The notes beneath the pieces were generated by a model. The model ran no database searches, was not told the origin of the DNA, and was given only the letters and a program-made list of their open reading frames with translations. A stretch of DNA of 63,081 nt, the filler included, from Deltaproteobacteria bacterium (GTDB lineage: Bacteria; JAUYMQ01): assembly GCA_030698575.1 (NCBI GenBank). It is 9 parts of 9 records of this genome, joined end to end, with 100 filler letters (N's around TTAATTAATTAA, not from the genome) between each part and the next. Parts side by side here need not be neighbours in the genome. Positions count along the whole stretch, not along the records: positions 17,321 to 30,375 come from JAUYMQ010000055.1; 8 more parts are not named here. The stretch is one strand, 5' to 3'. The position numbers and the translations under genes are program-made. Positions 1 to 63,081 of the stretch are shown piece by piece (within the stretch, counting starts at the first letter, position 1; each line of letters begins with the position of its first letter).

Positions 1-5
1 GGCGT

Positions 6-341
6 TCATGGCTTCATCCCGCCATTTTTGGCGATGACTTCAGCAACAAGATTGATCGGGACGAAACCGTAAACGGTGTCCGTTGGATCGCTATCTTTCC
101 CGTCGATGAACGGCATAAACTCATCGACCTTGGCGCTGGGAAATCCGACCTCGACTTCAAACCACGGGCCAAACCCGTCGCGGGGTTGGCAATAGTGCGA
201 GGGGCCGGTTTGCACCGACATGGTGAGGCCGTTTCCGCATTCGACAATCGGGATGTTGTCCATGTACCCGTCGCGCCCCTGATTGCGGTGGGCGGGCTTG
301 AGGCGTTCCTGCAATTCAGCGACAATCTGTTCGCCGTTCAT
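6..341 (-). CDS. Phage hypothetical protein
   Basis: 111-aa ORF (SVQTGPSHYCQPR...EVGFPS...VYGFVP), ATGA-coupled to the upstream ORF. Confidence 0.75.
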   Translation of the reverse strand: MNGEQIVAELQERLKPAHRNQGRDGYMDNIPIVECGNGLTMSVQTGPSHYCQPRDGFGPWFEVEVGFPSAKVDEFMPFIDGKDSDPTDTVYGFVPINLVAEVIAKNGGMKP

Positions 342-436
342 GTATCTCTCCCTGCACTCATAATCGCGGCGAGCATAAAGCCGAGCATCCCGAAGACGGG
401 CGCTGCGACGGCGAAGCCTGTCCAGAAGGCGGTCAT
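338..436 (-). CDS. Small hydrophobic phage peptide (32 aa, not in ORF track)
   Basis: MTAFWTGFAVAAPVFGMLGFMLAAIMSAGRDT; ATGA overlaps at both ends. Confidence 0.65.
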   Translation of the reverse strand: MTAFWTGFAVAAPVFGMLGFMLAAIMSAGRDT

Positions 437-666
437 TTCGTTTCCTCGGCGGCTATGAGGGCGCGGTGGGCGAGCATGGCGTCGGCGGCCTGATAGGCGA
501 TTGCCCCGTTTTCGTTGTGCCAGCGCACGGTCTGCGAGCCTTGGCTGAGCAATCCGATCAGAGCTTGCCCCGCAAACCAGTCACGTAGCGTCATGCCGAC
601 AACGAGATCGCCATCCTCGTTTGAGCTTGGAAATGCCGCTCCACCGTCTTTCGGGTTGCCGCTCAC
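433..666 (-). CDS. Conserved phage hypothetical protein
   Basis: GGAAFP...GMTLRDWFAGQAL...AYQAADAML, a common phage early-protein motif. Confidence 0.85.
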   Translation of the reverse strand: MSGNPKDGGAAFPSSNEDGDLVVGMTLRDWFAGQALIGLLSQGSQTVRWHNENGAIAYQAADAMLAHRALIAAEETK

Positions 667-995
667 GACTTCTCTCCGGGGTTGGATGGTTCACGGGCGA
701 GGGACAGGGCGGCGCGGGCGCGGCGTTCTACTTGGCCTTTGATGACAAACCCGCCATGCTCTTTCATGCATTCGTCGAGTGCCTCGTACAGTTCCGGCAC
801 GGCGAGCGCCGATGCTATTTTCTCGACGGCTTCAAACTCCATGCGGCGCACATCAATAATTCCGCCGCGCTGCCGTTGCGCTAGTGCTTGTTCGATGCGC
901 CCGCTCTCGCCGCTGAAAATTGCGCGGGCACGGTTCAATGCGCTGTCGCCGCGTAGCAGGGCCATCACCTCGTCGTCCGTGCGCCGGGCGCTCAT
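663..995 (-). CDS. Phage hypothetical protein
   Basis: Start MSARRTDD at 995 is ATGA-coupled to the upstream peptide; stop overlaps the next start. Confidence 0.65.
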   Translation of the reverse strand: MSARRTDDEVMALLRGDSALNRARAIFSGESGRIEQALAQRQRGGIIDVRRMEFEAVEKIASALAVPELYEALDECMKEHGGFVIKGQVERRARAALSLAREPSNPGEKS

Positions 996-1084
996 GTCGG
1001 CACGACTCCCCATATCGCCACGACAATCGCCACGAACATCAGGCCGCACATGGAGCCGGATAGGAGTTGGCGGGTCATGCTCAT
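992..1084 (-). CDS. Small hydrophobic phage peptide (30 aa, not in ORF track)
   Basis: MSMTRQLLSGSMCGLMFVAIVVAIWGVVPT; ATGA overlaps at both ends. Confidence 0.6.
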   Translation of the reverse strand: MSMTRQLLSGSMCGLMFVAIVVAIWGVVPT

Positions 1085-1305
1085 GCGCCGACGCCGAATT
1101 GGCTGTTATCGGCGCGAAGCTGCGCGGCGTCGTCGCTCTCGACGGCGATAAACTCATCAATTGTTTGCTGGATTAGGCCCGCCAGCCGTTCGATCCGCGC
1201 AATGGCGCTTTCGAGATGCGGAACGTCTGGGCAACCATCGAGGCTGTATGCGGCAAGTTCCCAAGCCTTAGCTTGGAAGTCGTATGTTCCAGTTGTGCTT
1301 GCCAT
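1081..1305 (-). CDS. Phage hypothetical protein, first gene of the leftward operon
   Basis: ATG at 1305 with a purine-rich RBS, just downstream of the PL-like promoter. Confidence 0.65.
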   Translation of the reverse strand: MASTTGTYDFQAKAWELAAYSLDGCPDVPHLESAIARIERLAGLIQQTIDEFIAVESDDAAQLRADNSQFGVGA

Positions 1306-1333
1306 ATCCCTGTCCCTTCCGTTCGATGAGGGG

Positions 1334-1385
1334 ACAATGACACGCCATAGCGTGTTGGTCAAGCACGAAACACGCTGCGGCGTGT
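1334..1385 (-). promoter_or_regulatory. PL-like promoter with two operators
   Basis: Minus strand TTGACC(1362-1357)-17 nt-CATTGT; operators ACACGC-CATA-GCGTGT (1340-1355) and ACACGC-TGCG-GCGTGT (1370-1385). Confidence 0.8.
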
Positions 1386-1539
1386 TTTTATTTGCTAGGG
1401 ATTTGGCGCTATCGGGGGAATCCGGTCACTTTTGACCGGATTTCCACAGCCAACAAAGGCGGTGCGTTGTTAGCCCCGTCTTTGGGGCGTACTATGCTGA
1501 GTTGTGAATTGTCGCTTGGCAGAGCATAGGAATAAAATC

Positions 1540-1568
1540 TTGTATTGGCGCGCGGGGGCCGCTATGAT
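1540..1568 (+). promoter_or_regulatory. Sigma70-type promoter reading toward, and antisense to, the repressor gene
   Basis: TTGTAT(1540-1545)-17 nt-TATGAT(1563-1568). Confidence 0.6.
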
Positions 1569-1606
1569 TCCGGGTACAAACGGCGATCAGCCGGTAAGGG
1601 GGGATT

Positions 1607-1807
1607 GTGACGCTCCGCCTTTCGCTTGCCCTCTTGGACGAATGGGACAGACTGACCCCAGAGGCTAAGACGCGCGCGCTTGCTTTTGTGACGGCGCTCG
1701 CTGCGCCCGAAAAAAAGTTAGTGCCGCTTGCTTTTGGTCGTCGGACAGAGAAGAAACCACGCGGATCAGTTCCTCATCCTCGGGCGTCATTTCTGTCCCC
1801 AGAATGA
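1607..1807 (+). CDS. Possible small antisense ORF overlapping the repressor 3' end (candidate antirepressor)
   Basis: GTG start after AAGGGGGG and the 1540-1568 promoter; amphipathic N-terminal helix. Confidence 0.4.
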   Translation: MTLRLSLALLDEWDRLTPEAKTRALAFVTALAAPEKKLVPLAFGRRTEKKPRGSVPHPRASFLSPE

Positions 1808-1997
1808 CGTGAAGGCTGCTGGCGCGGCCTAGCACCTTCAAGAGCCGGACGAGGCGGTCGGTCCCTGGTTGCTTCCCGTTCTTGAGCATTTGCTGGACGT
1901 AGTTTTCCCCACAACGCGCCGCAAGACTGATTTCTTTCAGGGGACGGCCGTCCTCCCGAATCGCCGCTACAAGCCGCTGATACCAACCTTTTTGCAT
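1665..1997 (-). CDS. CI-like XRE/HTH repressor with no S24 peptidase domain
   Basis: LKEISLAARCGENYVQQMLKNGKQP helix-turn-helix; divergent from the cro-like gene. Confidence 0.8.
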   Translation of the reverse strand: MQKGWYQRLVAAIREDGRPLKEISLAARCGENYVQQMLKNGKQPGTDRLVRLLKVLGRASSLHVILGTEMTPEDEELIRVVSSLSDDQKQAALTFFRAQRAPSQKQARAS

Positions 1998-2009
1998 AAA
2001 TCGACGCTA

Positions 2010-2066
2010 ACACGCTGAGGACACGCGATTACGTGTCTTGACCAACACGCCATAGCGTGTCAGATT
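2010..2066 (+). promoter_or_regulatory. PR-like promoter with operators
   Basis: TTGACC(2038-2043)-17 nt-CAGATT(2061-2066); operators ACACGC-GATT-ACGTGT (2021-2036) and ACACGC-CATA-GCGTGT (2045-2060); half-site at 2010-2015. Confidence 0.8.
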
Positions 2067-2072
2067 ACGGGA

Positions 2073-2297
2073 ATGAGCGTCGATCTGCTGACGGAAGTAG
2101 AAGCGTTCCTAGTCGAATCGGGCTTGGGAGAGCACCGCTTTGGCATCTTGGCCGTGAAGAACGGCCGACTGGTCGAGCGGCTGAGAAACAACCGCCGCAT
2201 CTGGCCGGACACGGAAATGAAGGTTCGCGCCTTCATCCGTTCGCGCCGCGATTCACAGAAATCAACACGCAACCTAAGCCGGGGGGTCGCAGCATGA
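2073..2297 (+). CDS. Cro-like small DNA-binding protein
   Basis: LLTEVEAFLVESGLGEHRFGILAVKNGRLVERLR resembles alphaproteobacterial phage Cro-like proteins; ATG lies 6 nt after the -10 box. Confidence 0.8.
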   Translation: MSVDLLTEVEAFLVESGLGEHRFGILAVKNGRLVERLRNNRRIWPDTEMKVRAFIRSRRDSQKSTRNLSRGVAA

Positions 2298-3046
2298 CCG
2301 CTATCGACTTGACGATTCCGACTTCGCTTGATCGTACCAACAATCTTCCGGCGATGGTGGACCGGGCCGCACGGACGCTGGCGAGCGCACACAACGCCGC
2401 CGAAGTTCTGGAAGCCCGCGACATGGCCTCGGTCGCTTACGACGCGGCCAAGCGTGCCGCCCGGCTCATGGCAGCCAAGGGCGCGTTCAACGAACTTCTC
2501 GCCAAGGTGACGCGGGCACAGGCCGAGGCGTTGGAAATTGAAGCCGCCGCGAACCGTCGCATCGCCGACGAATACGACGCGGCGCAGGAGCGGGGGGAAG
2601 TCACTACCGCAGGCGGCGACCGCAGCAAAATTCCAGACGGGAAACTTGCTGGAACGCAAGTCATCCCGCCGAAACAACTCCACGAAGCCCGCATGATCCG
2701 TGACGCTGAAAAGGCGTCGCCGGGGATCGTCGCCAACACCATCAAGGAAGCGATTGACGCGGGACAGGAGCCGACGCGGGCGAAGGTCCGCCGGGCCGTC
2801 CTGAGAACCGTCAAGCCGGATGCTGCGCCGTCTCGTCCGACACGCGGCAAGGCGGCAATCATTCTCCGCGTCCGCGAGGCGATAGCCGCTTTGTCCGGAC
2901 TGCCGCCGGCATACGAAGTCATCGAATACCTGAGAGGTACTGACGACGCTGTGATCGTCGGCGAGCGCCTGCCAGACGCGGCGAAGTGGCTGGCCGCCTT
3001 TGCAGACCTTTGGCCCGAGGAGGACGACAATGCTGAAAATGGCTGA
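2294..3046 (+). CDS. Phage hypothetical helical protein
   Basis: ATG at 2294 coupled to the cro stop; Ala-rich helical N-terminus. Confidence 0.75.
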   Translation: MTAIDLTIPTSLDRTNNLPAMVDRAARTLASAHNAAEVLEARDMASVAYDAAKRAARLMAAKGAFNELLAKVTRAQAEALEIEAAANRRIADEYDAAQERGEVTTAGGDRSKIPDGKLAGTQVIPPKQLHEARMIRDAEKASPGIVANTIKEAIDAGQEPTRAKVRRAVLRTVKPDAAPSRPTRGKAAIILRVREAIAALSGLPPAYEVIEYLRGTDDAVIVGERLPDAAKWLAAFADLWPEEDDNAENG

Positions 3047-3647
3047 CATTCTCCACAGCGTACAGCGTCGCGAGGAAGACGAGCCGGCGGTACTCGACAC
3101 CCGCGTCAAGCCGGTCATTCGCATCATCAACGGGGCACTTGACGAAGACCCGGATTCGCCGAGCGCGATCATACTGAACGGGCGCATCGATCCGAACACG
3201 CTACGCTTTCTCAAAGTGGACAGCAGCTATCAGCGTCCGCTCGCCGATCGTTCCGATATTTTCGAGGCGATCAAGTCCGGCGTCGTCGTGCCGAACATCG
3301 ATATCGGCGTGCGCGGTCAGGATTTCACGACCGATGGCGATGATTTCCTGATCAATTCGGCAGCCTACATCATCGATGGCTGGCAGCGCGTCGGCAACGC
3401 CATGCGCCTGCTTGAACTGATGCCGAACCATCCGGTTCGTATCTTTGCCACGGTGCATTTTGGAACCAACGATATTTGGGAGCGGCACCGCTTCACCGAG
3501 TTGAACAAGAACATTCGCAAGGTGTCGCCGAACCTGCATCTTCGCAATATGCGGGACGGAAACGATGCGGTGTTGACGCTCTACGGTCTGTCCAACAACA
3601 CCCGCGAATTTCAGCTCTACGGCAAGGTGTCGTGGTCGCAGAACATG
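3030..3647 (+). CDS. ParB/DGQHR-like domain protein, 3' truncated by gap
   Basis: VDSSYQRPL and YIIDGWQR motifs; RBS GAGGAGG. Confidence 0.65.
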
Positions 3648-3747
3648 NNNNNNNNNNNNNNNNNNNNNNNNNNNNNNNNNNNNNNNNNNNNTTAATTAAT
3701 TAANNNNNNNNNNNNNNNNNNNNNNNNNNNNNNNNNNNNNNNNNNNN
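3648..3747. other. Assembly linker. Others at 17221-17320, 30376-30475, 33972-34071, 39377-39476, 44758-44857, 56405-56504 and 59063-59162
   Basis: N runs flanking TTAATTAATTAA, which has stops in all frames. Confidence 0.99.
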
Positions 3748-5738
3748 GGCGCGACATATCGGCGCGTCTCATCGAGATCTCGGCGTCGCTTCTCGAGTCG
3801 GCCACCGGCGAGATTCTCCTCACAGAGCTCGAGGACGACCGACCCGCCGCATCGAACGGAATGTCCGAAGACGCCGATTCTGACGAGATGAGCGTCCAGG
3901 CGGTCGCCGATTCCGTCGACGATGAAAGCTCGACCCTGGCGGGACTGCGCATCGGGGTGGAGGATCTCGACACGCTTCTGACGGAGGCCGATGCCTTCCT
4001 CGCACGCGGCAATCACACCGCCGGAATCGAAATGCTCGAACGGGCCGCCGACCTTCACCCTTCCGAGAAGGCGCCGCTTTGCAGGCTTCAGACAATCCAC
4101 GAGGAGTGCGCCGATTGGGCCGCGCTCGCCGAGGTGAACCGCCGTCTCGCAAGCGTTCCCACCCCGGGTAGCATGGCCCCGTGCGACGACCCACTCCCGT
4201 CCATCCCCGCGACCGCACTGAATCACGGAGAAGACCCGGACGTCCTGGCGGCGCCCGACTCCCCTCTGCTTGCAGATGCACCCGCAACTTCCGCCGTCGA
4301 GCCGGAGGCAGATTGTAAAATAAACGCCGGCGACTTCGACGTGCAGATCGTCATCGACGAGAAGGAGATGGGCGCCACCGGCGAGCAGGCGCCGGCGAAG
4401 GAAACGGGCTTCCGGAGCGCCCTTACGGGGCTACCCCTCCGGGATCTCTTCCTGGACCGGGTTGATCGCGCGATCGCGCGCAAGGATCGGATCGAAAGCT
4501 ACAAATTCGCGGTGCTCGTGCTCGACATCGATCGTTTCAAGCGGATCAACGACGAGTTCGGCCTCCACCAGGCCGACGAAATGCTCGTGGCGGTCGCGCA
4601 GAGGCTCGAGAAATGCCTCCGGAAGAGCGACACGGCAGCCTACCTCGGCGGGGACGAGTTCGGAGTCCTTCTCGAGAACCTCCGCGGCGAGCATGACGCG
4701 ATCCGTCTCGCCCGGAAGATAACCCGGCGCCTGTCCTCGCCCTTTGAGCTCAACGGCCGGGAGGTCGAGATCAGCGCGAGCATCGGCGTTGCGTTGAGCG
4801 CGACCGGCTACGATCGCCCTGAGAAGCTGCTGCAGGACGCCGATGCAGCGATGTTCCGGGCGAAGGCGAACGGAGGCGGCTCAACGGAGCTGTTCGATGA
4901 GAGCCTGCGCACGCGGGCGGCCGCCCTCCTGGAGCTGGAAACCAATTTGAGGCGCGCTCTCGACGCCGGCGAGTTTCTGATTCACTACCAGCCGATCGTA
5001 GCTCTCGGCAGCGGCCGTGTCGTCGGCTTCGAGGCCCTGGCCCGCTGGCAACATCCCGAGGGAAACCTGATTGCGCCCAACGACTTCATCCCCATGGCCG
5101 AGGAGATCGATCTCATCGGCCCCATCGAGAAGTGGCTCATCGGCGAGGCTTGCCGCCAGCTCGGCGAGTGGCAACGCAATCACCCCGAAGAGGTCCCCCT
5201 GACCATGAACGTGAACGTCTCGGGCAAGCATCTCGCGCAGGAGAGCTTCATCGGGCACCTCGAGGAAGCGCTCTCCGAGTCGGGGATCGAGCAGGGCACC
5301 TTGATCTTCGAAGTGACCGAGAAGGCGCTCCTCGAGAACGCCGGGATCCTCCCTGCCCTGATGCCGAAGCTCGAGGCGTTGCGCGTCCGCCTGAGCGTCG
5401 ACGACTTCGGATCGAGCCTGTCTTCGCTCTCGCTGCTCCAGCGGTATCCCTTCGCGGCGCTCAAGATCGACGCGGCCCGCGCAGCGAACGGCGGCGCGGG
5501 CTTCGAGGGCCCGGGCTTTTTTGGCGCAGACATGATTCGAGCGCTGATCAGCCTTGCGCGGATTCTCGGGTCCGACTCTGTCGTCAAGAATGTCGAGAGG
5601 GAGGAACAGCTGGCCGAGCTCCGCGAGACCGGCTGCGACCACGCCCAGGGTCACCTGTTCTGCCGGGCCGTCGACGACCGCGAGGCGTCCGGCCTGATCG
5701 GCGAAACGCTTCCGCGCACCCCGCCTGTCGAGAGCTGA
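3748..5738 (+). CDS. GGDEF-EAL protein, 5' truncated
   Basis: LGGDEF and FEALARW motifs; later EAL motifs are degenerate (DDFGSS, KIDAAR, VKNVE). Confidence 0.9.
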
Positions 5739-5741
5739 GCT

Positions 5742-7214
5742 TCAGCCGCTGGTCAACCCGACGAGTTTGCGAACCTCGCCCGCATCCAGGGTCTCGAGCC
5801 GCCGGATGAGCGTCAGCGCCGCTGAAGCGCGTTCCGGACCGACGTTCGCACCCGCCTCGCGCAAGAACTTCTCCTCGACGGCGGCCCGCTTCTCGGCCAT
5901 CGGACGCCCCGCGCCTCCTGCAGGAACCTCGACCTCCGCTTCCATGGATCGCCCGCCGGCCAAACGCACCAGAACGCGCGATCCGAATGACATCTTGAAT
6001 CCCGCCAGGTCGGCGCTCTCCAGATCGAGGGTGGCGCGTGGTCCGACCGGCCCGTCCTCGATCTTCACGAGCGACGACTCCTGCATGCGCTGTGTCATAT
6101 TGTCATCGAAGCCCAGCTGAACTTTCGCAGCGAGCGCCCAGACCGCCGGATCGGCGATGCGCGCGCGCGTGAACTGCCGGGGGGACAATTCCCGATCGAT
6201 GAGCGCCACGGCGACGTTGTAGGGGACGGAGAAGTTGAGGGTGACGGGGGTGCTCTTCGGACCCCGGAGGTGAGAAAGTGAGAGCGCCTCCATGCCGAGG
6301 GTCAGCGGGCCGGCATTGACCTCGATCGCCTCCACCTCCGCCGGATCGATCGCCTCGCGCCCCACGAGTTCGAGCACGCAGTCGACAGCGGTGTCGACGT
6401 ATGCGCAGCCGGGATAGATCTTGAAACAGAGCGTTTCAGTGAGCCAGGTGACGCCGAGTCCGCGGTAGGCGCCCATGAGCGGCTTGTCGGTGAAGGCGGC
6501 CACGAAACCCTGATCGCTCTCGAGAACGTCTCCGCACCCCTCGAGACCCGCCGCCGCGAGCTCCGCAGCCTGCACGCCGCCCACGGTCGTCGGGGACGCA
6601 AGGAGGATCTTCGCCTCGGAGCCGAAGAAAGGGGCCCAGAGTCCGTGAGGAGGCTGAAGCATGGCGATGCCCAGCGCCGATCGCATGCCGTCCGCATCGA
6701 GGCCGAGCATCTTTCCCGCCGCGACGGCGCCGCCGACGAGATGGATGAAGGTCCAGAGCTGGCCGTTCTGAGGGCCAAGGAGCACCGACGCGCCCACGCG
6801 CCCCTCAACCTCGTTGGCAATCACTTGCGAGAGGAGCAAGTCACGCCCCGTGAGATTTCGGGCTTCGGCCATCGCGAGGCTCGCCAGCACCGCGGAGTGC
6901 CCGGTGTGCCCGGCGAAGAGGTAGTCGTCGTAGTCGAGCGCCATGCTGAGGGCGGCGTTCGCGTAGATCGCGTGGTGCAAGGAGGTTCGCCGGCCTGACG
7001 GGATCATCGTCGCGCTCTCGTCCCCGCCCCCCCAGGCCGTGACGGCCTTCACGACGGCGGCGCCCGCCTCGGTGCCGGCGCCCGCGTGAACCGCCCCGAG
7101 CACGCTCATGACCTGGCTCTTGGCCTCCTCGATGACCTTCTCCGGGATGTCCTGGAATTTCAGGCCGGCACTCCAGTCGGCGAGCACTGTGGTCACGTCT
7201 TCCCTGGCCGTCAT
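5742..7214 (-). CDS. MmgE/PrpD family protein
   Basis: ALDYDD...GHTGHSAVLASLA and FKIYPGC motifs. Confidence 0.88.
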   Translation of the reverse strand: MTAREDVTTVLADWSAGLKFQDIPEKVIEEAKSQVMSVLGAVHAGAGTEAGAAVVKAVTAWGGGDESATMIPSGRRTSLHHAIYANAALSMALDYDDYLFAGHTGHSAVLASLAMAEARNLTGRDLLLSQVIANEVEGRVGASVLLGPQNGQLWTFIHLVGGAVAAGKMLGLDADGMRSALGIAMLQPPHGLWAPFFGSEAKILLASPTTVGGVQAAELAAAGLEGCGDVLESDQGFVAAFTDKPLMGAYRGLGVTWLTETLCFKIYPGCAYVDTAVDCVLELVGREAIDPAEVEAIEVNAGPLTLGMEALSLSHLRGPKSTPVTLNFSVPYNVAVALIDRELSPRQFTRARIADPAVWALAAKVQLGFDDNMTQRMQESSLVKIEDGPVGPRATLDLESADLAGFKMSFGSRVLVRLAGGRSMEAEVEVPAGGAGRPMAEKRAAVEEKFLREAGANVGPERASAALTLIRRLETLDAGEVRKLVGLTSG

Positions 7215-7260
7215 TGATTCTCCTCAGGCGCAGTGCCGCGCGCCACTCTCGCGCCGATCT

Positions 7261-9249
7261 TCAAGGCGCCGTCCTGTCGTCAACTGCGCGAGCGCCGAGA
7301 CGGTCGGCCAGCCGCCAGGCGATGCGGGTCGCCATCGCCATGATGGTCACCTGGGGATTGACGCCGACACAGTCCGGAAAGACCGAGCCGTCGGCGACGA
7401 AGAGGCCCGGAAGGGCGTAGCTCTCGCCCGAAGGGTCGACGGCACAGCGCTGCGGGTCGTCGCCCATCCGCGCCGTCCCCACCGGATGAAAGCCGGCCAC
7501 CGCCAGCGAGGCGGCCTTCACGGACGCCTCTGAGATCGCCTGGATCTGCGAGGGACTCTCCAGCACCGGAACCTCCGGTATCCCCGGGTACACGCGCCGC
7601 GCCCCCGCTGCAAAAAAGATACGGGCGGCGATCTCGATGCCGGAGACAAGACGGCGTGTATCGGTTTCGCCGAGCTGGTAAGTCATCCACGGCTCACCTC
7701 CCGGCATGCGGCGCACGCGCCCGGTGGTGGAGTCGGCCACAAAGAGCCCCACCGATGCGATCTTGCGATAGTCGGCGAGGGAATTCTTGAGCTTCTCCCC
7801 GACCCCGGGCACACCCGCGGCGGAGAGCCCGGGAAGCGGCGAAGTGACCTCGAAGAGCAGTCCGTGGCTTTCCCGGTACGCGTCGGTGAAGTATGGCTGC
7901 AGCGTTCCCCGCCAACCGTAGACATCCTCATCGAATTGTGCGGTGACCCCCACTGCGGGATGAACGCGCAAGTTCCGCCCGACGACGCTGCGCGGTGACC
8001 CAGCCCCGCTGGCCATGAGGAGGAGCGGCGTGTGCACCGCGCCCGCGGCGAGCACCACGTGATCGGCGCGGATGCGGAGCCTCCCCTGTACTTCCGCGGC
8101 GACGGTCGCGCCGTCGCCATCCGAGAGGATCTGCGCCTCGACTCCCTCTGCGCGTCCGCCCCGGGTGAGGATGCGCGTCACCCGGCAGCGCGCGTACACG
8201 CTTGCGCCCGCCCGCTCCGCGCGCGGCAGGTACGAGAGGTGCATCGCCTGCTTGGCGTCGCTCGGGCATCCGAAGGCGCACACGCCACAGCCGCGGCACC
8301 CGTCGATGTTCCGGCGGATCGGCGCGCCCTCGATTCCAAGCGCGGCCAGGCCGCGGCGGAAGACCCGCGCGTTCTCACCGAGCAGCTCTTCGGGCACGGG
8401 CTTCACATGGATCGTCCGCTCCACCCGATCGAAGACGCCGGCCATGGCGTCGGGCGCCACTCCTTCAATACCCCATTCTGTTTCCCATGCCTTCAGCACC
8501 TCGTCCGGGGGCCGGAAGCAGGTGCCCGAGTTCACAACCGTGGTGCCGCCGACGGCCTTGCCGAGCGGCACTGGCACGAAGGGGCGGCCCAGCGCGAGCG
8601 TCAGCCCGCCGTCGCGGTAGAGCCGGCGCATGCGGTCGGGGAGCGAACCCTGGAAATCTTGCTGGGTGAAGTAGGCGCCCTCCTCGACGACCGCGACGGA
8701 GAGCCCGCGCTCGGCGAGTTCCTTCGCGACCACCGCCCCTCCCGCGCCCGAACCCACCACGACCACATCGACCTTGACATCGACCTCCCCCGAGATTGCC
8801 GGGTAAGCCTTCGGCCGGAGGCGCGGCCCGGGTCGGGGCGGCGAAGCGTCGAGGCAGCGATGGTCGAAGCCGATCGCGTCGGCGACTTGCGGGTGCGCCG
8901 CGTAGGCCGCCACGCAGAGGGTCTTGAGAGGAAGCAGCATGGCGCGGCGCCATCCTTGCTTCTCGGCGCTTTCGAGATAGGCGGCGCGGCCGGCTTCTCC
9001 GAGGCGGGAGAAACGGGAAAAGTGGCGGCTTGCCAGTGGGGCCATCTCCCAGGCCGCAAGCATCGCGCGCAGGCTCGCTCGTCCCGAGGCCGGGAGCGCC
9101 CCGATGCCCCGGGCAACCTCCAGGGCCACGCCGGTCTCGTCGGCGCCCGGCGCGATGACGCCGCCCGCCGGCAGGATGGCGCGCGCGGTCTCCACAAGGG
9201 TCCGGAAGCCTCGGCTACCGATCAAGGCTTTCGCATTTTCCGGCGTCAT
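7261..9249 (-). CDS. GMC family FAD oxidoreductase with N-terminal extension
   Basis: VVVGSGAGG, GGTTVVN, CRGCGVCAFGCP, HPVGTARMG and GVNPQVT motifs. Confidence 0.9.
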   Translation of the reverse strand: MTPENAKALIGSRGFRTLVETARAILPAGGVIAPGADETGVALEVARGIGALPASGRASLRAMLAAWEMAPLASRHFSRFSRLGEAGRAAYLESAEKQGWRRAMLLPLKTLCVAAYAAHPQVADAIGFDHRCLDASPPRPGPRLRPKAYPAISGEVDVKVDVVVVGSGAGGAVVAKELAERGLSVAVVEEGAYFTQQDFQGSLPDRMRRLYRDGGLTLALGRPFVPVPLGKAVGGTTVVNSGTCFRPPDEVLKAWETEWGIEGVAPDAMAGVFDRVERTIHVKPVPEELLGENARVFRRGLAALGIEGAPIRRNIDGCRGCGVCAFGCPSDAKQAMHLSYLPRAERAGASVYARCRVTRILTRGGRAEGVEAQILSDGDGATVAAEVQGRLRIRADHVVLAAGAVHTPLLLMASGAGSPRSVVGRNLRVHPAVGVTAQFDEDVYGWRGTLQPYFTDAYRESHGLLFEVTSPLPGLSAAGVPGVGEKLKNSLADYRKIASVGLFVADSTTGRVRRMPGGEPWMTYQLGETDTRRLVSGIEIAARIFFAAGARRVYPGIPEVPVLESPSQIQAISEASVKAASLAVAGFHPVGTARMGDDPQRCAVDPSGESYALPGLFVADGSVFPDCVGVNPQVTIMAMATRIAWRLADRLGARAVDDRTAP

Positions 9250-9477
9250 TCGCGGGTGTGCTCCCGGTCGCGCGTGAGTGGGCGGTGCGCCATCGCCGGG
9301 GATTGTACCGCCAAGCCGGCGCTCCTGGATACCCGGGGGGGACCGCACGCGGGAGCTGCAACCTTTGCATGGCTTCGCGTTCAAAGACAAACTCGGACGC
9401 AAAGATTTCATCCGGCTCACCGGGCGGTCGGAGGCGTAAGCCCGGCTATCTTGTGCTTCGAGCAAGGAGGAGGCACA

Positions 9478-9493
9478 TGGAACAGCGATTGCA
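9478..9493 (+). promoter_or_regulatory. Sigma54-type promoter
   Basis: TGGAAC-AGCGA-TTGCA with GG-N10-GC spacing, about 40 nt upstream of the ATG at 9535. Confidence 0.55.
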
Positions 9494-9534
9494 AGCTAGT
9501 AGGGCGGGCCAGAAGGCCGAGAAGGAGGAGTCAG

Positions 9535-10011
9535 ATGGCCAGGTTTCCGACCGATGCAAAGCGATCCATCACGGTGAAGGTGCCGCTCGCCAGGACCTAC
9601 AAGTTCTTCTGGGACGTCCCGGGCCACGCAAAGCTCATTCCGGGACTCGACAGCTGCAAGCGGGTCGGGCCGGACATCTACCGCTTCGTCTACGAGCCCC
9701 GCTCCACGGGTCCTGTCACGATCACGGCCCAGTACACGGCCCGCTACAAGGGGAACGGAAAGGACGAGATCAAGTACGAGGGGATGGCGAACAACGGCGA
9801 CAACACGGACATCGCAGGCGTCATCCGGCTCGATGAGGCGGGAGACAAGGGGACGAAGGTGACCATCCAGCAGACCATCGCGCCGGACACGCCTGTTCCG
9901 AAGCTGGTTCAGGGATTGGTGCGATCATTCGTCGAACGCGAGGCATCGAACGCTCTCAAGGAGTTTCTCGAGAACATCAAGAAGGAACTGCAGGGGAAGG
10001 ATCAGCGATGA
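9535..10011 (+). CDS. SRPBCC/CoxG family protein
   Basis: RBS GGAGGAG; FFWDVPGHAKLIPGLDSC and C-terminal helix typical of the START fold. Confidence 0.8.
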   Translation: MARFPTDAKRSITVKVPLARTYKFFWDVPGHAKLIPGLDSCKRVGPDIYRFVYEPRSTGPVTITAQYTARYKGNGKDEIKYEGMANNGDNTDIAGVIRLDEAGDKGTKVTIQQTIAPDTPVPKLVQGLVRSFVEREASNALKEFLENIKKELQGKDQR

Positions 10012-11729
10012 ACCGGAGGCGCCTGGCGCCCGGCGGATTCGTTCAGAAGCCTTTCCAGCTCATCCGGCGACTTCGGCTGGCTGAAAGCATAGCCCTGAAA
10101 TCTGTCGCAGCCGTGCGTTCGAAGAAATTTGATCTGTTGTTCCGACTCGACTCCCTCAGCGACGGTTTCCAATCCCAGGTTCCGGCCCATGGCGATGATC
10201 GACTTGACGATGGCCGCGCTCCTGCCGTCGGCCTCGAGTTCGTCGATGAACGACTTGTCGATCTTCAGAGAGTCGACGGGAAAGCATCTGAGATACTGAA
10301 AAGAAGACTGGCCGGCTCCGAAATCATCGATCGCGATTCTCACCCCATGCTCCTTCAAGGCGCGCAGGGTGCTCACCCCGGCCTCTCCTACATTCGCGAT
10401 ATCCGCTTCCGTGAGTTCCAGCTCGAGATCCGCCGGCGGGAGCCCGCCTCGCTCCAGGGCTGACAGCACGCTCCCGTAGAAGCTTTCGTCCTGAAGCTGG
10501 CGCGCCGTGATCCTCACCGACATGCGCAGGGGCGGAAGTCCCTGCTCCCTCCACCCCCTTGCCTGGTCGCACACCGCCTGCAGGACCCAGTCGCCGATGG
10601 AAACGATCAGGCCAGTCTCCTCCGCGACCGGAACAAAGTCGGCCTGGGGGATCAGCCCCCGGGTTGGATGCTCCCACCGCAGAAGCGCCTTCAAGCCTGC
10701 CAGTCTCCCGTCCGCGAGATGCGCCTGCGGCTGATAGTACAGCCGCAGTTGACCCCGCTCCCGGGCGTAGGGCAGCGCGTTCCGGATCGCCAGCTTGTCG
10801 GCCGCTTTCACGTTCATTGTCGGCGTGTAATAACAGACGCTGCTCCTGCCGGTCTGCTTCGCCCGGTACATCGCCGTGTCGGCGTTCTTCAGCAGCGTTT
10901 CGACGTCGTCGCCGTCCTGCGGGTAGATGCACGCGCCAATGCTCGCGGAGATGAACAGTTCCTGCTCCTCGAGAATGCAAGGCAGCTCGAGCGCCTTGAG
11001 AATCCTGTCGGCCACGATGCCGACGTCCTCGCTAGTCTTCACCTCGGGGAGCAGAACCGCGAACTCGTCCCCTCCCATGCGGGCCAGGCTGTCGCTCGAC
11101 CGGAGCACCTCTTTGAGCCGCGCCGCCACAGCCTCGAGAAGTTGATCCCCCATCGAATGGCCGAGCGAATCATTGATCAACTTGAAGTGATCCAGATCGA
11201 AGAACAACACCCCTAGAATTCGATCGTAACGCCTGGCGAGGGCCAGCGTCTGATTGATCCGATCGTAGAACAGGGCCCGGTTGGGCAGATCGGTGAGCGC
11301 ATCGTAGTAGGCCAGGCGGCGAACCCGCGACTCAAGGCGCTCGCGTTCGATCGCATGCCGGATGGATCGGATGAGCAGATCTCCGGTCACCTGGCTCTTG
11401 ATCAGGTAATCCTGCGCCCCGTGCCTGAGGGACTTGATTGCAGCCGCCTCATCCTGGAGCGCCGTCAGGATAACGATCGGAATGTCCCGGGCACAGTTGC
11501 GCATGCAGCTCACGACGGCCATGCCCTGGGCATCCGGGAGGGTCAGATCGAGGAGAATGAGATCCGTTTCGGCGTGCTCGAGGTGCTTCTCGGCGTCGGC
11601 GAGACGCTCGACATGCGTGACGTCGAATCCCGGTGGATCGGCCTGGGCGAGAAGGTCCGTCGCCATGGCCGCATGAAGGCGGTTGTCCTCGACCAGCAGG
11701 ATGTGAAGAGACTCGTTCGCCACGGGCAT
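10002..11729 (-). CDS. REC-GGDEF-EAL response regulator
   Basis: ILLVEDN/LLDL REC domain, MGGDEF, and an EAL domain reading KALLRW. Confidence 0.92.
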   Translation of the reverse strand: MPVANESLHILLVEDNRLHAAMATDLLAQADPPGFDVTHVERLADAEKHLEHAETDLILLDLTLPDAQGMAVVSCMRNCARDIPIVILTALQDEAAAIKSLRHGAQDYLIKSQVTGDLLIRSIRHAIERERLESRVRRLAYYDALTDLPNRALFYDRINQTLALARRYDRILGVLFFDLDHFKLINDSLGHSMGDQLLEAVAARLKEVLRSSDSLARMGGDEFAVLLPEVKTSEDVGIVADRILKALELPCILEEQELFISASIGACIYPQDGDDVETLLKNADTAMYRAKQTGRSSVCYYTPTMNVKAADKLAIRNALPYARERGQLRLYYQPQAHLADGRLAGLKALLRWEHPTRGLIPQADFVPVAEETGLIVSIGDWVLQAVCDQARGWREQGLPPLRMSVRITARQLQDESFYGSVLSALERGGLPPADLELELTEADIANVGEAGVSTLRALKEHGVRIAIDDFGAGQSSFQYLRCFPVDSLKIDKSFIDELEADGRSAAIVKSIIAMGRNLGLETVAEGVESEQQIKFLRTHGCDRFQGYAFSQPKSPDELERLLNESAGRQAPPVHR

Positions 11730-11844
11730 GCCCCCCGATTCGCCGCCACGGGGCGCGAATGCTTCTACCCAATCAAATCGGGAGGATTCAATCCGGGCTT
11801 TACAGGCTTCGAGGGGAACTTTCGGGCAAGCCTATAAGTGCTTG

Positions 11845-13071
11845 CTATGCATGACGATTGTCTGACAGCCAGGGCTGCTCCATTTGAATCTTGGCGATCA
11901 CGTTCAGGTGTACCTCGTCGGGGCCGTCACCCAGGCGAAGCGCCCTCATTCCGGCGTAAATCGCCGCAAGCGGAAAGTCCTGTGAGAGCCCCGCAGCCCC
12001 ATGAATCTGGATTGCCCGGTCGAGCACGCGCATCGCCATGTTCGGCGCGACGACCTTGATCTGCGCGATCTCGGACCGCGCCACCTTGTTCCCCGCCTTG
12101 TCCATTACGTCCGCGGCCTTGAGCGTCAGCAAGCGCGCCTGATCGATCTCGATGCGCGACCACGCGATGTAGTGCCGGATGACGCCCTGGTCGGCCAGCC
12201 GCTTGTGGAACGCCTTGCGTGAGAGTGCGCGAGCGACCATCAGTTCGAGCGCCCTCTCGGCCATGCCAATCGACCGCATGCAGTGGTGGATGCGGCCGGG
12301 GCCGAGCCGGCCCTGCGCGATCTCGAACCCCCTCCCCTCACCCAGGATGAGATTCGAGGCAGGTACCCGCACGTTGTCAAAGAAGATCTCGAACTGGCCG
12401 CTCGGCGCCGAGTCGTAGCCGAAGACCTGCATGGGCCGGCCGATCCGGACGCCCGGCGTGTCCATCGGAACCAGGATCATGGAGTGCTGCTGGTGAGGCG
12501 GGTTCCCGGGGTCGGACCGGCCCATGAAAATCATGACCTTGCAGCGCGGATCGCCGGCCCCCGAGATGTACCACTTCTCGCCGTTGATGACGTACTCGTC
12601 TCCCTCCCGCACGATACGCGCGTCGATGTTGGTTGCGTCCGACGACGCAACCGCCGGCTCCGTCATCGCGAAGGCCGAGCGGATCTCTCCTCGCAGAAGC
12701 GGCATCAACCAGCGCTCCTTCTGCTCCGCCGTCCCGTAGCGGATCAGGACCTCCATGTTCCCGGTGTCCGGGAAGCTGCAGTTGAACAACTCCGGGCCGA
12801 CGAGCGAACGCCCCATGATCTCGCAGAGCGGTGAGTACTCCAGGTTCGTGAGGCCCGCGCCCAGATCCGACTCCGGCAGGAAGAGGTTCCATAGCCCCTC
12901 AGCGCGCGCCTTCGACTTCAGCTCCTCGACAATGGGAGGAACGATCCAGCGCGACGGGGCCTTCTCGCTGAATTCGTGGATGGCGCGCTCATTGGGATAG
13001 ACGTGCTCGTCCATGAAGGCGATGAGCCGCCGTCTGAGTTCGTTCACCTTCGGTGTGTAATCGAAATCCAT
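11845..13071 (-). CDS. Acyl-CoA dehydrogenase (ACAD10/11- or LvaC-like)
   Basis: [39 protein letters not shown] and DGPDEVH motifs. Confidence 0.93.
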
Positions 13072-13107
13072 GATCTCTCCCGGCCGCTCTTCGGCGGCGA
13101 CGCGGCG

Positions 13108-13473
13108 CTAGCCATCCTCCAGGTACTTCGGATTCGCGATCCGGATCTTCCCCTCGGCGGTCTGCCGGAGATGCGCCATGAGTTCATCCCACCGGGAAGC
13201 CAGATCCCCTTCGCGGATGAGATCCACCAGCGCGGCCTCGAGATCCTCCGGCGAACCGTCCCTGCCCAGGAGCCGTTTCATCCGCTCCGTCTCCGCGCCG
13301 GACAGGGCGGGGCCGAGATCGAGCTCTCGCCTCGCGATGGTCAGCAGGTTCACCGCCACGCGGGCCTCGAAGGCCGCATGGCCCGAAAGCGCCGGGAGCG
13401 CGCGATCCCGGAGATACTCCTCGACCGCTTCCAGAAGCTCCGCGGCGTCGGGCCTGTCGATTGCCATCGCCAT
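13108..13473 (-). CDS. DUF6285-like small protein (LvaB-like)
   Basis: DRPDAAELLEAV...ARVAVNLL...IANPKY; coupled to the phosphotransferase stop. Confidence 0.8.
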   Translation of the reverse strand: MAMAIDRPDAAELLEAVEEYLRDRALPALSGHAAFEARVAVNLLTIARRELDLGPALSGAETERMKRLLGRDGSPEDLEAALVDLIREGDLASRWDELMAHLRQTAEGKIRIANPKYLEDG

Positions 13474-14492
13474 CACCCCAGAAGATGGATCAGATCGAAC
13501 TCGGTCTCCGCCACGCGCCTGCCTATCGCGGCGGCTTCGACGGACCGCTGTACGCCATTCAGATGAAGGGCGGCCCGGATTGTGCAGAGCGCGCCCCACT
13601 TCACAGTTCCGAGAACCTCCCAGAAGCGAACTGCCTCCGGGTCCACCGCGCCGCCGCCGGCCGCCTCGTAGGACTTGAAGAGCTCCTCCCGCGTGCCGAA
13701 GCCGCCGGCATGGAGCGCGTGGTTTCCGAAGCGCCACGGCTTCAAGCAGAGGAATCCGAGATCCTCCATGGGATCGCCGAGATGGGCGTATTCCCAGTCG
13801 AGGACCGCGCGTAGCCCCTCCGGGCCGACGAGGAAATTCCCGTTCCGGAAATCGCCGTGAACGAGGCGCGGAGTCTCCGCGGCACCCGGCGCGTGATCGG
13901 CGCACCAGCGCAGCGCCAGCTCGAAAACGGGTCGCGGCGCGCCGCCCAGATCCAGCATGCGCCGGCAAAGGACCAGCTGCGAAGCGACGTCCCGGAGCGG
14001 AAGCTGCGGCAGCTTCCCGGGTTCGACCCCGTGGATGCGCGCGGCCACAGCGCCGATCGCCGCGGTCATCGTCGATCTCGCCTCCGCGAAAGCCTCATCG
14101 CGGAGAAGCTTCCTCGGAAGTCCCTCGCCCTCGATGCGCTCCATCACGAAACAGTCGCTCAAACCGGTTGCCGGATCGGGGAGGCACACGGGGCGCGGGA
14201 CGGGAAGCCCTGCCGCATGGAGCGCCTGGAAGAGCGCGTACTCCGCCGCGCGATCGTAGTCGTCCGGCTCGCCCATCAGGGCGGCCAGTCCGAGCGCCCG
14301 GCCCCCCTCGAAATCCTTCCGGAGGATGAGCGACATCGCACCGCCCCCGGCTCCTTTCGCATCGAAGGCCCAGGTCTCGCGCGACGCACCACCGGAGAGC
14401 CGGACGAGGTTCCCGACGCGAACGCGTCCGCCCAGCTCGTTCGACAGGGCGGCCTCGAGCTGTCCGGCCAGCGTCTCTATCCTGGCGTCCAT
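13473..14492 (-). CDS. APH-family phosphotransferase (LvaA-like)
   Basis: GGASRETW, HGDFRNGN and LDWE motifs. Confidence 0.9.
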   Translation of the reverse strand: MDARIETLAGQLEAALSNELGGRVRVGNLVRLSGGASRETWAFDAKGAGGGAMSLILRKDFEGGRALGLAALMGEPDDYDRAAEYALFQALHAAGLPVPRPVCLPDPATGLSDCFVMERIEGEGLPRKLLRDEAFAEARSTMTAAIGAVAARIHGVEPGKLPQLPLRDVASQLVLCRRMLDLGGAPRPVFELALRWCADHAPGAAETPRLVHGDFRNGNFLVGPEGLRAVLDWEYAHLGDPMEDLGFLCLKPWRFGNHALHAGGFGTREELFKSYEAAGGGAVDPEAVRFWEVLGTVKWGALCTIRAALHLNGVQRSVEAAAIGRRVAETEFDLIHLLG

Positions 14493-14518
14493 TGTGATTC
14501 TCTGGATAAGAGTGGAAG

Positions 14519-15553
14519 TCAGCGCGAAAGCTCATCGAACAGGGCCGATTCGAGCCCGTGAATCTCCGAAGCCTTCAGCGCCGCGCGCTTCCAGAGTGTC
14601 TCGTCCTCCGGGGCCTTTGAGGCCATCTTCAGAATCCCGGAGAGGTCGGTCCAACCGGCCGCCGATCGCGCGGCCAGGTCGGCGCAGCCGGCCGGCGCCC
14701 GATCGGGAACGAGCCCGTGGGCCCAGCGAAGGAAGGCGGCGAACATGCGCCTGAAGTTTCCTCCACCGGTTCCGAATTCCTCGAAGGTCTGTGACGCGTA
14801 GAAAGCCAGGAAACGCGGATCGGCGTGCTTGCTCCAGAGGGAGACCTCGGCGGCGAACCGCGCGAGCCCCTCGAGTCCGGTGGAAATCTCGAGGGCGCCG
14901 GCGCCCGGGGCGGCTTTCAGGAGATCGGCCTGCGATCGGTCACCCCCCGTCATCCGCGCGACGCTCCTGTCGATCGCAAGCCCGCAGGCCTCTTCCAGGG
15001 AGTGCTTGCGCTCACGCCCGTGAAACTTTCCCCAGAGATTAAGAACCGACATGCCCGCCGGGGAGTTCCGGCTTCGCGCGAGCGCATCGTAGGAGCAGGG
15101 CTGGGGATCCGGGTCGACCCGGTCGGCCACGTAAGCAAGTCGCTTCTCATCGTCGAAGCCCAGGAGCACGAACCGGTGGCCCGGGAAATGAACCTTGAAA
15201 TGCCTGTAATCGAGATAGAAGATGTCGCCACAGAGCATGGTCGGATGCCCCTCCACGACTTCCCGCCGCACGTCCTCCCAGGCCGTCCCGTCATCGGGGT
15301 CCACGGTTTCACGATAGTCGATGCCGAGCGCGGACCCGACGTCCGCCTCCATCGTCACACTCCGGCCGAACACGATGACGGGCGGTTCGAAGCCCGGGTT
15401 CGCGAGATAGATACAGTCGATTCCCGATCCGAGTCCGAAGACGACTTCTTCCTCCAGATCAAGTTCGCAGTAGTGATGCAGGAGATTTCTCATGGCACCA
15501 CTGCCGCAATGCCGGCCGGGAAGATTACGATAGCCGGGAATCATTTCTCTCAT
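14519..15553 (-). CDS. BtrH N-terminal/DUF4872 family protein
   Basis: GRHCGSGAMRNLL, FGLGSG, HFPGHRFVLLGFD and GTGGGNFR motifs. Confidence 0.8.
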   Translation of the reverse strand: MREMIPGYRNLPGRHCGSGAMRNLLHHYCELDLEEEVVFGLGSGIDCIYLANPGFEPPVIVFGRSVTMEADVGSALGIDYRETVDPDDGTAWEDVRREVVEGHPTMLCGDIFYLDYRHFKVHFPGHRFVLLGFDDEKRLAYVADRVDPDPQPCSYDALARSRNSPAGMSVLNLWGKFHGRERKHSLEEACGLAIDRSVARMTGGDRSQADLLKAAPGAGALEISTGLEGLARFAAEVSLWSKHADPRFLAFYASQTFEEFGTGGGNFRRMFAAFLRWAHGLVPDRAPAGCADLAARSAAGWTDLSGILKMASKAPEDETLWKRAALKASEIHGLESALFDELSR

Positions 15554-15584
15554 GCGAATTCCTTCTCGGCGCCAGTGGACGTTC

Positions 15585-16022
15585 TCAGCGGATCAGCGGC
15601 CGCCGCTGCCGCCAGGCAAGAATGATGACGACGGGACCGAGCGTCAGGACGAGGCTGACGATGCAGAGCTCGATCGTCGATTCGGGGGTCAGATTCTCGA
15701 AGATACCCTGCTCGAGATCATAGAGCAGGTCCATGAGGCCCAGAAATATCGCGGCGCTCCCCGCCAGCAACATGAAAAGCACTCCCCAGTCGCGCATCCT
15801 GTAGAGGCCGATGGCGCCGAGGAGGGCGCAGAGCGCGAGCCACAGATCGGCCAGCGGGAAGGCTTCCTCGAAGGTCACGTAGGCCAGGTAGCCGGCGTCG
15901 TCGGGGGTCATCGATTGCACGAGCTCGGGCGCCCCGAACCAGGCCGCCCAGTAGAGCGTGACGCCCAGCGCCGAAACGATTCCGAGTCCCATGAGCACGT
16001 TCACGGCAAGGGGTCGCTTCAT
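15585..16022 (-). CDS. Hypothetical membrane protein (about 4 TM)
   Basis: Hydrophobic segments; FEEAFPLADLW motif. Confidence 0.7.
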   Translation of the reverse strand: MKRPLAVNVLMGLGIVSALGVTLYWAAWFGAPELVQSMTPDDAGYLAYVTFEEAFPLADLWLALCALLGAIGLYRMRDWGVLFMLLAGSAAIFLGLMDLLYDLEQGIFENLTPESTIELCIVSLVLTLGPVVIILAWRQRRPLIR

Positions 16023-16227
16023 GTCAGCGCGCCTCCAGGATGGCGAGGGTCCGATTGATGCTTGATCAAGCCCGGGTCGTCGGTCAAGGCGACGAGCCGC
16101 AGGGCGGAAGCGGCTGCCGCAAAATCTGCGTCGACCCGACAGGCGGCGGCGAACGAAACACGCATCGGCTCGCCCGGCGCTTCGGGATGCGTTAACCTCT
16201 CCGTTCCACGCGCCAAGGAGCCAAGCC

Positions 16228-17220
16228 ATGCTCGAGCCCATCGTCCATCCCCTGCCCTCCCGCGTTCTCAACCGCGCTGGCGCGCTTCTCCAGAGCGCCG
16301 GAATGGAACTGCTCACCTACACACCCGGAACCTTCAAGGAACGGGCGATGCGCATGGCGGGGCTCGATGATTTCGGCGAGCCGGACTATGAAGCCGGGCT
16401 GGCGACGCTGTGTGACTCCGTCGAGAAGGATGCGCGACTGCTCCTCACCGGCCGTCTCGCCTTCAGGGATGGCGTCACAAACGCGCTCGTGACGCGGCTC
16501 CGGCGCATCGAGGCCCGCAAGCGCTCGCCCGAGATCTTCGCGCGTCCCCTCGTGCCGCCACTCATCGTGATCGGGCTTCCCCGGTCGGGCACAACGCTCC
16601 TGCAGCGGCTGCTCTCGCTGGACGAGGAGACGCGCGCGCCCGCGCTCTGGGAACTGCAGGAGCCGATCGCGGGGCCCGGACCCGATCGCCGCCGGGAACG
16701 GAGCATCAAGCAGGTGGCGCGCATGAAGAAGGCCGCGCCGGGAATCGACGCGAAGCACCACATCGATTCCGACGAGCCCGAGGAAGACGTCTTTCTATTC
16801 GACAGCAGCCTCTGGAGCCTCAGCTTCTGGATGCTCGCCCCGGTCTACGGCTACCTGACCTGGTACCTGGAACAGGATCCATTGCCCGGCTATCGAGTGT
16901 ATCGCGAGCACTTGCAGCTGTTCCAGGCCGAGAACCCGGGGAAGCGCCTCACCCTGAAGGCACCCGCGCACACCGGCTACGTCGGAGCGCTCCTCGAAGC
17001 GGTGCCCGAAGCCCTGGTCGTCCAGACACATCGTGATCCCGTCACCGTCACCAACAGCGTCAACAGCCTCTTCCACACGGTGCACGGGTATCTGACGGAG
17101 CGCGTGGACATCGAGCGCACGGCCGCGGTCAACGTCGATCTGTTCCTGCGCTACTTCGAATGGAATTTCGCGGCACGCGAGAAGATCCAGGCCGGACGCA
17201 TTCTGGACATCCGTTACGAT
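16228..17220 (+). CDS. Sulfotransferase family protein, 3' truncated
   Basis: PAPS-binding loop IGLPRSGTTLL, LKAPAH and THRDP. Confidence 0.9.
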
Positions 17221-17465
17221 NNNNNNNNNNNNNNNNNNNNNNNNNNNNNNNNNNNNNNNNNNNNTTAATTAATTAANNNNNNNNNNNNNNNNNNNNNNNN
17301 NNNNNNNNNNNNNNNNNNNNGATGGCCCAGTACGCGTCGAGACAGCGGGCCTTGGCAGTCCTGGCCGAGCTAACCATCTGGATCGTCGACGGCGGCCACC
17401 CGCGAGGGACTAAGCACGACGGGACGGTGTTCCGTTTCCCGCCTGACAGAGAGGAGGCATGATCG

Positions 17466-17696
17466 GTGATCACCGAGGCGTACGAGTCCCGAACCATGCG
17501 GGCGGCCGAGCTTGAACTTTGCGAGTGCGGCTCGGTCGTGGTAGACGACGTACGGCTCGCGACGGCCCTGGTAGCCACCGCGAAGTGCGCCGGCATGTGC
17601 AGAGTCGCCGTGCGGCCTCTCGCGGGCAGCGGGTATCTCGTGGAGGCGCTGCCCAGGCCGTGGCTGCGAGTCCTGAGAGGAGGGCGAACCGAATGA
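17466..17696 (+). CDS. Phage hypothetical protein
   Basis: GTG after GAGGAGG; Cys-containing. Confidence 0.5.
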   Translation: MITEAYESRTMRAAELELCECGSVVVDDVRLATALVATAKCAGMCRVAVRPLAGSGYLVEALPRPWLRVLRGGRTE

Positions 17697-17805
17697 AGCG
17701 TGCGCTGTGCTACTGGTCAGGGCCGGTGCGGCTGTTGCAGAGCTTGCTGGCTCGGGGAGGCGTGGGGATGGTGGGGGTGGTGTCGGAGGCTAGCGTGGGG
17801 AGGCG

Positions 17806-18141
17806 GTGAGCCAGATGCAGGAGGCAGAGGCGAAATTCGAGGCCGAGGCCACGCAGTATCTGCTCCCTGACGGCGAGCAGCGGACCCGTGTTATCGAGTT
17901 GCCGGAATCGCTGCGGCCGCAATACGAGGCGATGCGGGCGTGTGGGTGCCGGCTGACGGGAGAGATGCTGCGCACCGGCGAGGTTTCGTTCGCGATTGAG
18001 CACCCGGAGGCCGATTACGACCTGGTCGTCGTTCCCAACGGCCCAGAAGGCACGGCAACATGGCACGACATGATTCGCCGGCTCGACCGAGCTGAGTTCG
18101 AGAAGTGGCTGGCGCAGTTCGGGGAGGAGAGCGCGTCATGA
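17806..18141 (+). CDS. Phage hypothetical protein
   Basis: GTG after GGGAGG; coupled to the next ORF. Confidence 0.65.
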   Translation: MSQMQEAEAKFEAEATQYLLPDGEQRTRVIELPESLRPQYEAMRACGCRLTGEMLRTGEVSFAIEHPEADYDLVVVPNGPEGTATWHDMIRRLDRAEFEKWLAQFGEESAS

Positions 18142-18623
18142 TCTACCTCGCCGGCATGCCTGACCTGCGCACCGAGCCGCCCGAGCCGTGCTGGGGACAT
18201 TGTGCCTGGTGTCCTCGGGTGCTCGGCGAGTTCGACGAGGGCGAGGTTGTGCGCGGAGCCCTGCTTTGCGGGGACTGCGCGTACCGTGACAGCATCGGAT
18301 GGGAGGACGAGGAGATGGACGCGCACGAACTGCGGGAGATGCTGGTGGAGATGATCGAGGCCATCGAGTTCCATGCGATCGGCTTGAGCGAGGGTGCGAA
18401 AAAGCTCGCGTCGGGCCGCATCGAGGCCGAGCGCATCGGCCACCAGTACAGCGACGACAGGATGCACTGGCTGCGGGCGTTTGGCGAGCTCGACGCAGCC
18501 AGCAGGGAAGCGCTGGGGCGACTCGATGCCACAGCGGAGATGCTGCGGGTGCGGGCCGAGAGCGTGCGGGAGGAGTTGGGGGACGAGAGGACACCCGCGG
18601 TTGCAGCCACGGGTGTCAGGTAG
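18138..18623 (+). CDS. Phage hypothetical protein with CxxC pairs
   Basis: ATG at 18138 after GGAGGAG; CAWC...CGDC. Confidence 0.6.
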   Translation: MIYLAGMPDLRTEPPEPCWGHCAWCPRVLGEFDEGEVVRGALLCGDCAYRDSIGWEDEEMDAHELREMLVEMIEAIEFHAIGLSEGAKKLASGRIEAERIGHQYSDDRMHWLRAFGELDAASREALGRLDATAEMLRVRAESVREELGDERTPAVAATGVR

Positions 18624-18639
18624 GAGCGGCTGGATGGAG

Positions 18640-18675
18640 GCTCCCGTCCCCTCTATCTTAGCAGGGGGCGGGAGC
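18640..18675 (+). terminator. Strong intergenic hairpin
   Basis: GCTCCCGTCCCCT...AGGGGGCGGGAGC; no U tail. Confidence 0.4.
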
Positions 18676-18702
18676 GCAAGCAACTCCCGAGGAGGGCGAG
18701 CG

Positions 18703-19998
18703 TTGAACACGATCACCATCAACAAAATCGAGATCGAGAACGTCAAACGTGTCAAAGCTGTCAAGGTCGAGCCGACAGCCAACGGCCTGACGGTGATCGG
18801 CGGCAGGAACAGGCAGGGGAAGACATCCGTACTGAATGCCATCGCCTGGGCGCTCGGTGGTGATCGTTACCGACCCTCCGAGGCCCAGCGCGAAGGATCG
18901 GTTATCCCGCCGACGTTGCACATTGTGATGAGCAACGGTCTGGTAGTCGAACGCAAGGGGAAGAACTCGGACCTGAAAGTGACCGACCCGTCCGGGCAAA
19001 AGGCTGGCCAGCGCCTTCTCGATGAGTTCGTCGAGCAACTGGCTCTCGACCTGCCCAAGTTCATGCAGGCCACCGACAAGGAGAAAGCCGACACACTTCT
19101 GCGCATCATCGGTGTGGGTGAAAAGCTTGCTGAACTGGAGCAGCAGGAAAAGTCGTTGTATGAGCAGCGGCGCACCATTGGGCAGATCGGCGACCAGAAG
19201 GAAAAGTTCGCCAAGGAGCAGCCCTACCATCCCGACGCACCCAAAGAGCCGGTGTCGGCGTCCGACCTGATCAAGCAACAGCAGACCATCCTTGCTAAGA
19301 ACGGCGAGAATCAGCGCAAGCGGGAAAACCTGCAGAGTCTCCAGGCACAGTACAAACAAATCAACGCACAATTCGAGGAGCTAGTTGCCAAGCGAGCAGC
19401 TATCGCCGCCGACCTGGATACAGCCTGCAAGTCCGCCCAGGACCTGCAAGACGAATCCACCGCCGCGCTGGAAGGCAACATCTCACAAATCGAGGAGATC
19501 AACCGCAAGGTCCGGGCCAACCTCGACAAAGGCAAAGCCGAAGAAGATGCCCTGGACTACGCCAACCAGTACGCTTCCCTGACCACCGCAATCGACGAGA
19601 CACGGCAGGCGAAGGTCGATCTGCTCAAAGGGGCCGATCTTCCTCTTCCCGACCTCTCGGTCACAGACGGCGCCCTCACCTACCGCGGGCAGCGGTGGGA
19701 CAACATGAGCGGCACCGAGCAGCTGCAAGTCTCCACGGCGATCGTGCGCAAACTGAATCCCAAGTGCGGGTTTGTTCTTCTCGACAAGCTCGAACAGATG
19801 GACCTAGACACCCTGCGTGAGTTCGGAGCGTGGCTTGAGGCCGAGGGTCTACAGGCCATCGCTACGCGGGTCAGCACCGGTGAGGAATGTACTATTCTCA
19901 TCCAAGACGGCTATGTCGTCGGCGCCGAGCAGGCCGAACCCGTGACGGCACCCGCTGCCACAAACGGGAACAGCTCATGGAAAGCGGGGGAGTTCTGA
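18703..19998 (+). CDS. SMC/AAA_23-like coiled-coil ATPase
   Basis: TTG start after GGAGG; Walker A GRNRQGKTS, coiled coil, MSG signature, LLDKLE Walker B. Confidence 0.88.
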   Translation: MNTITINKIEIENVKRVKAVKVEPTANGLTVIGGRNRQGKTSVLNAIAWALGGDRYRPSEAQREGSVIPPTLHIVMSNGLVVERKGKNSDLKVTDPSGQKAGQRLLDEFVEQLALDLPKFMQATDKEKADTLLRIIGVGEKLAELEQQEKSLYEQRRTIGQIGDQKEKFAKEQPYHPDAPKEPVSASDLIKQQQTILAKNGENQRKRENLQSLQAQYKQINAQFEELVAKRAAIAADLDTACKSAQDLQDESTAALEGNISQIEEINRKVRANLDKGKAEEDALDYANQYASLTTAIDETRQAKVDLLKGADLPLPDLSVTDGALTYRGQRWDNMSGTEQLQVSTAIVRKLNPKCGFVLLDKLEQMDLDTLREFGAWLEAEGLQAIATRVSTGEECTILIQDGYVVGAEQAEPVTAPAATNGNSSWKAGEF

Positions 19999-21059
19999 TG
20001 CAGATCACACGCGGCAAGGTCCCCGGAGCGCAAAAGGCCACAATTTATGGCCCCGAAGGAATCGGTAAGTCGACTCTGGCGGCGAAGTTCCCGAACCCTC
20101 TGTTCATCGACACCGAGGGCAGCACAAAGCACATGGACGTGGCCAGGACGCCCAACCCCAGCAGCTGGGCGATGCTGTTGAGTCATGTTGCTTACGTCAA
20201 GGCCAACCCAACGGTCTGCGACACCCTCATCATCGACACGGCGGATTGGGCAGAGACGTTGTGCATCGCACATATCTGCGCCGAGAGGCAGTGGAAGAGC
20301 ATCGAGGACGCTGGTTACGGGAAGGGATACACCTACCTAGAAGAGACCTTCGGCAAGCTGCTCAACATCCTGAACGACGTGATTGAGTGCGGTATTCACG
20401 TCGTGTTCACGGCCCACGCGCAGATGCGCAAGTTCGAGCAGCCCGATGAGGCTGGGGCGTATGACCGGTGGGAGATGAAGCTGGAGAAAAAGATCGCGGC
20501 GCTCATCAAAGAGTGGGCTGACATGGTGCTGTTCGCCGGCTATCAGACTTACGTGGTCAACGTCGACGGCCAAGGCGTCGAGAAGGGTAAGAACAAGGCC
20601 CGCGGCGGCAAGCGGATCGTTTACACGCAGCATCACCCTTGCTGGGATGCTAAGAACCGGCATGACCTCCCCGCCGAGCTGGATCTGGACTTCGCGGGAA
20701 TAGCGCATTGCTTTCCGCTCCGGTCGGTGCCGGCTACCAAGGTTCCGGCGGTCAATGTGGCAGCAGATCCATCGAAGCCGGCTGATCCAACACCAGCTCG
20801 CATCGAAGAGCCCACATTGCCCACTGCTGCGCCCCCAGCAACGGACGGTCTGGAAGCCCAAGGCGTCCCCCGACCTCTCGCCGACCTCATGCTTGCAGAC
20901 GGCGTATCTGTCGCCGAGATTCAAGAGGTAGTCGCCGAAAAGGGCTACTTCCCTGCTGATACGCCGTTCGCCAACTACCCCAAGGATTTCGTCGAGGGCG
21001 TGTTGATCGCGGCATGGCCGCAAGTGTCGGCGGCGATCAAAGAGCTGGTTCCGTTCTAG
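19998..21059 (+). CDS. AAA_24 phage NTP-binding protein (Sak4-like)
   Basis: YGPEGIGKST, FIDTEGS, GYGKGY and WDAKNR motifs. Confidence 0.88.
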   Translation: MQITRGKVPGAQKATIYGPEGIGKSTLAAKFPNPLFIDTEGSTKHMDVARTPNPSSWAMLLSHVAYVKANPTVCDTLIIDTADWAETLCIAHICAERQWKSIEDAGYGKGYTYLEETFGKLLNILNDVIECGIHVVFTAHAQMRKFEQPDEAGAYDRWEMKLEKKIAALIKEWADMVLFAGYQTYVVNVDGQGVEKGKNKARGGKRIVYTQHHPCWDAKNRHDLPAELDLDFAGIAHCFPLRSVPATKVPAVNVAADPSKPADPTPARIEEPTLPTAAPPATDGLEAQGVPRPLADLMLADGVSVAEIQEVVAEKGYFPADTPFANYPKDFVEGVLIAAWPQVSAAIKELVPF

Positions 21060-21092
21060 GAGTCACACATCCAAGGGAGGCGTCTAACGCGC

Positions 21093-21554
21093 ATGGCTGA
21101 TCAAGGGCACGAACTGGGATGGGACAGCTCAATTGAGAACGACGGCTCTGATTTTGTCGTATTGCCCGAGGGAGATTACGACTTCGAGGTAGTCGACTTC
21201 GAGAGAGCCCGACACCCCGGCAGCGAGAAGTTGCCGCCATGCAACAAGGCCGTCGTACACATCCAGATCAAGGGCCAAGAGGGCGCGTCTACGATCCGGC
21301 ACAACCTCTTCCTCCACTCGATTACAGAGGGCATGCTCTGTGCCTTCTTCACGGGCATCGGCCAACGGAAAAAGGGTCAGAAAGTCACGATGAACTGGAA
21401 TGCAGTCGTTGGCGCCCGGGGGCGTGCCAAGGTCGGGATCCGGAAGTGGACCAATGATTCCGGTGAAGAGAAGGTGTTCAACGAGATCAAGCGCTTCTAT
21501 GAACCGGAGGCAAAGGCGCAGCAGCAGCCGTCGTATCAGGCGGGGAATTTCTGA
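21093..21554 (+). CDS. DUF669-type single-stranded DNA-binding protein
   Basis: FVVLPEGDYDFEV...NEIKRF; position between AAA_24 and the helicase. Confidence 0.8.
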   Translation: MADQGHELGWDSSIENDGSDFVVLPEGDYDFEVVDFERARHPGSEKLPPCNKAVVHIQIKGQEGASTIRHNLFLHSITEGMLCAFFTGIGQRKKGQKVTMNWNAVVGARGRAKVGIRKWTNDSGEEKVFNEIKRFYEPEAKAQQQPSYQAGNF

Positions 21555-23173
21555 TGGCGACCGCCACGATGGATCTCCGTCCGTATCAGGTCGAGAGCAA
21601 AAATGCCATCCAAGCGGAGTGGGCAAAGGGGAACCGCCGAACTTTACTCGTCTTGCCAACCGGCACGGGAAAAACCATCGTCTTCTCCAAGCTGGCCGAA
21701 GACTGCGTTCGTGATGGTGAGCGGGTTTTGATACTCGCTCACCGGGGCGAACTCCTTGAGCAAGCGGCCGATAAGTTGAACCAGGCCACTGGGCTGGGTT
21801 GTGCTGTCGAGAAGGCCGAGGAGACCTGCCTTGACAGCTGGTTTCGGGTTGTCGTCGGCTCGGTGCAATCCATGATGCGAGAAGGCCGCCTGGCCCGGTT
21901 CGACCCGGAGTACTTCGGAACGATCATCGTGGACGAAGCTCACCACGTTCTCTCGGAAAGCTATCAACGTGTGCTGCGCCATTTTGATGGCGCCAAGGTC
22001 CTGGGGGTAACAGCGACCAGCGACCGCGGCGACATGCGCAACCTGGGCGAGTATTTCGAGAGCCTGGCTTACGAGTACACGCTTCCCAAGGCGATCCGGG
22101 AAGGGTATCTGTGTCCGATCAAGGCGCAGACCATCCCGCTCCGGCTGGACCTGACCAGCGTGGGTGTGCAGGCCGGAGATTTCAAGACGTCCGATTTGGG
22201 ATCGGCCCTCGATCCTTACCTTCATCAGATCGCAGAAGAGATGGCCGAGCATTGCTTGGATCGGCGCACTCTCGTGTTTCTGCCGCTCATCGCCACGAGC
22301 CAGAAGTTCCAGACCATCCTTGCCGCCAAGGGCTTCCGGGCCGTCGAGTGCAACGGCGAAAGCCGGGATCGTTCGGAGGTTCTGCGTGACTTTGCAGGCG
22401 GCAAATACGACGTTCTCACGAACTCGGCCTTGCTCACCGAGGGTTACGACTGCCCGCCCATAGACTGCATTGTGGTTCTCCGGCCTACCAAAATCAGAAG
22501 CTACTATTCCCAGATGGTGGGCCGCGGGACCCGACTCTATCCCGGCAAAGACCATCTCCTTCTCCTGGACTTCCTCTGGCACACGGAGCGCCACGAGCTC
22601 TGCCACCCCGCCCACCTCATCTGCGAGTCAGATGATGTGGCGCAAAAAATGACGGCCAACATTGAGGAGTCCGGCTGCCCGGTAGACATCGAGCAAGCCG
22701 AGAGGGAAGCGTCAGAAGATGTGGTCGAAGCCAGGGAGCAGGCCCTCGCCCAGAAACTCTCCGAGATGAAGCGGCGCAAGCGGGCCCTGGTCGATCCGCT
22801 GCAATTCGAGATGTCCATTCAGGCCGAGGACCTCGCCGGGTATGTGCCGAGCTTCGGTTGGGAGATGGGGCCACCCACAGAAAAGCAAGTGGGCGCTCTT
22901 GAAAAGGCGGGCATCTTGCCGGACGAAGTCGAGAGTGCCGGGAAGGCGTCAAAGATCCTCGATCGGCTGAGCATACGCCGCATAGAAGGGCTGACCACAC
23001 CGAAGCAGATTCGCTTCCTCGAGGGACGGGGGTTCGAGCATGTGGGCCAGTGGCGGTTCGAGTCGGCCAAGGGTTTGATCGACCGGATTGCCTCCAACGG
23101 CTGGCGCGTGCCGCGAGACATTGATCCATCCAAGTACACGCCAGCTGAGCCAGCGGAGGCGTGGCCCGCATGA
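21554..23173 (+). CDS. SF2 DEAD/DEAH helicase
   Basis: LRPYQ, PTGTGKT, DEAHH, TAT and QMVGRGTR motifs. Confidence 0.93.
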   Translation: MATATMDLRPYQVESKNAIQAEWAKGNRRTLLVLPTGTGKTIVFSKLAEDCVRDGERVLILAHRGELLEQAADKLNQATGLGCAVEKAEETCLDSWFRVVVGSVQSMMREGRLARFDPEYFGTIIVDEAHHVLSESYQRVLRHFDGAKVLGVTATSDRGDMRNLGEYFESLAYEYTLPKAIREGYLCPIKAQTIPLRLDLTSVGVQAGDFKTSDLGSALDPYLHQIAEEMAEHCLDRRTLVFLPLIATSQKFQTILAAKGFRAVECNGESRDRSEVLRDFAGGKYDVLTNSALLTEGYDCPPIDCIVVLRPTKIRSYYSQMVGRGTRLYPGKDHLLLLDFLWHTERHELCHPAHLICESDDVAQKMTANIEESGCPVDIEQAEREASEDVVEAREQALAQKLSEMKRRKRALVDPLQFEMSIQAEDLAGYVPSFGWEMGPPTEKQVGALEKAGILPDEVESAGKASKILDRLSIRRIEGLTTPKQIRFLEGRGFEHVGQWRFESAKGLIDRIASNGWRVPRDIDPSKYTPAEPAEAWPA

Positions 23174-25386
23174 ACGGCAACGGCAAGCTCGACCTGGGAA
23201 TTCTAAGTCACATCGACCCGTCCGCTCTCCATTATCAGGAGTGGCTCTCCGTCGGCATGGTCCTCAAAGACCAGGGCTACACGGCGTCCCAGTGGGATGC
23301 GTGGAGTCAACGCGACTCGGGCCGATACAAGGCGGGCGAGTGCTATCGCAAATGGGATGGGTTCCACGGGTCGAGCAACCCGGTCACCGCGGCGACCATC
23401 GTCCAACTAGCCAAAGAGCAGGGGTGGATGCCCCAAAGCGGCGCAGATGCCTATGAACTCGAATGGGATGCGGTCATTGGCTCGAAGGACGAGAAGGTGA
23501 TCATCGACCGCAACTGGATCGAGGGCGTCGAGGTCGTCGAGCCGGACGAATGGGACCCCATCGGGCAGTTGGTTACGTACCTGGAGACGCTGTTCGAGGC
23601 GGGCGAGAATGTCGGCTACGTCACAGAAAGCTGGGAAAAAGACGGGAAATATCTGCCGAGCAAGGGGGCCTGGGACCGTACCGCCGGCGAGCTGATTCAA
23701 GCGCTTGCCGGGTGCAAAGGGGACATCGGTGCTGTCATAGGCGACATCAAGCCCGAAGTCGGCGCTTGGATCCGTTTCAACCCGCTTGACGGCAAGGGCG
23801 TCAAGAACGAAAACGTCACGGACTACCGATACGCCCTGGTCGAGTCGGACGACACGGACGTCGATCGGCAACACGCCATCATCAAGGCGCTGGAGTTGCC
23901 CGCGGCATGTTTGGTCCATTCAGGCGGCAAGAGTCTCCATGCCATCGTCAAGATCGAGGCAGCGACCTATGAAGAGTACCGCAAACGTGTTGACTACCTA
24001 TACAATGTCTGCAGCAAGAACGGACTCAAGATCGACTCTCAGAACCGCAACCCTTCGCGCCTCTCGCGGATGCCGGGTGTCATGCGGAACGGTCGCAAAC
24101 AATTTCTCGTCGGCGTCAACACCGGGAGGGGGTCGTGGGCGGAGTGGTACGAATGGATCGAGGGCGTCAATGACGATCTCCCAGAGCCCGAAGCGCTCGC
24201 GTCGGTATGGGATAAGCTACCCGATCTTTCGCCACCTCTCATCGCCGGGGTACTCCGCCAAGGTCACAAGATGCTTCTGGCAGGGCCGTCCAAGGCCGGC
24301 AAGTCCTATGCCCTAATCGAACTGTGCATCGCCATCGCCGAGGGGCGCAAATGGCTGGACTGGATCTGTGCCCAAGGCAAAGCGATGTACGTCAATCTTG
24401 AGCTGGACCGGGCCAGCTGCCTGCATCGGTTCAAAGACGTGTACGGCGCACTGGGGTGGGATCCGGCTAACCTCGCCAACATCGACATTTGGAACCTTCG
24501 GGGCAAAGCCGTTCCCATGGACCGCCTGGCACCGAAGCTCATTCGCCGGGCCCAGAAGAAGAACTACATCGCCATCGTCATTGACCCCATTTACAAAGTC
24601 ATCACGGGCGACGAGAACAGCGCCGACCAGATGGCCAACTTCTGCAACCAATTCGATCGGGTGTGCGCCGAACTCGGGGCGGCTGTGATCTACTGCCACC
24701 ACCACTCCAAGGGCCAACAGGGCGGGAAGCGCAGCATGGATCGGGCTTCGGGGTCCGGCGTATTCGCCCGTGACCCCGACACCTTGCTGGACCTGATCGA
24801 GCTGGACCTGACCGAAGACATTATCAAGCAGCAGCAAAACAACGCTGTATGCAAAGCCGCCATGGCGTTGCTGGAGGAGCACGGCAAGGCGGGCGAGGTG
24901 TCACAGGACGACGCCTGCAGCCAGAGGGCCGTGCTGGAGGCGTGCAAGCGGCTCCTGGACCCCAACACCCTCCAGACGTTCGCAAGGGCCATTGATGGCA
25001 TCAGGGACGCCGCTGCGTTGCGGTCGGCGTGGCGCATCGATGGCACCCTGCGGGAGTTCCCGAAGTTCGCGCCGGTAGACGTCTGGTTCGACTATCCCAT
25101 TCACCGGACGGACGCCGCTGGCGCTCTCAAAGACGCGGAGGCCGAGGGGGAAGGGCCCGCATGGAAACGGGCAATCAAGAGACGAAAACCCAAAGAGTCG
25201 AAGGCCGCGGAGCGCAAACGAGCGGTCGAAGTGGCCTATGAAGCGTGCGGGATCGAGGGGGAAATCACCGTCGAAGCCATCGCGGAGTACATGGGCGTGA
25301 CAACCAAGACAGTGAAAAACAGGATAAAGGAACACGGCGGATTCGAGATCGACGGCAATGTCGTAGGAAAGAAAAAAACGTCCTGA
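23170..25386 (+). CDS. Phage primase-helicase (PriCT-like N-terminus, primase, AAA_25)
   Basis: YQEWLSVGMVL, HSGGKSLH, SRLSRMPG, GPSKAGKS and IDPIYK motifs. Confidence 0.9.
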   Translation: MNGNGKLDLGILSHIDPSALHYQEWLSVGMVLKDQGYTASQWDAWSQRDSGRYKAGECYRKWDGFHGSSNPVTAATIVQLAKEQGWMPQSGADAYELEWDAVIGSKDEKVIIDRNWIEGVEVVEPDEWDPIGQLVTYLETLFEAGENVGYVTESWEKDGKYLPSKGAWDRTAGELIQALAGCKGDIGAVIGDIKPEVGAWIRFNPLDGKGVKNENVTDYRYALVESDDTDVDRQHAIIKALELPAACLVHSGGKSLHAIVKIEAATYEEYRKRVDYLYNVCSKNGLKIDSQNRNPSRLSRMPGVMRNGRKQFLVGVNTGRGSWAEWYEWIEGVNDDLPEPEALASVWDKLPDLSPPLIAGVLRQGHKMLLAGPSKAGKSYALIELCIAIAEGRKWLDWICAQGKAMYVNLELDRASCLHRFKDVYGALGWDPANLANIDIWNLRGKAVPMDRLAPKLIRRAQKKNYIAIVIDPIYKVITGDENSADQMANFCNQFDRVCAELGAAVIYCHHHSKGQQGGKRSMDRASGSGVFARDPDTLLDLIELDLTEDIIKQQQNNAVCKAAMALLEEHGKAGEVSQDDACSQRAVLEACKRLLDPNTLQTFARAIDGIRDAAALRSAWRIDGTLREFPKFAPVDVWFDYPIHRTDAAGALKDAEAEGEGPAWKRAIKRRKPKESKAAERKRAVEVAYEACGIEGEITVEAIAEYMGVTTKTVKNRIKEHGGFEIDGNVVGKKKTS

Positions 25387-25623
25387 CGTTGTTTTCCTCG
25401 CACCTTGACAACTAAATACCCTGGCGGAAGAAAACATGATTTGCGTTTTCTTCCCTCGGGGAAATGAGGGAAGAAGAAAACACGATCTGCGTTTTCTTCT
25501 TCCAGGGAAACGAGAGAAAAACACGTTACTTTCCCTGCCTGCCCCGGGCCCCGGATGGAATTATATGGAACGGAATTGGAAGCAAAAAACGAGGGAAGAA
25601 AACACGATTTGCGTTTTCTTCCC
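25365..25623. repeat. Array of palindromic repeats GGAAGAAAAC-AYGATYTGC-GTTTTCTTCC (candidate replication origin)
   Basis: Clear copies at 25426-25454, 25469-25503 and 25593-25623; degenerate copies at 25365-25398 and 25504-25536. Confidence 0.85.
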
Positions 25624-25929
25624 AGGTGGAAGCAAACGTGCCACGCTGGGGTTTTGGCGTTTTCATCTCGCCGGCCCCGAATTGGAAATTCGCCGAAACA
25701 GGCTCTGCAAAGGGGTTTGGAGGTACATTGTGACGATGATCACAGGGAAGAAAAAAACACCTCTTAAAAGAGAACCCTTCGGTTTCCCTCGCTTCGCTCA
25801 CCCGTCACGGGGGAAAGAAAGCCGCCCGCTCTTGCGGGGCGGCGTCTTCCTTCCCCCAACCGTGACTAAGAAAATATTTCCAAACCAAAACCAGATGTAA
25901 AAATGTGGCATCAGGAGGACGGAAGAAAA

Positions 25930-26199
25930 ATGGACGGAGAGAGATTGAACGCCAATGGCAACAAAGCGTTTCTTGGTACGCATCGGAACCTCCAATGCGT
26001 TAGACAAATGCCCGAACTCCGGCACAAGGTTGGCGACGCGTTCGACATCAACAAAAGCGAAGTAGTGAAATGGCTGATCGAGCAACCAGAAGTCAGACAG
26101 TACATTTTCGACTTGGTCCGGGGCGGCGACAAGAGACGCGAACAGCTCATCGCCCACGATCCCGAGCGCGGCACATGGAAGGGCGTCGGCTCGACATGA
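25930..26199 (+). CDS. Phage hypothetical protein
   Basis: RBS AGGAGG upstream; coupled to RusA. Confidence 0.7.
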   Translation: MDGERLNANGNKAFLGTHRNLQCVRQMPELRHKVGDAFDINKSEVVKWLIEQPEVRQYIFDLVRGGDKRREQLIAHDPERGTWKGVGST

Positions 26200-26597
26200 G
26201 GCTGGAGTTCTTCGTCACCATGCGCCCGCCCACGACAACACACCAGACCCAAGCCGTGCGAGTGGCAAACGGCAAGCCAATGTTTTACGAACCGGCAGAA
26301 CTCAAAGCGGCCCGCGCCAAGCTCATTGCACATCTGGGCAAGCACACACCACCCGCGCCGTACACCGGCGCCGTGCGACTCGTCGTCAAGTGGTGTTTCC
26401 CGCTCACCGGCAAGCACAAGAACGGCGAGTACAAGACCACCCGTCCTGACGTTACCAACCTGCAGAAACTGCTCGAAGACGTTATGGCGGATCTGGGATT
26501 CTGGAGAGACGATGCCCTAATAGCCAGTGCCATCACGGAAAAGTTCTGGGCCAAGGTCCCCGGCATCTACATCGCTATCCAGGAGCTGGAACTGTGA
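26196..26597 (+). CDS. rusA: RusA-family Holliday junction resolvase
   Basis: TTRPDVTNLQKLLEDVM...FWRDDALI motif. Confidence 0.85.
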   Translation: MRLEFFVTMRPPTTTHQTQAVRVANGKPMFYEPAELKAARAKLIAHLGKHTPPAPYTGAVRLVVKWCFPLTGKHKNGEYKTTRPDVTNLQKLLEDVMADLGFWRDDALIASAITEKFWAKVPGIYIAIQELEL

Positions 26598-26612
26598 GGG
26601 GGGAGAGCGATC

Positions 26613-27158
26613 ATGCGCAACAAACACCCCGGCCCTTGCTACCGTTGTGGCGAGAATGTCGGCGCTGGCGAGGGACACTTCGAGCGACACAAAGGCGGTT
26701 GGCGACTACAACATGCTACCTGTGCAATCAAGTACCGAGGGACTGACAAAAACATGCCGGAGCGACCTGCCGTGAACCGCGCCGCATTGCAAACCGAACG
26801 GGTTGGCGATTCAAAGATCGTTCCTGATCCTCGACCAGAGTTAAAATACGACTCTGCCGAATGGACCCGGCTCCTCGCAAGGGTCGAGGCCTTCGACCCC
26901 ATGTGTGCCGGCGTGTTGCACGGGTTCCGGTGTGGCGGGCTCAGGCTCCATCGGGGCGGGAAAGGGTACACCCTGCGACCCGAGTTCGATCCGGCGACGT
27001 CGATCTGGGCCGATGAATCGGCGTACAAGGCAGACCGGGACGCATGGCTGGTGCCGCATACCGAGGTAATCATCACGGCGTTGAGGTGGCTCGGGAGTCC
27101 GGTCGAGGCCGCCGAGCACGCAGTTGCGACCGGAAACGTCACTGTGATTGTCGAGTAG
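26613..27158 (+). CDS. Phage hypothetical protein with N-terminal Zn-finger-like module
   Basis: CYRCG...HATC at the N-terminus; RBS GGAGAG. Confidence 0.7.
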   Translation: MRNKHPGPCYRCGENVGAGEGHFERHKGGWRLQHATCAIKYRGTDKNMPERPAVNRAALQTERVGDSKIVPDPRPELKYDSAEWTRLLARVEAFDPMCAGVLHGFRCGGLRLHRGGKGYTLRPEFDPATSIWADESAYKADRDAWLVPHTEVIITALRWLGSPVEAAEHAVATGNVTVIVE

Positions 27159-27171
27159 GGGAGGCGCGACG

Positions 27172-27684
27172 TTGGAGACAGATGCTGCAAAGGCCAGACA
27201 GACGATGGACAATGCTCTCTCCGAACACGCAGACGCCATCGCCAAGGCGGGAGTACCAACGGAGGCCGAGATGCGGGAAGCCGATGTTCCGTGGCCCGAA
27301 ACCGAGGAGGAGCTGCTCTCCTACATCCACGGCCTAGTGGATCGCCCGCACGACTACGGAACGTGTGCCTATGCCATGAGCATGGCAGCGACGGCGGCCT
27401 TTCGGTACGTCGCCAACCATCTGGGCACAAGTGGATTCCAGGCTAGCTGCGCCGACATGGATATTCTGCGGCGCACGAGGAGCTTCAAGTGGGGCAGACT
27501 TGTCGACTTCGAGAAGCTGCTCTACCCGCAGTATCTCAACAACGAGCATTTTCCGTCTCCGGGAGCGCTCATCTATGAGCACAGGGAAGAGCTCTCGAAG
27601 CGCGCGAAGGCGCTTCTGGAACAGTCAGATGGCATGGTTCATCCAGAGGTGTTGGCGCACTGGAGACTGTTGGCGGAAGCCTGA
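27172..27684 (+). CDS. Phage hypothetical protein
   Basis: TTG after GGGAGG; HDYGTCAYAM motif. Confidence 0.7.
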   Translation: METDAAKARQTMDNALSEHADAIAKAGVPTEAEMREADVPWPETEEELLSYIHGLVDRPHDYGTCAYAMSMAATAAFRYVANHLGTSGFQASCADMDILRRTRSFKWGRLVDFEKLLYPQYLNNEHFPSPGALIYEHREELSKRAKALLEQSDGMVHPEVLAHWRLLAEA

Positions 27685-27735
27685 TTCCTTCCCGCCCCCA
27701 CGCACCGGGGCGGACACCACGACCGGGAGGGATGC

Positions 27736-27940
27736 GATGGGAGCAGCATCGACAGGTGCATGGACGCACGGCGGCCCCATGCGGGCCGCGAGCCAGCCGG
27801 GGGCTATATCCCGGCACGTGCTCCGACGAGACATCCGGTGCAACTCCGGTACGGAGCGCCGGTGCCACGCAGTTGGCATGGAGGGACTAGCTGCTACATG
27901 AGCCTCCCATCTGCGGCCTGCCGGGAGCCGATCCCGGCAC
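27736..27940 (+). ncRNA. Candidate structured ncRNA upstream of tRNA-Asp
   Basis: Several hairpins, a T-loop-like arm and a long-range closing helix in a gap with no convincing ORF. Confidence 0.45.
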
Positions 27941-27942
27941 CT

Positions 27943-28018
27943 GGCCCCGTGGCTCAGTGGTGAGAGCGCCTGCCTGTCGAGCAGGATGCCGCGGTTTCGA
28001 TTACCGCCAGGGTCGCCA
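27943..28018 (+). tRNA. tRNA-Asp(GTC)
   Basis: Cloverleaf: GGCCCCG acceptor, GCTC/GAGC D arm, CCTGC-CTGTCGA-GCAGG anticodon arm, GCGGT-TTCGATT-ACCGC T arm, G73 and encoded CCA. Confidence 0.9.
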
Positions 28019-28041
28019 GGAATTGCGAAGGAGGGCTCGGG

Positions 28042-28449
28042 ATGCCTGTGGCGCGGGTTTGTGAGACGTGCGAAAAGCGGTTTTTCGTGAGGCCGTCAAA
28101 GGTCGCGGATGGAAGGGGGAAATTCTGCTCCCGCACATGCCAGGGCAAGGCTCATGCACACATCCTGATAGTCGGGGCAACAGGCAGCGGCAATCCCGCT
28201 TGGAAAGGCGGGGTGACACAAGACAATTACAGGTACACGAAGCGCTATAGGGAGCGGCATCCCGAAGCCAGACAAGCCCAGATAGCAGTGAGCGTGGCGC
28301 GGAGGTCTGGCCGATTGATACCTGGTCCTTGCGCGGATTGTGGTTCTGCGGATAACATCCACGCTCACCACGAGGACTACAGCAAGCCGCTGGACGTCGT
28401 GTGGTTGTGCGCAAGCTGCCACCGCGTGCGTCACGGAGCGACTTGCTGA
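28042..28449 (+). CDS. HNH endonuclease with N-terminal Zn finger
   Basis: CETC...FCSRTC and CADC...HAHHEDYSKPLDVVWLCASCH. Confidence 0.85.
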   Translation: MPVARVCETCEKRFFVRPSKVADGRGKFCSRTCQGKAHAHILIVGATGSGNPAWKGGVTQDNYRYTKRYRERHPEARQAQIAVSVARRSGRLIPGPCADCGSADNIHAHHEDYSKPLDVVWLCASCHRVRHGATC

Positions 28450-28490
28450 GGCTGCCACCAGCAAGAGCAAGCGAGAGGATGAGGACGAGA

Positions 28491-28748
28491 ATGGCAGAGC
28501 AAGCGACCACGACCTACGACGCGCTTTCGGCGATTGAGGCGCAACGGGAGTACGTGAAGCGGACGGGTTCGCCGAATTTCGCGCCGGCGGACGGTCGCTG
28601 TTACGACTGCCGCAGGAGCATCTACCGACGCATCGAGCACGCGGGGGGATGGGAAGGCAAGCCGTATGCGACCGGGCACACGGTGGAGGAGGCCGCCACG
28701 GAGCTGATAACCGGATGCCCGCACTGTAACTACAGCTTTTGCGAGTGA
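28491..28748 (+). CDS. Phage Cys-rich hypothetical protein
   Basis: FAPADGRCYDC...ITGCPHCNYSFCE. Confidence 0.75.
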   Translation: MAEQATTTYDALSAIEAQREYVKRTGSPNFAPADGRCYDCRRSIYRRIEHAGGWEGKPYATGHTVEEAATELITGCPHCNYSFCE

Positions 28749-28794
28749 GGGCGCGCCCAAGCACCGGCAAGACGAGGCGAGAGGAGCGAGGCAG

Positions 28795-29025
28795 ATGCTT
28801 CACGCTCGGGAGGACTACAACCGCATCCAGGACCCGGAAGGCAAGATCCCAGAAGGAGAGCCGGTTTTTCTCTTGCGGGCTCAAGACCAGGTCGCGGCAG
28901 AGGTTGTGCGCTTCTGGGCGCGACTCCATGAACTGCAGGGCGGAGACCCGGGGATGGTGCTCGTGGCACGGGAGCAGGCGGATCGCATGGACGCATGGCC
29001 ATGGAAAAAGCGTGCAGACATGTGA
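28795..29025 (+). CDS. Phage hypothetical protein
   Basis: EPVFLLRAQD motif; RBS upstream. Confidence 0.75.
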   Translation: MLHAREDYNRIQDPEGKIPEGEPVFLLRAQDQVAAEVVRFWARLHELQGGDPGMVLVAREQADRMDAWPWKKRADM

Positions 29026-29195
29026 CCCCACGGCGGACTGGTCCCCATCCGCCGACCAACGGGACCGCCACCCGCAAGCCCGGCTCCACCCCCCAACCCC
29101 CGTGGGGCTGGGCTTGCGGTGCCAGGGCCTCACGCCGGAGCCACCGCTGCCGCAGGAGGTTGCCCTGCCTCCTGCGGTGGGGGGGAGATGGAGGG

Positions 29196-29399
29196 ATGGA
29201 CGTGCACGAGTACGATGGAGTGCGCCGAGTCACCTACGAGGGCGGCGCGCAGTTCGTCCCTGTCTGCAAGCGGTGCGGGAGGTTTGTCGTGGCAGACGAC
29301 TCGATCATGTCGAACGGCGCGGGCGTGAAGAACGAGCCGAACTCGACCTGTCGGCGTTGTGAGCGCACCTATATGGTCTTCGAAGGGTTCGTGGGGTAG
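29196..29399 (+). CDS. Small Zn-ribbon hypothetical protein
   Basis: CKRC...CRRC; RBS GGAGG. Confidence 0.65.
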   Translation: MDVHEYDGVRRVTYEGGAQFVPVCKRCGRFVVADDSIMSNGAGVKNEPNSTCRRCERTYMVFEGFVG

Positions 29400-29403
29400 C
29401 GAG

Positions 29404-29670
29404 ATGGGAGATGACGAGATGGCCAGTCTCACCGAAGACAAGGGCCTACTCTACGGCCGCATCTACACGCTGCTGCGCACCTACCGATGCCAGAACACCA
29501 TAGACGAGGACGGCAACCCGCTGGAGCTGGTGGACGTGCTGACGCCGGAGGGGTCGGGGAGCATCGCGCCGGGGGAAGAGGAGATCGAGCTGCTGGCGGA
29601 TGCGCTGTGGACGGATGTCGTTGCGGAGATCGGGGCGGCCGGGAAAGGAGCACCCCCATGCCCGAAATAG
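29404..29670 (+). CDS. Phage hypothetical protein
   Basis: Acidic ORF that overlaps the next start. Confidence 0.55.
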   Translation: MGDDEMASLTEDKGLLYGRIYTLLRTYRCQNTIDEDGNPLELVDVLTPEGSGSIAPGEEEIELLADALWTDVVAEIGAAGKGAPPCPK

Positions 29671-30375
29671 CTGCGGGAGCCCCGCAGACCGCGCCTGAGC
29701 TGAGCCCCGGCAAGAGTCCGGCTCGGGTGACGGCAGAGGCCCCCGCAAGAGAACAGGGTTCACCGAACGGGCACATCGCCCTTCCGTATGGCGAGTTCCT
29801 GGCGAGCAAGCGGATTGCAAGCCGCGATGCGGGTCTATCCGTTGATCCCGGTGCGCTCCACCCGCTGCTTCATCCGTTCCAACGCCACATCACCGACTGG
29901 GCGCTCCGCAAGGGGAAGGCGGCGGTGTTCGCCGATTGCGGTTTGGGCAAATCGCCGATTCAGCTACAGTGGGCGCAGCAAGTGCACGAGCACAGCGGCC
30001 GCGACGTGCTGATCCTCGCCCCCCTCGCGGTCAGCAAGCAGACCGTGCGCGAGGGCGTCAAGTTCGACGTTCCGGTCAACATCTGCAGGCGCCAGGAGGA
30101 TGTCCGCCCTGGCGTCAACATCGCCAACTACGAGATGCTGCAGCACTTCGACCCGGCTGAGTTCGGCGGCATCGTCCTGGACGAGTCCAGCTGCCTTAAA
30201 AGTTACTCTTCCGTCTACCGCCAGCAGATAACGGAGTTTGCCTCCTCTCTTCCCTCTCGGCTCGCCTGCACCGCGACCCCAGCCCCGAATGACCTGATCG
30301 AGCTGATCAACCATGCCGAGTTCCTGAGCGTGATGCAGGGCAAAGAGATCATCGCCCTCTTCTTCACGCAGGACG
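29658..30375 (+). CDS. SNF2-like helicase domain of the kind often fused to phage DNA methylases, 3' truncated
   Basis: LHPFQ, FADCGLGKS, NYEML, LDESS and TATPAPND motifs. Confidence 0.85.
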
Positions 30376-30475
30376 NNNNNNNNNNNNNNNNNNNNNNNNN
30401 NNNNNNNNNNNNNNNNNNNTTAATTAATTAANNNNNNNNNNNNNNNNNNNNNNNNNNNNNNNNNNNNNNNNNNNN

Positions 30476-31219
<744 letters not shown>

Positions 31220-31253
31220 CCCCGAGGGGGGGTCGCGAAGCGCGTTCCCCGGG

Positions 31254-31285
31254 GTCATTGCGAGGAGCGCAGCGACGAAGCAAAC
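31254..31285 (+). repeat. REP-like palindromic element, left half
   Basis: GTCATTGCGAGGAGCGCAGCGACGAAGCAAAC; complementary half at 36929-36966. Confidence 0.65.
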
Positions 31286-31308
31286 CCGCTCGCTAGGAGA
31301 ACCCCCCA

Positions 31309-32961
31309 ATCGAAGCCACGCTTCTCATCCAGGGCGCCCTCGTCGCCGACGGTTCCGGCGGTGATCCCTTCCGCGCGGACGTCGCCGTGGACGGCGATCG
31401 CATCACGGCCGTTGTTCGTTCGACCGATGATTCCGGGACGAAGGCCATCACGGCCGGCGAGACCATCGATGGGCGCGGAAAGGTAGTCGCGCCGGGCTTC
31501 ATCGACCTCCACTCGCACTCCGACTGGGTCCTCCCCGACCCCCACCACGGCCCCGTGCTCAAGCCGCTCCTCGAGCAGGGGATCACGACCCTCGTCACTG
31601 GAAACTGCGGCTTCTCGCCGGCGCCCATCAACCCGGCGCACCGCGACCTCATCGACGAATCAAGCGACATGCTCCGTGAGGATCGGCTCGACTGGCGCTG
31701 GTCGGGCGTGGCGGAGTTCCTTGATCATCTCGAGAAGAGCGACCTTCAGTTCAATGTGGCGCATCTTGCAGGGCACGGAACGATCCGGCTCTCATCCATG
31801 GAGCGCCCCATGGGGCCCGCGTCGGAAGCCGACGTTCGCGCCATGCAGGAGGTGGTTCGGACAGCGCTCGACGAGGGAGCCGTGGGGCTCTCGACGGGCC
31901 TCGGCTACCCGCCCGGGATGTTCTCGAAGCTCGACGAGCTGACCGCGCTCGCGTCGGTGGCCGCCGAGAAGGGGCGGATCTTCACGTCGCACCTCAAGGC
32001 CTACTCCTGGATCTCGCCGTTCTACCCCGCAAACCCGATCCGCTGGGTCGATCACAACATTCGCGCTGTCCGCGACATCCTCGAAGTGGCGCGGCGAAGC
32101 AACGCGCGCCTCCAGATCTCGCACCTGATCTTCGTCGGGCCGCGCACTTGGCCGAGCTGCGTCACGGTCATCGGCGAGATCGAGGCGGCCGAGGCCCAGG
32201 GAATCGACGTGGCCTTCGACTGCTTTCCCTACACGGGCGGCAACACGACCATCCGCGTGATCTACCCGGCCTCGTTGCAGGAAAACCTCGTCGCCGCCCT
32301 CGACCGCCGCAGCGTGCGGGCCCGGCTGCGCATGGAATTTGCAGTGCTTCGCCGCGTGCTCGGATTCGACTTCGGGCACATCCAGCTGCTCTGGGCCGCG
32401 AACGACGACTACGCGCGATACGAGGGAATGCGCTTCGATCGAATCGCCGCCGACATGGGCGTCGACCCCTACGAGGCCTACTTCCGCATGACGCGCGTCA
32501 GCAACGCGCGCGCCCGCGTGATGCTCCACACCTACAGCGGCGACGCCCAGGACAACGGGCCGCTCCGCCGCGTCATCGCGCACCGCCTGAACCTCTTCGA
32601 GACCGACACCATCCTCGTCTCCCGCGGCAAGCACAACCCGGCGAGCTTCGGCACCTTCCCGAAGGTGCTCGGCAAGTTCGTGCGGGAAGAGAAGCTGCTG
32701 TCGCTCGGCGAAGCGGTGCGAAAGATGACCGGTGCATCCGCCGACCGGCTTGGGCTGCGGGACCGCGGAAGAATTCAGGAGGGGCAAGCGGCGGATCTCG
32801 TGATCTTCGATCCCGAAACCGTGGGTTGCGCGGCGGACTTCGACAAGCCCGATGTGGCGCCCACCGGCATCGACCACGTCGTGCTCAACGGCCGGGTCGT
32901 CGTTTCCAGCGGCAAGTGGAAGGGCAACTCCGCCGGCCGCGTCCTCAGAGAATTCGGCTGA
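31309..32961 (+). CDS. N-acyl-D-amino-acid deacylase (amidohydrolase)
   Basis: APGFIDLHSHSD, GITTLVTGNCG and GQAADLVIFD; homology-like sequence starts at an ATC codon at 31309. Confidence 0.9.
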   Translation: MEATLLIQGALVADGSGGDPFRADVAVDGDRITAVVRSTDDSGTKAITAGETIDGRGKVVAPGFIDLHSHSDWVLPDPHHGPVLKPLLEQGITTLVTGNCGFSPAPINPAHRDLIDESSDMLREDRLDWRWSGVAEFLDHLEKSDLQFNVAHLAGHGTIRLSSMERPMGPASEADVRAMQEVVRTALDEGAVGLSTGLGYPPGMFSKLDELTALASVAAEKGRIFTSHLKAYSWISPFYPANPIRWVDHNIRAVRDILEVARRSNARLQISHLIFVGPRTWPSCVTVIGEIEAAEAQGIDVAFDCFPYTGGNTTIRVIYPASLQENLVAALDRRSVRARLRMEFAVLRRVLGFDFGHIQLLWAANDDYARYEGMRFDRIAADMGVDPYEAYFRMTRVSNARARVMLHTYSGDAQDNGPLRRVIAHRLNLFETDTILVSRGKHNPASFGTFPKVLGKFVREEKLLSLGEAVRKMTGASADRLGLRDRGRIQEGQAADLVIFDPETVGCAADFDKPDVAPTGIDHVVLNGRVVVSSGKWKGNSAGRVLREFG

Positions 32962-33017
32962 TTCGGCGCAAATGGGCTAAACTCCGCCTGCGGAAGTGAT
33001 TCAGACGGGAGCTTTTC

Positions 33018-33971
33018 ATGGATGTCATCACACACGGCGTATCCGGCGCGCTGCTGGCCCGCGGGCTCTTCGAGGGCCCGGCGCGGGAAGCCGCCATGCT
33101 GGCGCTCACCACCGGCGCGCTCTTCCCCGACTTCGATATCGTGCTGCTGGCCAAAGGGCGCTTCGCCTATCTCACGGGACACCGCGGCATCACGCACTCG
33201 GCCGCGGGCATCCCCCTCTTTGCGCCCCTCGTCGCCGCCCTCCTCCACGCCGTCGGGCCGGAGGCGAGTTACGCCTTTTACCTCGGGCTGGTCGTGCTCG
33301 GCATGGGCCTCCACGTCCTCTTCGATCTCAACACGAGCTGGGGGACGATGATCCTCGCCCCCTTCTCGAAGCGGAAGTTCTACTGGTCCTGGATCTCCTT
33401 CCGAAATTATCCCTTCGTCTTCACGCTCTGGGGCACGCTGGTCCTGTCTTTCTTCCTCGAACCGCGCACAAGTCAGCTTGTGTGTGCTACGGCAATGATC
33501 TTCGCGCTCGCGATGATCGCAGTGGCCGGCGTCTCGCAGGGTGTCGCCAAGAGGCGCTTCCGCGAGGCGCTCGCTGCGAAGGGCATCGAGGCAACCAAGC
33601 TCGAGGGGTTTCCGCAGGGAGGGCGGATCTTCACCTGGTCGATCTTCGCCGAGAGCGCCAACGCCTTCCATCACGGCACAGTCGCCGTCGCTTCGAAAGC
33701 GCCCATCTTTTTCAATGAAATGCCCAAGCCCGAGGGGAACGACTTCATCGAGGCGGCCCGGCAGGTGCCGGCCATCGGATTCTACTTCGATGTGACGAGC
33801 TTCGTGCAGGGGCACTACGTGCGCGAGGGCGAGCGGCACGTGGTGACCTTCTCGAACGCCCGCTTCGCCTTCGGCGGACGCCCCACGCGCGGCATGTCGC
33901 CCGGCGAGGGCGCGCGCGTGGTCTTCGACGAAGCCCGCTCGGTGATCGATGCGGTGATCTACGGCATCCCC
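33018..33971 (+). CDS. Membrane metal-dependent hydrolase (YdjM/DUF457-like), 3' truncated
   Basis: MDVITHG, PDFD, HRGITHS and HVLFD motifs. Confidence 0.85.
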
Positions 33972-34071
33972 NNNNNNNNNNNNNNNNNNNNNNNNNNNNN
34001 NNNNNNNNNNNNNNNTTAATTAATTAANNNNNNNNNNNNNNNNNNNNNNNNNNNNNNNNNNNNNNNNNNNN

Positions 34072-34429
34072 TGAAGACCTCAATGGCGCCGTCACCCTCG
34101 ACGGCGGCGGGATCATCAAGCGACCAGTGCAGCCGCTCGACGCGGCCCGGGAGCAGGGGACATCGCTCGCTGGCGTCGTCGCAGAGCGTGACGACCATAT
34201 CGGAAGCGGCCGCGTCGGCCACGTGAAAGGTCTTCGGGGTCTGCATCGCGATGTCGATCCCCTTCTCGGCCAGCACCTTCGGCGTGAGGGGATGAATGCC
34301 CTTGGGTTCGAGTCCGCCGCTGGTTACTTCGAGGAGTTCGCCCCCGAGCGCGCGCGCAAAGGCCTCAGCCATCTGGCTGCGCGCGGAGTTTCCCGTGCAG
34401 ATAAATAGAATGCGTTTCTTGCGTGCCAT
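34072..34429 (-). CDS. arsC: Arsenate reductase/LMW phosphatase family, 3' truncated
   Basis: CTGNSARSQMAE, TLCDDASERCP and HWSLDDP motifs. Confidence 0.88.
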
Positions 34430-34622
34430 GTGTCTCCCCCGCGGGCCGGTTGGATGGGTCCGGCGCGCCGCCGATCACCGGGGTCCGACGGCTGCCGGGC
34501 GAATTATAGCACTTCCGGTGCAATGCCGGCTTTTCTTGACGCTCGGGATCGCCGGTGATAGGGTCCGCCGAGGACCTGCCGCCGAGCGCGCGATCGATCG
34601 CGCCACCCCCATTTACACAACT

Positions 34623-35792
34623 ATGCGTATAACGTTCCTTGAGACGACGCTCGAAGAGGGGAAGGGCATCCCCAACCGGGCGGTAGCACTGGCGGGAGGG
34701 CTGGCCTCTCTCGGCCACGACGTCACCCTGCTGTCCTTCCGCACCGACCGGGCCGATCTTCCCGCCGGCGTTCGCGTCCGGCGCGTGCCCGCTCTGGGCG
34801 CCGTTCCCCTCCCCTTCCGCCTCGCCAACGCCTCCGCCCCGCCGCTGCACGCGGCGGCCGGCTTCTTCATCCAGCGCGCCCTCGCCTCACTTGCCCCGGA
34901 CATCGTCTGCGTCGACTACCCGCCGCTCGATCGGCATGCGCTCGAGGCGCGTGGCGGGCGCGCTTACAAGGTGGCCTACACCTATCACGGCGTCGCGAAC
35001 CCGGCCCACTACGAGGGCGCCGCCCGGGAGGCCCGCGTGCGCACGCGCGCGACCATTTACCGGAACGTCCGGGAGGCCGATCTCGTGCTGAGCGTCAGCC
35101 GCTTCTGCGCCGGCGAACTCGAAGCCGAGGGGGTCAGTTCCGTGCTGCTCCCGAACGGCGTCGACACGAAGGTGTTCGCGCCGGGACGCCGCATTGCGGC
35201 GCTTCACGGCGGCGGTCCCCTGCTGCTCTACATCGGGCGCTATACCGAGCACAAGGGGGTTCTCGATCTGCTGCGCGCTTTTGCGATCGCGCGCGAGAAG
35301 ATCCCGGGCGCGACGCTCCTCTGCTTCGCCCGCCACGAGAGCCCGGCCTACGTGGCGCGGCTTCGTTCCTTCATCGACGAGGCGGGGCTGGCGCAGAGCG
35401 CACATCTTTTCCGGGACGTTTACGGCGAGATCGTCCCCGCGCTCTACGCGACCGCCGACGTTTTCGTGTCGGGGGCGCTCGACGAAACTTTCGGCATGAC
35501 CTTCGTGGAAGCCGCGGCCTGCGGCACGCCTTCCGTCGCCTACGATTCGCAGAGCATCCCCGAGGTCGTCCTCGACGGCCGGACGGGGCTCCTGGCGCCA
35601 CCCGGCGACGTGGAAGGACTCGCCGCGCGCATGGTGGAGCTGGCGGGCGACGAGTCGCGGCGCCGTACGATGGGAGAGGCCGCGCTGAAGCACGCCCTCA
35701 ACTTCTCCTGGGATCTTCTCGCGACGCGCTTCGAGGCGTGCCTCGAAACGCTTGTCACCCCTGCCCGCCGCGCGAAGGAGCCCGCCCCATGA
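34623..35792 (+). CDS. GT4 glycosyltransferase
   Basis: PNGVD, GRYTEHKG and ETFGMTFVEAAACG motifs. Confidence 0.9.
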   Translation: MRITFLETTLEEGKGIPNRAVALAGGLASLGHDVTLLSFRTDRADLPAGVRVRRVPALGAVPLPFRLANASAPPLHAAAGFFIQRALASLAPDIVCVDYPPLDRHALEARGGRAYKVAYTYHGVANPAHYEGAAREARVRTRATIYRNVREADLVLSVSRFCAGELEAEGVSSVLLPNGVDTKVFAPGRRIAALHGGGPLLLYIGRYTEHKGVLDLLRAFAIAREKIPGATLLCFARHESPAYVARLRSFIDEAGLAQSAHLFRDVYGEIVPALYATADVFVSGALDETFGMTFVEAAACGTPSVAYDSQSIPEVVLDGRTGLLAPPGDVEGLAARMVELAGDESRRRTMGEAALKHALNFSWDLLATRFEACLETLVTPARRAKEPAP

Positions 35793-36895
35793 AGCTCGGC
35801 GTCGTCCCGGCCCAGCTCCCTCCCGATCCCGGCGGGCTCGGAGAGACCGTCTGGGCGAAGCACCACTGGCTGCGGGCGCGGGGCGTCGACGCGCGCATCG
35901 TCACCTACACGCCCCGGCCCACCGACGACGAGCACGACTTCGATCTGTTCGGGCCCGAGATCACGCGCTTCCATCCCGAAGCGCGCGTTGGGGGCTCTCC
36001 GCTGGCGCGGCTGCGCGAGGTGCGGGCGATGGCGCGGCTGATGCAGGAGAAGCTCGCCGACTGCGACGTGATCGAAGTGCAGGGGTGGACCCTCTGGGCC
36101 ACGGCGCTGGCACTCTTCCCCGGCGCGCTCGCCCGCAAACCCTGGGTGCTCGTCTTCCGGGGGACCGACGGCTGGGGGTACCACCCGCGCCGCTTCCTCG
36201 ATCTCAAGCGCCGCATGAACCGCCGCGCCCACACGATAGCCAACAGCGCGGGGCTGGCCGCGCACCTGCGGCGCCTCGGGCTCCAGGTGGAGGGGCACAT
36301 CTGGAGCGAGGCCGATCCGGCGATCTTCGCCCCGCCCGCCACACCGGCCGAGCCCGGCCGGACCATCGCGGTGAAGGGCCTCTATCCGCCCGGTGATCCC
36401 GCGACGCTCATCCGCGCGCTGGGCATCCTGAAGGAACTCAACATTCCCTTCCGGCACGAGCACCTCGGCCTGGGGCCGTTGCAGGCGCCCATGGAGGAGC
36501 TGTGCGCAGCGCTCGGGATCGAGGACCGCGTGTTATTCATGGGCCAGGTGCCCCACCGCGAGGTGCCCGCGCACCTCGCCCGCGCCGCAGTAATGGTGCT
36601 GTCGAGCCGCCTCGAGTCGTGCCCGCACGTGATCGGTGAGGCGATGATGATGGGACTGCCCGTGGTCGCCACGGCGACGACCGGCGCCGCGGAGCTGATC
36701 CGCGATGGCGACACCGGATTCCTCGCCCGGGTGGGCGACCCGGAGGATCTCGCCGCCAAGATCGCGCAGGCGCTCGGCGACCCCGAGGGCGCGCGCGCGA
36801 TGGGGCTTCGGGCGCGGGCCTGGGCGCTCGAAAACCTCCACGTCGACGTCGTCTTCGAGAAGTACCTCGATCTCTACCGCCGCCTCGCCGGCTGA
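35789..36895 (+). CDS. GT4 glycosyltransferase
   Basis: ESCPHVIGEAMMMGLPVVAT motif. Confidence 0.88.
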   Translation: MKLGVVPAQLPPDPGGLGETVWAKHHWLRARGVDARIVTYTPRPTDDEHDFDLFGPEITRFHPEARVGGSPLARLREVRAMARLMQEKLADCDVIEVQGWTLWATALALFPGALARKPWVLVFRGTDGWGYHPRRFLDLKRRMNRRAHTIANSAGLAAHLRRLGLQVEGHIWSEADPAIFAPPATPAEPGRTIAVKGLYPPGDPATLIRALGILKELNIPFRHEHLGLGPLQAPMEELCAALGIEDRVLFMGQVPHREVPAHLARAAVMVLSSRLESCPHVIGEAMMMGLPVVATATTGAAELIRDGDTGFLARVGDPEDLAAKIAQALGDPEGARAMGLRARAWALENLHVDVVFEKYLDLYRRLAG

Positions 36896-36928
36896 CCCGG
36901 CGGGCAAGGGCCGCCAAGCCGCCCGGGG

Positions 36929-36966
36929 GATTGCTTCGTCGGGCCTGCGGCCCTCCTCGCAATGAC
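36929..36966 (+). repeat. REP-like palindromic element, right half
   Basis: GATTGCTTCGTCG...CTCCTCGCAATGAC. Confidence 0.65.
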
Positions 36967-37005
36967 ATGCGGGGCGCCTCCCGGTGACATGCGGGGCATC
37001 GTGTG

Positions 37006-37033
37006 TTGACGCTCCCCCGGTGCAACCTATAAT
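37006..37033 (+). promoter_or_regulatory. Sigma70 promoter
   Basis: TTGACG-16 nt-TATAAT, 21 nt before the ATG. Confidence 0.7.
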
Positions 37034-37054
37034 GGTGCGCGCCGGGGGAATTTC

Positions 37055-38716
37055 ATGTCTGGATCAACTGACAACAAGCAGACCAAGGCCCTGATCTTCG
37101 GGATCGACGGGGGCACGTGGTCGCTGCTCGATCACTACATGGCGGCCGGGCACATGCCGGCACTCCAGCGCCTGGTCGGCGAGGGCGTGCGCGGGCCGCT
37201 GCGCTCGACCGTGCCGCCGCTCACGTCGGCGGCCTGGACGAGCTTCCAGACCGGCAAGACGCCCGGCAAGCACGGCGTGCTGGGCTTCTCGCTCCCCTCC
37301 GTCACTCGCGGCTTCGTGAACTCCACCAGCATCCAGGGAAAGACCCTCTGGCAGCACCTCTCCGACTTCGGGATGAGCGTGGGCGTCGTGAACTGCCCGG
37401 TCACCTACCCCCCCTACACGGTGAACGGCTTCATGATCACCTGCCTGCTCACCCCGCCGGGCGCCACGAACTTCACCTACCCGCCGGAGCTGGCGGGCGA
37501 GCTGCCGGGCTACCGCATTGATGTGCGCATCCAGAACAACCCCTACGGATTCCTGCGGGCCGATCAGAAGGTCGATGCGGAAAGCTTCTGGAAGGATCTG
37601 GCGGAGGTCACCGAGCGCCGGACCGAGGCCGGGCTCCGGCTCCTGCGCGAGCGGCGGCCCGACGTCTTCATGATCGCCTATACGGGGATGGACCGCATCT
37701 CGCATCTCTACTGGACCACGATCGATCCCAACGCGCCCGGTTTCGACGAGGGTCACCCTCACGTGCGCGAGACGGTGAAGTATCTCCGCTCGCTCGACGA
37801 GGCGATCGCGGGGTTCGCCGAGGCCGCGCCGGGGGCGCCGATCTTCTTCGCGTCGGATCACGGCTTCCGCGCGCACCCCACGCTCAAGTTCCACATGAAC
37901 GTGTTCCTCATGCAGCTCGGCCTCATGCAGACGACCTCCGAGAAGGGCGTGGCCGCGTCGCAGAGCCTCCTGCGGCACCTGGTTCCGGAGCCGCTGGCGC
38001 GCCGGCTCAAGACGCTGCTGAAGCGCATGGCCCCCGAGCGGGCGCAGCAGCTCAAGGCCGCCATCGCAACGCCCATCGACTGGAAGCGCACCGAGGCCTT
38101 CGGCGTGCAGATGTACGCGCCCTACGGCGGCGTCCGCATGAATCTCAGCGGGCGCGAGCCCAACGGGATCGTCCAGCCCGGCGCCGCCTACGAGGCGGCG
38201 CGCGATCGCATCATCGCGGGGCTCGGCAAGGTGCGTGACGATCGCGACCGGCCGGTCATCAAGGAAGCCTGGCGGCGGGAGGATTTGTTTCCGGGCGGCG
38301 TGGTCGAGCAGGTGCCCGACGTGATCTTCGAGGTCCACGACGCCTTCATACCGTCGAACTACTTCTTCGACCGCGCCGAGGTGGTCACGTCGCTCGAGGT
38401 CGGGAACCTGACCGGCATCCACGCGATGGACGGCATATTCCTGGCGGTGGGCCCCGGGCTCAGGCGCGGGGCGCGGCTGGAGGGGGCCTCGATCACCGAC
38501 CTGGCGCCGACCGTGCTGTACGCGCTGGGCAAGCCGGTGCCGAGCGACATGGACGGCAAGGTGCTGCTCGGCGCTTTCACCGACGAGCACGCGGCGGCGC
38601 ATCGCGTGGAGCGCATCGATGTCGACGGCAGCGGGGCGCGGGAGGCCTACGCTTATTCGGCGGAGGAGCAGGAAGTCATCGAGGAGCGCTTGCGCGCGCT
38701 GGGCTACTTCGACTGA
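37055..38716 (+). CDS. Alkaline phosphatase superfamily/type I phosphodiesterase-like protein
   Basis: GIDGGT, PPLTSAAWTSFQTG, SDHGF, and C-terminal ERLRALGY. Confidence 0.88.
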   Translation: MSGSTDNKQTKALIFGIDGGTWSLLDHYMAAGHMPALQRLVGEGVRGPLRSTVPPLTSAAWTSFQTGKTPGKHGVLGFSLPSVTRGFVNSTSIQGKTLWQHLSDFGMSVGVVNCPVTYPPYTVNGFMITCLLTPPGATNFTYPPELAGELPGYRIDVRIQNNPYGFLRADQKVDAESFWKDLAEVTERRTEAGLRLLRERRPDVFMIAYTGMDRISHLYWTTIDPNAPGFDEGHPHVRETVKYLRSLDEAIAGFAEAAPGAPIFFASDHGFRAHPTLKFHMNVFLMQLGLMQTTSEKGVAASQSLLRHLVPEPLARRLKTLLKRMAPERAQQLKAAIATPIDWKRTEAFGVQMYAPYGGVRMNLSGREPNGIVQPGAAYEAARDRIIAGLGKVRDDRDRPVIKEAWRREDLFPGGVVEQVPDVIFEVHDAFIPSNYFFDRAEVVTSLEVGNLTGIHAMDGIFLAVGPGLRRGARLEGASITDLAPTVLYALGKPVPSDMDGKVLLGAFTDEHAAAHRVERIDVDGSGAREAYAYSAEEQEVIEERLRALGYFD

Positions 38717-38745
38717 CAGGGAATCCGGTTCGGCCACGAATCAAT

Positions 38746-38771
38746 AAGCCCGCGTCGCCGACGCGGGCTTT
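38746..38771. terminator. Probable bidirectional terminator
   Basis: AAGCCCGCGTCG-C-CGACGCGGGCTTT between convergent genes. Confidence 0.7.
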
Positions 38772-38794
38772 GCTGCTTTGCAGGGCGCGGAAGC

Positions 38795-39376
38795 TCAGGC
38801 TTCCGGTGCGACGGGGGTTACCCAGCAGACGACGAACTCGCAGTGGGGATCGCCCTTGCAGCAGCACTTCGTCTCGCTGACCTTCACCTGCGTGCCGCCC
38901 CAGATCTCGATCGCCTCCTCGATCCAGCCAAGCAGCCCGCTGCAAATCACGCGATGGGGCAATGCGAAATCGAACACCCGCGCAACGGCCGATTCCTCTC
39001 CCTTCGATTCGATCTCGATCCGCCCGGAGTCGTAGTACTGCTGGAAGATAATGGGCGCCATCTTGAGGACGAAGCCCGGGTCGTTCTGCCTCACGAAGCT
39101 CTGCTGCACGCCTCCCGCCAGCGCCACGCGCGCCGTGAAGCCGCCGATCTTGCGCATCAGCTCGAAATCTCCCTTCCCGAAGATTTCGTCGATGGCCACC
39201 AGAATCTCGATGGCCTTGTCGAGGGGGTACCAGGTCGAAACGAGCACGCCGTCGCGGATCGTGTCCTGTCCCTCCGGCGGGAGCGACTCGATCAGGAGTT
39301 GCAGTCCCTTCTCGCCGTAGAACTGCTTCACGTAGTCCAGGCGCGACTTGAGCACGAGTCCCTTGATGTGTGCAGC
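38795..39376 (-). CDS. DUF2378/TIGR02265-like protein with V4R-like C-terminus, 5' truncated
   Basis: IKGLVLKSR, STWYP, QQYYDSG and CCCKGDPHCEF motifs. Confidence 0.7.
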   Translation of the reverse strand, partial: AAHIKGLVLKSRLDYVKQFYGEKGLQLLIESLPPEGQDTIRDGVLVSTWYPLDKAIEILVAIDEIFGKGDFELMRKIGGFTARVALAGGVQQSFVRQNDPGFVLKMAPIIFQQYYDSGRIEIESKGEESAVARVFDFALPHRVICSGLLGWIEEAIEIWGGTQVKVSETKCCCKGDPHCEFVVCWVTPVAPEA

Positions 39377-39476
39377 NNNNNNNNNNNNNNNNNNNNNNNN
39401 NNNNNNNNNNNNNNNNNNNNTTAATTAATTAANNNNNNNNNNNNNNNNNNNNNNNNNNNNNNNNNNNNNNNNNNNN

Positions 39477-40639
39477 AGGTCGATTCGATCCAGCAGAGGC
39501 CCGCTGATCCGCCCGCGATAGCGGCGTATCTCCTCGGCGCTGCAGCGGCACTCGCGACGGGGATCGCCCAGGTAGCCGCACGGACAGGGGTTCATCGCGG
39601 CGACCAGCATGAAGTTCGCGGGGTAGCGGATGGCCCGCAGCGCCCGCGAGATCGTCACGGCCCTTTCTTCGAGCGGTTGTCGAAGCACTTCGAGCGTCGA
39701 GCGGCGGAACTCGGGCAGCTCGTCGAGAAAGAGCACGCCGTGGTGCGCGAGCGTTACCTCCCCCGGGCGCGGCAGACCACTTCCGCCCACGAGCCCCGCA
39801 TCGCTCACGGTGTGATGCGGGCTGCGCCAGGGGCGGCTCCGCGCGAGCCCCGCCCCGTGGCCGAGCACACCCGCCACGCTCTGCACCTTCGTGACCTCCA
39901 GCGCCTCCTCGAAGACGAGCTTCGGCAGGATCGTTCCGAGCCGCCGCGCCAGCATCGTCTTGCCCGCGCCGGGCGGGCCGATCAACAACAGGTTATGACC
40001 GCCCGCCGCCGCCACCTCGAGCGCGCGCTTGGCGTGCTCCTGCCCGCGCACGTCGGCGAGATCAACCGGCGGATGGAGCGCCGGCTCGTCCGGCAGCTCG
40101 TGCCCCGGCGCCTCGCGCGCCAGATCGCGCTCGCCGTTCAGGAACTCGACGACCTCCTGCAGATGGCCGACGCCGTGCACCGCGATCTCCTTCACGATGG
40201 CCGCCTCGCGCGCGTTCTCGCGGGATAGCAGAACCCCGTCGAGCCCCGCCTTCCAGGCGGCGATGGCCGCCGGCAGCGCACCGGGCACTCCCTTCACCCG
40301 GGCCTCGAGCCCCAGCTCGCCGAGCAGCAGGTAGCGCGCCAGGCGGTCAGGCTTCACCGTACCGCCCGCGGCCAGGATGGCGGCGGCGATGGGGAGATCG
40401 AAGCCCGTTCCTTGCTTCCGGAGATCGGCGGGAGCGAGATTGATAGTGACGCGAGTGCCCGGAAAGGGATAACCGGCGTTCTTGATGGCGGCGCGCACCC
40501 GATCGCGGCTCTCTTTCACGGCGCCGCCCGCAAGCCCGACGATGGTGAGCTGCGGCAGGCCGCCGGCCACGTCGACCTCCACCTCGCCGATGGTCGCGTC
40601 CACTCCCAGAAGCGCAGCCGAGTATGCGCGCGCGATCAT
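39477..40639 (-). CDS. comM: ComM/YifB Mg-chelatase-like AAA ATPase, 3' truncated
   Basis: [26 protein letters not shown] and AMNPCPCG motifs. Confidence 0.93.
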
Positions 40640-40906
40640 GATGCAGCCTCCAACGCAGAAAACCCCGAGCATCGTTCCGACAGAACGTCGGGGAGCTCAG
40701 GGCTTCTCCGCTATTGGGCTATGGCCATCCTAGTGGAAGGCGCGAAAGGGTGTCAAGGTAAAGTGACGCCCCTTCGGCGGGGCAATCTGTTGCGCCTGAA
40801 ACAAGGCTCCAGTAGGATGCTCTCCGCCCGGCCGAGCCGCCCGATCCCGGCCGAAACGCCGCCGCCGCCCCCCTCGCGGCGAGAAAATCCCCCCGCGGAG
40901 AGAGCT

Positions 40907-42328
40907 TTGCGCACACACATCAGACTGGCAGGCCTGCTTTTCGTCGCGCTCGTGCCCCTGGCCATGGGGGAGGTCCAGTGCGACGAGACGCCTTTGCCTC
41001 CTCCTCCGGCCCCCGCAGCTTTTGACGGCAAGCGCGCCTTCAGCGATGCCGAGGCGCTGGTGGCCCTAGGCGAGCGTCCGGCCGGCTCCGAGGGCGCGAG
41101 GCTGGCGCAGAACCTGATCATCGAGCGGCTCGAGACGGTGGGGCTCGTGGTGCGGCAGGACACCTTCACGGCTGAGACCCCCGCCGGCGATCTCCCTATG
41201 AAGAACATCATCGGCGTGCTGCCCGGCGCGCGGCCCGGAGTCATCGTCATCGGGGCGCACTTCGACACCAAGCGCATTCCCGGCGCGACTTTTCTCGGCG
41301 CGAATGACGGCGCGGCGGGCACGGCCGCGGTCCTCGAACTGGCGCGCACGCTGAAGGCCCGGGGGAAGCCGCTCTATTCGTACTGGTTCGTCTTCTTTGA
41401 CGGCGAGGAGGCGGTCGGAGAGTGGAGCGAGGCGGACGGCATTTACGGAAGCCGGCACCTCGTCAGCACGCTGCGCGATCAGAATCTGCTCGATAACCTT
41501 CGCACCATGATCCTGCTCGATCTCATCGGCGACGTCGATCTCACCGTCATGAAGGAGAGCACTTCCTACGCGCGTTACCGCGACCTCTTCTGGCAGTCGG
41601 CGCTCGAGTTGGGCCACGGCGACGCCTTTGTCCCCGATTTTGTCACGGTAGCCGACGACCACCAGCCGTTCGCCGAGGCGGGCATTCGCTCGGTGAACCT
41701 CATCGATTTCATGTACGGAGACCGGAGTGTCCCGGGGAAGTACTGGCACACGCCCGAGGACACGCTCGACAAGATTTCGGCGCAGAGCCTCCAGATCGTG
41801 GGCGACGTGGTTCTGGCGACGCTTCCCAAGATCGAGCGCTTCATCGATGTGATCGAGTCCCGCACGGGCTTCGCCCCGTTGCCGGCCGAAATGCCCGACT
41901 ATCTCGGGGCGGGGCTTGCGGGGAGCGAAGGGGACGCCGTGGGCGCGGCGCTGCGCGCGGCGCCGCTGGAGGGTCACGACATCGGATTGGACGACGCGCC
42001 GGAAGCCGATGCGGAACCAAAGGAGACAGAACCGCCCCCTGCGGAGGAAAGCGCGGAGGCCACGGCGCCGGAAGGCGCGACAGATTCCGGAATCGTCGAC
42101 GCGCCGGCGGACGAAACGCCTGAACCGCCGGCGGTTTCGCCCGACGAACCGAAAGAAGAACCAAAAGAAGAACCGAAAGAGGAAGAGAAGAAGGATACGC
42201 CTGCCGCAGCGGAAGCCCCAGCGCCGCCCGCGAAAGACGAGGAAAAGGAGAGCGTCCCCACCCGCGCGCCGGAATGGGCGCCCGCGCTCCCGGAGGGCGG
42301 CACGTTGCCGCCTCCTCCGGTGGAGTAA
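40907..42328 (+). CDS. M28 peptidase (glutaminyl cyclase-like), secreted, with acidic Pro/Glu tail
   Basis: TTG start; signal-like N-terminus; AHFDT, GANDG, FDGEE, DDH and YWHT motifs. Confidence 0.85.
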   Translation: MRTHIRLAGLLFVALVPLAMGEVQCDETPLPPPPAPAAFDGKRAFSDAEALVALGERPAGSEGARLAQNLIIERLETVGLVVRQDTFTAETPAGDLPMKNIIGVLPGARPGVIVIGAHFDTKRIPGATFLGANDGAAGTAAVLELARTLKARGKPLYSYWFVFFDGEEAVGEWSEADGIYGSRHLVSTLRDQNLLDNLRTMILLDLIGDVDLTVMKESTSYARYRDLFWQSALELGHGDAFVPDFVTVADDHQPFAEAGIRSVNLIDFMYGDRSVPGKYWHTPEDTLDKISAQSLQIVGDVVLATLPKIERFIDVIESRTGFAPLPAEMPDYLGAGLAGSEGDAVGAALRAAPLEGHDIGLDDAPEADAEPKETEPPPAEESAEATAPEGATDSGIVDAPADETPEPPAVSPDEPKEEPKEEPKEEEKKDTPAAAEAPAPPAKDEEKESVPTRAPEWAPALPEGGTLPPPPVE

Positions 42329-42336
42329 GGATCGAC

Positions 42337-42915
42337 ATGGCCACTCGAAAGACGCCGTCAGGCCGGCGAAGGCCGGCGCCCCGCGCGCCGCTCTTGACCG
42401 CCAAGGGGCGCGGACGCCGCAAGCGCCCCGCGCGCCTCACGCACCTGGATGCCCGCGGGCAGGCGCGCATGGTCGACGTTGGCGGCAAGGACGTCACCGA
42501 GCGGGAGGCTCTCGCGTCGGCGCGCGTCGTGCTAAAACCAGCGACTCTCAAGCTAATCCAGGACGGAAAGATGGAAAAGGGCGACGTGTTCGCGGCCGCC
42601 CGCCTCGCCGGTATCCTCGGCGTCAAGGCCACGCCGCGCCTCATTCCCCTCTGTCATCCCCTCCCCATCACCAGCGTTACGGTCGAGTTCAAGACCCGCC
42701 GGCGCCCCGCGTCCATTGAAGTCCTCTGCCGCGTGAAAACACGGGCGCGCACGGGCGTCGAGATGGAGGCGCTCACCGGCGCCGTCGTCGCGGCGCTCAC
42801 CCTTTACGACATGTGCAAGGCCGTGGATCGGGGGATGAGCGTCCAGGCGGTGCGCCTCGAGCGGAAGTCGGGGGGCCGGAGCGGCCTGTTCGTACGCGGC
42901 GGCCCCGGCGCCTGA
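42337..42915 (+). CDS. moaC: Cyclic pyranopterin monophosphate synthase
   Basis: LTHLD...ARMVDV, LIPLCH, TGVEMEAL and YDMCKAVD motifs. Confidence 0.95.
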   Translation: MATRKTPSGRRRPAPRAPLLTAKGRGRRKRPARLTHLDARGQARMVDVGGKDVTEREALASARVVLKPATLKLIQDGKMEKGDVFAAARLAGILGVKATPRLIPLCHPLPITSVTVEFKTRRRPASIEVLCRVKTRARTGVEMEALTGAVVAALTLYDMCKAVDRGMSVQAVRLERKSGGRSGLFVRGGPGA

Positions 42916-42949
42916 CCCGCGCCCCTGCGCCGCTCCCCGGCGGAGGGCT

Positions 42950-42976
42950 GGAACAAATCGGATCCCGGTGTGTCTA
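42950..42976 (+). promoter_or_regulatory. ECF sigma promoter, probably autoregulatory
   Basis: GGAAC(42950-42954)-17 nt-GTCTA(42972-42976). Confidence 0.65.
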
Positions 42977-43029
42977 GAACCGAGGAAGAGAAGATCGCGC
43001 CCACCGTAGCTTCGCGAGAGACCGCGCCG

Positions 43030-43578
43030 GTGGTGGTGGATCAGGACGGCCCGCTGGTGCGGCTCGCTTGCGGTGGGGATCGGGAGGCCTTCCGGCGCCT
43101 GGTCGAGCGGCACTACCGCCGCGTCTACCACATCGCCCGCCGGATGCTCGGCGATCCCCAGGCAGCCGAGGACATCGTCCAGGAAACCTTCCTTGCCGCC
43201 TTCAAGCACCTTCCCGGCTTCGAGGCGCGCGCGCGCTTCTCGACCTGGATCACCACGATCGCCATGAACCGCTGCAGGAACCATCTCCGCTCGGCCGCCG
43301 TCTCGCGCAGCGCCCCCCTGAGCGCCGATCCGCCGGCGCCTGCGTCGGCGAGCCCCGAGGCGCAGGCCGGCGCGCGGGAGCTAGCCGTTCATCTGGAGCG
43401 GGCGCTCGCGTCGCTCTCGCCGGACCAACGGGAGGTCATCCTGCTGCGTGACGTTGAGGGGCTTGCCTACGACGCGATAGCCGAAGCGCTCGACATCGAA
43501 GCCGGAACGGTAAAGTCGCGGCTTCATCGGGCGCGGGAGGCGATGCGCGTTCTGCTCGAAGGGGTGTGGTCACCATGA
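43030..43578 (+). CDS. ECF RNA polymerase sigma factor
   Basis: AEDIVQETF, FSTWI and GTVKSRLHRAR motifs; start probably the GTG run at 43030-43036. Confidence 0.92.
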   Translation: MVVDQDGPLVRLACGGDREAFRRLVERHYRRVYHIARRMLGDPQAAEDIVQETFLAAFKHLPGFEARARFSTWITTIAMNRCRNHLRSAAVSRSAPLSADPPAPASASPEAQAGARELAVHLERALASLSPDQREVILLRDVEGLAYDAIAEALDIEAGTVKSRLHRAREAMRVLLEGVWSP

Positions 43579-44597
43579 GCAGCAGTGAAAAAATCTGCGC
43601 CCGCGTGCGAGCGAGTTTCTCGGAGTTCCTCGAGGAGGATCTCGCCGCCGAGGAGCGGCGCGAGGTGGAGGCGCACCTGGCGGAGTGCGCCGGCTGCGCG
43701 GAATCCTTCGCGCGCTTTCGCGAGGCGATCGCCGTGCTGGGGCAGCTCTCCCGCCCGGAGCCACCCGCCGATCTACCCGATCGAATCGATCGCGCGCTCG
43801 ACCGGCTGGAGCCCGTCTCCCTGCCACGCGCGCGCCCGGCCGGCCGGCGCCGGCTTGTGCAGCATGCAGTGGCGGCGATGCTCGTGGGCGGGATCATCGT
43901 CGGCATCATCCGGGTCGTGCCGGAGGTGGGCGGACCGCTGCCAGCGCGACAGGCCGCTTCTCCGGAAAGTCGTGAGGCGCTCCCGGCGGCCAAAGACGAG
44001 TTTGCAGCGATGGATCGCGCGATCGGACCGGCTGCGGGGGCGCTGATGGGCGAAACCGCGCCCGCTCCGGCCCCAACCGCAAGGAGTGAAAGCGCCCCCG
44101 CGATCGAGGAGAAAGCCGCGAAAGCCGCTCCGGCCTATCGCGAGAACGCGGAGGTTGCGCGCGCCCGTGACGACGACAAGCGCGTCGCCGCATCGACGGT
44201 CACGCCCCACGCCGCGCGCGAGATGTTGAAGCAGGCTGCGCCTGCGGCGCCGGCGGCGAAGAAGCCCGACGTCGAGGAACCCTCTTACTACGCGCCCCGT
44301 GACGGTGAGCCGGGCGGCGCCAGGTACGCGCGCGGACTGCTTCTGGCCGCGCGGAACCACGCTTCCTGGATCACCGCAGTCCGCGATCTCGCGCTGTCCC
44401 ATCCGGGGGATCTGGCCTCGGCCTGGGCCGGACTCGATGCCGAGACGCGCAAGGGGATCCTCGCGGTCTGGAGCCGGGCGGCGCCGGTGCCGAATCTGGC
44501 GGCGGATCTTGCCCGCGCGGGGAAGGAGGCAGGCTCGCCCGCGGAGCAGGCGGTCATTCAGATCTTCGCCGACGCAATTCACCCACCCGCCCCCTGA
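43575..44597 (+). CDS. Zinc-binding anti-sigma factor (zf-HC2)
   Basis: HLAECAGC motif followed by a TM helix; ATGA-coupled to the sigma gene. Confidence 0.85.
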   Translation: MSSSEKICARVRASFSEFLEEDLAAEERREVEAHLAECAGCAESFARFREAIAVLGQLSRPEPPADLPDRIDRALDRLEPVSLPRARPAGRRRLVQHAVAAMLVGGIIVGIIRVVPEVGGPLPARQAASPESREALPAAKDEFAAMDRAIGPAAGALMGETAPAPAPTARSESAPAIEEKAAKAAPAYRENAEVARARDDDKRVAASTVTPHAAREMLKQAAPAAPAAKKPDVEEPSYYAPRDGEPGGARYARGLLLAARNHASWITAVRDLALSHPGDLASAWAGLDAETRKGILAVWSRAAPVPNLAADLARAGKEAGSPAEQAVIQIFADAIHPPAP

Positions 44598-44643
44598 CAA
44601 GACGCGGGTTCGATTGCCGGCGCGAAGGCGAACGCCGGAAAGA

Positions 44644-44671
44644 AGAAGGCCGGGCAGGTGCCCGGCCTTCT
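44644..44671. terminator. Terminator-like hairpin
   Basis: AGAAGGCCGGGC-AGGT-GCCCGGCCTTCT. Confidence 0.6.
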
Positions 44672-44890
44672 CATGCTGGCGATGTGGCGCCGACTATTCC
44701 TGGAAGAGGGTTTCCGGATCGAGCACCGGCTTGTAGTAGCGGGGGGAGGGGACGGCGNNNNNNNNNNNNNNNNNNNNNNNNNNNNNNNNNNNNNNNNNNN
44801 NTTAATTAATTAANNNNNNNNNNNNNNNNNNNNNNNNNNNNNNNNNNNNNNNNNNNNCCGGTAGAGCTTGTCCTGCGCCACGAGCCCCCC

Positions 44891-46168
44891 TCAGTCGGTT
44901 GTTGCCGTTTCCGGAATCGCGCCGGGCGGTTTCGCCACGGAGGCGGCGCCGGCGAGGCCCAGCATCGCGCGCCAGGCCGCCGCCAGGTGTCGCCGGCGGA
45001 TTCCCGCTGGCAATCGGTGGCCCCGGAGCCCGTACCGGGCCCGCAGCCAGGCTTCGGATGGATGGATCATCTCGGCGATGCGGCCGAGTGCGGCGAGCGT
45101 ATCACGGGCTTGGATCAGCTTCAATAAATAGCGGCGGCTCGGCGGCAGCGCGTGCTCCCCGCGGATCGCCGAGGCGCCGAACATCTCGGTCCACCGGAGG
45201 ATCGCGGAGACGGCGCGCGCTCGGACGGGTCCGGGGCGCAGGGCTCGCTCAATCTGCCGGGGCGGGTGAACACCGCATAGCGCAGCCGTGCCCGCCAGCG
45301 CGGCATGAAGCGCGCCACGCGCGCCGAAGGCGTCGGCCTGGCGCACCACCCGCTGCCAGTCGAGCTCGTGCTTGTTCATCAGCAGGGCAAGATCGACGAA
45401 CCAGACGGCCCTCGAATAAGCATGCCGCTGCAGGTGAAGGGCTGAAAAGAGGAAAGCGTCCTCGGGCGCCAGCACCCGCGCGGCAATCGAGGTGTCACTG
45501 CAGGGCCGGGTGCGCGTCCAGAGCGCGTCCGGTTCCACCGCCGGCCCGGCGACAAGCGACGTTTTGGGGAGGAGCCGCCAGTGAAGCTCGACATACATCC
45601 GGGTTCCATCCGGGAGCCGCCGCGCCAGCTCGATCTCGTGATTGGTCTCGAGCAGCGCATCGGCCAGGCCGGGCCGGAGGCCGCGGTAGCCCAGTGCCTC
45701 CAGAGCCTGCCGGGCCCGGGCCACATCGTCGAACGGGATCAGCAGATCGAGATCGGCCATCGGGCGGAGCGCCGGATGAGGGTAGAGATCATCAAGGAAC
45801 GCCGCTCCCTTGAGGAGGATTGGCACGATTCTCCGGGCCGCGAGCACGCCGGTAATCCGCGAGAGCTCGGCCAGGTGCAGGACATTCTGCCGCAGCGTTG
45901 CGGAATGGGCGGCGGCGAAGGGGGATGCCCGACGCGCAAGAACCCCGGAAAGATTCCATCGTTCCAGGCTTGCCCACAGGAGCGGCGCGACGCCCTGGGC
46001 GTGCGCGCGGGGGAAGGCGGATCGCCATCGCTCTTCCTCATTGTTGGGCGAATCGGCGCAATCACCGCTGCCGAGCAGCAGGTCCTCGAGCGGCGGAGGG
46101 CACTCCGGGGAGAGCGCGGCAGGCAGCCAGGCGGACAGGAGCGCCTGCGCCGGGTCGGTCGCCTTCAT
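44891..46168 (-). CDS. Uncharacterised nucleotidyltransferase family protein (NTP_transf_5-like)
   Basis: ILLKG...RPMADLDLLI and VELHW motifs. Confidence 0.85.
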   Translation of the reverse strand: MKATDPAQALLSAWLPAALSPECPPPLEDLLLGSGDCADSPNNEEERWRSAFPRAHAQGVAPLLWASLERWNLSGVLARRASPFAAAHSATLRQNVLHLAELSRITGVLAARRIVPILLKGAAFLDDLYPHPALRPMADLDLLIPFDDVARARQALEALGYRGLRPGLADALLETNHEIELARRLPDGTRMYVELHWRLLPKTSLVAGPAVEPDALWTRTRPCSDTSIAARVLAPEDAFLFSALHLQRHAYSRAVWFVDLALLMNKHELDWQRVVRQADAFGARGALHAALAGTAALCGVHPPRQIERALRPGPVRARAVSAILRWTEMFGASAIRGEHALPPSRRYLLKLIQARDTLAALGRIAEMIHPSEAWLRARYGLRGHRLPAGIRRRHLAAAWRAMLGLAGAASVAKPPGAIPETATTD

Positions 46169-47430
46169 GGCGTTCTCAGCCGGTGCGGAAGTTTTGATTC
46201 GATGATGCGGCGGGGCGTTCCCGGGCGGCCGAACAGCTCGGGAATCCCCACGGGGGGGGACCGTTCATCCTCCTCCTCCACCAGAGGACGGTCGGCGCCG
46301 GAGGTGCCCGCGTCCTCGGTGTGAAAGGCGTCCAGCAGCACGAGGTCCTCGTGGCCCGGAACTCCCCCTTCCTCCGCCAACAGGCGAATCCTGGCGTAGA
46401 CGAGCGCCAGCCGGCCTTCGACGTAGCGAAGCGCCTTGAAGAGCAATCCGCCGGCAACGCACGCGACGGCGAGAAGAAGCAAACCCTTCTGCGGCGTGAG
46501 TTCGCGGAGACAGAGCGCCGTGAGGCCGAGGAAGATCGAGACCCAGTAGAGAACCGCGACTGCCTGCCGCTGGCTCAGGCCGATCTTGAGGAGTCGATGG
46601 TGCAGATGCTCACGGTCAGCCTTGAAGAGATGCGTCCGCCGCGAGCTTCGGCGGAGGATCGCGAGGCACGTGTCGATGACCGGCAACCCGATGGCGATGA
46701 GCGGAACCAACAGCGTGAGCGCCGTTGCGCCCTTGAGGAACCCCTGCATGCCGATCACGGCGATCACGAAACCCAGCGGCAGGCTTCCAGTATCTCCGAG
46801 GAAGATTCGCGCGGGAGGAAAGTTGTAGCGCAAGAAACCGAGGCAGCTTCCCGCCAGGGCAATCGCCGCGACGGGCACAAAGCTCACCGGATCGGGAATC
46901 GCCACGGCGAACAGTGTCAGTGACACGATGGCGCCGATGCCGGCGGCAAGTCCGTCGAGACCGTCAACGAGATTGAGGGCGTTCGTCACTCCGACGATCC
47001 AGAGGATCGAGATCGGCACGGAAAATGCTCCCAGATCCCAGTGTCCCCCGAAAGGGTTTGTGAGAATTCCGATGCGGCTGCCCGATGCGACGACGAGCGT
47101 CGCGGCGAGCGTCTGGACCGAGAGCTTCAGCTTGGCGTCCGCTCCGAAGCGGTCGTCATAAATGCCGAGCAGGAGCATTATTCCCGCACCCGCGATCAAA
47201 CCAAGGAATGGGGAATCGAATTCACGCGGCCCTGCGTAGGTGAATGCAATGGCGCAGCCGGCGGCGAACCCGGCCGCCACGGCCAGTCCGCCAAGCAGCG
47301 GCATCGATGACGCATGGATCTTTCGCTCCCCCGGGCGATCCACGACCCCCAGCCGCATAGCTGCACGCCGCACGAACGGTGTCAGAAGCCAGGTCGTCGC
47401 CGCGGCGGCGATGAATATGATCAGGTACAT
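46165..47430 (-). CDS. WecA/MraY-family undecaprenyl-phosphate GlcNAc-1-P transferase
   Basis: GIYDD, NLVDGLDGLA, IFLGDTGS and HLHHRLL motifs. Confidence 0.92.
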   Translation of the reverse strand: MYLIIFIAAAATTWLLTPFVRRAAMRLGVVDRPGERKIHASSMPLLGGLAVAAGFAAGCAIAFTYAGPREFDSPFLGLIAGAGIMLLLGIYDDRFGADAKLKLSVQTLAATLVVASGSRIGILTNPFGGHWDLGAFSVPISILWIVGVTNALNLVDGLDGLAAGIGAIVSLTLFAVAIPDPVSFVPVAAIALAGSCLGFLRYNFPPARIFLGDTGSLPLGFVIAVIGMQGFLKGATALTLLVPLIAIGLPVIDTCLAILRRSSRRTHLFKADREHLHHRLLKIGLSQRQAVAVLYWVSIFLGLTALCLRELTPQKGLLLLAVACVAGGLLFKALRYVEGRLALVYARIRLLAEEGGVPGHEDLVLLDAFHTEDAGTSGADRPLVEEEDERSPPVGIPELFGRPGTPRRIIESKLPHRLRTP

Positions 47431-48644
47431 GATCTCTGTCCCAGGAGAATTCCCTCATGCGGCACCGCGGGCTCGCGCAGGCCGTAGCCCGCAAGCGCCG
47501 CGCGATACACGGATGCGATCTCCGCGGCCATCGTCCCTTCGTCGAACCGTTCGCCGACACTCGCACGCGCTTCCCGCGACATACGCCGACGCAGAGCGCC
47601 GTCGCCAGCGAGCTGCCCGAGCCGCCCGGCGAGCGCCGAGGCGTTTCCGGGGGGCACCAGGTAGCCGTTGCGCCCCTCTCGCACCAGTTCCGGGATGCCT
47701 CCGACGCGCGAGGCGATCACGGGCACTCCCGCCGCCATGGCCTCGACCACCACCCGGCCCATGCCCTCGTAAGCCGAGCAGAGGGTTGCAGCGTCGAGTT
47801 GCGCCGTGAGCGCAGGGACGTCGTTTCGGTGCCCGAGAAAAAGTGTCCGGTCCGCCAGGCCCAGGCGGCGAGCCGTCGATTCGATCGATGTCCGGAGCGG
47901 GCCATCCCCGATCAGGACGAGCTGGCTCTCGGGATGAACTCTCCGGAGACGGTCAAAAGCTTCGAGAAGCGTCTCATGCCCCTTCCCTTCCCAGAGCTTC
48001 GAGACCTGACCCAGGAGGAAGCTCCCCTTCGTCGCTCCGAGTGCAGCCCGCAGACTGTCCTCGCGACGCGCCGAGAGGAAGGCCTGCCGATCGATTCCGC
48101 TGTGTATCACCCGGCGGCGCAAGCGTCGGGGGAGCCCGGCCTCCCGCGCGGAAGCTTCGAGCGCCTCACTTACGAGGATCGTTCGGTGGGCCAACGGCGC
48201 CGCCCGGCGCTCGATGAAACGGTAGAGCAAACGCGCTGTCGGCGAGGGTGACTGCTCGAAGGCCCAGCCGTGAACCGTGTGCACGATGGCCGGCGCGCCC
48301 GCGATGCACGCAGCCAGCCGCCCGAGCAATCCTGCCTTGGAATTGTGCGTGTGAACCACCTCGAAACCGCCCCGACGGATCGCTGCCACGATCTCTCCGA
48401 GAGCAAGAGCGTCCTTCCGGGCGGAGAGGGCCCGCGTCAGGTGTGGGATGGTATGGACGGCGATGCCGAGGTCTCGCGCATGATCCGCGAGTGAAGGCCC
48501 CGCGCCGGCGTCCGGATCGGTGGGAGCGCAGGCAAGCGCCGACTCGAATCCGTGTGCGCGGAGAAGACGGATCGTCGCCAGGGTGTTCAGCCCGGATCCG
48601 CTCACCACGGGAAGCGTATGAATGTGCAGAACGCGCTGGCGCAA
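47421..48644 (-). CDS. GT4 glycosyltransferase
   Basis: HTHNSKAG and EGMGRVVVEAMAAG motifs. Confidence 0.9.
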   Translation of the reverse strand: MRQRVLHIHTLPVVSGSGLNTLATIRLLRAHGFESALACAPTDPDAGAGPSLADHARDLGIAVHTIPHLTRALSARKDALALGEIVAAIRRGGFEVVHTHNSKAGLLGRLAACIAGAPAIVHTVHGWAFEQSPSPTARLLYRFIERRAAPLAHRTILVSEALEASAREAGLPRRLRRRVIHSGIDRQAFLSARREDSLRAALGATKGSFLLGQVSKLWEGKGHETLLEAFDRLRRVHPESQLVLIGDGPLRTSIESTARRLGLADRTLFLGHRNDVPALTAQLDAATLCSAYEGMGRVVVEAMAAGVPVIASRVGGIPELVREGRNGYLVPPGNASALAGRLGQLAGDGALRRRMSREARASVGERFDEGTMAAEIASVYRAALAGYGLREPAVPHEGILLGQRSCT

Positions 48645-48681
48645 GGATCCCCCCGAGGTCCCCCGATGGCCTGCGAACGGT

Positions 48682-49863
48682 TCAGATGGCGGATATCAGC
48701 GATTGGTCGGCGGCGGCGAGGCGGGCGTATCCGGCCAGGATCTTCCGGCAGACCTCTCGCTCGTCGTGGGCGAGAGCCGCCGCGCGTGCCCGACGACCCA
48801 TTTCCCCTGCGAGATCAGGCGCTTCGATCAGGGTAAGGATCTTATCGGCAAGACTTGCAGGATCCTTGACCGGCACCAGGAAGCCGGTCTGGCCGTTCCG
48901 GACGACCTCCCGGCAACCACGGATGTCCGTTGCGACGACCGGGCGGGCCATGGCCGCCGCTTCGATCAGGCTCCGGGGAAATCCCTCGCGGTGGGAGGGA
49001 AGCGCCACGACGTCGATGGCGGCGTACAGGGACGGCAGATCGCGCCGCAGGCCCAGCACCCTGAGCTTGCCCCGGAGGGCCGGCACCCGGGCGGCCTCCT
49101 CCATGACGGATTCGCGAGTAAGGGCGTCGCGCTTCTGCCAGCGTTCGTCCGGTCCGATCAGCAGGAAGTGCGCGTCGGGGCGTTTCAGGGCAATGCGGGC
49201 GGCAGCCTCGATGAACTCCGGGTAGCCCTTCTCCCTCACCATGCGGCCGACCATGCCGACCACAGGCGCGCCCGGCGGGATGCCGAGGCGATCCTTCACG
49301 CGAAGAACGTCCCCGGGCCCGAAGCGCGCGGGGTCGAAGCGCGTGAGATCGATCCCGTTCCCGAGGTGCTCGAGCTTGTGGGGCGCGCAGAGGCCCTCGC
49401 GAAGCGCCGTCTCGTAATCCTCCCGGCTCTGGGTGAAAACGAGGTCAGCGGCAGCGGCAGAGAGCCTTTCCAGGCTCTTGTAGAACGCGCGCTGCGGCCC
49501 CGGCATATCCGCGTGGAAGTAGTAGCCGTGCACCGTGGCCACGATGCGGCGAACACCGGCGATGCGCGCCGCGAGCGGCCCCAGGAGATTCAATTTGGGG
49601 TTATGCGTGTGCACGAGATCAGCGCCGATCTCGCGGAAATGCCGCGCGAGGCGCGAGAGGGTGCCGAGATCGGCCAGGGGGTTCATCTCGCGGCTCGATC
49701 GGAGAACCGTGACCGGCAGTCCTTCGGCTTCGATCTCGGGAACGAGCGGGCCGGGACCGGTGACCAGGCGCACGTCGTGCCCTGCGTCCTTGAGGGCGCG
49801 GAGCTGATCGAGCATGAGAAAACGCCCGAAGAAGTCCGTGTTGACAACGTGCACGATGCGCAT
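48682..49863 (-). CDS. GT4 glycosyltransferase
   Basis: LPSHREGFPRSLIEA motif. Confidence 0.9.
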   Translation of the reverse strand: MRIVHVVNTDFFGRFLMLDQLRALKDAGHDVRLVTGPGPLVPEIEAEGLPVTVLRSSREMNPLADLGTLSRLARHFREIGADLVHTHNPKLNLLGPLAARIAGVRRIVATVHGYYFHADMPGPQRAFYKSLERLSAAAADLVFTQSREDYETALREGLCAPHKLEHLGNGIDLTRFDPARFGPGDVLRVKDRLGIPPGAPVVGMVGRMVREKGYPEFIEAAARIALKRPDAHFLLIGPDERWQKRDALTRESVMEEAARVPALRGKLRVLGLRRDLPSLYAAIDVVALPSHREGFPRSLIEAAAMARPVVATDIRGCREVVRNGQTGFLVPVKDPASLADKILTLIEAPDLAGEMGRRARAAALAHDEREVCRKILAGYARLAAADQSLISAI

Positions 49864-49872
49864 GATTGGTCC

Positions 49873-51792
49873 CTACGCCTGCCCGGCAGGCGGTGCGGGC
49901 CCGACACGGTCCTGCCAGGCGCAGAAAACGAGCAGGTTCCAGATGCGGGAGGCGTGATCGGCGCGACGATCCTGATGCTCGCGGAGCAGTTTGGAGACGG
50001 CTCCGGGCCGGAAGATTCCCCGGCGCCGGAGGCTGGGCTCACCGAGCAGATCGCCGACAAGGGGCCGCAGATCGCCCCGCAGCCACTCGGCGAGCGGAAT
50101 CTCGAAACCGCGCTTGGGACGGCGGCGCAGCGCCGGCGGAATCAGATCGGCGCAGGCGTCGATCAGGATGGCCTTTCGCCGCGTCCCCCGGAGCTTCCAT
50201 CGCGCCGGGATGGAGCGAGCCAGGGAAACCACCTCGGGCGCCAGGAATGGAACGCGTACCTCGAGCCCGTGGCGCATGCTCATGCGATCGACCTTGGCCA
50301 GCATGTCGGTGGGCAGCGTGTGGCGGAGATCCGCATCGAGCATCGCGCCGAGCACGTCAGGGGACGACGAGCTGCGACAGAGCGCGGCGAGCATCGCCTC
50401 CGGATCGGTTCCGGGATGAATCAGGCCGTCGTTCAGCAGATCACGTCGCCCACCGGCGTCGAACACCAGCATCCAGCTCACGTAGCGCGCCGCCGCGTCG
50501 TCCTGAAAGCGCGAGAGGAATTTGCGCAGGCGCCGCACCGACTCTCCCGCGAAGGTTCGGCGGTCCTCGGGAAGATTCCTGGCCATGCGCGCCAGCCCGA
50601 GGCGCAGCCCCTTCGGGAGTTGCGTATAGGGCCCGGCGAAGGTTTCGGCGACGTACTTCCAGTATCCCGCGAACAGCTCGTCGGCGCCGTCGCCCGAAAG
50701 GGCCACCTTGACCTGCGAGCGTGTGTGCCTGGCCAGCAGCGATGTCGGGATCGCGGAGCTGTCGGCGAAGGGCTCATCGATCTCGGAAAGGAAGGACTCC
50801 GCCTCCCCGAGTGCTTCGCGCGGGTCCAGCACGATCTCGGTGTGAAGCGTGCCGTGCATGCGCGCAGCCTCGCGCGCGGCCGCCCGCTCGTCGAAGGCGG
50901 GCTGCCCCTCGAATCCCACGCTGAAAGTGCGCAGCGGCCCTGACGACGCACGCGCTGCAAGCCCGACGACGATGGTCGAGTCGATCCCTCCGGAGAGGAA
51001 GGCGCCGGCGGGCACGTCGCCCCGGAGACGCAAGGCCACCGATCGATCGAGGGCCTCCCGGAGGCGCCGCTCCGCCTCGCGCCGATCGGCCGGCGCCTCA
51101 TCGGGATCGGGGGGCGACCAGTAGATTGATTCCTCAAGCTTCCCGCGCGCCACGCGCAGCAGCCGCCCCGGGCCGAGGCGCCGAACCCCACGCAGCATCG
51201 TCCAGGGCGCGGGCACTGCGTTCCAGGCCAGGTAGTGCGAAAGCGCTTCCGGATCGATCTCGCGCCGAACCTCCGGATCGCAAAGGAGCGCCGCAAGCTC
51301 CGATGCGAACAGGAATTCGCCGTCTGCCTCGGCGTAGAGGAGAGGCTTCTCACCGATCGGATCGCGCCCCAGAGTGAGGCTCGCGTCGCGGGCGTCCCAA
51401 ATCGCGAAAGCAAACATCCCGTCGACCCGGCGCAGGAACGCGCTCCCCTCCTCCTCCCATCCGTGGAGAAGCACCTCGGTGTCGGAGCGTGATCGGAACG
51501 GGTGGCGCGCGGCGAGCTCCCTCCGCAACGTCTCGTGGTTGTAGATCTCGCCGTTGAAGACGATCGTCAGCCGCCCGTCCTCGTTCGTCATCGGCTGGGC
51601 CCCGGCGGCGCTCAGATCGACGATTGAGAGACGGCGGTGACCGAGGCCCACGTGGGGATCACCCGGCCTGCGGGCACGGTTTATCCAGATCCCCTCGCCG
51701 TCGGGTCCGCGATGGGCCAGCGCGCGCGTCATCGCCTCGATGCGGCCGGGCTTCAGCAGGCGTCCGGAGATGATTCCGCTAATTCCGCACAT
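49873..51792 (-). CDS. asnB: Asparagine synthase-like glutamine amidotransferase
   Basis: MCGI, HRGPDG, FNGEIYN, LSGGIDS and SGDGADE motifs. Confidence 0.93.
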   Translation of the reverse strand: MCGISGIISGRLLKPGRIEAMTRALAHRGPDGEGIWINRARRPGDPHVGLGHRRLSIVDLSAAGAQPMTNEDGRLTIVFNGEIYNHETLRRELAARHPFRSRSDTEVLLHGWEEEGSAFLRRVDGMFAFAIWDARDASLTLGRDPIGEKPLLYAEADGEFLFASELAALLCDPEVRREIDPEALSHYLAWNAVPAPWTMLRGVRRLGPGRLLRVARGKLEESIYWSPPDPDEAPADRREAERRLREALDRSVALRLRGDVPAGAFLSGGIDSTIVVGLAARASSGPLRTFSVGFEGQPAFDERAAAREAARMHGTLHTEIVLDPREALGEAESFLSEIDEPFADSSAIPTSLLARHTRSQVKVALSGDGADELFAGYWKYVAETFAGPYTQLPKGLRLGLARMARNLPEDRRTFAGESVRRLRKFLSRFQDDAAARYVSWMLVFDAGGRRDLLNDGLIHPGTDPEAMLAALCRSSSSPDVLGAMLDADLRHTLPTDMLAKVDRMSMRHGLEVRVPFLAPEVVSLARSIPARWKLRGTRRKAILIDACADLIPPALRRRPKRGFEIPLAEWLRGDLRPLVGDLLGEPSLRRRGIFRPGAVSKLLREHQDRRADHASRIWNLLVFCAWQDRVGPAPPAGQA

Positions 51793-52918
51793 TCGCGCCT
51801 CCTCCCCGCCCATCGAGAAGTTCCCCGTACAAGGCGACGGTCCTGCGGATCATCTCCCCCGCGTCGAAGCGCGACTTGACGCAATCGCGCCCTTCCTTGC
51901 CGAGCCTGCGGGCCCACTCGGGGCGTCGCAGAAGGTCGAGCACGGCGAACGCCAGGGCCCGCGCGTCGCCCGGCGCGACAAGGACGCCGGTGCGGCCGTC
52001 CACGACCACCTCGGGGGTTCCCCCGACACTCGTGGCGACCACCGGGAGACCGCATGCCATCGCTTCCAGGGCCGACACGGGGACGCCCTCTTGCCAGCTT
52101 GGCAGCACGACGAGATCGCAGGCCGGAAGGATGCGATCGACGTCCGCGCGGCGCCCGCCGAACAGGACCCGGTCCGAAAGCCCCTGCCGGGCAACCGATT
52201 GCTCGACCGCGGGCCGAAGGGGCCCGTCCCCCAGCAGGAGAAGCTTCGCCGCGGGGGCGGCGTCGCGAAGGAAGCGCATCGCCGCGATGAGCACGTCGTG
52301 CCCCTTCTCCGGCCGGAAACCCGCAACAGCGCCGATGATCGGCCCCTCGATCTGGTCGCCGAGAACCGAGCGGGCGTAGGCGCGACCGCCACCCGGGCGG
52401 AATCGCTCGCAATCGACGCCGTTGCGAATCACGGTCACGCACTCGGGTTTCACTCCGCCGTGCAGGCGCAGCATCTCGGCCACCCGTTCGCCCACGGCGA
52501 TCACCCGATGGGCGGCCCGCAGCGACGCCCGGTTGGCGGCCGCGAGGACCGGTGACGAGGTCTCCCAGGTGAGCGTGTTGTGCTGCGTGTGCACGATGGC
52601 GGGAACGCCCGAAAGCCGCCCTAGCGCCCGGCCGAGCAGGCCGGCGTGGAAAAGATGCGTATGCACAAGGTCGAAGCGTGACTGGCGAATAAGCCGCCAC
52701 AGGCGCCGGAGCCCCCGGAGATCGCCCGCCCCCGTGATGCCAAGCGGCACCACACGGGCGCCCAGAGCAGTGAACTCGCTTGCCAGCGCGCCGCCCCCCT
52801 TCAGAAAAGCGACGGTGAGATCAAAATCATCCGCCATGCCACGGGCGAGCGAGAGGATCATCTGCTCGGCGCCGCCAGGCTCGAGGCATGTGGTGAGGTG
52901 GAGAAGGCGGGGCTTCAC
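51779..52918 (-). CDS. GT4 glycosyltransferase
   Basis: GGAE, NGVD and EGVPVSALEAMACG motifs. Confidence 0.9.
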   Translation of the reverse strand: MKPRLLHLTTCLEPGGAEQMILSLARGMADDFDLTVAFLKGGGALASEFTALGARVVPLGITGAGDLRGLRRLWRLIRQSRFDLVHTHLFHAGLLGRALGRLSGVPAIVHTQHNTLTWETSSPVLAAANRASLRAAHRVIAVGERVAEMLRLHGGVKPECVTVIRNGVDCERFRPGGGRAYARSVLGDQIEGPIIGAVAGFRPEKGHDVLIAAMRFLRDAAPAAKLLLLGDGPLRPAVEQSVARQGLSDRVLFGGRRADVDRILPACDLVVLPSWQEGVPVSALEAMACGLPVVATSVGGTPEVVVDGRTGVLVAPGDARALAFAVLDLLRRPEWARRLGKEGRDCVKSRFDAGEMIRRTVALYGELLDGRGGGANVRN

Positions 52919-53718
52919 GAGGCGCCCTCCGCCGGAGCCATTCGCCGCCGCCCGAGAAGCGCGGCGCCTGCGGCGCGCAAACCCGCGAGCGAGGCGCGCC
53001 CTGCCAACTGCCGCCCGAGCGGGGAGATCTTGAACTGGAACTCGCGCCACCCCGTGTGGCGGTAGATCCCGGTGCGCGGGAGCTCGAATACGTCCCCGCC
53101 GCGCGCGCCGGTGCGGCAGGCATGGGTGTACCCGGCCCGGTCCACCAGCGCGTTCACCCAGGGCGCCGTGCGCGAATGGGGATAGCAGAAAGCACTCACG
53201 CTCTTCCCGAGGCGCTCCTCGAGCCGCTCGCGGCTTCCGTGAATCTCCTCCCAGGCGCGATCCTGTTCGAGCCGGGTCAGGTCCGGATGGGAATGGGTGT
53301 GCGAGCCGAACTGCACGAGGCCCTCGCCGGCCATCTCCTCGACCATTTTCCAGGTGAGGGCCCGGCTCACGCCCGCCGCGAGACCCTCATCCCAGGGGAA
53401 GGCGCGGTCGGTGCCGACGTAGTCGAGCGTCAGAAAGATCGTCGCCGGAAGCCGCAACGCGCGCAGGACGGCGTAGGCGTTCTCGTAGTTGTCCCGGTAG
53501 CCATCGTCGAAGGTGATCACAGCGAGCGGGCGCGCCTCGTCGGCGGGCGCGCCGGCGGCATGGGATGCCGCCTCCTCCAGCGGAGCGACGCGGTAGCCCT
53601 GCTCGACCAGGTGGGTCATCTGGCGCCGGAATGCCGCCGTCGACACGCTGAGCGTGTCGGCGCGCCGGTCACTCACGCTGTGGTACTCGAGAATGAGCAT
53701 CGGAGGTCTCCTGGTCAT
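52915..53718 (-). CDS. Polysaccharide deacetylase
   Basis: ITFDDGYRD, GSHTHSH and FCYP motifs. Confidence 0.9.
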   Translation of the reverse strand: MTRRPPMLILEYHSVSDRRADTLSVSTAAFRRQMTHLVEQGYRVAPLEEAASHAAGAPADEARPLAVITFDDGYRDNYENAYAVLRALRLPATIFLTLDYVGTDRAFPWDEGLAAGVSRALTWKMVEEMAGEGLVQFGSHTHSHPDLTRLEQDRAWEEIHGSRERLEERLGKSVSAFCYPHSRTAPWVNALVDRAGYTHACRTGARGGDVFELPRTGIYRHTGWREFQFKISPLGRQLAGRASLAGLRAAGAALLGRRRMAPAEGAS

Positions 53719-54791
53719 GCCGCGGCACGTCGAATGACTTCCGCCAGCTTCGGCGCGGACACCTCCACGTCGTACTCCGCGACAACCGTCGCGCGCCCTT
53801 CCCGTCCGAGCTTTGCGCCGAGATCCCGGTCCCGGGCGAGCGAAAGCAGCGCCTCGGTCCACCGGGGCCCGCTGCCGGCGAGAATCCCGTTCACCCCGTC
53901 CTTCACGATGTCCCGGTTCGCGCCGATGGGGCTTGCGATGGCCGGCACCTCGCAGGCCATGTACTGGAGCAGCTTCGTGGCCGATTTTCCCCGCGACCAG
54001 GCATCGTCCGAGAGCGGCATGATCCCCGCGCCAAACGCCCGCACCTCCGCGACCTCGTCCGCCCCGGACCATGGGGGCGTCTCGACCCGAAGCGCGGGCG
54101 CCGCTCTGCGGAGCCTGTCCGGCAGCTTCGCGTCGGCGCCAACGGCGCGCAGGATGCAGGGGATCTCGCGCGCCACGGCATCGAGCGCCGGCGAGATCGC
54201 CTCGAGATATGCGGTCGTCCCGGGGCTTCCGATCCAGCCTATGACGAAGGGACTTCTCCCCGGGGGCGCCCCGGGTGTCCAGCGATTCGTATCAATCGAG
54301 GTGGGGATGACGGCGGCCTCGACGCCCAGTGAGGCGACTGCCTCGCGGAGGACGCCGTTGGCTACCACCACCTGCCGCGCGAAACGCACGAGTCCGGGGA
54401 GCTTCGCGCGATCCCAGAGGAGGCGGAAGGGCCAGGCCGGCGGACGCCCGGGCGGATGCAGATGGATCGGATCGTCAAGATCAAGAACGATGCGCGGGTT
54501 CACCCGCGCCATCGCTGATTCGATCCAGGGGTAGAGGTGCGCCACGAGATCACGCTGGATCACCACGGCGTCGAAGCGCCGCACGCGGGGGATGTCGACT
54601 ATCCGTCGGCAGGCGTGAAGGAGATGGAGGGCGGCGCGCAGTGGCGGCAGCGCGCTCGTCGCGTTCCCCAACGGGAGCGGCCAGACGCGGGCGTCGATGC
54701 CGAGGCGGGCCAGCGGGCGTACAAACTGGTAGGCCCTGAGCCGCGCGGAGGCCCCCCGGTCGTCGGTCTGTGTAAGGAACAGTACCTGCAT
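53715..54791 (-). CDS. GT4 glycosyltransferase
   Basis: GWIGS, GIMPL and KLLQYMAC motifs. Confidence 0.88.
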   Translation of the reverse strand: MQVLFLTQTDDRGASARLRAYQFVRPLARLGIDARVWPLPLGNATSALPPLRAALHLLHACRRIVDIPRVRRFDAVVIQRDLVAHLYPWIESAMARVNPRIVLDLDDPIHLHPPGRPPAWPFRLLWDRAKLPGLVRFARQVVVANGVLREAVASLGVEAAVIPTSIDTNRWTPGAPPGRSPFVIGWIGSPGTTAYLEAISPALDAVAREIPCILRAVGADAKLPDRLRRAAPALRVETPPWSGADEVAEVRAFGAGIMPLSDDAWSRGKSATKLLQYMACEVPAIASPIGANRDIVKDGVNGILAGSGPRWTEALLSLARDRDLGAKLGREGRATVVAEYDVEVSAPKLAEVIRRAAA

Positions 54792-54873
54792 CTTTCCCCC
54801 GGCCTGAATCTTCCCCTCGAACTGAATTCCCTGGATTCCCCATCCCCTTATCGGCGGCAGAGGCGGTGGGCCT

Positions 54874-55677
54874 TTAAGAATCCCCGGCGGTCGTGGCCGG
54901 CTTGCGCCCGACCATTCGGATCTCGGTCGTGAGCCTTGTCCGCCGGGCAAGGTGCCGCACCGCATTCGAGACGAAGCCCGTCCGGTCACCCCAGAGATAG
55001 ATCCGCTCCACCGCCTCGAGGCCGACGCGACCGCACAGCAAGCGGGTCAGGTTGTCCGCGCTGAAGTGGAACAGGTGCTCGGGCTTCGCCAGATTCGCCT
55101 CTCGCAACCCCTGCAGCTTGACCGCGAGCGAGCGCGTGTTCGGCACCGCCAGCCACAGCGATCCGCCGGGACGAAGAACGCGCGTCGCCTCCCGCAGCAC
55201 GGCGAGGGGGTCGGGCAGGTGTTCCACCGTGGACCAGAGCGTGACCACGTCGAAGCGGTTCGCCAGAAACGCGGCGGATTCCAGGGTGGCCGTACGGACG
55301 GGCAGCTGGCGCGTTTCACGGGCGAACGCTGCGGGCCAGGGCGAAGGCTCGACGCCTTCCACCCGCCATCCGCGCGCGCGCGCGGCCTCCAGGAACTGGC
55401 CGATGCCGCAGCCGACGTCGAGAAGCTCGCCCCGGGCCGTGCGCTTCTCGATGGCGTCGAGCCAGGCCTCGTAGCAGCCGGCGTTCGTGCGCTCCGCTTC
55501 CAGGTAGGGGTCGTAGTAGTCAGCTTCGTAGAAAGCCTCTGTTGCCTTCGCTGCCGGAAGCGGATGCGCGAAAATGAGGCCGCATCGCGCGCAACGGCTG
55601 AGGGACTTTTGATCCACCAGAGCGAAAGGTGAGGCCTCCCCCCCCTCACACACGATGCAGCGTGCGAGTTCAGGCAT
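54874..55677 (-). CDS. Class I SAM methyltransferase with N-terminal Zn ribbon
   Basis: CIVC...CARC, LLDVGCGIG and EHLPDP motifs. Confidence 0.88.
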   Translation of the reverse strand: MPELARCIVCEGGEASPFALVDQKSLSRCARCGLIFAHPLPAAKATEAFYEADYYDPYLEAERTNAGCYEAWLDAIEKRTARGELLDVGCGIGQFLEAARARGWRVEGVEPSPWPAAFARETRQLPVRTATLESAAFLANRFDVVTLWSTVEHLPDPLAVLREATRVLRPGGSLWLAVPNTRSLAVKLQGLREANLAKPEHLFHFSADNLTRLLCGRVGLEAVERIYLWGDRTGFVSNAVRHLARRTRLTTEIRMVGRKPATTAGDS

Positions 55678-56404
55678 GGCGTTCTCCTTCGGGCGCCGCC
55701 GCCTGTCCCTTGCCGCCACGGAGCTGCGAGATCGCCCAGTGAAGAACGCGGTAGGTTCGCGGGCGCAGGACGCGCTCGTACTCCCCGGCCAGCTCCACGT
55801 AGTCGCCGCCGAAACCGCTCTTGAAAAGATAATTCCCGTACAGCGGATGCTCCTTCGAGACCCGCCCGGCCACGCCTTCGAGGTCGTAGATCGCGCACCC
55901 CCTCTTCCGCGCCCAGCGCATCACTTCCCAGTGCAAAAGTTCGTTCGGATGAAGCTCGCGGCATCGCGGCAGGGATGCGCCGAACAGATAGTGGCAGCGC
56001 GACCCCGGCGCGATCGCCAGCATCCCGGAAAGCGGTTCGCCGTCCGGCGCCCGGCTCAGGAACACCCTGCCCCACCCCCCCTTGCCGCTCTCCTCCCAGA
56101 GCCCTCTCATGCGCCGTTCGGACAGCACTCTGAAACTGTTTCGATCGCCCGTCGCGCGGTACATGCTGTAGAACTGCGCGAAGTTCGACGGTCCGTTGGC
56201 TGAATCGATCCAGACGCCGCGCGTCGCGGCCCTCCGGATATGATAGCGCTTCAGCTTTTTTATCCGCCCGAGGATCACATCTTCCGTACCGGTAAGATCC
56301 ACTCGGAAAGTCGCGGTGTGCTGCCAGGGGCTTCCGTCCGCCCGCGCGTAGCCGAGCGATTCCATCCAGGCGCCCGCGCCGCTCTCGCGCCGGACATCCG
56401 GACT
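55670..56404 (-). CDS. FemAB/GNAT-like protein, 5' truncated
   Basis: RYHIRRA, YLFGAS, PNELLHWE and FKSGFGG motifs. Confidence 0.82.
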   Translation of the reverse strand, partial: SPDVRRESGAGAWMESLGYARADGSPWQHTATFRVDLTGTEDVILGRIKKLKRYHIRRAATRGVWIDSANGPSNFAQFYSMYRATGDRNSFRVLSERRMRGLWEESGKGGWGRVFLSRAPDGEPLSGMLAIAPGSRCHYLFGASLPRCRELHPNELLHWEVMRWARKRGCAIYDLEGVAGRVSKEHPLYGNYLFKSGFGGDYVELAGEYERVLRPRTYRVLHWAISQLRGGKGQAAAPEGERHA

Positions 56405-56504
56405 NNNNNNNNNNNNNNNNNNNNNNNNNNNNNNNNNNNNNNNNNNNNTTAATTAATTAANNNNNNNNNNNNNNNNNNNNNNNNNNNNNNNNNNNNNNNN
56501 NNNN

Positions 56505-57808
56505 CACCGGCCGCCGGGCGCCTCCTCCGACCAGGTTGCAGCGCGATTGTGTCGGTCGCCGGGCCGGTAGCACGCGACGAAGTCGTCGAGGTCCGGCCGA
56601 GTCATCGGGCGTTCCTTCAGCGTGAAGTGCTGGTTCGTCCGGAGGTCGTAAACCCAGACCGTCTTCGTCCACGGGGTCTCGCTTCCGGGCTTCCGGTCGA
56701 AGAAGAGCACGTTCGCCTTCACGCCCTGGGCGTAGAAGATCCCGGTTGGCAGGCGCAGGAGGGTATGCACCTCGCACTCGTGGAGTAGCTTGCGCCGCAC
56801 CGTCTCCCCGGCCCCGCCCTCGAAGAGCACGTTGTCGGGCACTACGATGGCCACCCGCCCATGCACCTTGACCAGGCTCTTGACGTGCTGGACGAAGTTG
56901 AGCTGCTTGTTGGAGGTGGTGGTCCAGAAGTCCGGACGGTTGTAGCTGATTGCCTGGCGGTCGGCCTGGCCTTCCTCGTTCACGATGGTGATGCTCGATT
57001 TCTTGCCGAACGGGGGATTCGTCATCACCACGTCGGCATGGGCGCCGGGCTCGGCGCGGAGCGCGTCGTCGGTGCGGATGGGCGGCTCGTGGGCGTCATC
57101 GTCCGGACCGATGCCGTGGAGGTACAGGTTCATGGCGCAGAGGCGGCTCACGCCGTCCACGAGCTCCACGCCGCGGAGGGCCTCGTAGCGCAGGTGACGC
57201 TTCTGGTCCCGGTCCAGCTCGTAGTGGCGGGCCATGTAATCGTGGGCGGCCAGGAGGAAACCACCGGTTCCGCATGCCGGGTCCACGACGACCTCGCCCG
57301 GCCTGGGCTGGAGACAGTCCACGATGGCCGCGATCAGCGCGCGCGGCGTGAAGTATTGGCCGGCCCCGCTCTTGGTGTCCTGGGCGTTCTTCTCGAGGAG
57401 CCCCTCGTAGGCGTCGCCCTTGACGTCCGACGACATCGTGGACCAGGTCTCCTTGCCGATCAGCTCTACCACGAGCTGGCGGAGCTTGGCCGGGTCCTGG
57501 ATCTTGTTCTGGGCCTTGCGGAAGACGAGGCCGAGCATGCCGCCCTGCTTGCCCAGCGTCTCGAGCGTTGCCCGGTAATGCGCCTCGAGCTTGACGCCCT
57601 CCATCTGCGGCGCCGCCAGGTCCGCCCAGCGGTAGCCCGCAGGAATCGGGTTCTCCCGGCCTTCCAGAGAGGCTCGCTCGTCGGCCATCTTGAGGAACAG
57701 GAGCGTGGTGAGCTGCTCGATGTAGTCCTGGTACGACAGGCCATCGTCCCGCAGGATGTTGCAGTACGACCATAGCTTCTGGACGATCTGGGCGGAGCCG
57801 TTGGCCAT
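56505..57808 (-). CDS. hsdM: Type I R-M methyltransferase subunit, 3' truncated
   Basis: GAGQYFTPR, DPACGTGGFL and NPPFG motifs. Confidence 0.95.
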
Positions 57809-58299
57809 GTCTAGATGCTCACGAGAGAGCGTCGAGCGCCTCGATGATGGCGTCGTCGCTCTCCGCATCCTTGAGCGGGCCGAAGAGGGCGTCCACCCTC
57901 GATCCGGGCCCTTGCCGCCGGCGAATCAGGGTCGGCTCCAAAGACCCAAACGGCTGAAGCTGAACCGCGCCCCAGAGGGCGGCATCCTCGGCACTCTGGC
58001 CGGCCTGATGCACTCCGCCTCCAGGCGTTGTATGGAGCTTGACGGGCGGAACCTAGCCAGCCCTGATGGGACGAACAGCCCGCCCCCCAGGTCGGGCACG
58101 ATCGCCCCGCTCGTCGCTACACCCAACACTCGATCGCCCGTACGTTCCGCTCCTCTCGCCACAGACTCCCTCTGGGTCCGTTATTTTACACGTAGACCGT
58201 GACACGTCGTCCGGCATTCCGACAGTCAGGTTCTGGATCAAGCGTGCCGAGGGCCATGGATTCTTCCACTTGGCCAGGTCCGGAGAGTAGAATTGACTC

Positions 58300-59062
58300 A
58301 TGGCAGGGTATCGCCTCAGCCTCATCATCGATGGCCGGCTCACCATCGAGCAGTTCAGGGACGCCGTGACGAGCTTCATCAGCGTCCTCCATAACGTCGA
58401 CGAAGGATTGACCGGCAGGCGGTCTGTACGGTGGAGGCTGTCCGGCCTCCACCATGGAAGCCCGGCGACCATGACGTGCATCGCTGAGGGTATCCGACGA
58501 AGGAAGGATCAGGGCCCGGACATGTCTCCTGTCGTGTGGGGAGGTGTAATCGAAGGCGTTCGGAGACTGGACCTCGGCAAGACGGAACGCCCGCCCGGTT
58601 TCAACGATGACGCCCTTGAAGCGATCAGGCGACTTGCACATCTGCGCAGCCGCAGGGACGTGACCTCCATTGCGATCACCGGTGAGAACAGCGACCAGAC
58701 CAAGCCTTCGACACGCCTATCGGTGACGCAGCGAGTCGCGGCGGCCGTTGATGATCTCATCGCGCCGAAGTCGTCAGCGCCAGGCTCAGTCGATGGTCGC
58801 TTGCAGGGAATCAACTCTCATGGCCGGTGGACCTTCACCGTTTACGAGAGCATCTGGGGCGGGCGAGTTGTGTGCGACCTGCCCGATGGACTGAGACCTC
58901 GCGCCTTTTCGCTGTTCGATCAGCGCGTCCTGGTGACCGGGATCGTCGCCAGAGATGCGGGCGGCCGTCCTAGACATGTCCGTGCCGAGAAGATCGAAGG
59001 GATGGGCGCTACGGCTGATCTACCCCAGTCCCTTCTTGGCCTTGATCCCGACTTCACCGGTA
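58300..59062 (+). CDS. Hypothetical protein with a probable C-terminal OB-like beta domain, 3' truncated
   Basis: GSVDGRLQGINSH...FTVYE...VVC...RVLVTGIV. Confidence 0.7.
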
Positions 59063-59162
59063 NNNNNNNNNNNNNNNNNNNNNNNNNNNNNNNNNNNNNN
59101 NNNNNNTTAATTAATTAANNNNNNNNNNNNNNNNNNNNNNNNNNNNNNNNNNNNNNNNNNNN

Positions 59163-60689
59163 ATGGTTTATGGCTCTCGCAGTGCTGCCGCGGTCGAGGC
59201 CCTGTACCTCGGAGGCAATCTTTTGAATCGCGTGTTCGAACTGCTTCATGCCATCCTGTTCGCTTGTCAGCAGCGAAATAGCGAGCGGACGGATTTCATC
59301 CGGCAGCTTCTTTTGCACCTCCCTGAGGGCTGCATCCTTCATCGAAGTGACGAGCACCCGTTTACCTTCGGCAAGGTAGTGGCAGATGACGTTGGCGATG
59401 GTGTGCGTCTTGCCCGTGCCAGGGGGACCCTGCACGACGACGCCATCGGAAATATCCAAGAGCTGCACGATGCGGAACTGCTCGTCGTTGAAAGGTTTCG
59501 GGAAGTAGATGTCGCGCGCCTTCTTGCCGCTCGTGCTGCCCTGCGAATGGTATGAGGCGGAGACACCACGGAAAGTTGGCAGTTCGACGACCGGGTTGGA
59601 CGTGTCTGGGTCGGTCACGACCGCAGCCACTGCAGGCGGGTAGGACTCGGCTTCTTCGGCTCGTTTCTTCAGCTTTTCCAGGTCCTGCAGAAACAGGCTG
59701 TTGGTGCGCGGACGCGCAAAGAGCACCCACGTGTCGGTGACTTTGAGCTTGTCGTCGGACCTGGGTAGCGTCCGGTCGTCAGCCGACACTTCGTTTGGCC
59801 AGTAGATGCCGTTCGCGTCGAGGTTGGAAGCCGCCGTGCGAAGCAAAGGCTCGAAGGTGCCGCGGTCGAACGGCGAATAGGTTGTCGTAGCCTTCCCGAA
59901 GAACTCCTTCGCCGCCTTCTCCAGGTCGGCAACGCCAGGGTTATCGACGGATGCGTACCAGTCGACCTCGATGCGAGCATCGACATCGCGAGGGCGGATT
60001 TCCACTTCGGCCGTCACAGGGTTGAGCGACATTTCGGCCAGCCGTCCTACCAGCGGATAGCTCACGGTGGCGCCATCGGAGTTCCAGATGCCGAGGCCCA
60101 CGCCCCAGACGAGCTCGAGTTGCGCTTCGACGATGCCGCCCTCGAGCTGCTGCTTGAGCGTGAAGAGCTGGGAGTAAAGGCGGATGGTCTTGCGGCGGAG
60201 TTTCTCTTCCCCGGCCCAGGGGCGCCACTTCGTGTCGAGGTAGGTGGCGAACTGGGCCTTGACCAGGGCACACCTGTCGTAGTCGGAGAGCATGACAGTC
60301 GTCTCGGGGGCGATGACAGGTTTGCCTTGATCCGGTGGACTTGCCGATGAACTATGCGTGCCCTCTGCAATCAGGCTTGCGCCGTCCGTGGCCTCGCGCA
60401 GCCGCGGCTCTTCCGTTGGCGCCTGCGTCATCTGCACCCACGGCCGCAGTACCGCGCTGGCAATATCCGGTGGCCTTATCTCGTGCAGCCGCTCAACGGC
60501 AAGCCAAATCTCGTCCTCGCTCTCCGGGCCGTTGACGTTAATGCGGATGCCAGGCAGTCCTTGGATCTCGTGCTCATAGAGTGCGAAGAGACCGTGTGCG
60601 GCCACGGTAGCGGCTGGCTTGCCCCGTAGCCGCGCGGACTGCTGAGAGAATTCGATAAGGGAGAGAAGCCGATTTCTTTCGACGCTCAT
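59163..60689 (-). CDS. Large SF1 (DNA2/Upf1-like) AAA helicase, 3' truncated
   Basis: FPKPFNDEQ, VQGPPGTGKTHTIAN and GKRVLVTS motifs. Confidence 0.88.
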
Positions 60690-60764
60690 GAGGCTTCCCC
60701 TGTCATTGGCCGGAGCTTTCATACCATCGCATTCTTGTCTGCGCCCTCATCGCGCGTCAGGTGC

Positions 60765-60786
60765 GCCTAACAATAAATGGACAGAA
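60765..60786 (-). other. Integron attI-like recombination site (tentative)
   Basis: Minus strand TTCTGTCCATTTATT-GTTAGGC (GTTRRRY core), about 75 nt upstream of the helicase start. Confidence 0.35.
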
Positions 60787-61009
60787 CTAGGTAGTACGCT
60801 CACCCCTGTAAGCGTGGTCAGTCTAGCACGGAGGGGCGGCGCGCCTGAATGGTTATTGTGTCGCAGGAACGCGGCTTTGCGCGTGTGGAACAGCGGTCCG
60901 CGGATATCGTGATAGGCCGCAAGGGGGGTCCGTGTAGCGGGGTGAGCGGGGTGTGCTCTACCTCTGCGTTTAGCGCTTGAGCCCCGAGAAGCCCTCGCCT
61001 TCTTCGAAG

Positions 61010-62164
61010 CTACCGCAGCATTTGCCCGACGAGGCACGCGATCGTGCGAACCGGAAACGATGGCTGCGCCTCGGAGAGCATGGCGGCGCACTCGGCGGAG
61101 CCGGTCACGATCAGCTCGTATCCTGCCTCGCGCGCTTCGTCGGCGATGGCGCTCGCCATCATGCGGGCCGACCGGCGATCGACGAAGGGGAACCCGCCGC
61201 CGCCGCCGCAGCAGGAGCCGCGCTCGCGCGACCAGGGGAACTCACCAAGCGGCTTCTCAAAGAGCGCCGACGCCAGGCGGCGGGGCGCGTCGTAGACTCC
61301 CGCGTGCCGCCCGAGGTGGCAGGGGTCGTGGTAGACCGCCTTCTCGGTTCGCTTCTTGATTCCCTTCAACTTGTCTCCGGTCAGCGCCCCGTCGAGCGAC
61401 GTCACGAGATCCACGACCGGCACGCCGAGGTCCGCGCCGACCTTCGGATACTCCTTCTCGAGCGTGCGCGCGCAGATCGACGCATCGCAGACGATACGTT
61501 CGTGCCCCGCGAGCAACGCCTGGTTCGCCCGGGCGACGGCCTTGAACTCCGCGACGAAGCCGAGATCGCGCAGCGGCGCGCCACAGCAGCGCAGTGCCGG
61601 GTCCGGGAGCGCCACCTTCCCAAGCGCCCCCGTCGCCGCCCGCGCGGCGTCGGCGGCCCGGCGCGGATTGGCGGCCGTGGCGCAGGCGAGGAACAGTACA
61701 TCGGGCGCCTTCGCGTCGATGGCCTGCCCCGGCACCGCCTCCGCGACAGCCGCGGCCGCCGCGGCGCGGTCGCCCGGCTCGAACATCGATCCGTTCGCGT
61801 CGAAACACGCCTTCGCCGCGGCAACCTCCGCGGGAACGGCGCCCTGCCCTACCGCGATCTCACGCGCCGCCCACAGAGTGGTCGGCACGTCGTTCCCGTG
61901 CAGGCAGTAGGGCTGGCAGCGGAGACAGCCCGTGCAGTCGTAGAAACTCCGGGCGATCTCGGCATCGAGCCCCACGTGCCCCTTGCGAACATGGTTGGCC
62001 AGCCCCATGAGCGCCCAGGGCGTGACCGACTCCCTCCCCGTGGCCTCCGCCATCGGGCAGGCGAGCCGGCACATCTTGGGGCAGTAGGTGCAGTGCTCGA
62101 GCGGCTGCTCGTGATCGTCTAGCCGGCGGAGCCCTTCCGCCTGTGAGGTCGCTGCGTCGCTCAT
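61010..62164 (-). CDS. Fe-S oxidoreductase (4Fe-4S plus CCG domains, GlpC-like)
   Basis: CTYCPKMCRLACP, CTGCLRCQPYC, CCG, YHDPCHL and SCCGGGG motifs. Confidence 0.88.
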   Translation of the reverse strand: MSDAATSQAEGLRRLDDHEQPLEHCTYCPKMCRLACPMAEATGRESVTPWALMGLANHVRKGHVGLDAEIARSFYDCTGCLRCQPYCLHGNDVPTTLWAAREIAVGQGAVPAEVAAAKACFDANGSMFEPGDRAAAAAAVAEAVPGQAIDAKAPDVLFLACATAANPRRAADAARAATGALGKVALPDPALRCCGAPLRDLGFVAEFKAVARANQALLAGHERIVCDASICARTLEKEYPKVGADLGVPVVDLVTSLDGALTGDKLKGIKKRTEKAVYHDPCHLGRHAGVYDAPRRLASALFEKPLGEFPWSRERGSCCGGGGGFPFVDRRSARMMASAIADEAREAGYELIVTGSAECAAMLSEAQPSFPVRTIACLVGQMLR

Positions 62165-63081
62165 GGCACCAGCTTTCCCGGGTTCAGGATGTTGTTCGGG
62201 TCGAGGGATTTCTTGAGGGCGTGGTAGATCCGGAGAAGTTCGCCGTGCTCCTCGGCCATCCAGGGCGCCTTGAGCACACCGATGCCGTGGTGATGGCTGA
62301 TGGTCCCGCCCGCCTCGAGGCAGGCCTTCATGGCCTCCTCCCAGACGGACAAGTAGGCCGCGGCGTCGTCGTCGCCGTCGGCGCGCCCGACGAAGGTGAA
62401 ATAGATCGATCCTCCCTCGGGATAGACGTGGCTGAAGTGCGCCAGGCAGGTCATGCGCTTGCCGATCGCCTCGCGCATCACATCATATAGATTCTCGAGG
62501 TTCGACCAGCGCGTGGCCACCTCGATCGTGTCGACCATCATGCCGCCGTGATAGATGATGCTCTGCTTGTAGCTGATGTCGTAACGGTGCTTCCACCAGT
62601 GCTCGCCCGGGCCGGGGCCCATCGGCTGGCAGCCCTCTTGCTCGCGGCAGATGCGATCGGCGAGGCTGGTCTTCGCATCGATCAGTGCCTGGACGTCCTC
62701 GAAGACGAGAATCAGCAGGCACCCCGACACGTCGAGGCCGAGCGCCGTCATGGTCATCGTGGTGTCCATCTCGTCGTAGAGGCGAACGGCGGCCGGGTCG
62801 AGCCCCGCGCGCATGAGCAGGCGAATGGCCCGGAGTCCGGTGGACACGTCGGGGTAGACGTACCCCGCGAAGTGCCGCGCCTCGGCCACCGGCCGCACCC
62901 GGCAGGTCCCCGCCGTGATGACGCCGAGCGTTCCCTCGCTACCTATAAGAAGCTGATCGAAGCGGGGGCCGGCGGCCGTGCGCGGCGTTACCTTGGAGGC
63001 AAAGCGAGACCCATCAGGGAGCACCCCCTCGAGCCCCATCACCATGTCCTCGATCTTCCCGTACTTGGTCGAGAGCTGGCC
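62161..63081 (-). CDS. FAD-linked oxidase (alkyl-DHAP synthase-like), 5' truncated
   Basis: STKYG, GSEGTLGVIT, HFSHVY, HHHGIG and LNPGKL motifs. Confidence 0.88.
   Translation of the reverse strand, partial: GQLSTKYGKIEDMVMGLEGVLPDGSRFASKVTPRTAAGPRFDQLLIGSEGTLGVITAGTCRVRPVAEARHFAGYVYPDVSTGLRAIRLLMRAGLDPAAVRLYDEMDTTMTMTALGLDVSGCLLILVFEDVQALIDAKTSLADRICREQEGCQPMGPGPGEHWWKHRYDISYKQSIIYHGGMMVDTIEVATRWSNLENLYDVMREAIGKRMTCLAHFSHVYPEGGSIYFTFVGRADGDDDAAAYLSVWEEAMKACLEAGGTISHHHGIGVLKAPWMAEEHGELLRIYHALKKSLDPNNILNPGKLVP

Follow-up and report, generated by a model that had tools for sequence, protein, structure and literature searches.

A small gene lying antisense to the 3' end of a prophage repressor gene, and missed by gene callers, belongs to a conserved protein family that is clearly homologous, at the level of sequence profiles, to the C-terminal two-helix domain of the repressor family itself. 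We consider it probable, though well short of certain, that its product is a decoy antirepressor of the SinI/AimX kind, which would bind the repressor and block its pairing and which in most relatives would be gated by the SOS response. An initial annotation of this DNA had proposed that an antisense ORF resembling the repressor's own C-terminal helix is a mimic antirepressor. That reading is partly supported, by the conservation of the gene, by the profile homology and by LexA boxes in related loci.

The window, by which we mean the whole stretch of DNA analysed (63,081 nt), consists of nine contigs of a Deltaproteobacteria bacterium assembly (GCA_030698575.1) joined by spacers of 44 N, ttaattaattaa and 44 N, with joints at 3648–3747, 17221, 30376, 33972, 39377, 44758, 56405 and 59063; features are to be read within a single piece only. 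The repressor and the small gene lie on the first piece (1–3647, contig C277 of 653), which has a G+C content of 59.6% as against 65.4% for the whole window. Because this contig is only 3.6 kb long and was binned in a 653-contig assembly, its host is uncertain. The features of the locus are collected in Table 1.

Table 1. Features of the repressor/small-gene locus on the first contig of the window (coordinates counted from the first letter of the window).
Feature	Coordinates	Strand	Basis and remarks
OL pair, two 16-nt palindromes ACACGC-N4-GCGTGT	1340–1355 and 1370–1385	.	Repeat search; adjoins a leftward TTGACC −35 box
Hairpin, 13-bp stem, GGGAATCCGGTCA / TGACCGGATTTCC	1416–1445	.	Repeat search
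Alternative promoter candidate TTGTCG-18-TAAAAT	1509–1538	+	Passes the consensus-scan threshold
Promoter-like TTGTAT (1540–1545)-17-TATGAT (1563–1568)	1540–1568	+	Faces the small gene
Shine-Dalgarno-like AAGGGGGG	1596–1603	+	3 nt ahead of GTG 1607
Small gene, 66 codons, GTG start	1607–1807	+	ORF, profile, selection
Repressor, 110 aa	1665–1997	-	HTH domain (helices within residues 5–66) and C-terminal two-helix hairpin (72–83, 86–100)
Repressor residues 70–101, the domain that the small-protein family resembles	1695–1790	-	hhalign and predicted helices
OR pair, same palindrome type	2021–2036 and 2045–2060	.	Repeat search and sequence
Rightward promoter TTGACC-17-CAGATT	2038–2043 and 2061–2066	+	By eye; second OR palindrome within the spacer
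Cro-position gene, 74 aa	2073–2297	+	ORF; divergent from the repressor

The locus has the layout of an immunity region, in which a gene in the cro position diverges from the repressor gene and palindromic operators lie both between these two genes and at a second site. There are four copies of ACACGC-N4-GCGTGT in the window, two (at 2021 and 2045) between the divergent genes and two (at 1340 and 1370) sited 650 nt leftward, with a TTGACC box adjoining each outer copy. Of the 26 related loci examined, 23 have the operator core, CACGC-N4-GCGTG, at both corresponding sites, the exceptions being L059 and two Bartonella loci, which have AACGC-N4-GCGTT instead. There is thus good reason to regard the 110-aa protein as the putative prophage repressor. 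The spacing from the second operator site to the small gene ranges from ~120 to ~2,900 nt among the related loci, so that in some phages other genes have been inserted between the two.

The cro-position protein has no family match in Pfam, PHROGs or NCBIfam and is conserved in relatives (the divergent ORFs of L003–L006 and L051) as ...RFG.LA.KNGRLVERLR...WP.TE. By eye, the CAGATT hexamer of its promoter ends 6 nt before its ATG, and its mRNA may have no leader, or almost none. Further along the rightward operon (2294–3647) come two more proteins: one matches PHROG 799 ('DNA methyltransferase', E 2.4e-11) over the N-terminal portion of that family, and the other is ParB-like (phrog_1033, E 8.5e-7) and truncated by the end of the contig.

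The initial annotation had described the repressor as only 110 aa long and without the S24 self-cleavage domain; the ORF has this length, and a domain search found no S24 peptidase domain in it. Pfam HTH_3 matches the repressor weakly (E 0.016, 15.7 bits, under the cut-off of 23), and the profile of the repressor family matches ClgR (E 2.2e-4) and other XRE chains. An AlphaFold model (pLDDT 85) has a five-helix HTH domain followed by the two C-terminal helices given in Table 1, and the fold matches of the repressor are XRE proteins, all at E ≥ 0.04. Among these weak matches the best in the PDB is SinR from the SinR/SinI complex (1b0n_A, E 0.043, TM 0.45), and they include AimC (9iaq_D, E 0.26). 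The family comprises 448 representative clusters at E ≤ 0.001, with members of ~105 aa throughout, and relatives of the repressor are present on 13 IMG/VR viral contigs; one phage record matching a repressor homologue annotates that homologue only as 'hypothetical protein'. A genome search at the level of the taxonomic family turned up no homologue in its two other genomes.

The small ORF converges on the repressor gene and overlaps its 3' end by 143 nt (1665–1807), just as initially annotated, and the ribosome-binding site said to face that end is there as well, as the G-rich AAGGGGGG. The claim of a near-consensus promoter held in part: TTGTAT and TATGAT are present at a spacing of 17 nt, and 'near-consensus' is an overstatement, as the −35 hexamer matches TTGACA at three of six positions and the site is not listed by a consensus scan, whose count of two promoter-like sites for the contig compares with 1.1 ± 1.2 in shuffled sequence. 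The counterpart in L066, the closest relative of the window (96% identical), is TTGTCT-17-TATGAT. Two repeats lie close by. The inner palindrome (GGTCA-N4-TGACC) of the hairpin at 1416–1445 is kept in L066, and this hairpin may mark where the repressor transcript ends. The 12-nt sequence CGCTTGCTTTTG occurs as an exact direct repeat at 1677–1688 and 1725–1736, so that the repressor tail contains two copies of QKQA and the small ORF two of LAF; in L066 its second copy differs by one base.

Via the repressor we gathered 78 related loci, of which 50 are on contigs of genomes (searched with a 7-sequence repressor alignment), 13 on viral and 15 on metagenome contigs; with the window these make 79 loci and 10,101 stop-to-stop ORFs of at least 25 aa. 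The initial annotation had named conservation of the promoter and ORF in related prophages as one check, and for the ORF it was found. When phmmer was run with the first 40 residues of the small protein it returned nine matches among the 10,101 ORFs, each of them on the opposite strand to the repressor and adjoining its stop, and strict HMM iteration extended the small gene to 23 loci. At E ≤ 0.01, a profile of 25 representatives then matched 71 ORFs in 71 of the 79 loci, every one of them at the repressor gene's 3' end, in a set from which the profile's own members were drawn and of which 43 loci are Bartonella; at the same threshold it matched nothing elsewhere among the 10,101 ORFs. The 25 representatives align almost gap-free. 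They share a nearly invariant tryptophan (W13), a hydrophobic first helix, the turn L-(S/T)-P, a K/R position, the pair A-L and one more leucine. Among the remaining loci, the small gene is cut by the contig end in L069 and has an in-frame stop in L039, and six (L050, L052, L064, L065, L079 and L080) have no small gene.

Outside these loci the small ORF has no homologue in the protein collection by homology search, the small protein has no match in Pfam, PHROGs or NCBIfam, its ESM Atlas matches are all <0.8, and Foldseek with a 40-residue model returned nothing below E 2. That AlphaFold model (pLDDT 86.6) consists of two helices, at residues 2–15 and 18–32, joined by a turn. The pair of genes is found in the genomes of 43 Bartonella species (L007–L049, at about 2971–3409 of each locus), with the small ORF intact in 42. 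There it sits in an ORF-poor region (seven ORFs ≥ 70 aa in 6.3 kb of L024) that looks like a remnant kept for a reason.

The likeness of the small protein to the repressor tail, to which the initial annotation had pointed, is marginal for the peptides it quoted and strong between the families. The quoted pair is identical at 8 of 24 positions with an ungapped BLOSUM62 score of 24, and the best local alignment of the window pair scores 38, which taken alone is marginal because 18 of 2000 shuffles reach that score. When the small family was aligned by hhalign to a 40-member repressor alignment, the probability was 95.4% (E 1.9e-8) over 43 columns, covering repressor residues 70–110; with the core columns alone it was 91.6%, and the controls (reversed profiles and 20 column shuffles) gave at most 3.2%. 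Both the small protein and the C-terminus of the repressor are predicted to be two-helix hairpins of the same design. The core of the small protein, ~34 residues, would then either be a paralogue of ancient origin of the repressor's C-terminal domain or copy the structure of that domain very closely. A separate candidate for the source of the likeness, an inverted repeat or hairpin in the DNA, was rejected, as identity within a locus is 36% at codon position 1, 43% at position 2 and 33% at position 3.

By analogy with SinR and AimC, the C-terminal domain probably pairs repressor subunits on the CACGC-N4-GCGTG operators. Once the small gene is switched on, its product would sit on the C-terminal domain of a monomeric repressor, where a second subunit would otherwise be; with neither dimer nor tetramer formed, the HTH domains would not be paired on the palindromic operators and the prophage would be derepressed. 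A repressor without a self-cleavage domain would need an antirepressor partner of this sort, and the convergent transcription of the two genes may add a layer at the RNA level. A complex prediction for the repressor with the small protein, run without controls, scored 0.28 against a mark of 0.32 and is counted neither for nor against this mechanism.

What would switch the gene on differs among the relatives. In 18 of the 26 related loci examined, the 200 nt upstream of the small gene contain a perfect GTTC-N7-GTTC or its complement; this motif is the SOS box given for Caulobacter (PMC9578287, Table 1). Of the 22 boxes found in 127,810 nt, these 18 fall within 5,200 nt, and none of the 18 loci has another box besides the upstream one. 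By eye, the box either encloses a −10-like hexamer or directly follows a TTGAC-17-hexamer promoter. DNA damage would thus be the trigger in most relatives, because LexA would sit on the small-gene promoter, and a LexA box at this place fits an antirepressor made at the time of induction. None of the 43 Bartonella loci has a LexA box upstream of the small gene; there its promoter would be under the repressor's own operator type instead, a copy of which lies ~30 nt upstream of the small gene.

The window is a third case. Upstream of the small gene, neither it nor L066 has a LexA box, not even when one mismatch is allowed, so that the SOS link does not hold for the window copy, and neither has an operator nearby, the operators lying 220–270 nt from the small gene. 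The best near-match in the window, by eye, is GTAC-N7-GATC at 1574–1588 (6 of 8 against GAAC-N7-GAAC), directly after the −10 hexamer; it occupies the place of the relatives' LexA box, is more degenerate in L066, and could be a decayed box or chance. In L003, the closest relative on a genome contig (68% identity), the aligned position has a LexA box over TATAAT where the window has TATGAT. L003 is labelled an uncultured Candidatus Peribacteria MAG; its alphaproteobacterial-type LexA box is at odds with that label, so this contig may be mis-binned. As for the window genome itself, the regions upstream of its own lexA and recA have no GTTC-N7-GTTC. Its lexA promoter (TTGACT-17-CAATCT) has a direct repeat, TTTCGCC-N4-TTTCGCC, in the spacer (L081, about 405–425), which may be a different LexA motif, and no clear LexA-like motif was seen upstream of recA.

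These differences in promoter input bear on an alternative in which the small protein does bind the repressor's C-terminal domain and merely tunes repression, capping oligomers or OL-OR looping or stabilizing monomers, and so sets the level of immunity or the commitment point. The same profile homology and two-helix predictions would apply, and the pairing of operators at two sites makes higher-order assemblies plausible; moreover, an operator of the repressor's type in place of a LexA box in Bartonella fits feedback better than a trigger, and the window copy, too, is without a LexA box. However, the LexA boxes of most relatives would place expression at the time of DNA damage, which is when known antirepressors act according to the account in PMC3121763, and a decoy that has no DNA-binding domain should act in a dominant-negative way, as the description in bioRxiv 10.1101/2025.11.23.689978 has it for AimX and SinI. 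We rate tuning as unlikely.

Slightly less likely still is that the small protein targets something else, such as the cro-position protein, LexA or RecA, or another phage or host factor, and that its likeness to the repressor is that of a common two-helix design. Short hairpins of amphipathic helices capped by S/T-P-E are indeed common, and no known family matches the small protein. Nor is there an excess of similarity between cognate partners: the mean score of small proteins against their own repressor is 2.4, as against 3.56 for those of other loci, and 7385 of 10,000 permutations reach the cognate mean. There is thus no sign of locus-specific co-adaptation; from these comparisons, the likeness to the repressor domain is old and generic. 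On the other hand, when the small-protein HMM strays among the 10,101 ORFs it strays to repressor C-terminal helices (6 of 6 off-target matches at E ≤ 0.3, and 5 of 6 at E ≤ 1), whereas shuffled and reversed profiles fail. The small gene also stays at the 3' end of the repressor gene while its distance to OL varies widely, and loci whose repressor has a different C-terminus lack it. Of the six loci without it, L064, L065, L079 and L080 match the repressor over the N-terminal domain only; the repressor of L052 is truncated.

If the working part were instead an RNA, either an antisense transcript or a terminator structure at the repressor 3' end, with the ORF as a by-product, the arrangement of the genes would be accounted for, as they converge and overlap in every locus and any transcript of the small gene in the window necessarily covers 143 nt or more of the repressor gene in antisense. 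The pattern of selection argues against this. Over codons 2–35, which lie outside the overlap with the repressor gene, dN/dS among 42 Bartonella species is 0.25 in frame as against 0.74 and 2.16 in the other frames, and in the clade of the window (ungapped start-anchored alignment, well-registered pairs only) the small gene differs from that of L066 by four synonymous and three non-synonymous changes (pS 0.14, pN 0.04) and from that of L003 with pS 0.76 and pN 0.30. Two pairs, L055-L056 and L055-L005, were misregistered in that alignment, which makes the ratio of 0.67 pooled over mixed pairs unusable. A start codon at one relative position is conserved (the GTG, GTG and ATG starts of the window, L066 and L003 align), with a G-rich Shine-Dalgarno-like box at the equivalent place in most of 23 loci examined, and amino acid motifs are kept while the DNA diverges. 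There is also no inverted repeat at the DNA level, and the region has no Rfam match. We thus regard a purely RNA-based function as very improbable, though an RNA effect could exist alongside the protein, and interference by the convergent overlap is plausible. That the ORF arose by chance in GC-rich DNA is scarcely credible: the contig does hold many overlapping ORFs of at least 60 aa and the protein databases hold no homologue, but the near gap-free alignment, the dN/dS of 0.25 and the recovery from 71 of the 79 loci in our judgement refute it.

By these comparative measures, ORF 1607–1807 is a real, translated-looking gene under purifying selection. The selection does not extend over its whole length. 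The Bartonella tail that overlaps the repressor gene has a dN/dS of 2.36 in the small-gene frame, so the tail is not constrained as part of the small protein, and the functional core is codons 1–34 (1607–1708). As selection and conservation are confined to this core and the overlapping tail is unconstrained, the working product would be approximately the first 34 residues, and the other 32 codons have the look of a run-on, lying antisense to the repressor gene. The offset of the reading frame relative to the repressor is identical in 25 of 25 minus-strand matches and in the 42 Bartonella ORFs, by arithmetic on the search outputs.

The decoy reading can be carried further, to a portable two-gene switch, which we offer as a possible but rather doubtful extension. 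The decoy would be an inverted copy of the repressor's pairing domain, welded to the repressor tail-to-tail at one frame offset, and its promoter would be an exchangeable input: mostly LexA, in Bartonella a self-locking latch through the repressor's own operator, and another input in the window. Convergent transcription would add mutual RNA-level interference, and the Bartonella pair, which selection has maintained in 42 of the 43 species, may have been co-opted as the control of an element beneficial to the host.

A decoy antirepressor would have known counterparts. In Bacillus subtilis, sinI lies upstream of sinR in the same direction and is regulated by Spo0A, whereas the small gene of the window is convergent with and overlaps its repressor gene, and most relatives would have LexA control. 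The SinI-SinR pair (PDB 1b0n) is a host biofilm switch, as opposed to the prophage immunity region here, but SinR at 111 residues is close in length to the 110-aa repressor, has likewise an HTH and a helical C-terminal domain, and is its top, if weak, fold match. According to the description in bioRxiv 10.1101/2025.11.23.689978, SinR combines an XRE HTH with a helical C-terminal oligomerization domain, and SinI, a small helical mimic, forms a heterocomplex with it; like SinI, the small family resembles the C-terminal domain of its repressor, in this case as a profile homologue. SinI itself (Pfam PF08671) has no match in the two proteins of the window at E ≤ 0.1, nor in 25 small proteins at E ≤ 1.

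AimX and AimC (9iaq) pair a small helical phage protein with an XRE-type phage repressor. The same preprint (bioRxiv 10.1101/2025.11.23.689978) describes AimX as a small, mostly helical phage antirepressor that binds AimC at its C-terminal oligomerization domain, replaces the second subunit and prevents DNA binding, which is the mode of binding we would infer here. In the portion of that preprint used here AimX is not described as a sequence homologue of AimC's own domain, in contrast to the profile homology of the small family to its repressor. The inputs and hosts differ as well: AimX is driven by AimR and the arbitrium peptide in Bacillus, whereas the present family would be driven by LexA in most relatives or a repressor operator in Bartonella, and its hosts are, by record titles, mostly alphaproteobacteria. 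No match to aimR or aimP was found among the 11 ORFs scanned on the 3.6-kb contig, a length that leaves room for a more distant gene.

LexA-controlled antirepressors of non-cleavable phage repressors include Tum of phage 186 and AntC of N15. The Gifsy phages offer a further case, as GfoA and GfhA, according to the account in PMC3121763, are small antirepressors under direct LexA control that bind a non-cleaved repressor and release it from DNA, while FsoA of Fels-1 is controlled by the phage repressor instead. The present family is like Gifsy in having a repressor without an S24 self-cleavage domain and in the LexA boxes of 18 of 26 relatives, but the window copy has no LexA box; the Bartonella variant would parallel FsoA. 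Likeness to the repressor's own domain goes unmentioned for GfoA and GfhA in the portion of PMC3121763 used here. Unlike SinI-SinR, AimX-AimC and the Gifsy systems, the pair described here is arranged tail-to-tail, with the small gene overlapping the 3' end of the repressor gene.

The decoy principle is thus already known, and it is the family that appears to be new, as a literature search of main texts found no earlier description of this small protein with its repressor. To our knowledge, many prophage repressors have no self-cleavage domain, and for most of them the route of induction is unknown. For a family of 448 representative clusters, the unannotated partner gene with its ~35-residue core offers a concrete and testable answer, and its recovery indicates that genes hidden antisense to the 3' end of another gene can be discovered by comparative analysis. 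If the binding is true, the pair would also be usable as a compact repressor/anti-repressor part. In biological terms, a decoy of this kind would extend the principle of pairing-domain mimicry, as in SinI/SinR and AimX/AimC of the Firmicutes, to prophages of mostly alphaproteobacterial hosts, and would join it to the LexA-antirepressor route of the Gifsy phages.

Follow-up and report, generated by a model that had tools for sequence, protein, structure and literature searches.

Does the 257-nt gap that precedes a tRNA-Asp gene on a phage-like contig hold a new structured RNA in its own right, or is it a leader of the tRNA that it precedes? An initial reading of the sequence (here called the first-pass annotation) had proposed the former, in the shape of a new multi-stem phage ncRNA with a tRNA-like minihelix. 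We favour reading the gap as a structured leader of the pre-tRNA that carries two likely RNase P sites, the upstream one being tRNA-derived; we hold this view tentatively, giving it a little less than an even chance.

Genomic context of the gap

The window (the whole stretch of DNA that was analysed, 63,081 nucleotides) is not one molecule: it consists of nine contigs joined end to end, each to the next by a spacer N44-TTAATTAATTAA-N44 (eight in all), and the host genes that stand beside the element in the window come from other contigs. The contig with the element (positions 17321-30375; 13,055 bp, 61.2% GC) is phage-like, originates from a groundwater metagenome and contains phage-type genes only, all on the + strand. 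Two ATPases (AAA_23 and AAA_24) are followed by a ResIII/DEAD helicase (phrog_16), a PriCT/AAA_25 primase (phrog_2597, 1164 bits), RusA and two unknown ORFs; then come the gap, tRNA-Asp, an HNH endonuclease gene and an SNF2-type helicase that is truncated at the contig end. The stop codon of the upstream ORF (TGA, 27682-84) marks the start of the gap, and the HNH gene starts 23 nt past the tRNA (Table 1).

Searches of 26500-29000 found no sigma-70-like promoter and no intrinsic-terminator-like site, the hairpins of the gap being followed by ACGUGC and ACCUGG without a U tract. Taken together, the gene order and the missing promoter- and terminator-like sites suggest that the gap is co-transcribed with the tRNA. 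The stretch is present in two DNA runs from a single groundwater-metagenome study (possibly the window's own source) and in no RNA runs; contigs from those two DNA runs are identical to the window over 27701-28806.

Table 1. Features of the gap and its flanks in window coordinates; tRNA numbering is given in brackets where it applies.
Feature	Position	Strand	Sequence, support or remark
Upstream ORF	27148..27684	+	178 aa; without Pfam or PHROG family
5' stem-loop right after the stop codon	27686..27732	+	UCCUUCCC/GGGAGGGA, 8 bp, plus GCCCC/GGGGC, 5 bp
Central 181-nt multi-branch domain	27734..27914	+	closing stem GCGAUGGGAGC / G.CUCCCAUC.GC; four inner branches
Outer stem	27736-43 / 27904-11	+	GATGGGAG / CTCCCATC; ensemble P 0.95
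GCGGCCC hairpin	27771 / 27783	+	GCGGCCC / GGGCCGC; ensemble P 1.00
Hairpin 1 with spacer ACGU	27796..27819	+	GCCGGG(G)-loop-(U)CCCGGC; GCCGGG 27796 / CCCGGC 27810; P 0.98
Minihelix 8-bp stem, as in the first-pass annotation	27818 / 27852	+	GTGCTCCG / CGGAGCGC; one G.U
Top-half tRNA-like minihelix	27820..27861	+	sequence; isolated fold; descriptor
Acceptor 5' strand (1-7)	27820-26	+	GCUCCGA
Linker, 7 nt	27827-33	+	CGAGACA; replaces D arm, anticodon arm and variable region
T stem-loop	27834-50	+	UCCGG (49-53), loop UGCAACU, CCGGU (61-65)
T-arm-like CCGG-TGCAACT-CCGG	27835-49	+	sequence
Acceptor 3' strand (66-72)	27851-57	+	ACGGAGC
Discriminator (G73), then CCG	27858, then 27859-61	+	
TGCCA/TGGCA	27863 / 27874	+	sequence
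Hairpin 2 with spacer ACCU	27919..27942	+	(U)GCCGGGA-loop-UCCCGGC(A); GCCGGG 27920 / CCCGGC 27933; P 0.96
tRNA-Asp (GTC), CCA encoded	27943..28018	+	ARAGORN; Rfam RF00005, 62.7 bits
HNH endonuclease gene	28042..28449	+	phrog_2340, E 1.8e-20; 135-aa ORF

Folding of the gap

The first-pass annotation had described the gap as almost fully foldable and had named dinucleotide-shuffled sequences as the control against which its folding energy should be judged; every sequence element that it listed was found at its coordinates, and the folding claim is borne out on the sense strand. The minimum free energy (MFE) of the + strand is -130.9 kcal/mol against -115.6 +/- 4.6 in the shuffles (z -3.33; matched by 1 of 200), whereas the - strand does no better than its controls (z -0.33, with 72 of 200 shuffles equal or better). 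The same holds for the central domain taken by itself, with z -3.12 on the + strand (0/200 shuffles; MFE structure and centroid coincide, at -89.7 kcal/mol) against -1.18 on the - strand. As background, 62 other 257-nt window-strands from the first 30.5 kb gave a mean z of -0.19 (sd 1.33), one of them reaching -3.3, and z was +0.85 and +0.57 for two further unannotated stretches of this contig. The GC content of the gap is 70.4%, compared with 61.2% for the contig. By the measure of shuffles, window background and strand comparison, the folding excess is thus real but moderate, and specific to the sense strand.

The individual helices fared unequally. Of the seven that had been drawn, the outer stem, the GCGGCCC hairpin and both GCCGGG hairpins recur in the MFE structure and the ensemble (P >= 0.95), whereas the minihelix stem, its CCGG arm and the TGCCA/TGGCA pairing are displaced by other pairings (P 0.85-0.99). 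In the MFE structure 27762-70 pairs with 27817-24 and 27835-41 with 27856-62, where the minihelix would join 27820-26 to 27851-57 and 27834-38 to 27846-50. Folded in isolation the minihelix takes the form originally drawn, at -17.9 kcal/mol; imposed on the fold of the whole gap it yields -127.4 instead of -130.9 kcal/mol, a cost of 3.5 kcal/mol. The 5' stem-loop has mean pair probabilities of 0.89 and 0.95 and is altered once the tRNA joins the fold.

A repeated hairpin in register with two tRNA-type helices

The pattern GCCGGG-N5-10-CCCGGC occurs three times in the window, where 0.44 occurrences are expected. Two of these are the gap hairpins, which lie 124 nt apart and share the 13-mer ATCCCGGCAC[G/C]TG; the third, at 44649, sits on a different contig within a longer terminator-like stem. 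The distance from the end of hairpin 1 (27815) to the start of the minihelix (27820) is the same as that from the end of hairpin 2 (27938) to the start of tRNA-Asp (27943), and the seventh pair of the stem is G.U in the first copy and A-U in the second. The repetition that the first-pass annotation had remarked upon is not a product of chance, and the equal 4-nt spacer places one copy ahead of the tRNA and the other ahead of the tRNA-like minihelix. This module, found twice and composed of a GC hairpin, AC(G/C)U and the G(+1) of an acceptor/T-arm helix, is the most specific finding at the locus. When the two units were aligned (27796-27919 against 27920-28044), the score was unremarkable with the hairpin (z 1.39) and without it (z -0.55); since no significant sequence is shared beyond the hairpin, an origin of the two units by duplication is unproven.

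The minihelix stands in exact tRNA register, with U27819 as U(-1) and G27820 as G(+1). Six of seven acceptor pairs and four of five T-stem pairs are formed, giving 10 pairs over 12 positions, and the mismatches fall at both junction pairs, the equivalents of 7.66 (A.A) and 49.65 (U.U). The G53-C61 pair is present, and in the T-loop, UGCAACU, U54, C56, A57 and A58 are matched, with G in place of U55; at the 3' end, CCG stands where a tRNA has CCA, so that A76 is G. The leader nucleotides at -1 and -2 (U27819 and G27818) are able to pair with G73 and C74 (G27858 and C27859), which would lengthen the stem.

How unusual such a structure is was gauged with a strict descriptor: a 7-bp acceptor, a linker of 4-15 nt, a 5-bp T stem with G53-C61 and a loop U.CRA.., at most one mismatch being allowed per stem, flanked by U(-1), G(+1), R73, C74 and C75. 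Over both strands of the window its one match is the minihelix, compared with a mean of 0.004 in 1000 dinucleotide shuffles (4 of 1000 with any match). It has no match in 4,036,758 nt of other loci. All these figures are upper estimates of significance, because the descriptor was composed after the sequence had been seen. Once the flank rules are dropped, four matches in the window compare with 2.3 +/- 1.7 in shuffles. The minihelix is not a full RF00005 tRNA: the tRNA model of Infernal at E <= 10 and ARAGORN at its default settings see tRNA-Asp only, and the 15 'genes' that ARAGORN returns for the 13-kb contig at an 80% threshold are noise.

Bacterial RNase P is described as measuring a 12-bp helix with a T-loop and as preferring U(-1)/G(+1) and a 3' RCCA (PMC10731613). 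The suggestion in the first-pass annotation that this could be an RNase P substrate finds support here, in that the minihelix at 27820-27861, as judged from its sequence, fits that published consensus (PMC10731613) in its helix, its T-loop-like loop, its GCC(G) end and its U(-1)/G(+1).

Searches for relatives

Rfam 15 (4227 models, among them HNH-associated HEARO/omega RNA, 6S, tmRNA, riboswitches and leaders) at gathering thresholds matches the tRNA alone, and Infernal cmscan over 27500-28200 at E <= 10 adds three non-tRNA matches of 16-20 bits, against thresholds of 60-99. The inability of the first-pass annotation to name a family is mirrored in the database, where the gap matches none.

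Nor did neighbouring genes lead to a second copy. Relatives of the upstream protein (8 in viral contigs, 40 in metagenomes and 2 in genomes, at 44-65% identity) come without the gap or a downstream tRNA, and in most of them the next gene directly abuts. Of 113 relatives of the HNH protein, 80 were covered, none with the gap or with a tRNA at that place, and 12 loci with primase relatives (47-68% identity, nine of them with RusA too) have neither gap nor tRNA; for the ORF at 28739-29362 no relatives were found. At the nucleotide level, neither the exact 42-mer of the minihelix nor the core pattern of the tRNA-Asp has a match in IMG/VR. Searches with 27734-27914 returned no homologue by blastn and nhmmer in 130 loci, or by blastn in sets of 12 and 120 loci. 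Set against 50,697 GenBank phage records (blastn), the gap gives short chance matches (E 0.2-0.8), and the only matches beyond the gap are to the tRNA; PLSDB yields no match. A covariance model of the domain (R1), derived from this one sequence folded into its MFE structure, was run over 157 of about 298 loci and finds the domain itself only. One weak hit that was considered as an R1 homologue (L122:28-187, 17.5 bits) was rejected, as it has many broken pairs and lies within a coding ORF (31-351).

With neither homologues nor covariation found, which is the outcome that the first-pass annotation had itself set down as counting against its proposal, the claim of a new multi-stem ncRNA family fails for now. 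The element is a single orphan sequence and a member of no curated family. A full-text literature search (main texts) retrieved no description of a phage element of this design.

Hairpin leaders at other tRNAs

Across the searched loci, the leader hairpin is the only part of the gap that recurs elsewhere. An IMG/VR scan for the hairpin plus CAC[G/C]TG gave at least 120 matches. On one unrelated viral contig (L181) the same stem, with an ACCU spacer, stands in the same register before a tRNA-Ala (10786-10810, - strand), which is followed by tRNA-Pro. The hairpin occurs once in that record of 84.7 kb; the remainder of its leader is not alignable to the window gap and folds weakly above shuffles (z -1.79). 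Among the matches listed, one further hairpin match lies inside an opposite-strand tRNA.

A second IMG/VR scan, which fixed only GGCACCUG and a tRNA D-arm motif, gave 33 loci, which were deduplicated for the comparison. Leaders were scored as having an abutting hairpin if their terminal helix had 5 bp or more and ended 2-6 nt before the site. Such a helix was present in 7/13 distinct tRNA-bearing GGCACCUG leaders against 1/12 distinct non-tRNA matches (Fisher p 0.03), a comparison in which the leader motif was preset by the search, and the stems of the seven differ in sequence. Abutting hairpins are no general feature of phage tRNAs, with 6/23 unselected solo tRNAs having one against 101/460 random positions. 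In genomes of one sampled bacterial phylum, GGCACCUG precedes a tRNA D arm in 3 of 401, and its reversed control does so in 5 of 401; as the control is the commoner of the two, GGCACCUG was rejected as a common host leader in that phylum. Applied to 14 other hairpin-tRNA loci, the top-half descriptor matched only parts of real tRNAs within the 400 nt upstream. A class of 'hairpin-ACCU-tRNA' leaders is suggested by these data, not established.

Proposed mechanism

If the gap is a pre-tRNA leader, one polycistronic phage transcript would span the replication genes, the structured gap and tRNA-Asp and extend into the HNH gene. It would carry two tandem modules, each made up of a 6-7-bp GC hairpin (GCCGGG-N7/8-CCCGGC), AC(G/C)U and a coaxial acceptor/T-arm helix entered at G(+1). 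The second of these is the real tRNA-Asp, and the upstream one is a 'top half only' tRNA that probably arose from a tRNA copy. RNase P may then cut at 27819/27820 and at 27942/27943. After either cut the upstream RNA would have a GC hairpin at its newly formed 3' end, which could serve as a shield against 3' exonucleases or as a brake on cleavage. Transcription, cleavage, the tRNA origin and any role of the 181-nt domain outside the minihelix are what we infer here from the arrangement of the locus.

The enzymology described for bacterial RNase P bears on this scheme in both directions. The enzyme also cuts several phage-derived and mRNA substrates (PMC10731613), as the scheme would have it do at the minihelix. 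A stable stem-loop near the site, however, lowers its rate about 10-fold, and pairing between the leader and the 3' end acts as an anti-determinant (PMC10731613). Both points weigh against efficient cleavage at the minihelix, where a stem-loop is near and G27818/U27819 are able to pair with C27859/G27858. It also tells against the two-site model that the minihelix is missing from both the MFE structure and the ensemble of the whole gap, and that it has two junction mismatches, G for U55 and CCG for CCA.

Alternative readings

The alternative that survives best, though we judge it unlikely, is that the gap is a functionless, decayed spacer, with a defunct tRNA copy and a hairpin in duplicate as remnants, the remaining folding being due to 70% GC. 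In its favour, the gap is richer in GC than the contig (70.4% against 61.2%), the minihelix is imperfect and lies outside the MFE structure, the gap is lineage-specific, and a z of -3.3 is only about 2.4 sd from the window background, equalled by 1 of 62 control window-strands. Against it stand the strand asymmetry of the folding excess and the other unannotated stretches of the contig, which fold no better than shuffles; and under free decay neither the equal spacing of hairpin and helix in both modules nor the intact RNase P-type flanks would be expected.

A trans-acting phage ncRNA or tRNA mimic is less probable still. Under this proposal the domain of about 180 nt, or the minihelix of about 40 nt, would be freed from the tRNA precursor as a stable RNA and would act upon host factors, perhaps as a decoy for tRNA-targeting nucleases, the CCA-adding enzyme or a synthetase. 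The well-defined fold of the domain (MFE equal to centroid, z -3.12) speaks in its favour, as do the top half with its G73 and CC, and the location next to a phage tRNA with putative processing sites on both sides. Searches of IMG/VR, metagenomes, genomes, GenBank phages and PLSDB, on the other hand, gave no homologue, R1 finds itself only (157 loci), and syntenic relatives carry no such gap or tRNA; moreover, an orphan without covariation is indistinguishable from a cis-acting leader.

Marginally more doubtful again is the stronger version of the two-site idea, in which the tRNA 'top half' is deliberate and two RNase P cuts, both marked by the hairpin and an AC(N)U spacer, free a stable minihelix or the 181-nt domain. 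The product might then be a trans-acting tRNA mimic that soaks up a tRNA-directed defence nuclease of the host or a tRNA-end-modifying enzyme, or it might be a phage/bacterial counterpart of the t-elements discussed below, which act as punctuation in polycistronic mRNAs.

A role at the level of DNA appears quite improbable. Here the palindromes GCCGGG-N7/8-CCCGGC, 124 bp apart, would be sites for a dimeric protein at an operator, an origin or a point of recombination, which would suit two perfect inverted repeats with a conserved flank, positioned between replication genes and a nuclease gene. A DNA site would not explain why the sense strand alone shows the folding excess, why the seventh pair (G.U in one copy, A-U in the other) keeps its pairing only in sense-strand RNA, or why the hairpins keep a fixed register with tRNA-type helices; on L181, too, the hairpin occurs once in 84.7 kb, and does so at a tRNA.

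Coding potential

The gap is non-coding. GC content by codon position is flat in its three sense ORFs (0.67-0.73), compared with approximately 0.62/0.45/0.72 in the genes of the contig, and the codon log-odds of gap ORFs (-0.06) lie between those of gene chunks (+0.36) and of off-frames (-0.35). Five gap ORFs have no PHROG match, and gap ORFs are absent from a collection of 15 billion proteins. For the 54-aa ORF, phmmer against 1.84 billion representatives gave three matches at E <= 1e-3, to repetitive proteins of 431-4481 aa with several short stretches matched in each, which is low-complexity similarity. The GGAGGG motifs of the gap, which resemble Shine-Dalgarno sequences, are uninformative, since GGAGG is found in the contig at close to its expected frequency (38 copies against 32).

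It is thus scarcely credible that the gap exists to encode a small protein at 27737-27901 (54 aa): its frame is open and GGGAGGG stands well spaced 5 nt before the ATG, but it shows no codon periodicity (log-odds -0.06), belongs to no PHROG family, is absent as an exact sequence from the 15-billion-protein collection, has low-complexity phmmer matches only, and has as its apparent ribosome-binding site a motif frequent in the contig.

Relation to known systems

On the pre-tRNA leader reading, the element would work most like two sets of known RNAs: the t-elements of plant mitochondria, and the non-tRNA substrates of RNase P in Escherichia coli and its phages. Firstly, t-elements are tRNA-like structures in the flanks of mRNAs that direct cleavage by RNase P or RNase Z (PMC1920247). 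Like them, the element would place an incomplete or non-canonical cloverleaf within a longer transcript, next to genes, as a proposed cis-acting signal to the nucleases of tRNA processing; mimicry of acceptor stems by stem-loops has likewise been invoked among t-elements (PMC1920247). The t-elements are organellar, are served by a protein-only RNase P and have mapped RNA ends (PMC1920247), whereas the element described here is phage-borne, belongs to a bacterial host, retains the acceptor/T-arm half only, has no sequence relationship to them and is known from its sequence.

[quoted passage not shown] C4 and 4.5S are experimentally shown substrates that lack a T-loop, which the element here has; at hisCD, the proposed effect of cleavage is to make one part of a polycistronic mRNA more stable (PMC10731613). 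Unlike these, the minihelix ends in CCG, has two mismatches in its helix and is a candidate substrate by virtue of its sequence. The E. coli valVW leader offers a parallel for the hairpins, in that a stable stem-loop lies a few nt upstream of the RNase P site, with stem-loops that make cleavage about 10-fold slower and enforce an order of processing (PMC10731613). It differs from the present locus, where one hairpin sequence is repeated ahead of two modules, 4 nt from each putative site.

Two further comparisons concern phage tRNA regions. Phage T4 produces two stable, structured RNAs, species 1 and species 2, that are co-transcribed with its tRNA cluster; a structured phage RNA issuing from a tRNA precursor is what the gap would resemble, albeit with no sequence similarity (blastn against GenBank phages). 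Truncated or pseudo-tRNA genes also occur in phage tRNA regions, and like them the minihelix would be a tRNA-derived remnant adjoining an intact phage tRNA. Unlike them, it would have lost exactly positions 8-48 whilst keeping the coaxial helix, U(-1), G(+1), G73 and CC, and it retains its own copy of the leader hairpin.

Should RNase P cut at the minihelix, the locus would show, in a natural phage setting, half a tRNA serving to punctuate RNA. Such punctuation is already documented in plant mitochondria and in a few E. coli and phage RNAs; we know of no instance in which it forms a designed module equipped with a repeated leader hairpin of its own. A simple sequence descriptor would then be available with which to look for more such sites in phage genomes. 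Should RNase P not cut there, the gap would be a GC-rich pre-tRNA leader of the ordinary kind that contains a defunct copy of a tRNA. At present, this half-tRNA module, with a leader hairpin that occurs in duplicate, is an oddity that is specific and testable and opens no long-standing question.

A minor observation concerns the gene downstream of the tRNA, whose 135-aa product would be too short for an IscB-type protein: the HNH gene is missing from one low-depth contig, in which 28015 is joined directly to 28458.

Variation at the tRNA-Asp locus

Sequence variation can be followed in run X1, one of two DNA runs of a groundwater-metagenome study that hold this stretch and may be its source. 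Downstream of tRNA-Asp(GTC), one contig of this run fuses the 3' end of the tRNA to a point 9 nt beyond the stop codon of the HNH endonuclease gene, giving a form in which the tRNA is kept and the HNH gene is absent. This HNH-less form hints at a mobile, homing-type origin of the HNH gene by insertion 3' of tRNA-Asp, with weak support from the joining contig (a single contig of depth 2, with a 4-nt overlap, CCAG) because its shorter side, at 22 nt, falls below 30 nt. Upstream of the tRNA, the 5' part of the non-coding gap is covered by an 86-nt contig, also of depth 2, that carries five substitutions and two indels; the same sample therefore contains a diverged variant of this region.

Further along, 3' of the HNH gene, lies an ORF of 207 aa with atypical codon-position GC (0.64/0.65/0.71), for which Pfam and PHROG returned no family and IMG/VR no relative; this reading frame, as delimited, may not correspond to a genuine gene.

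Contig boundaries

The window consists of nine concatenated contigs, as shown by eight artificial joints of the form N44-TTAATTAATTAA-N44. Contig ends cut the ORFs that reach these joints, among them a chorismate synthase fragment missing its first 111 profile positions, and there is no physical linkage between the phage-like contig and the adjacent 'host' genes of the window.

Features of the window and of related loci
Feature	Location	Position
Artificial joints	window	3648-3747, 17221-17320, 30376-30475, 33972-34071, 39377-39476, 44758-44857, 56405-56504, 59063-59162
Gap part covered by variant contig	window	27696-27769
Interval spanned by HNH-less junction	window	28015-28458
207-aa ORF	window	28739-29362
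ORF cut at contig end	window	29487-30431
Chorismate synthase fragment, cut at contig end	window	30500-31219
ORF before terminator-like stem	window	43566-44597
Terminator-like stem	window	44636-44672
tRNA-Trp	L092	1961-2035
Gap before tRNA-Ala and tRNA-Pro	L181, minus strand	10787-11121

Hairpins at other sites

Beyond the two leader hairpins of the gap, a third GCCGGG..CCCGGC copy sits on a different contig, within a terminator-like stem (GAAGAAGGCCGGGC-AGGU-GCCCGGCCUUCUC) past an ORF. In L181, a viral record of 84.7 kb, a GC-rich gap of 335 nt precedes tRNA-Ala and tRNA-Pro; it folds with a z of -1.79 and terminates in the GCCGGG/CCCGGC-ACCU hairpin that also closes off the window's gap. Its remaining sequence does not align with the window. 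In L092, as in L093 and L094, a tRNA-Trp lies just 5' of the gene for a relative (54% identity) of the protein encoded directly upstream of the gap, and this tRNA is preceded by a 12-bp GC hairpin ending 2 nt before its 5' end.
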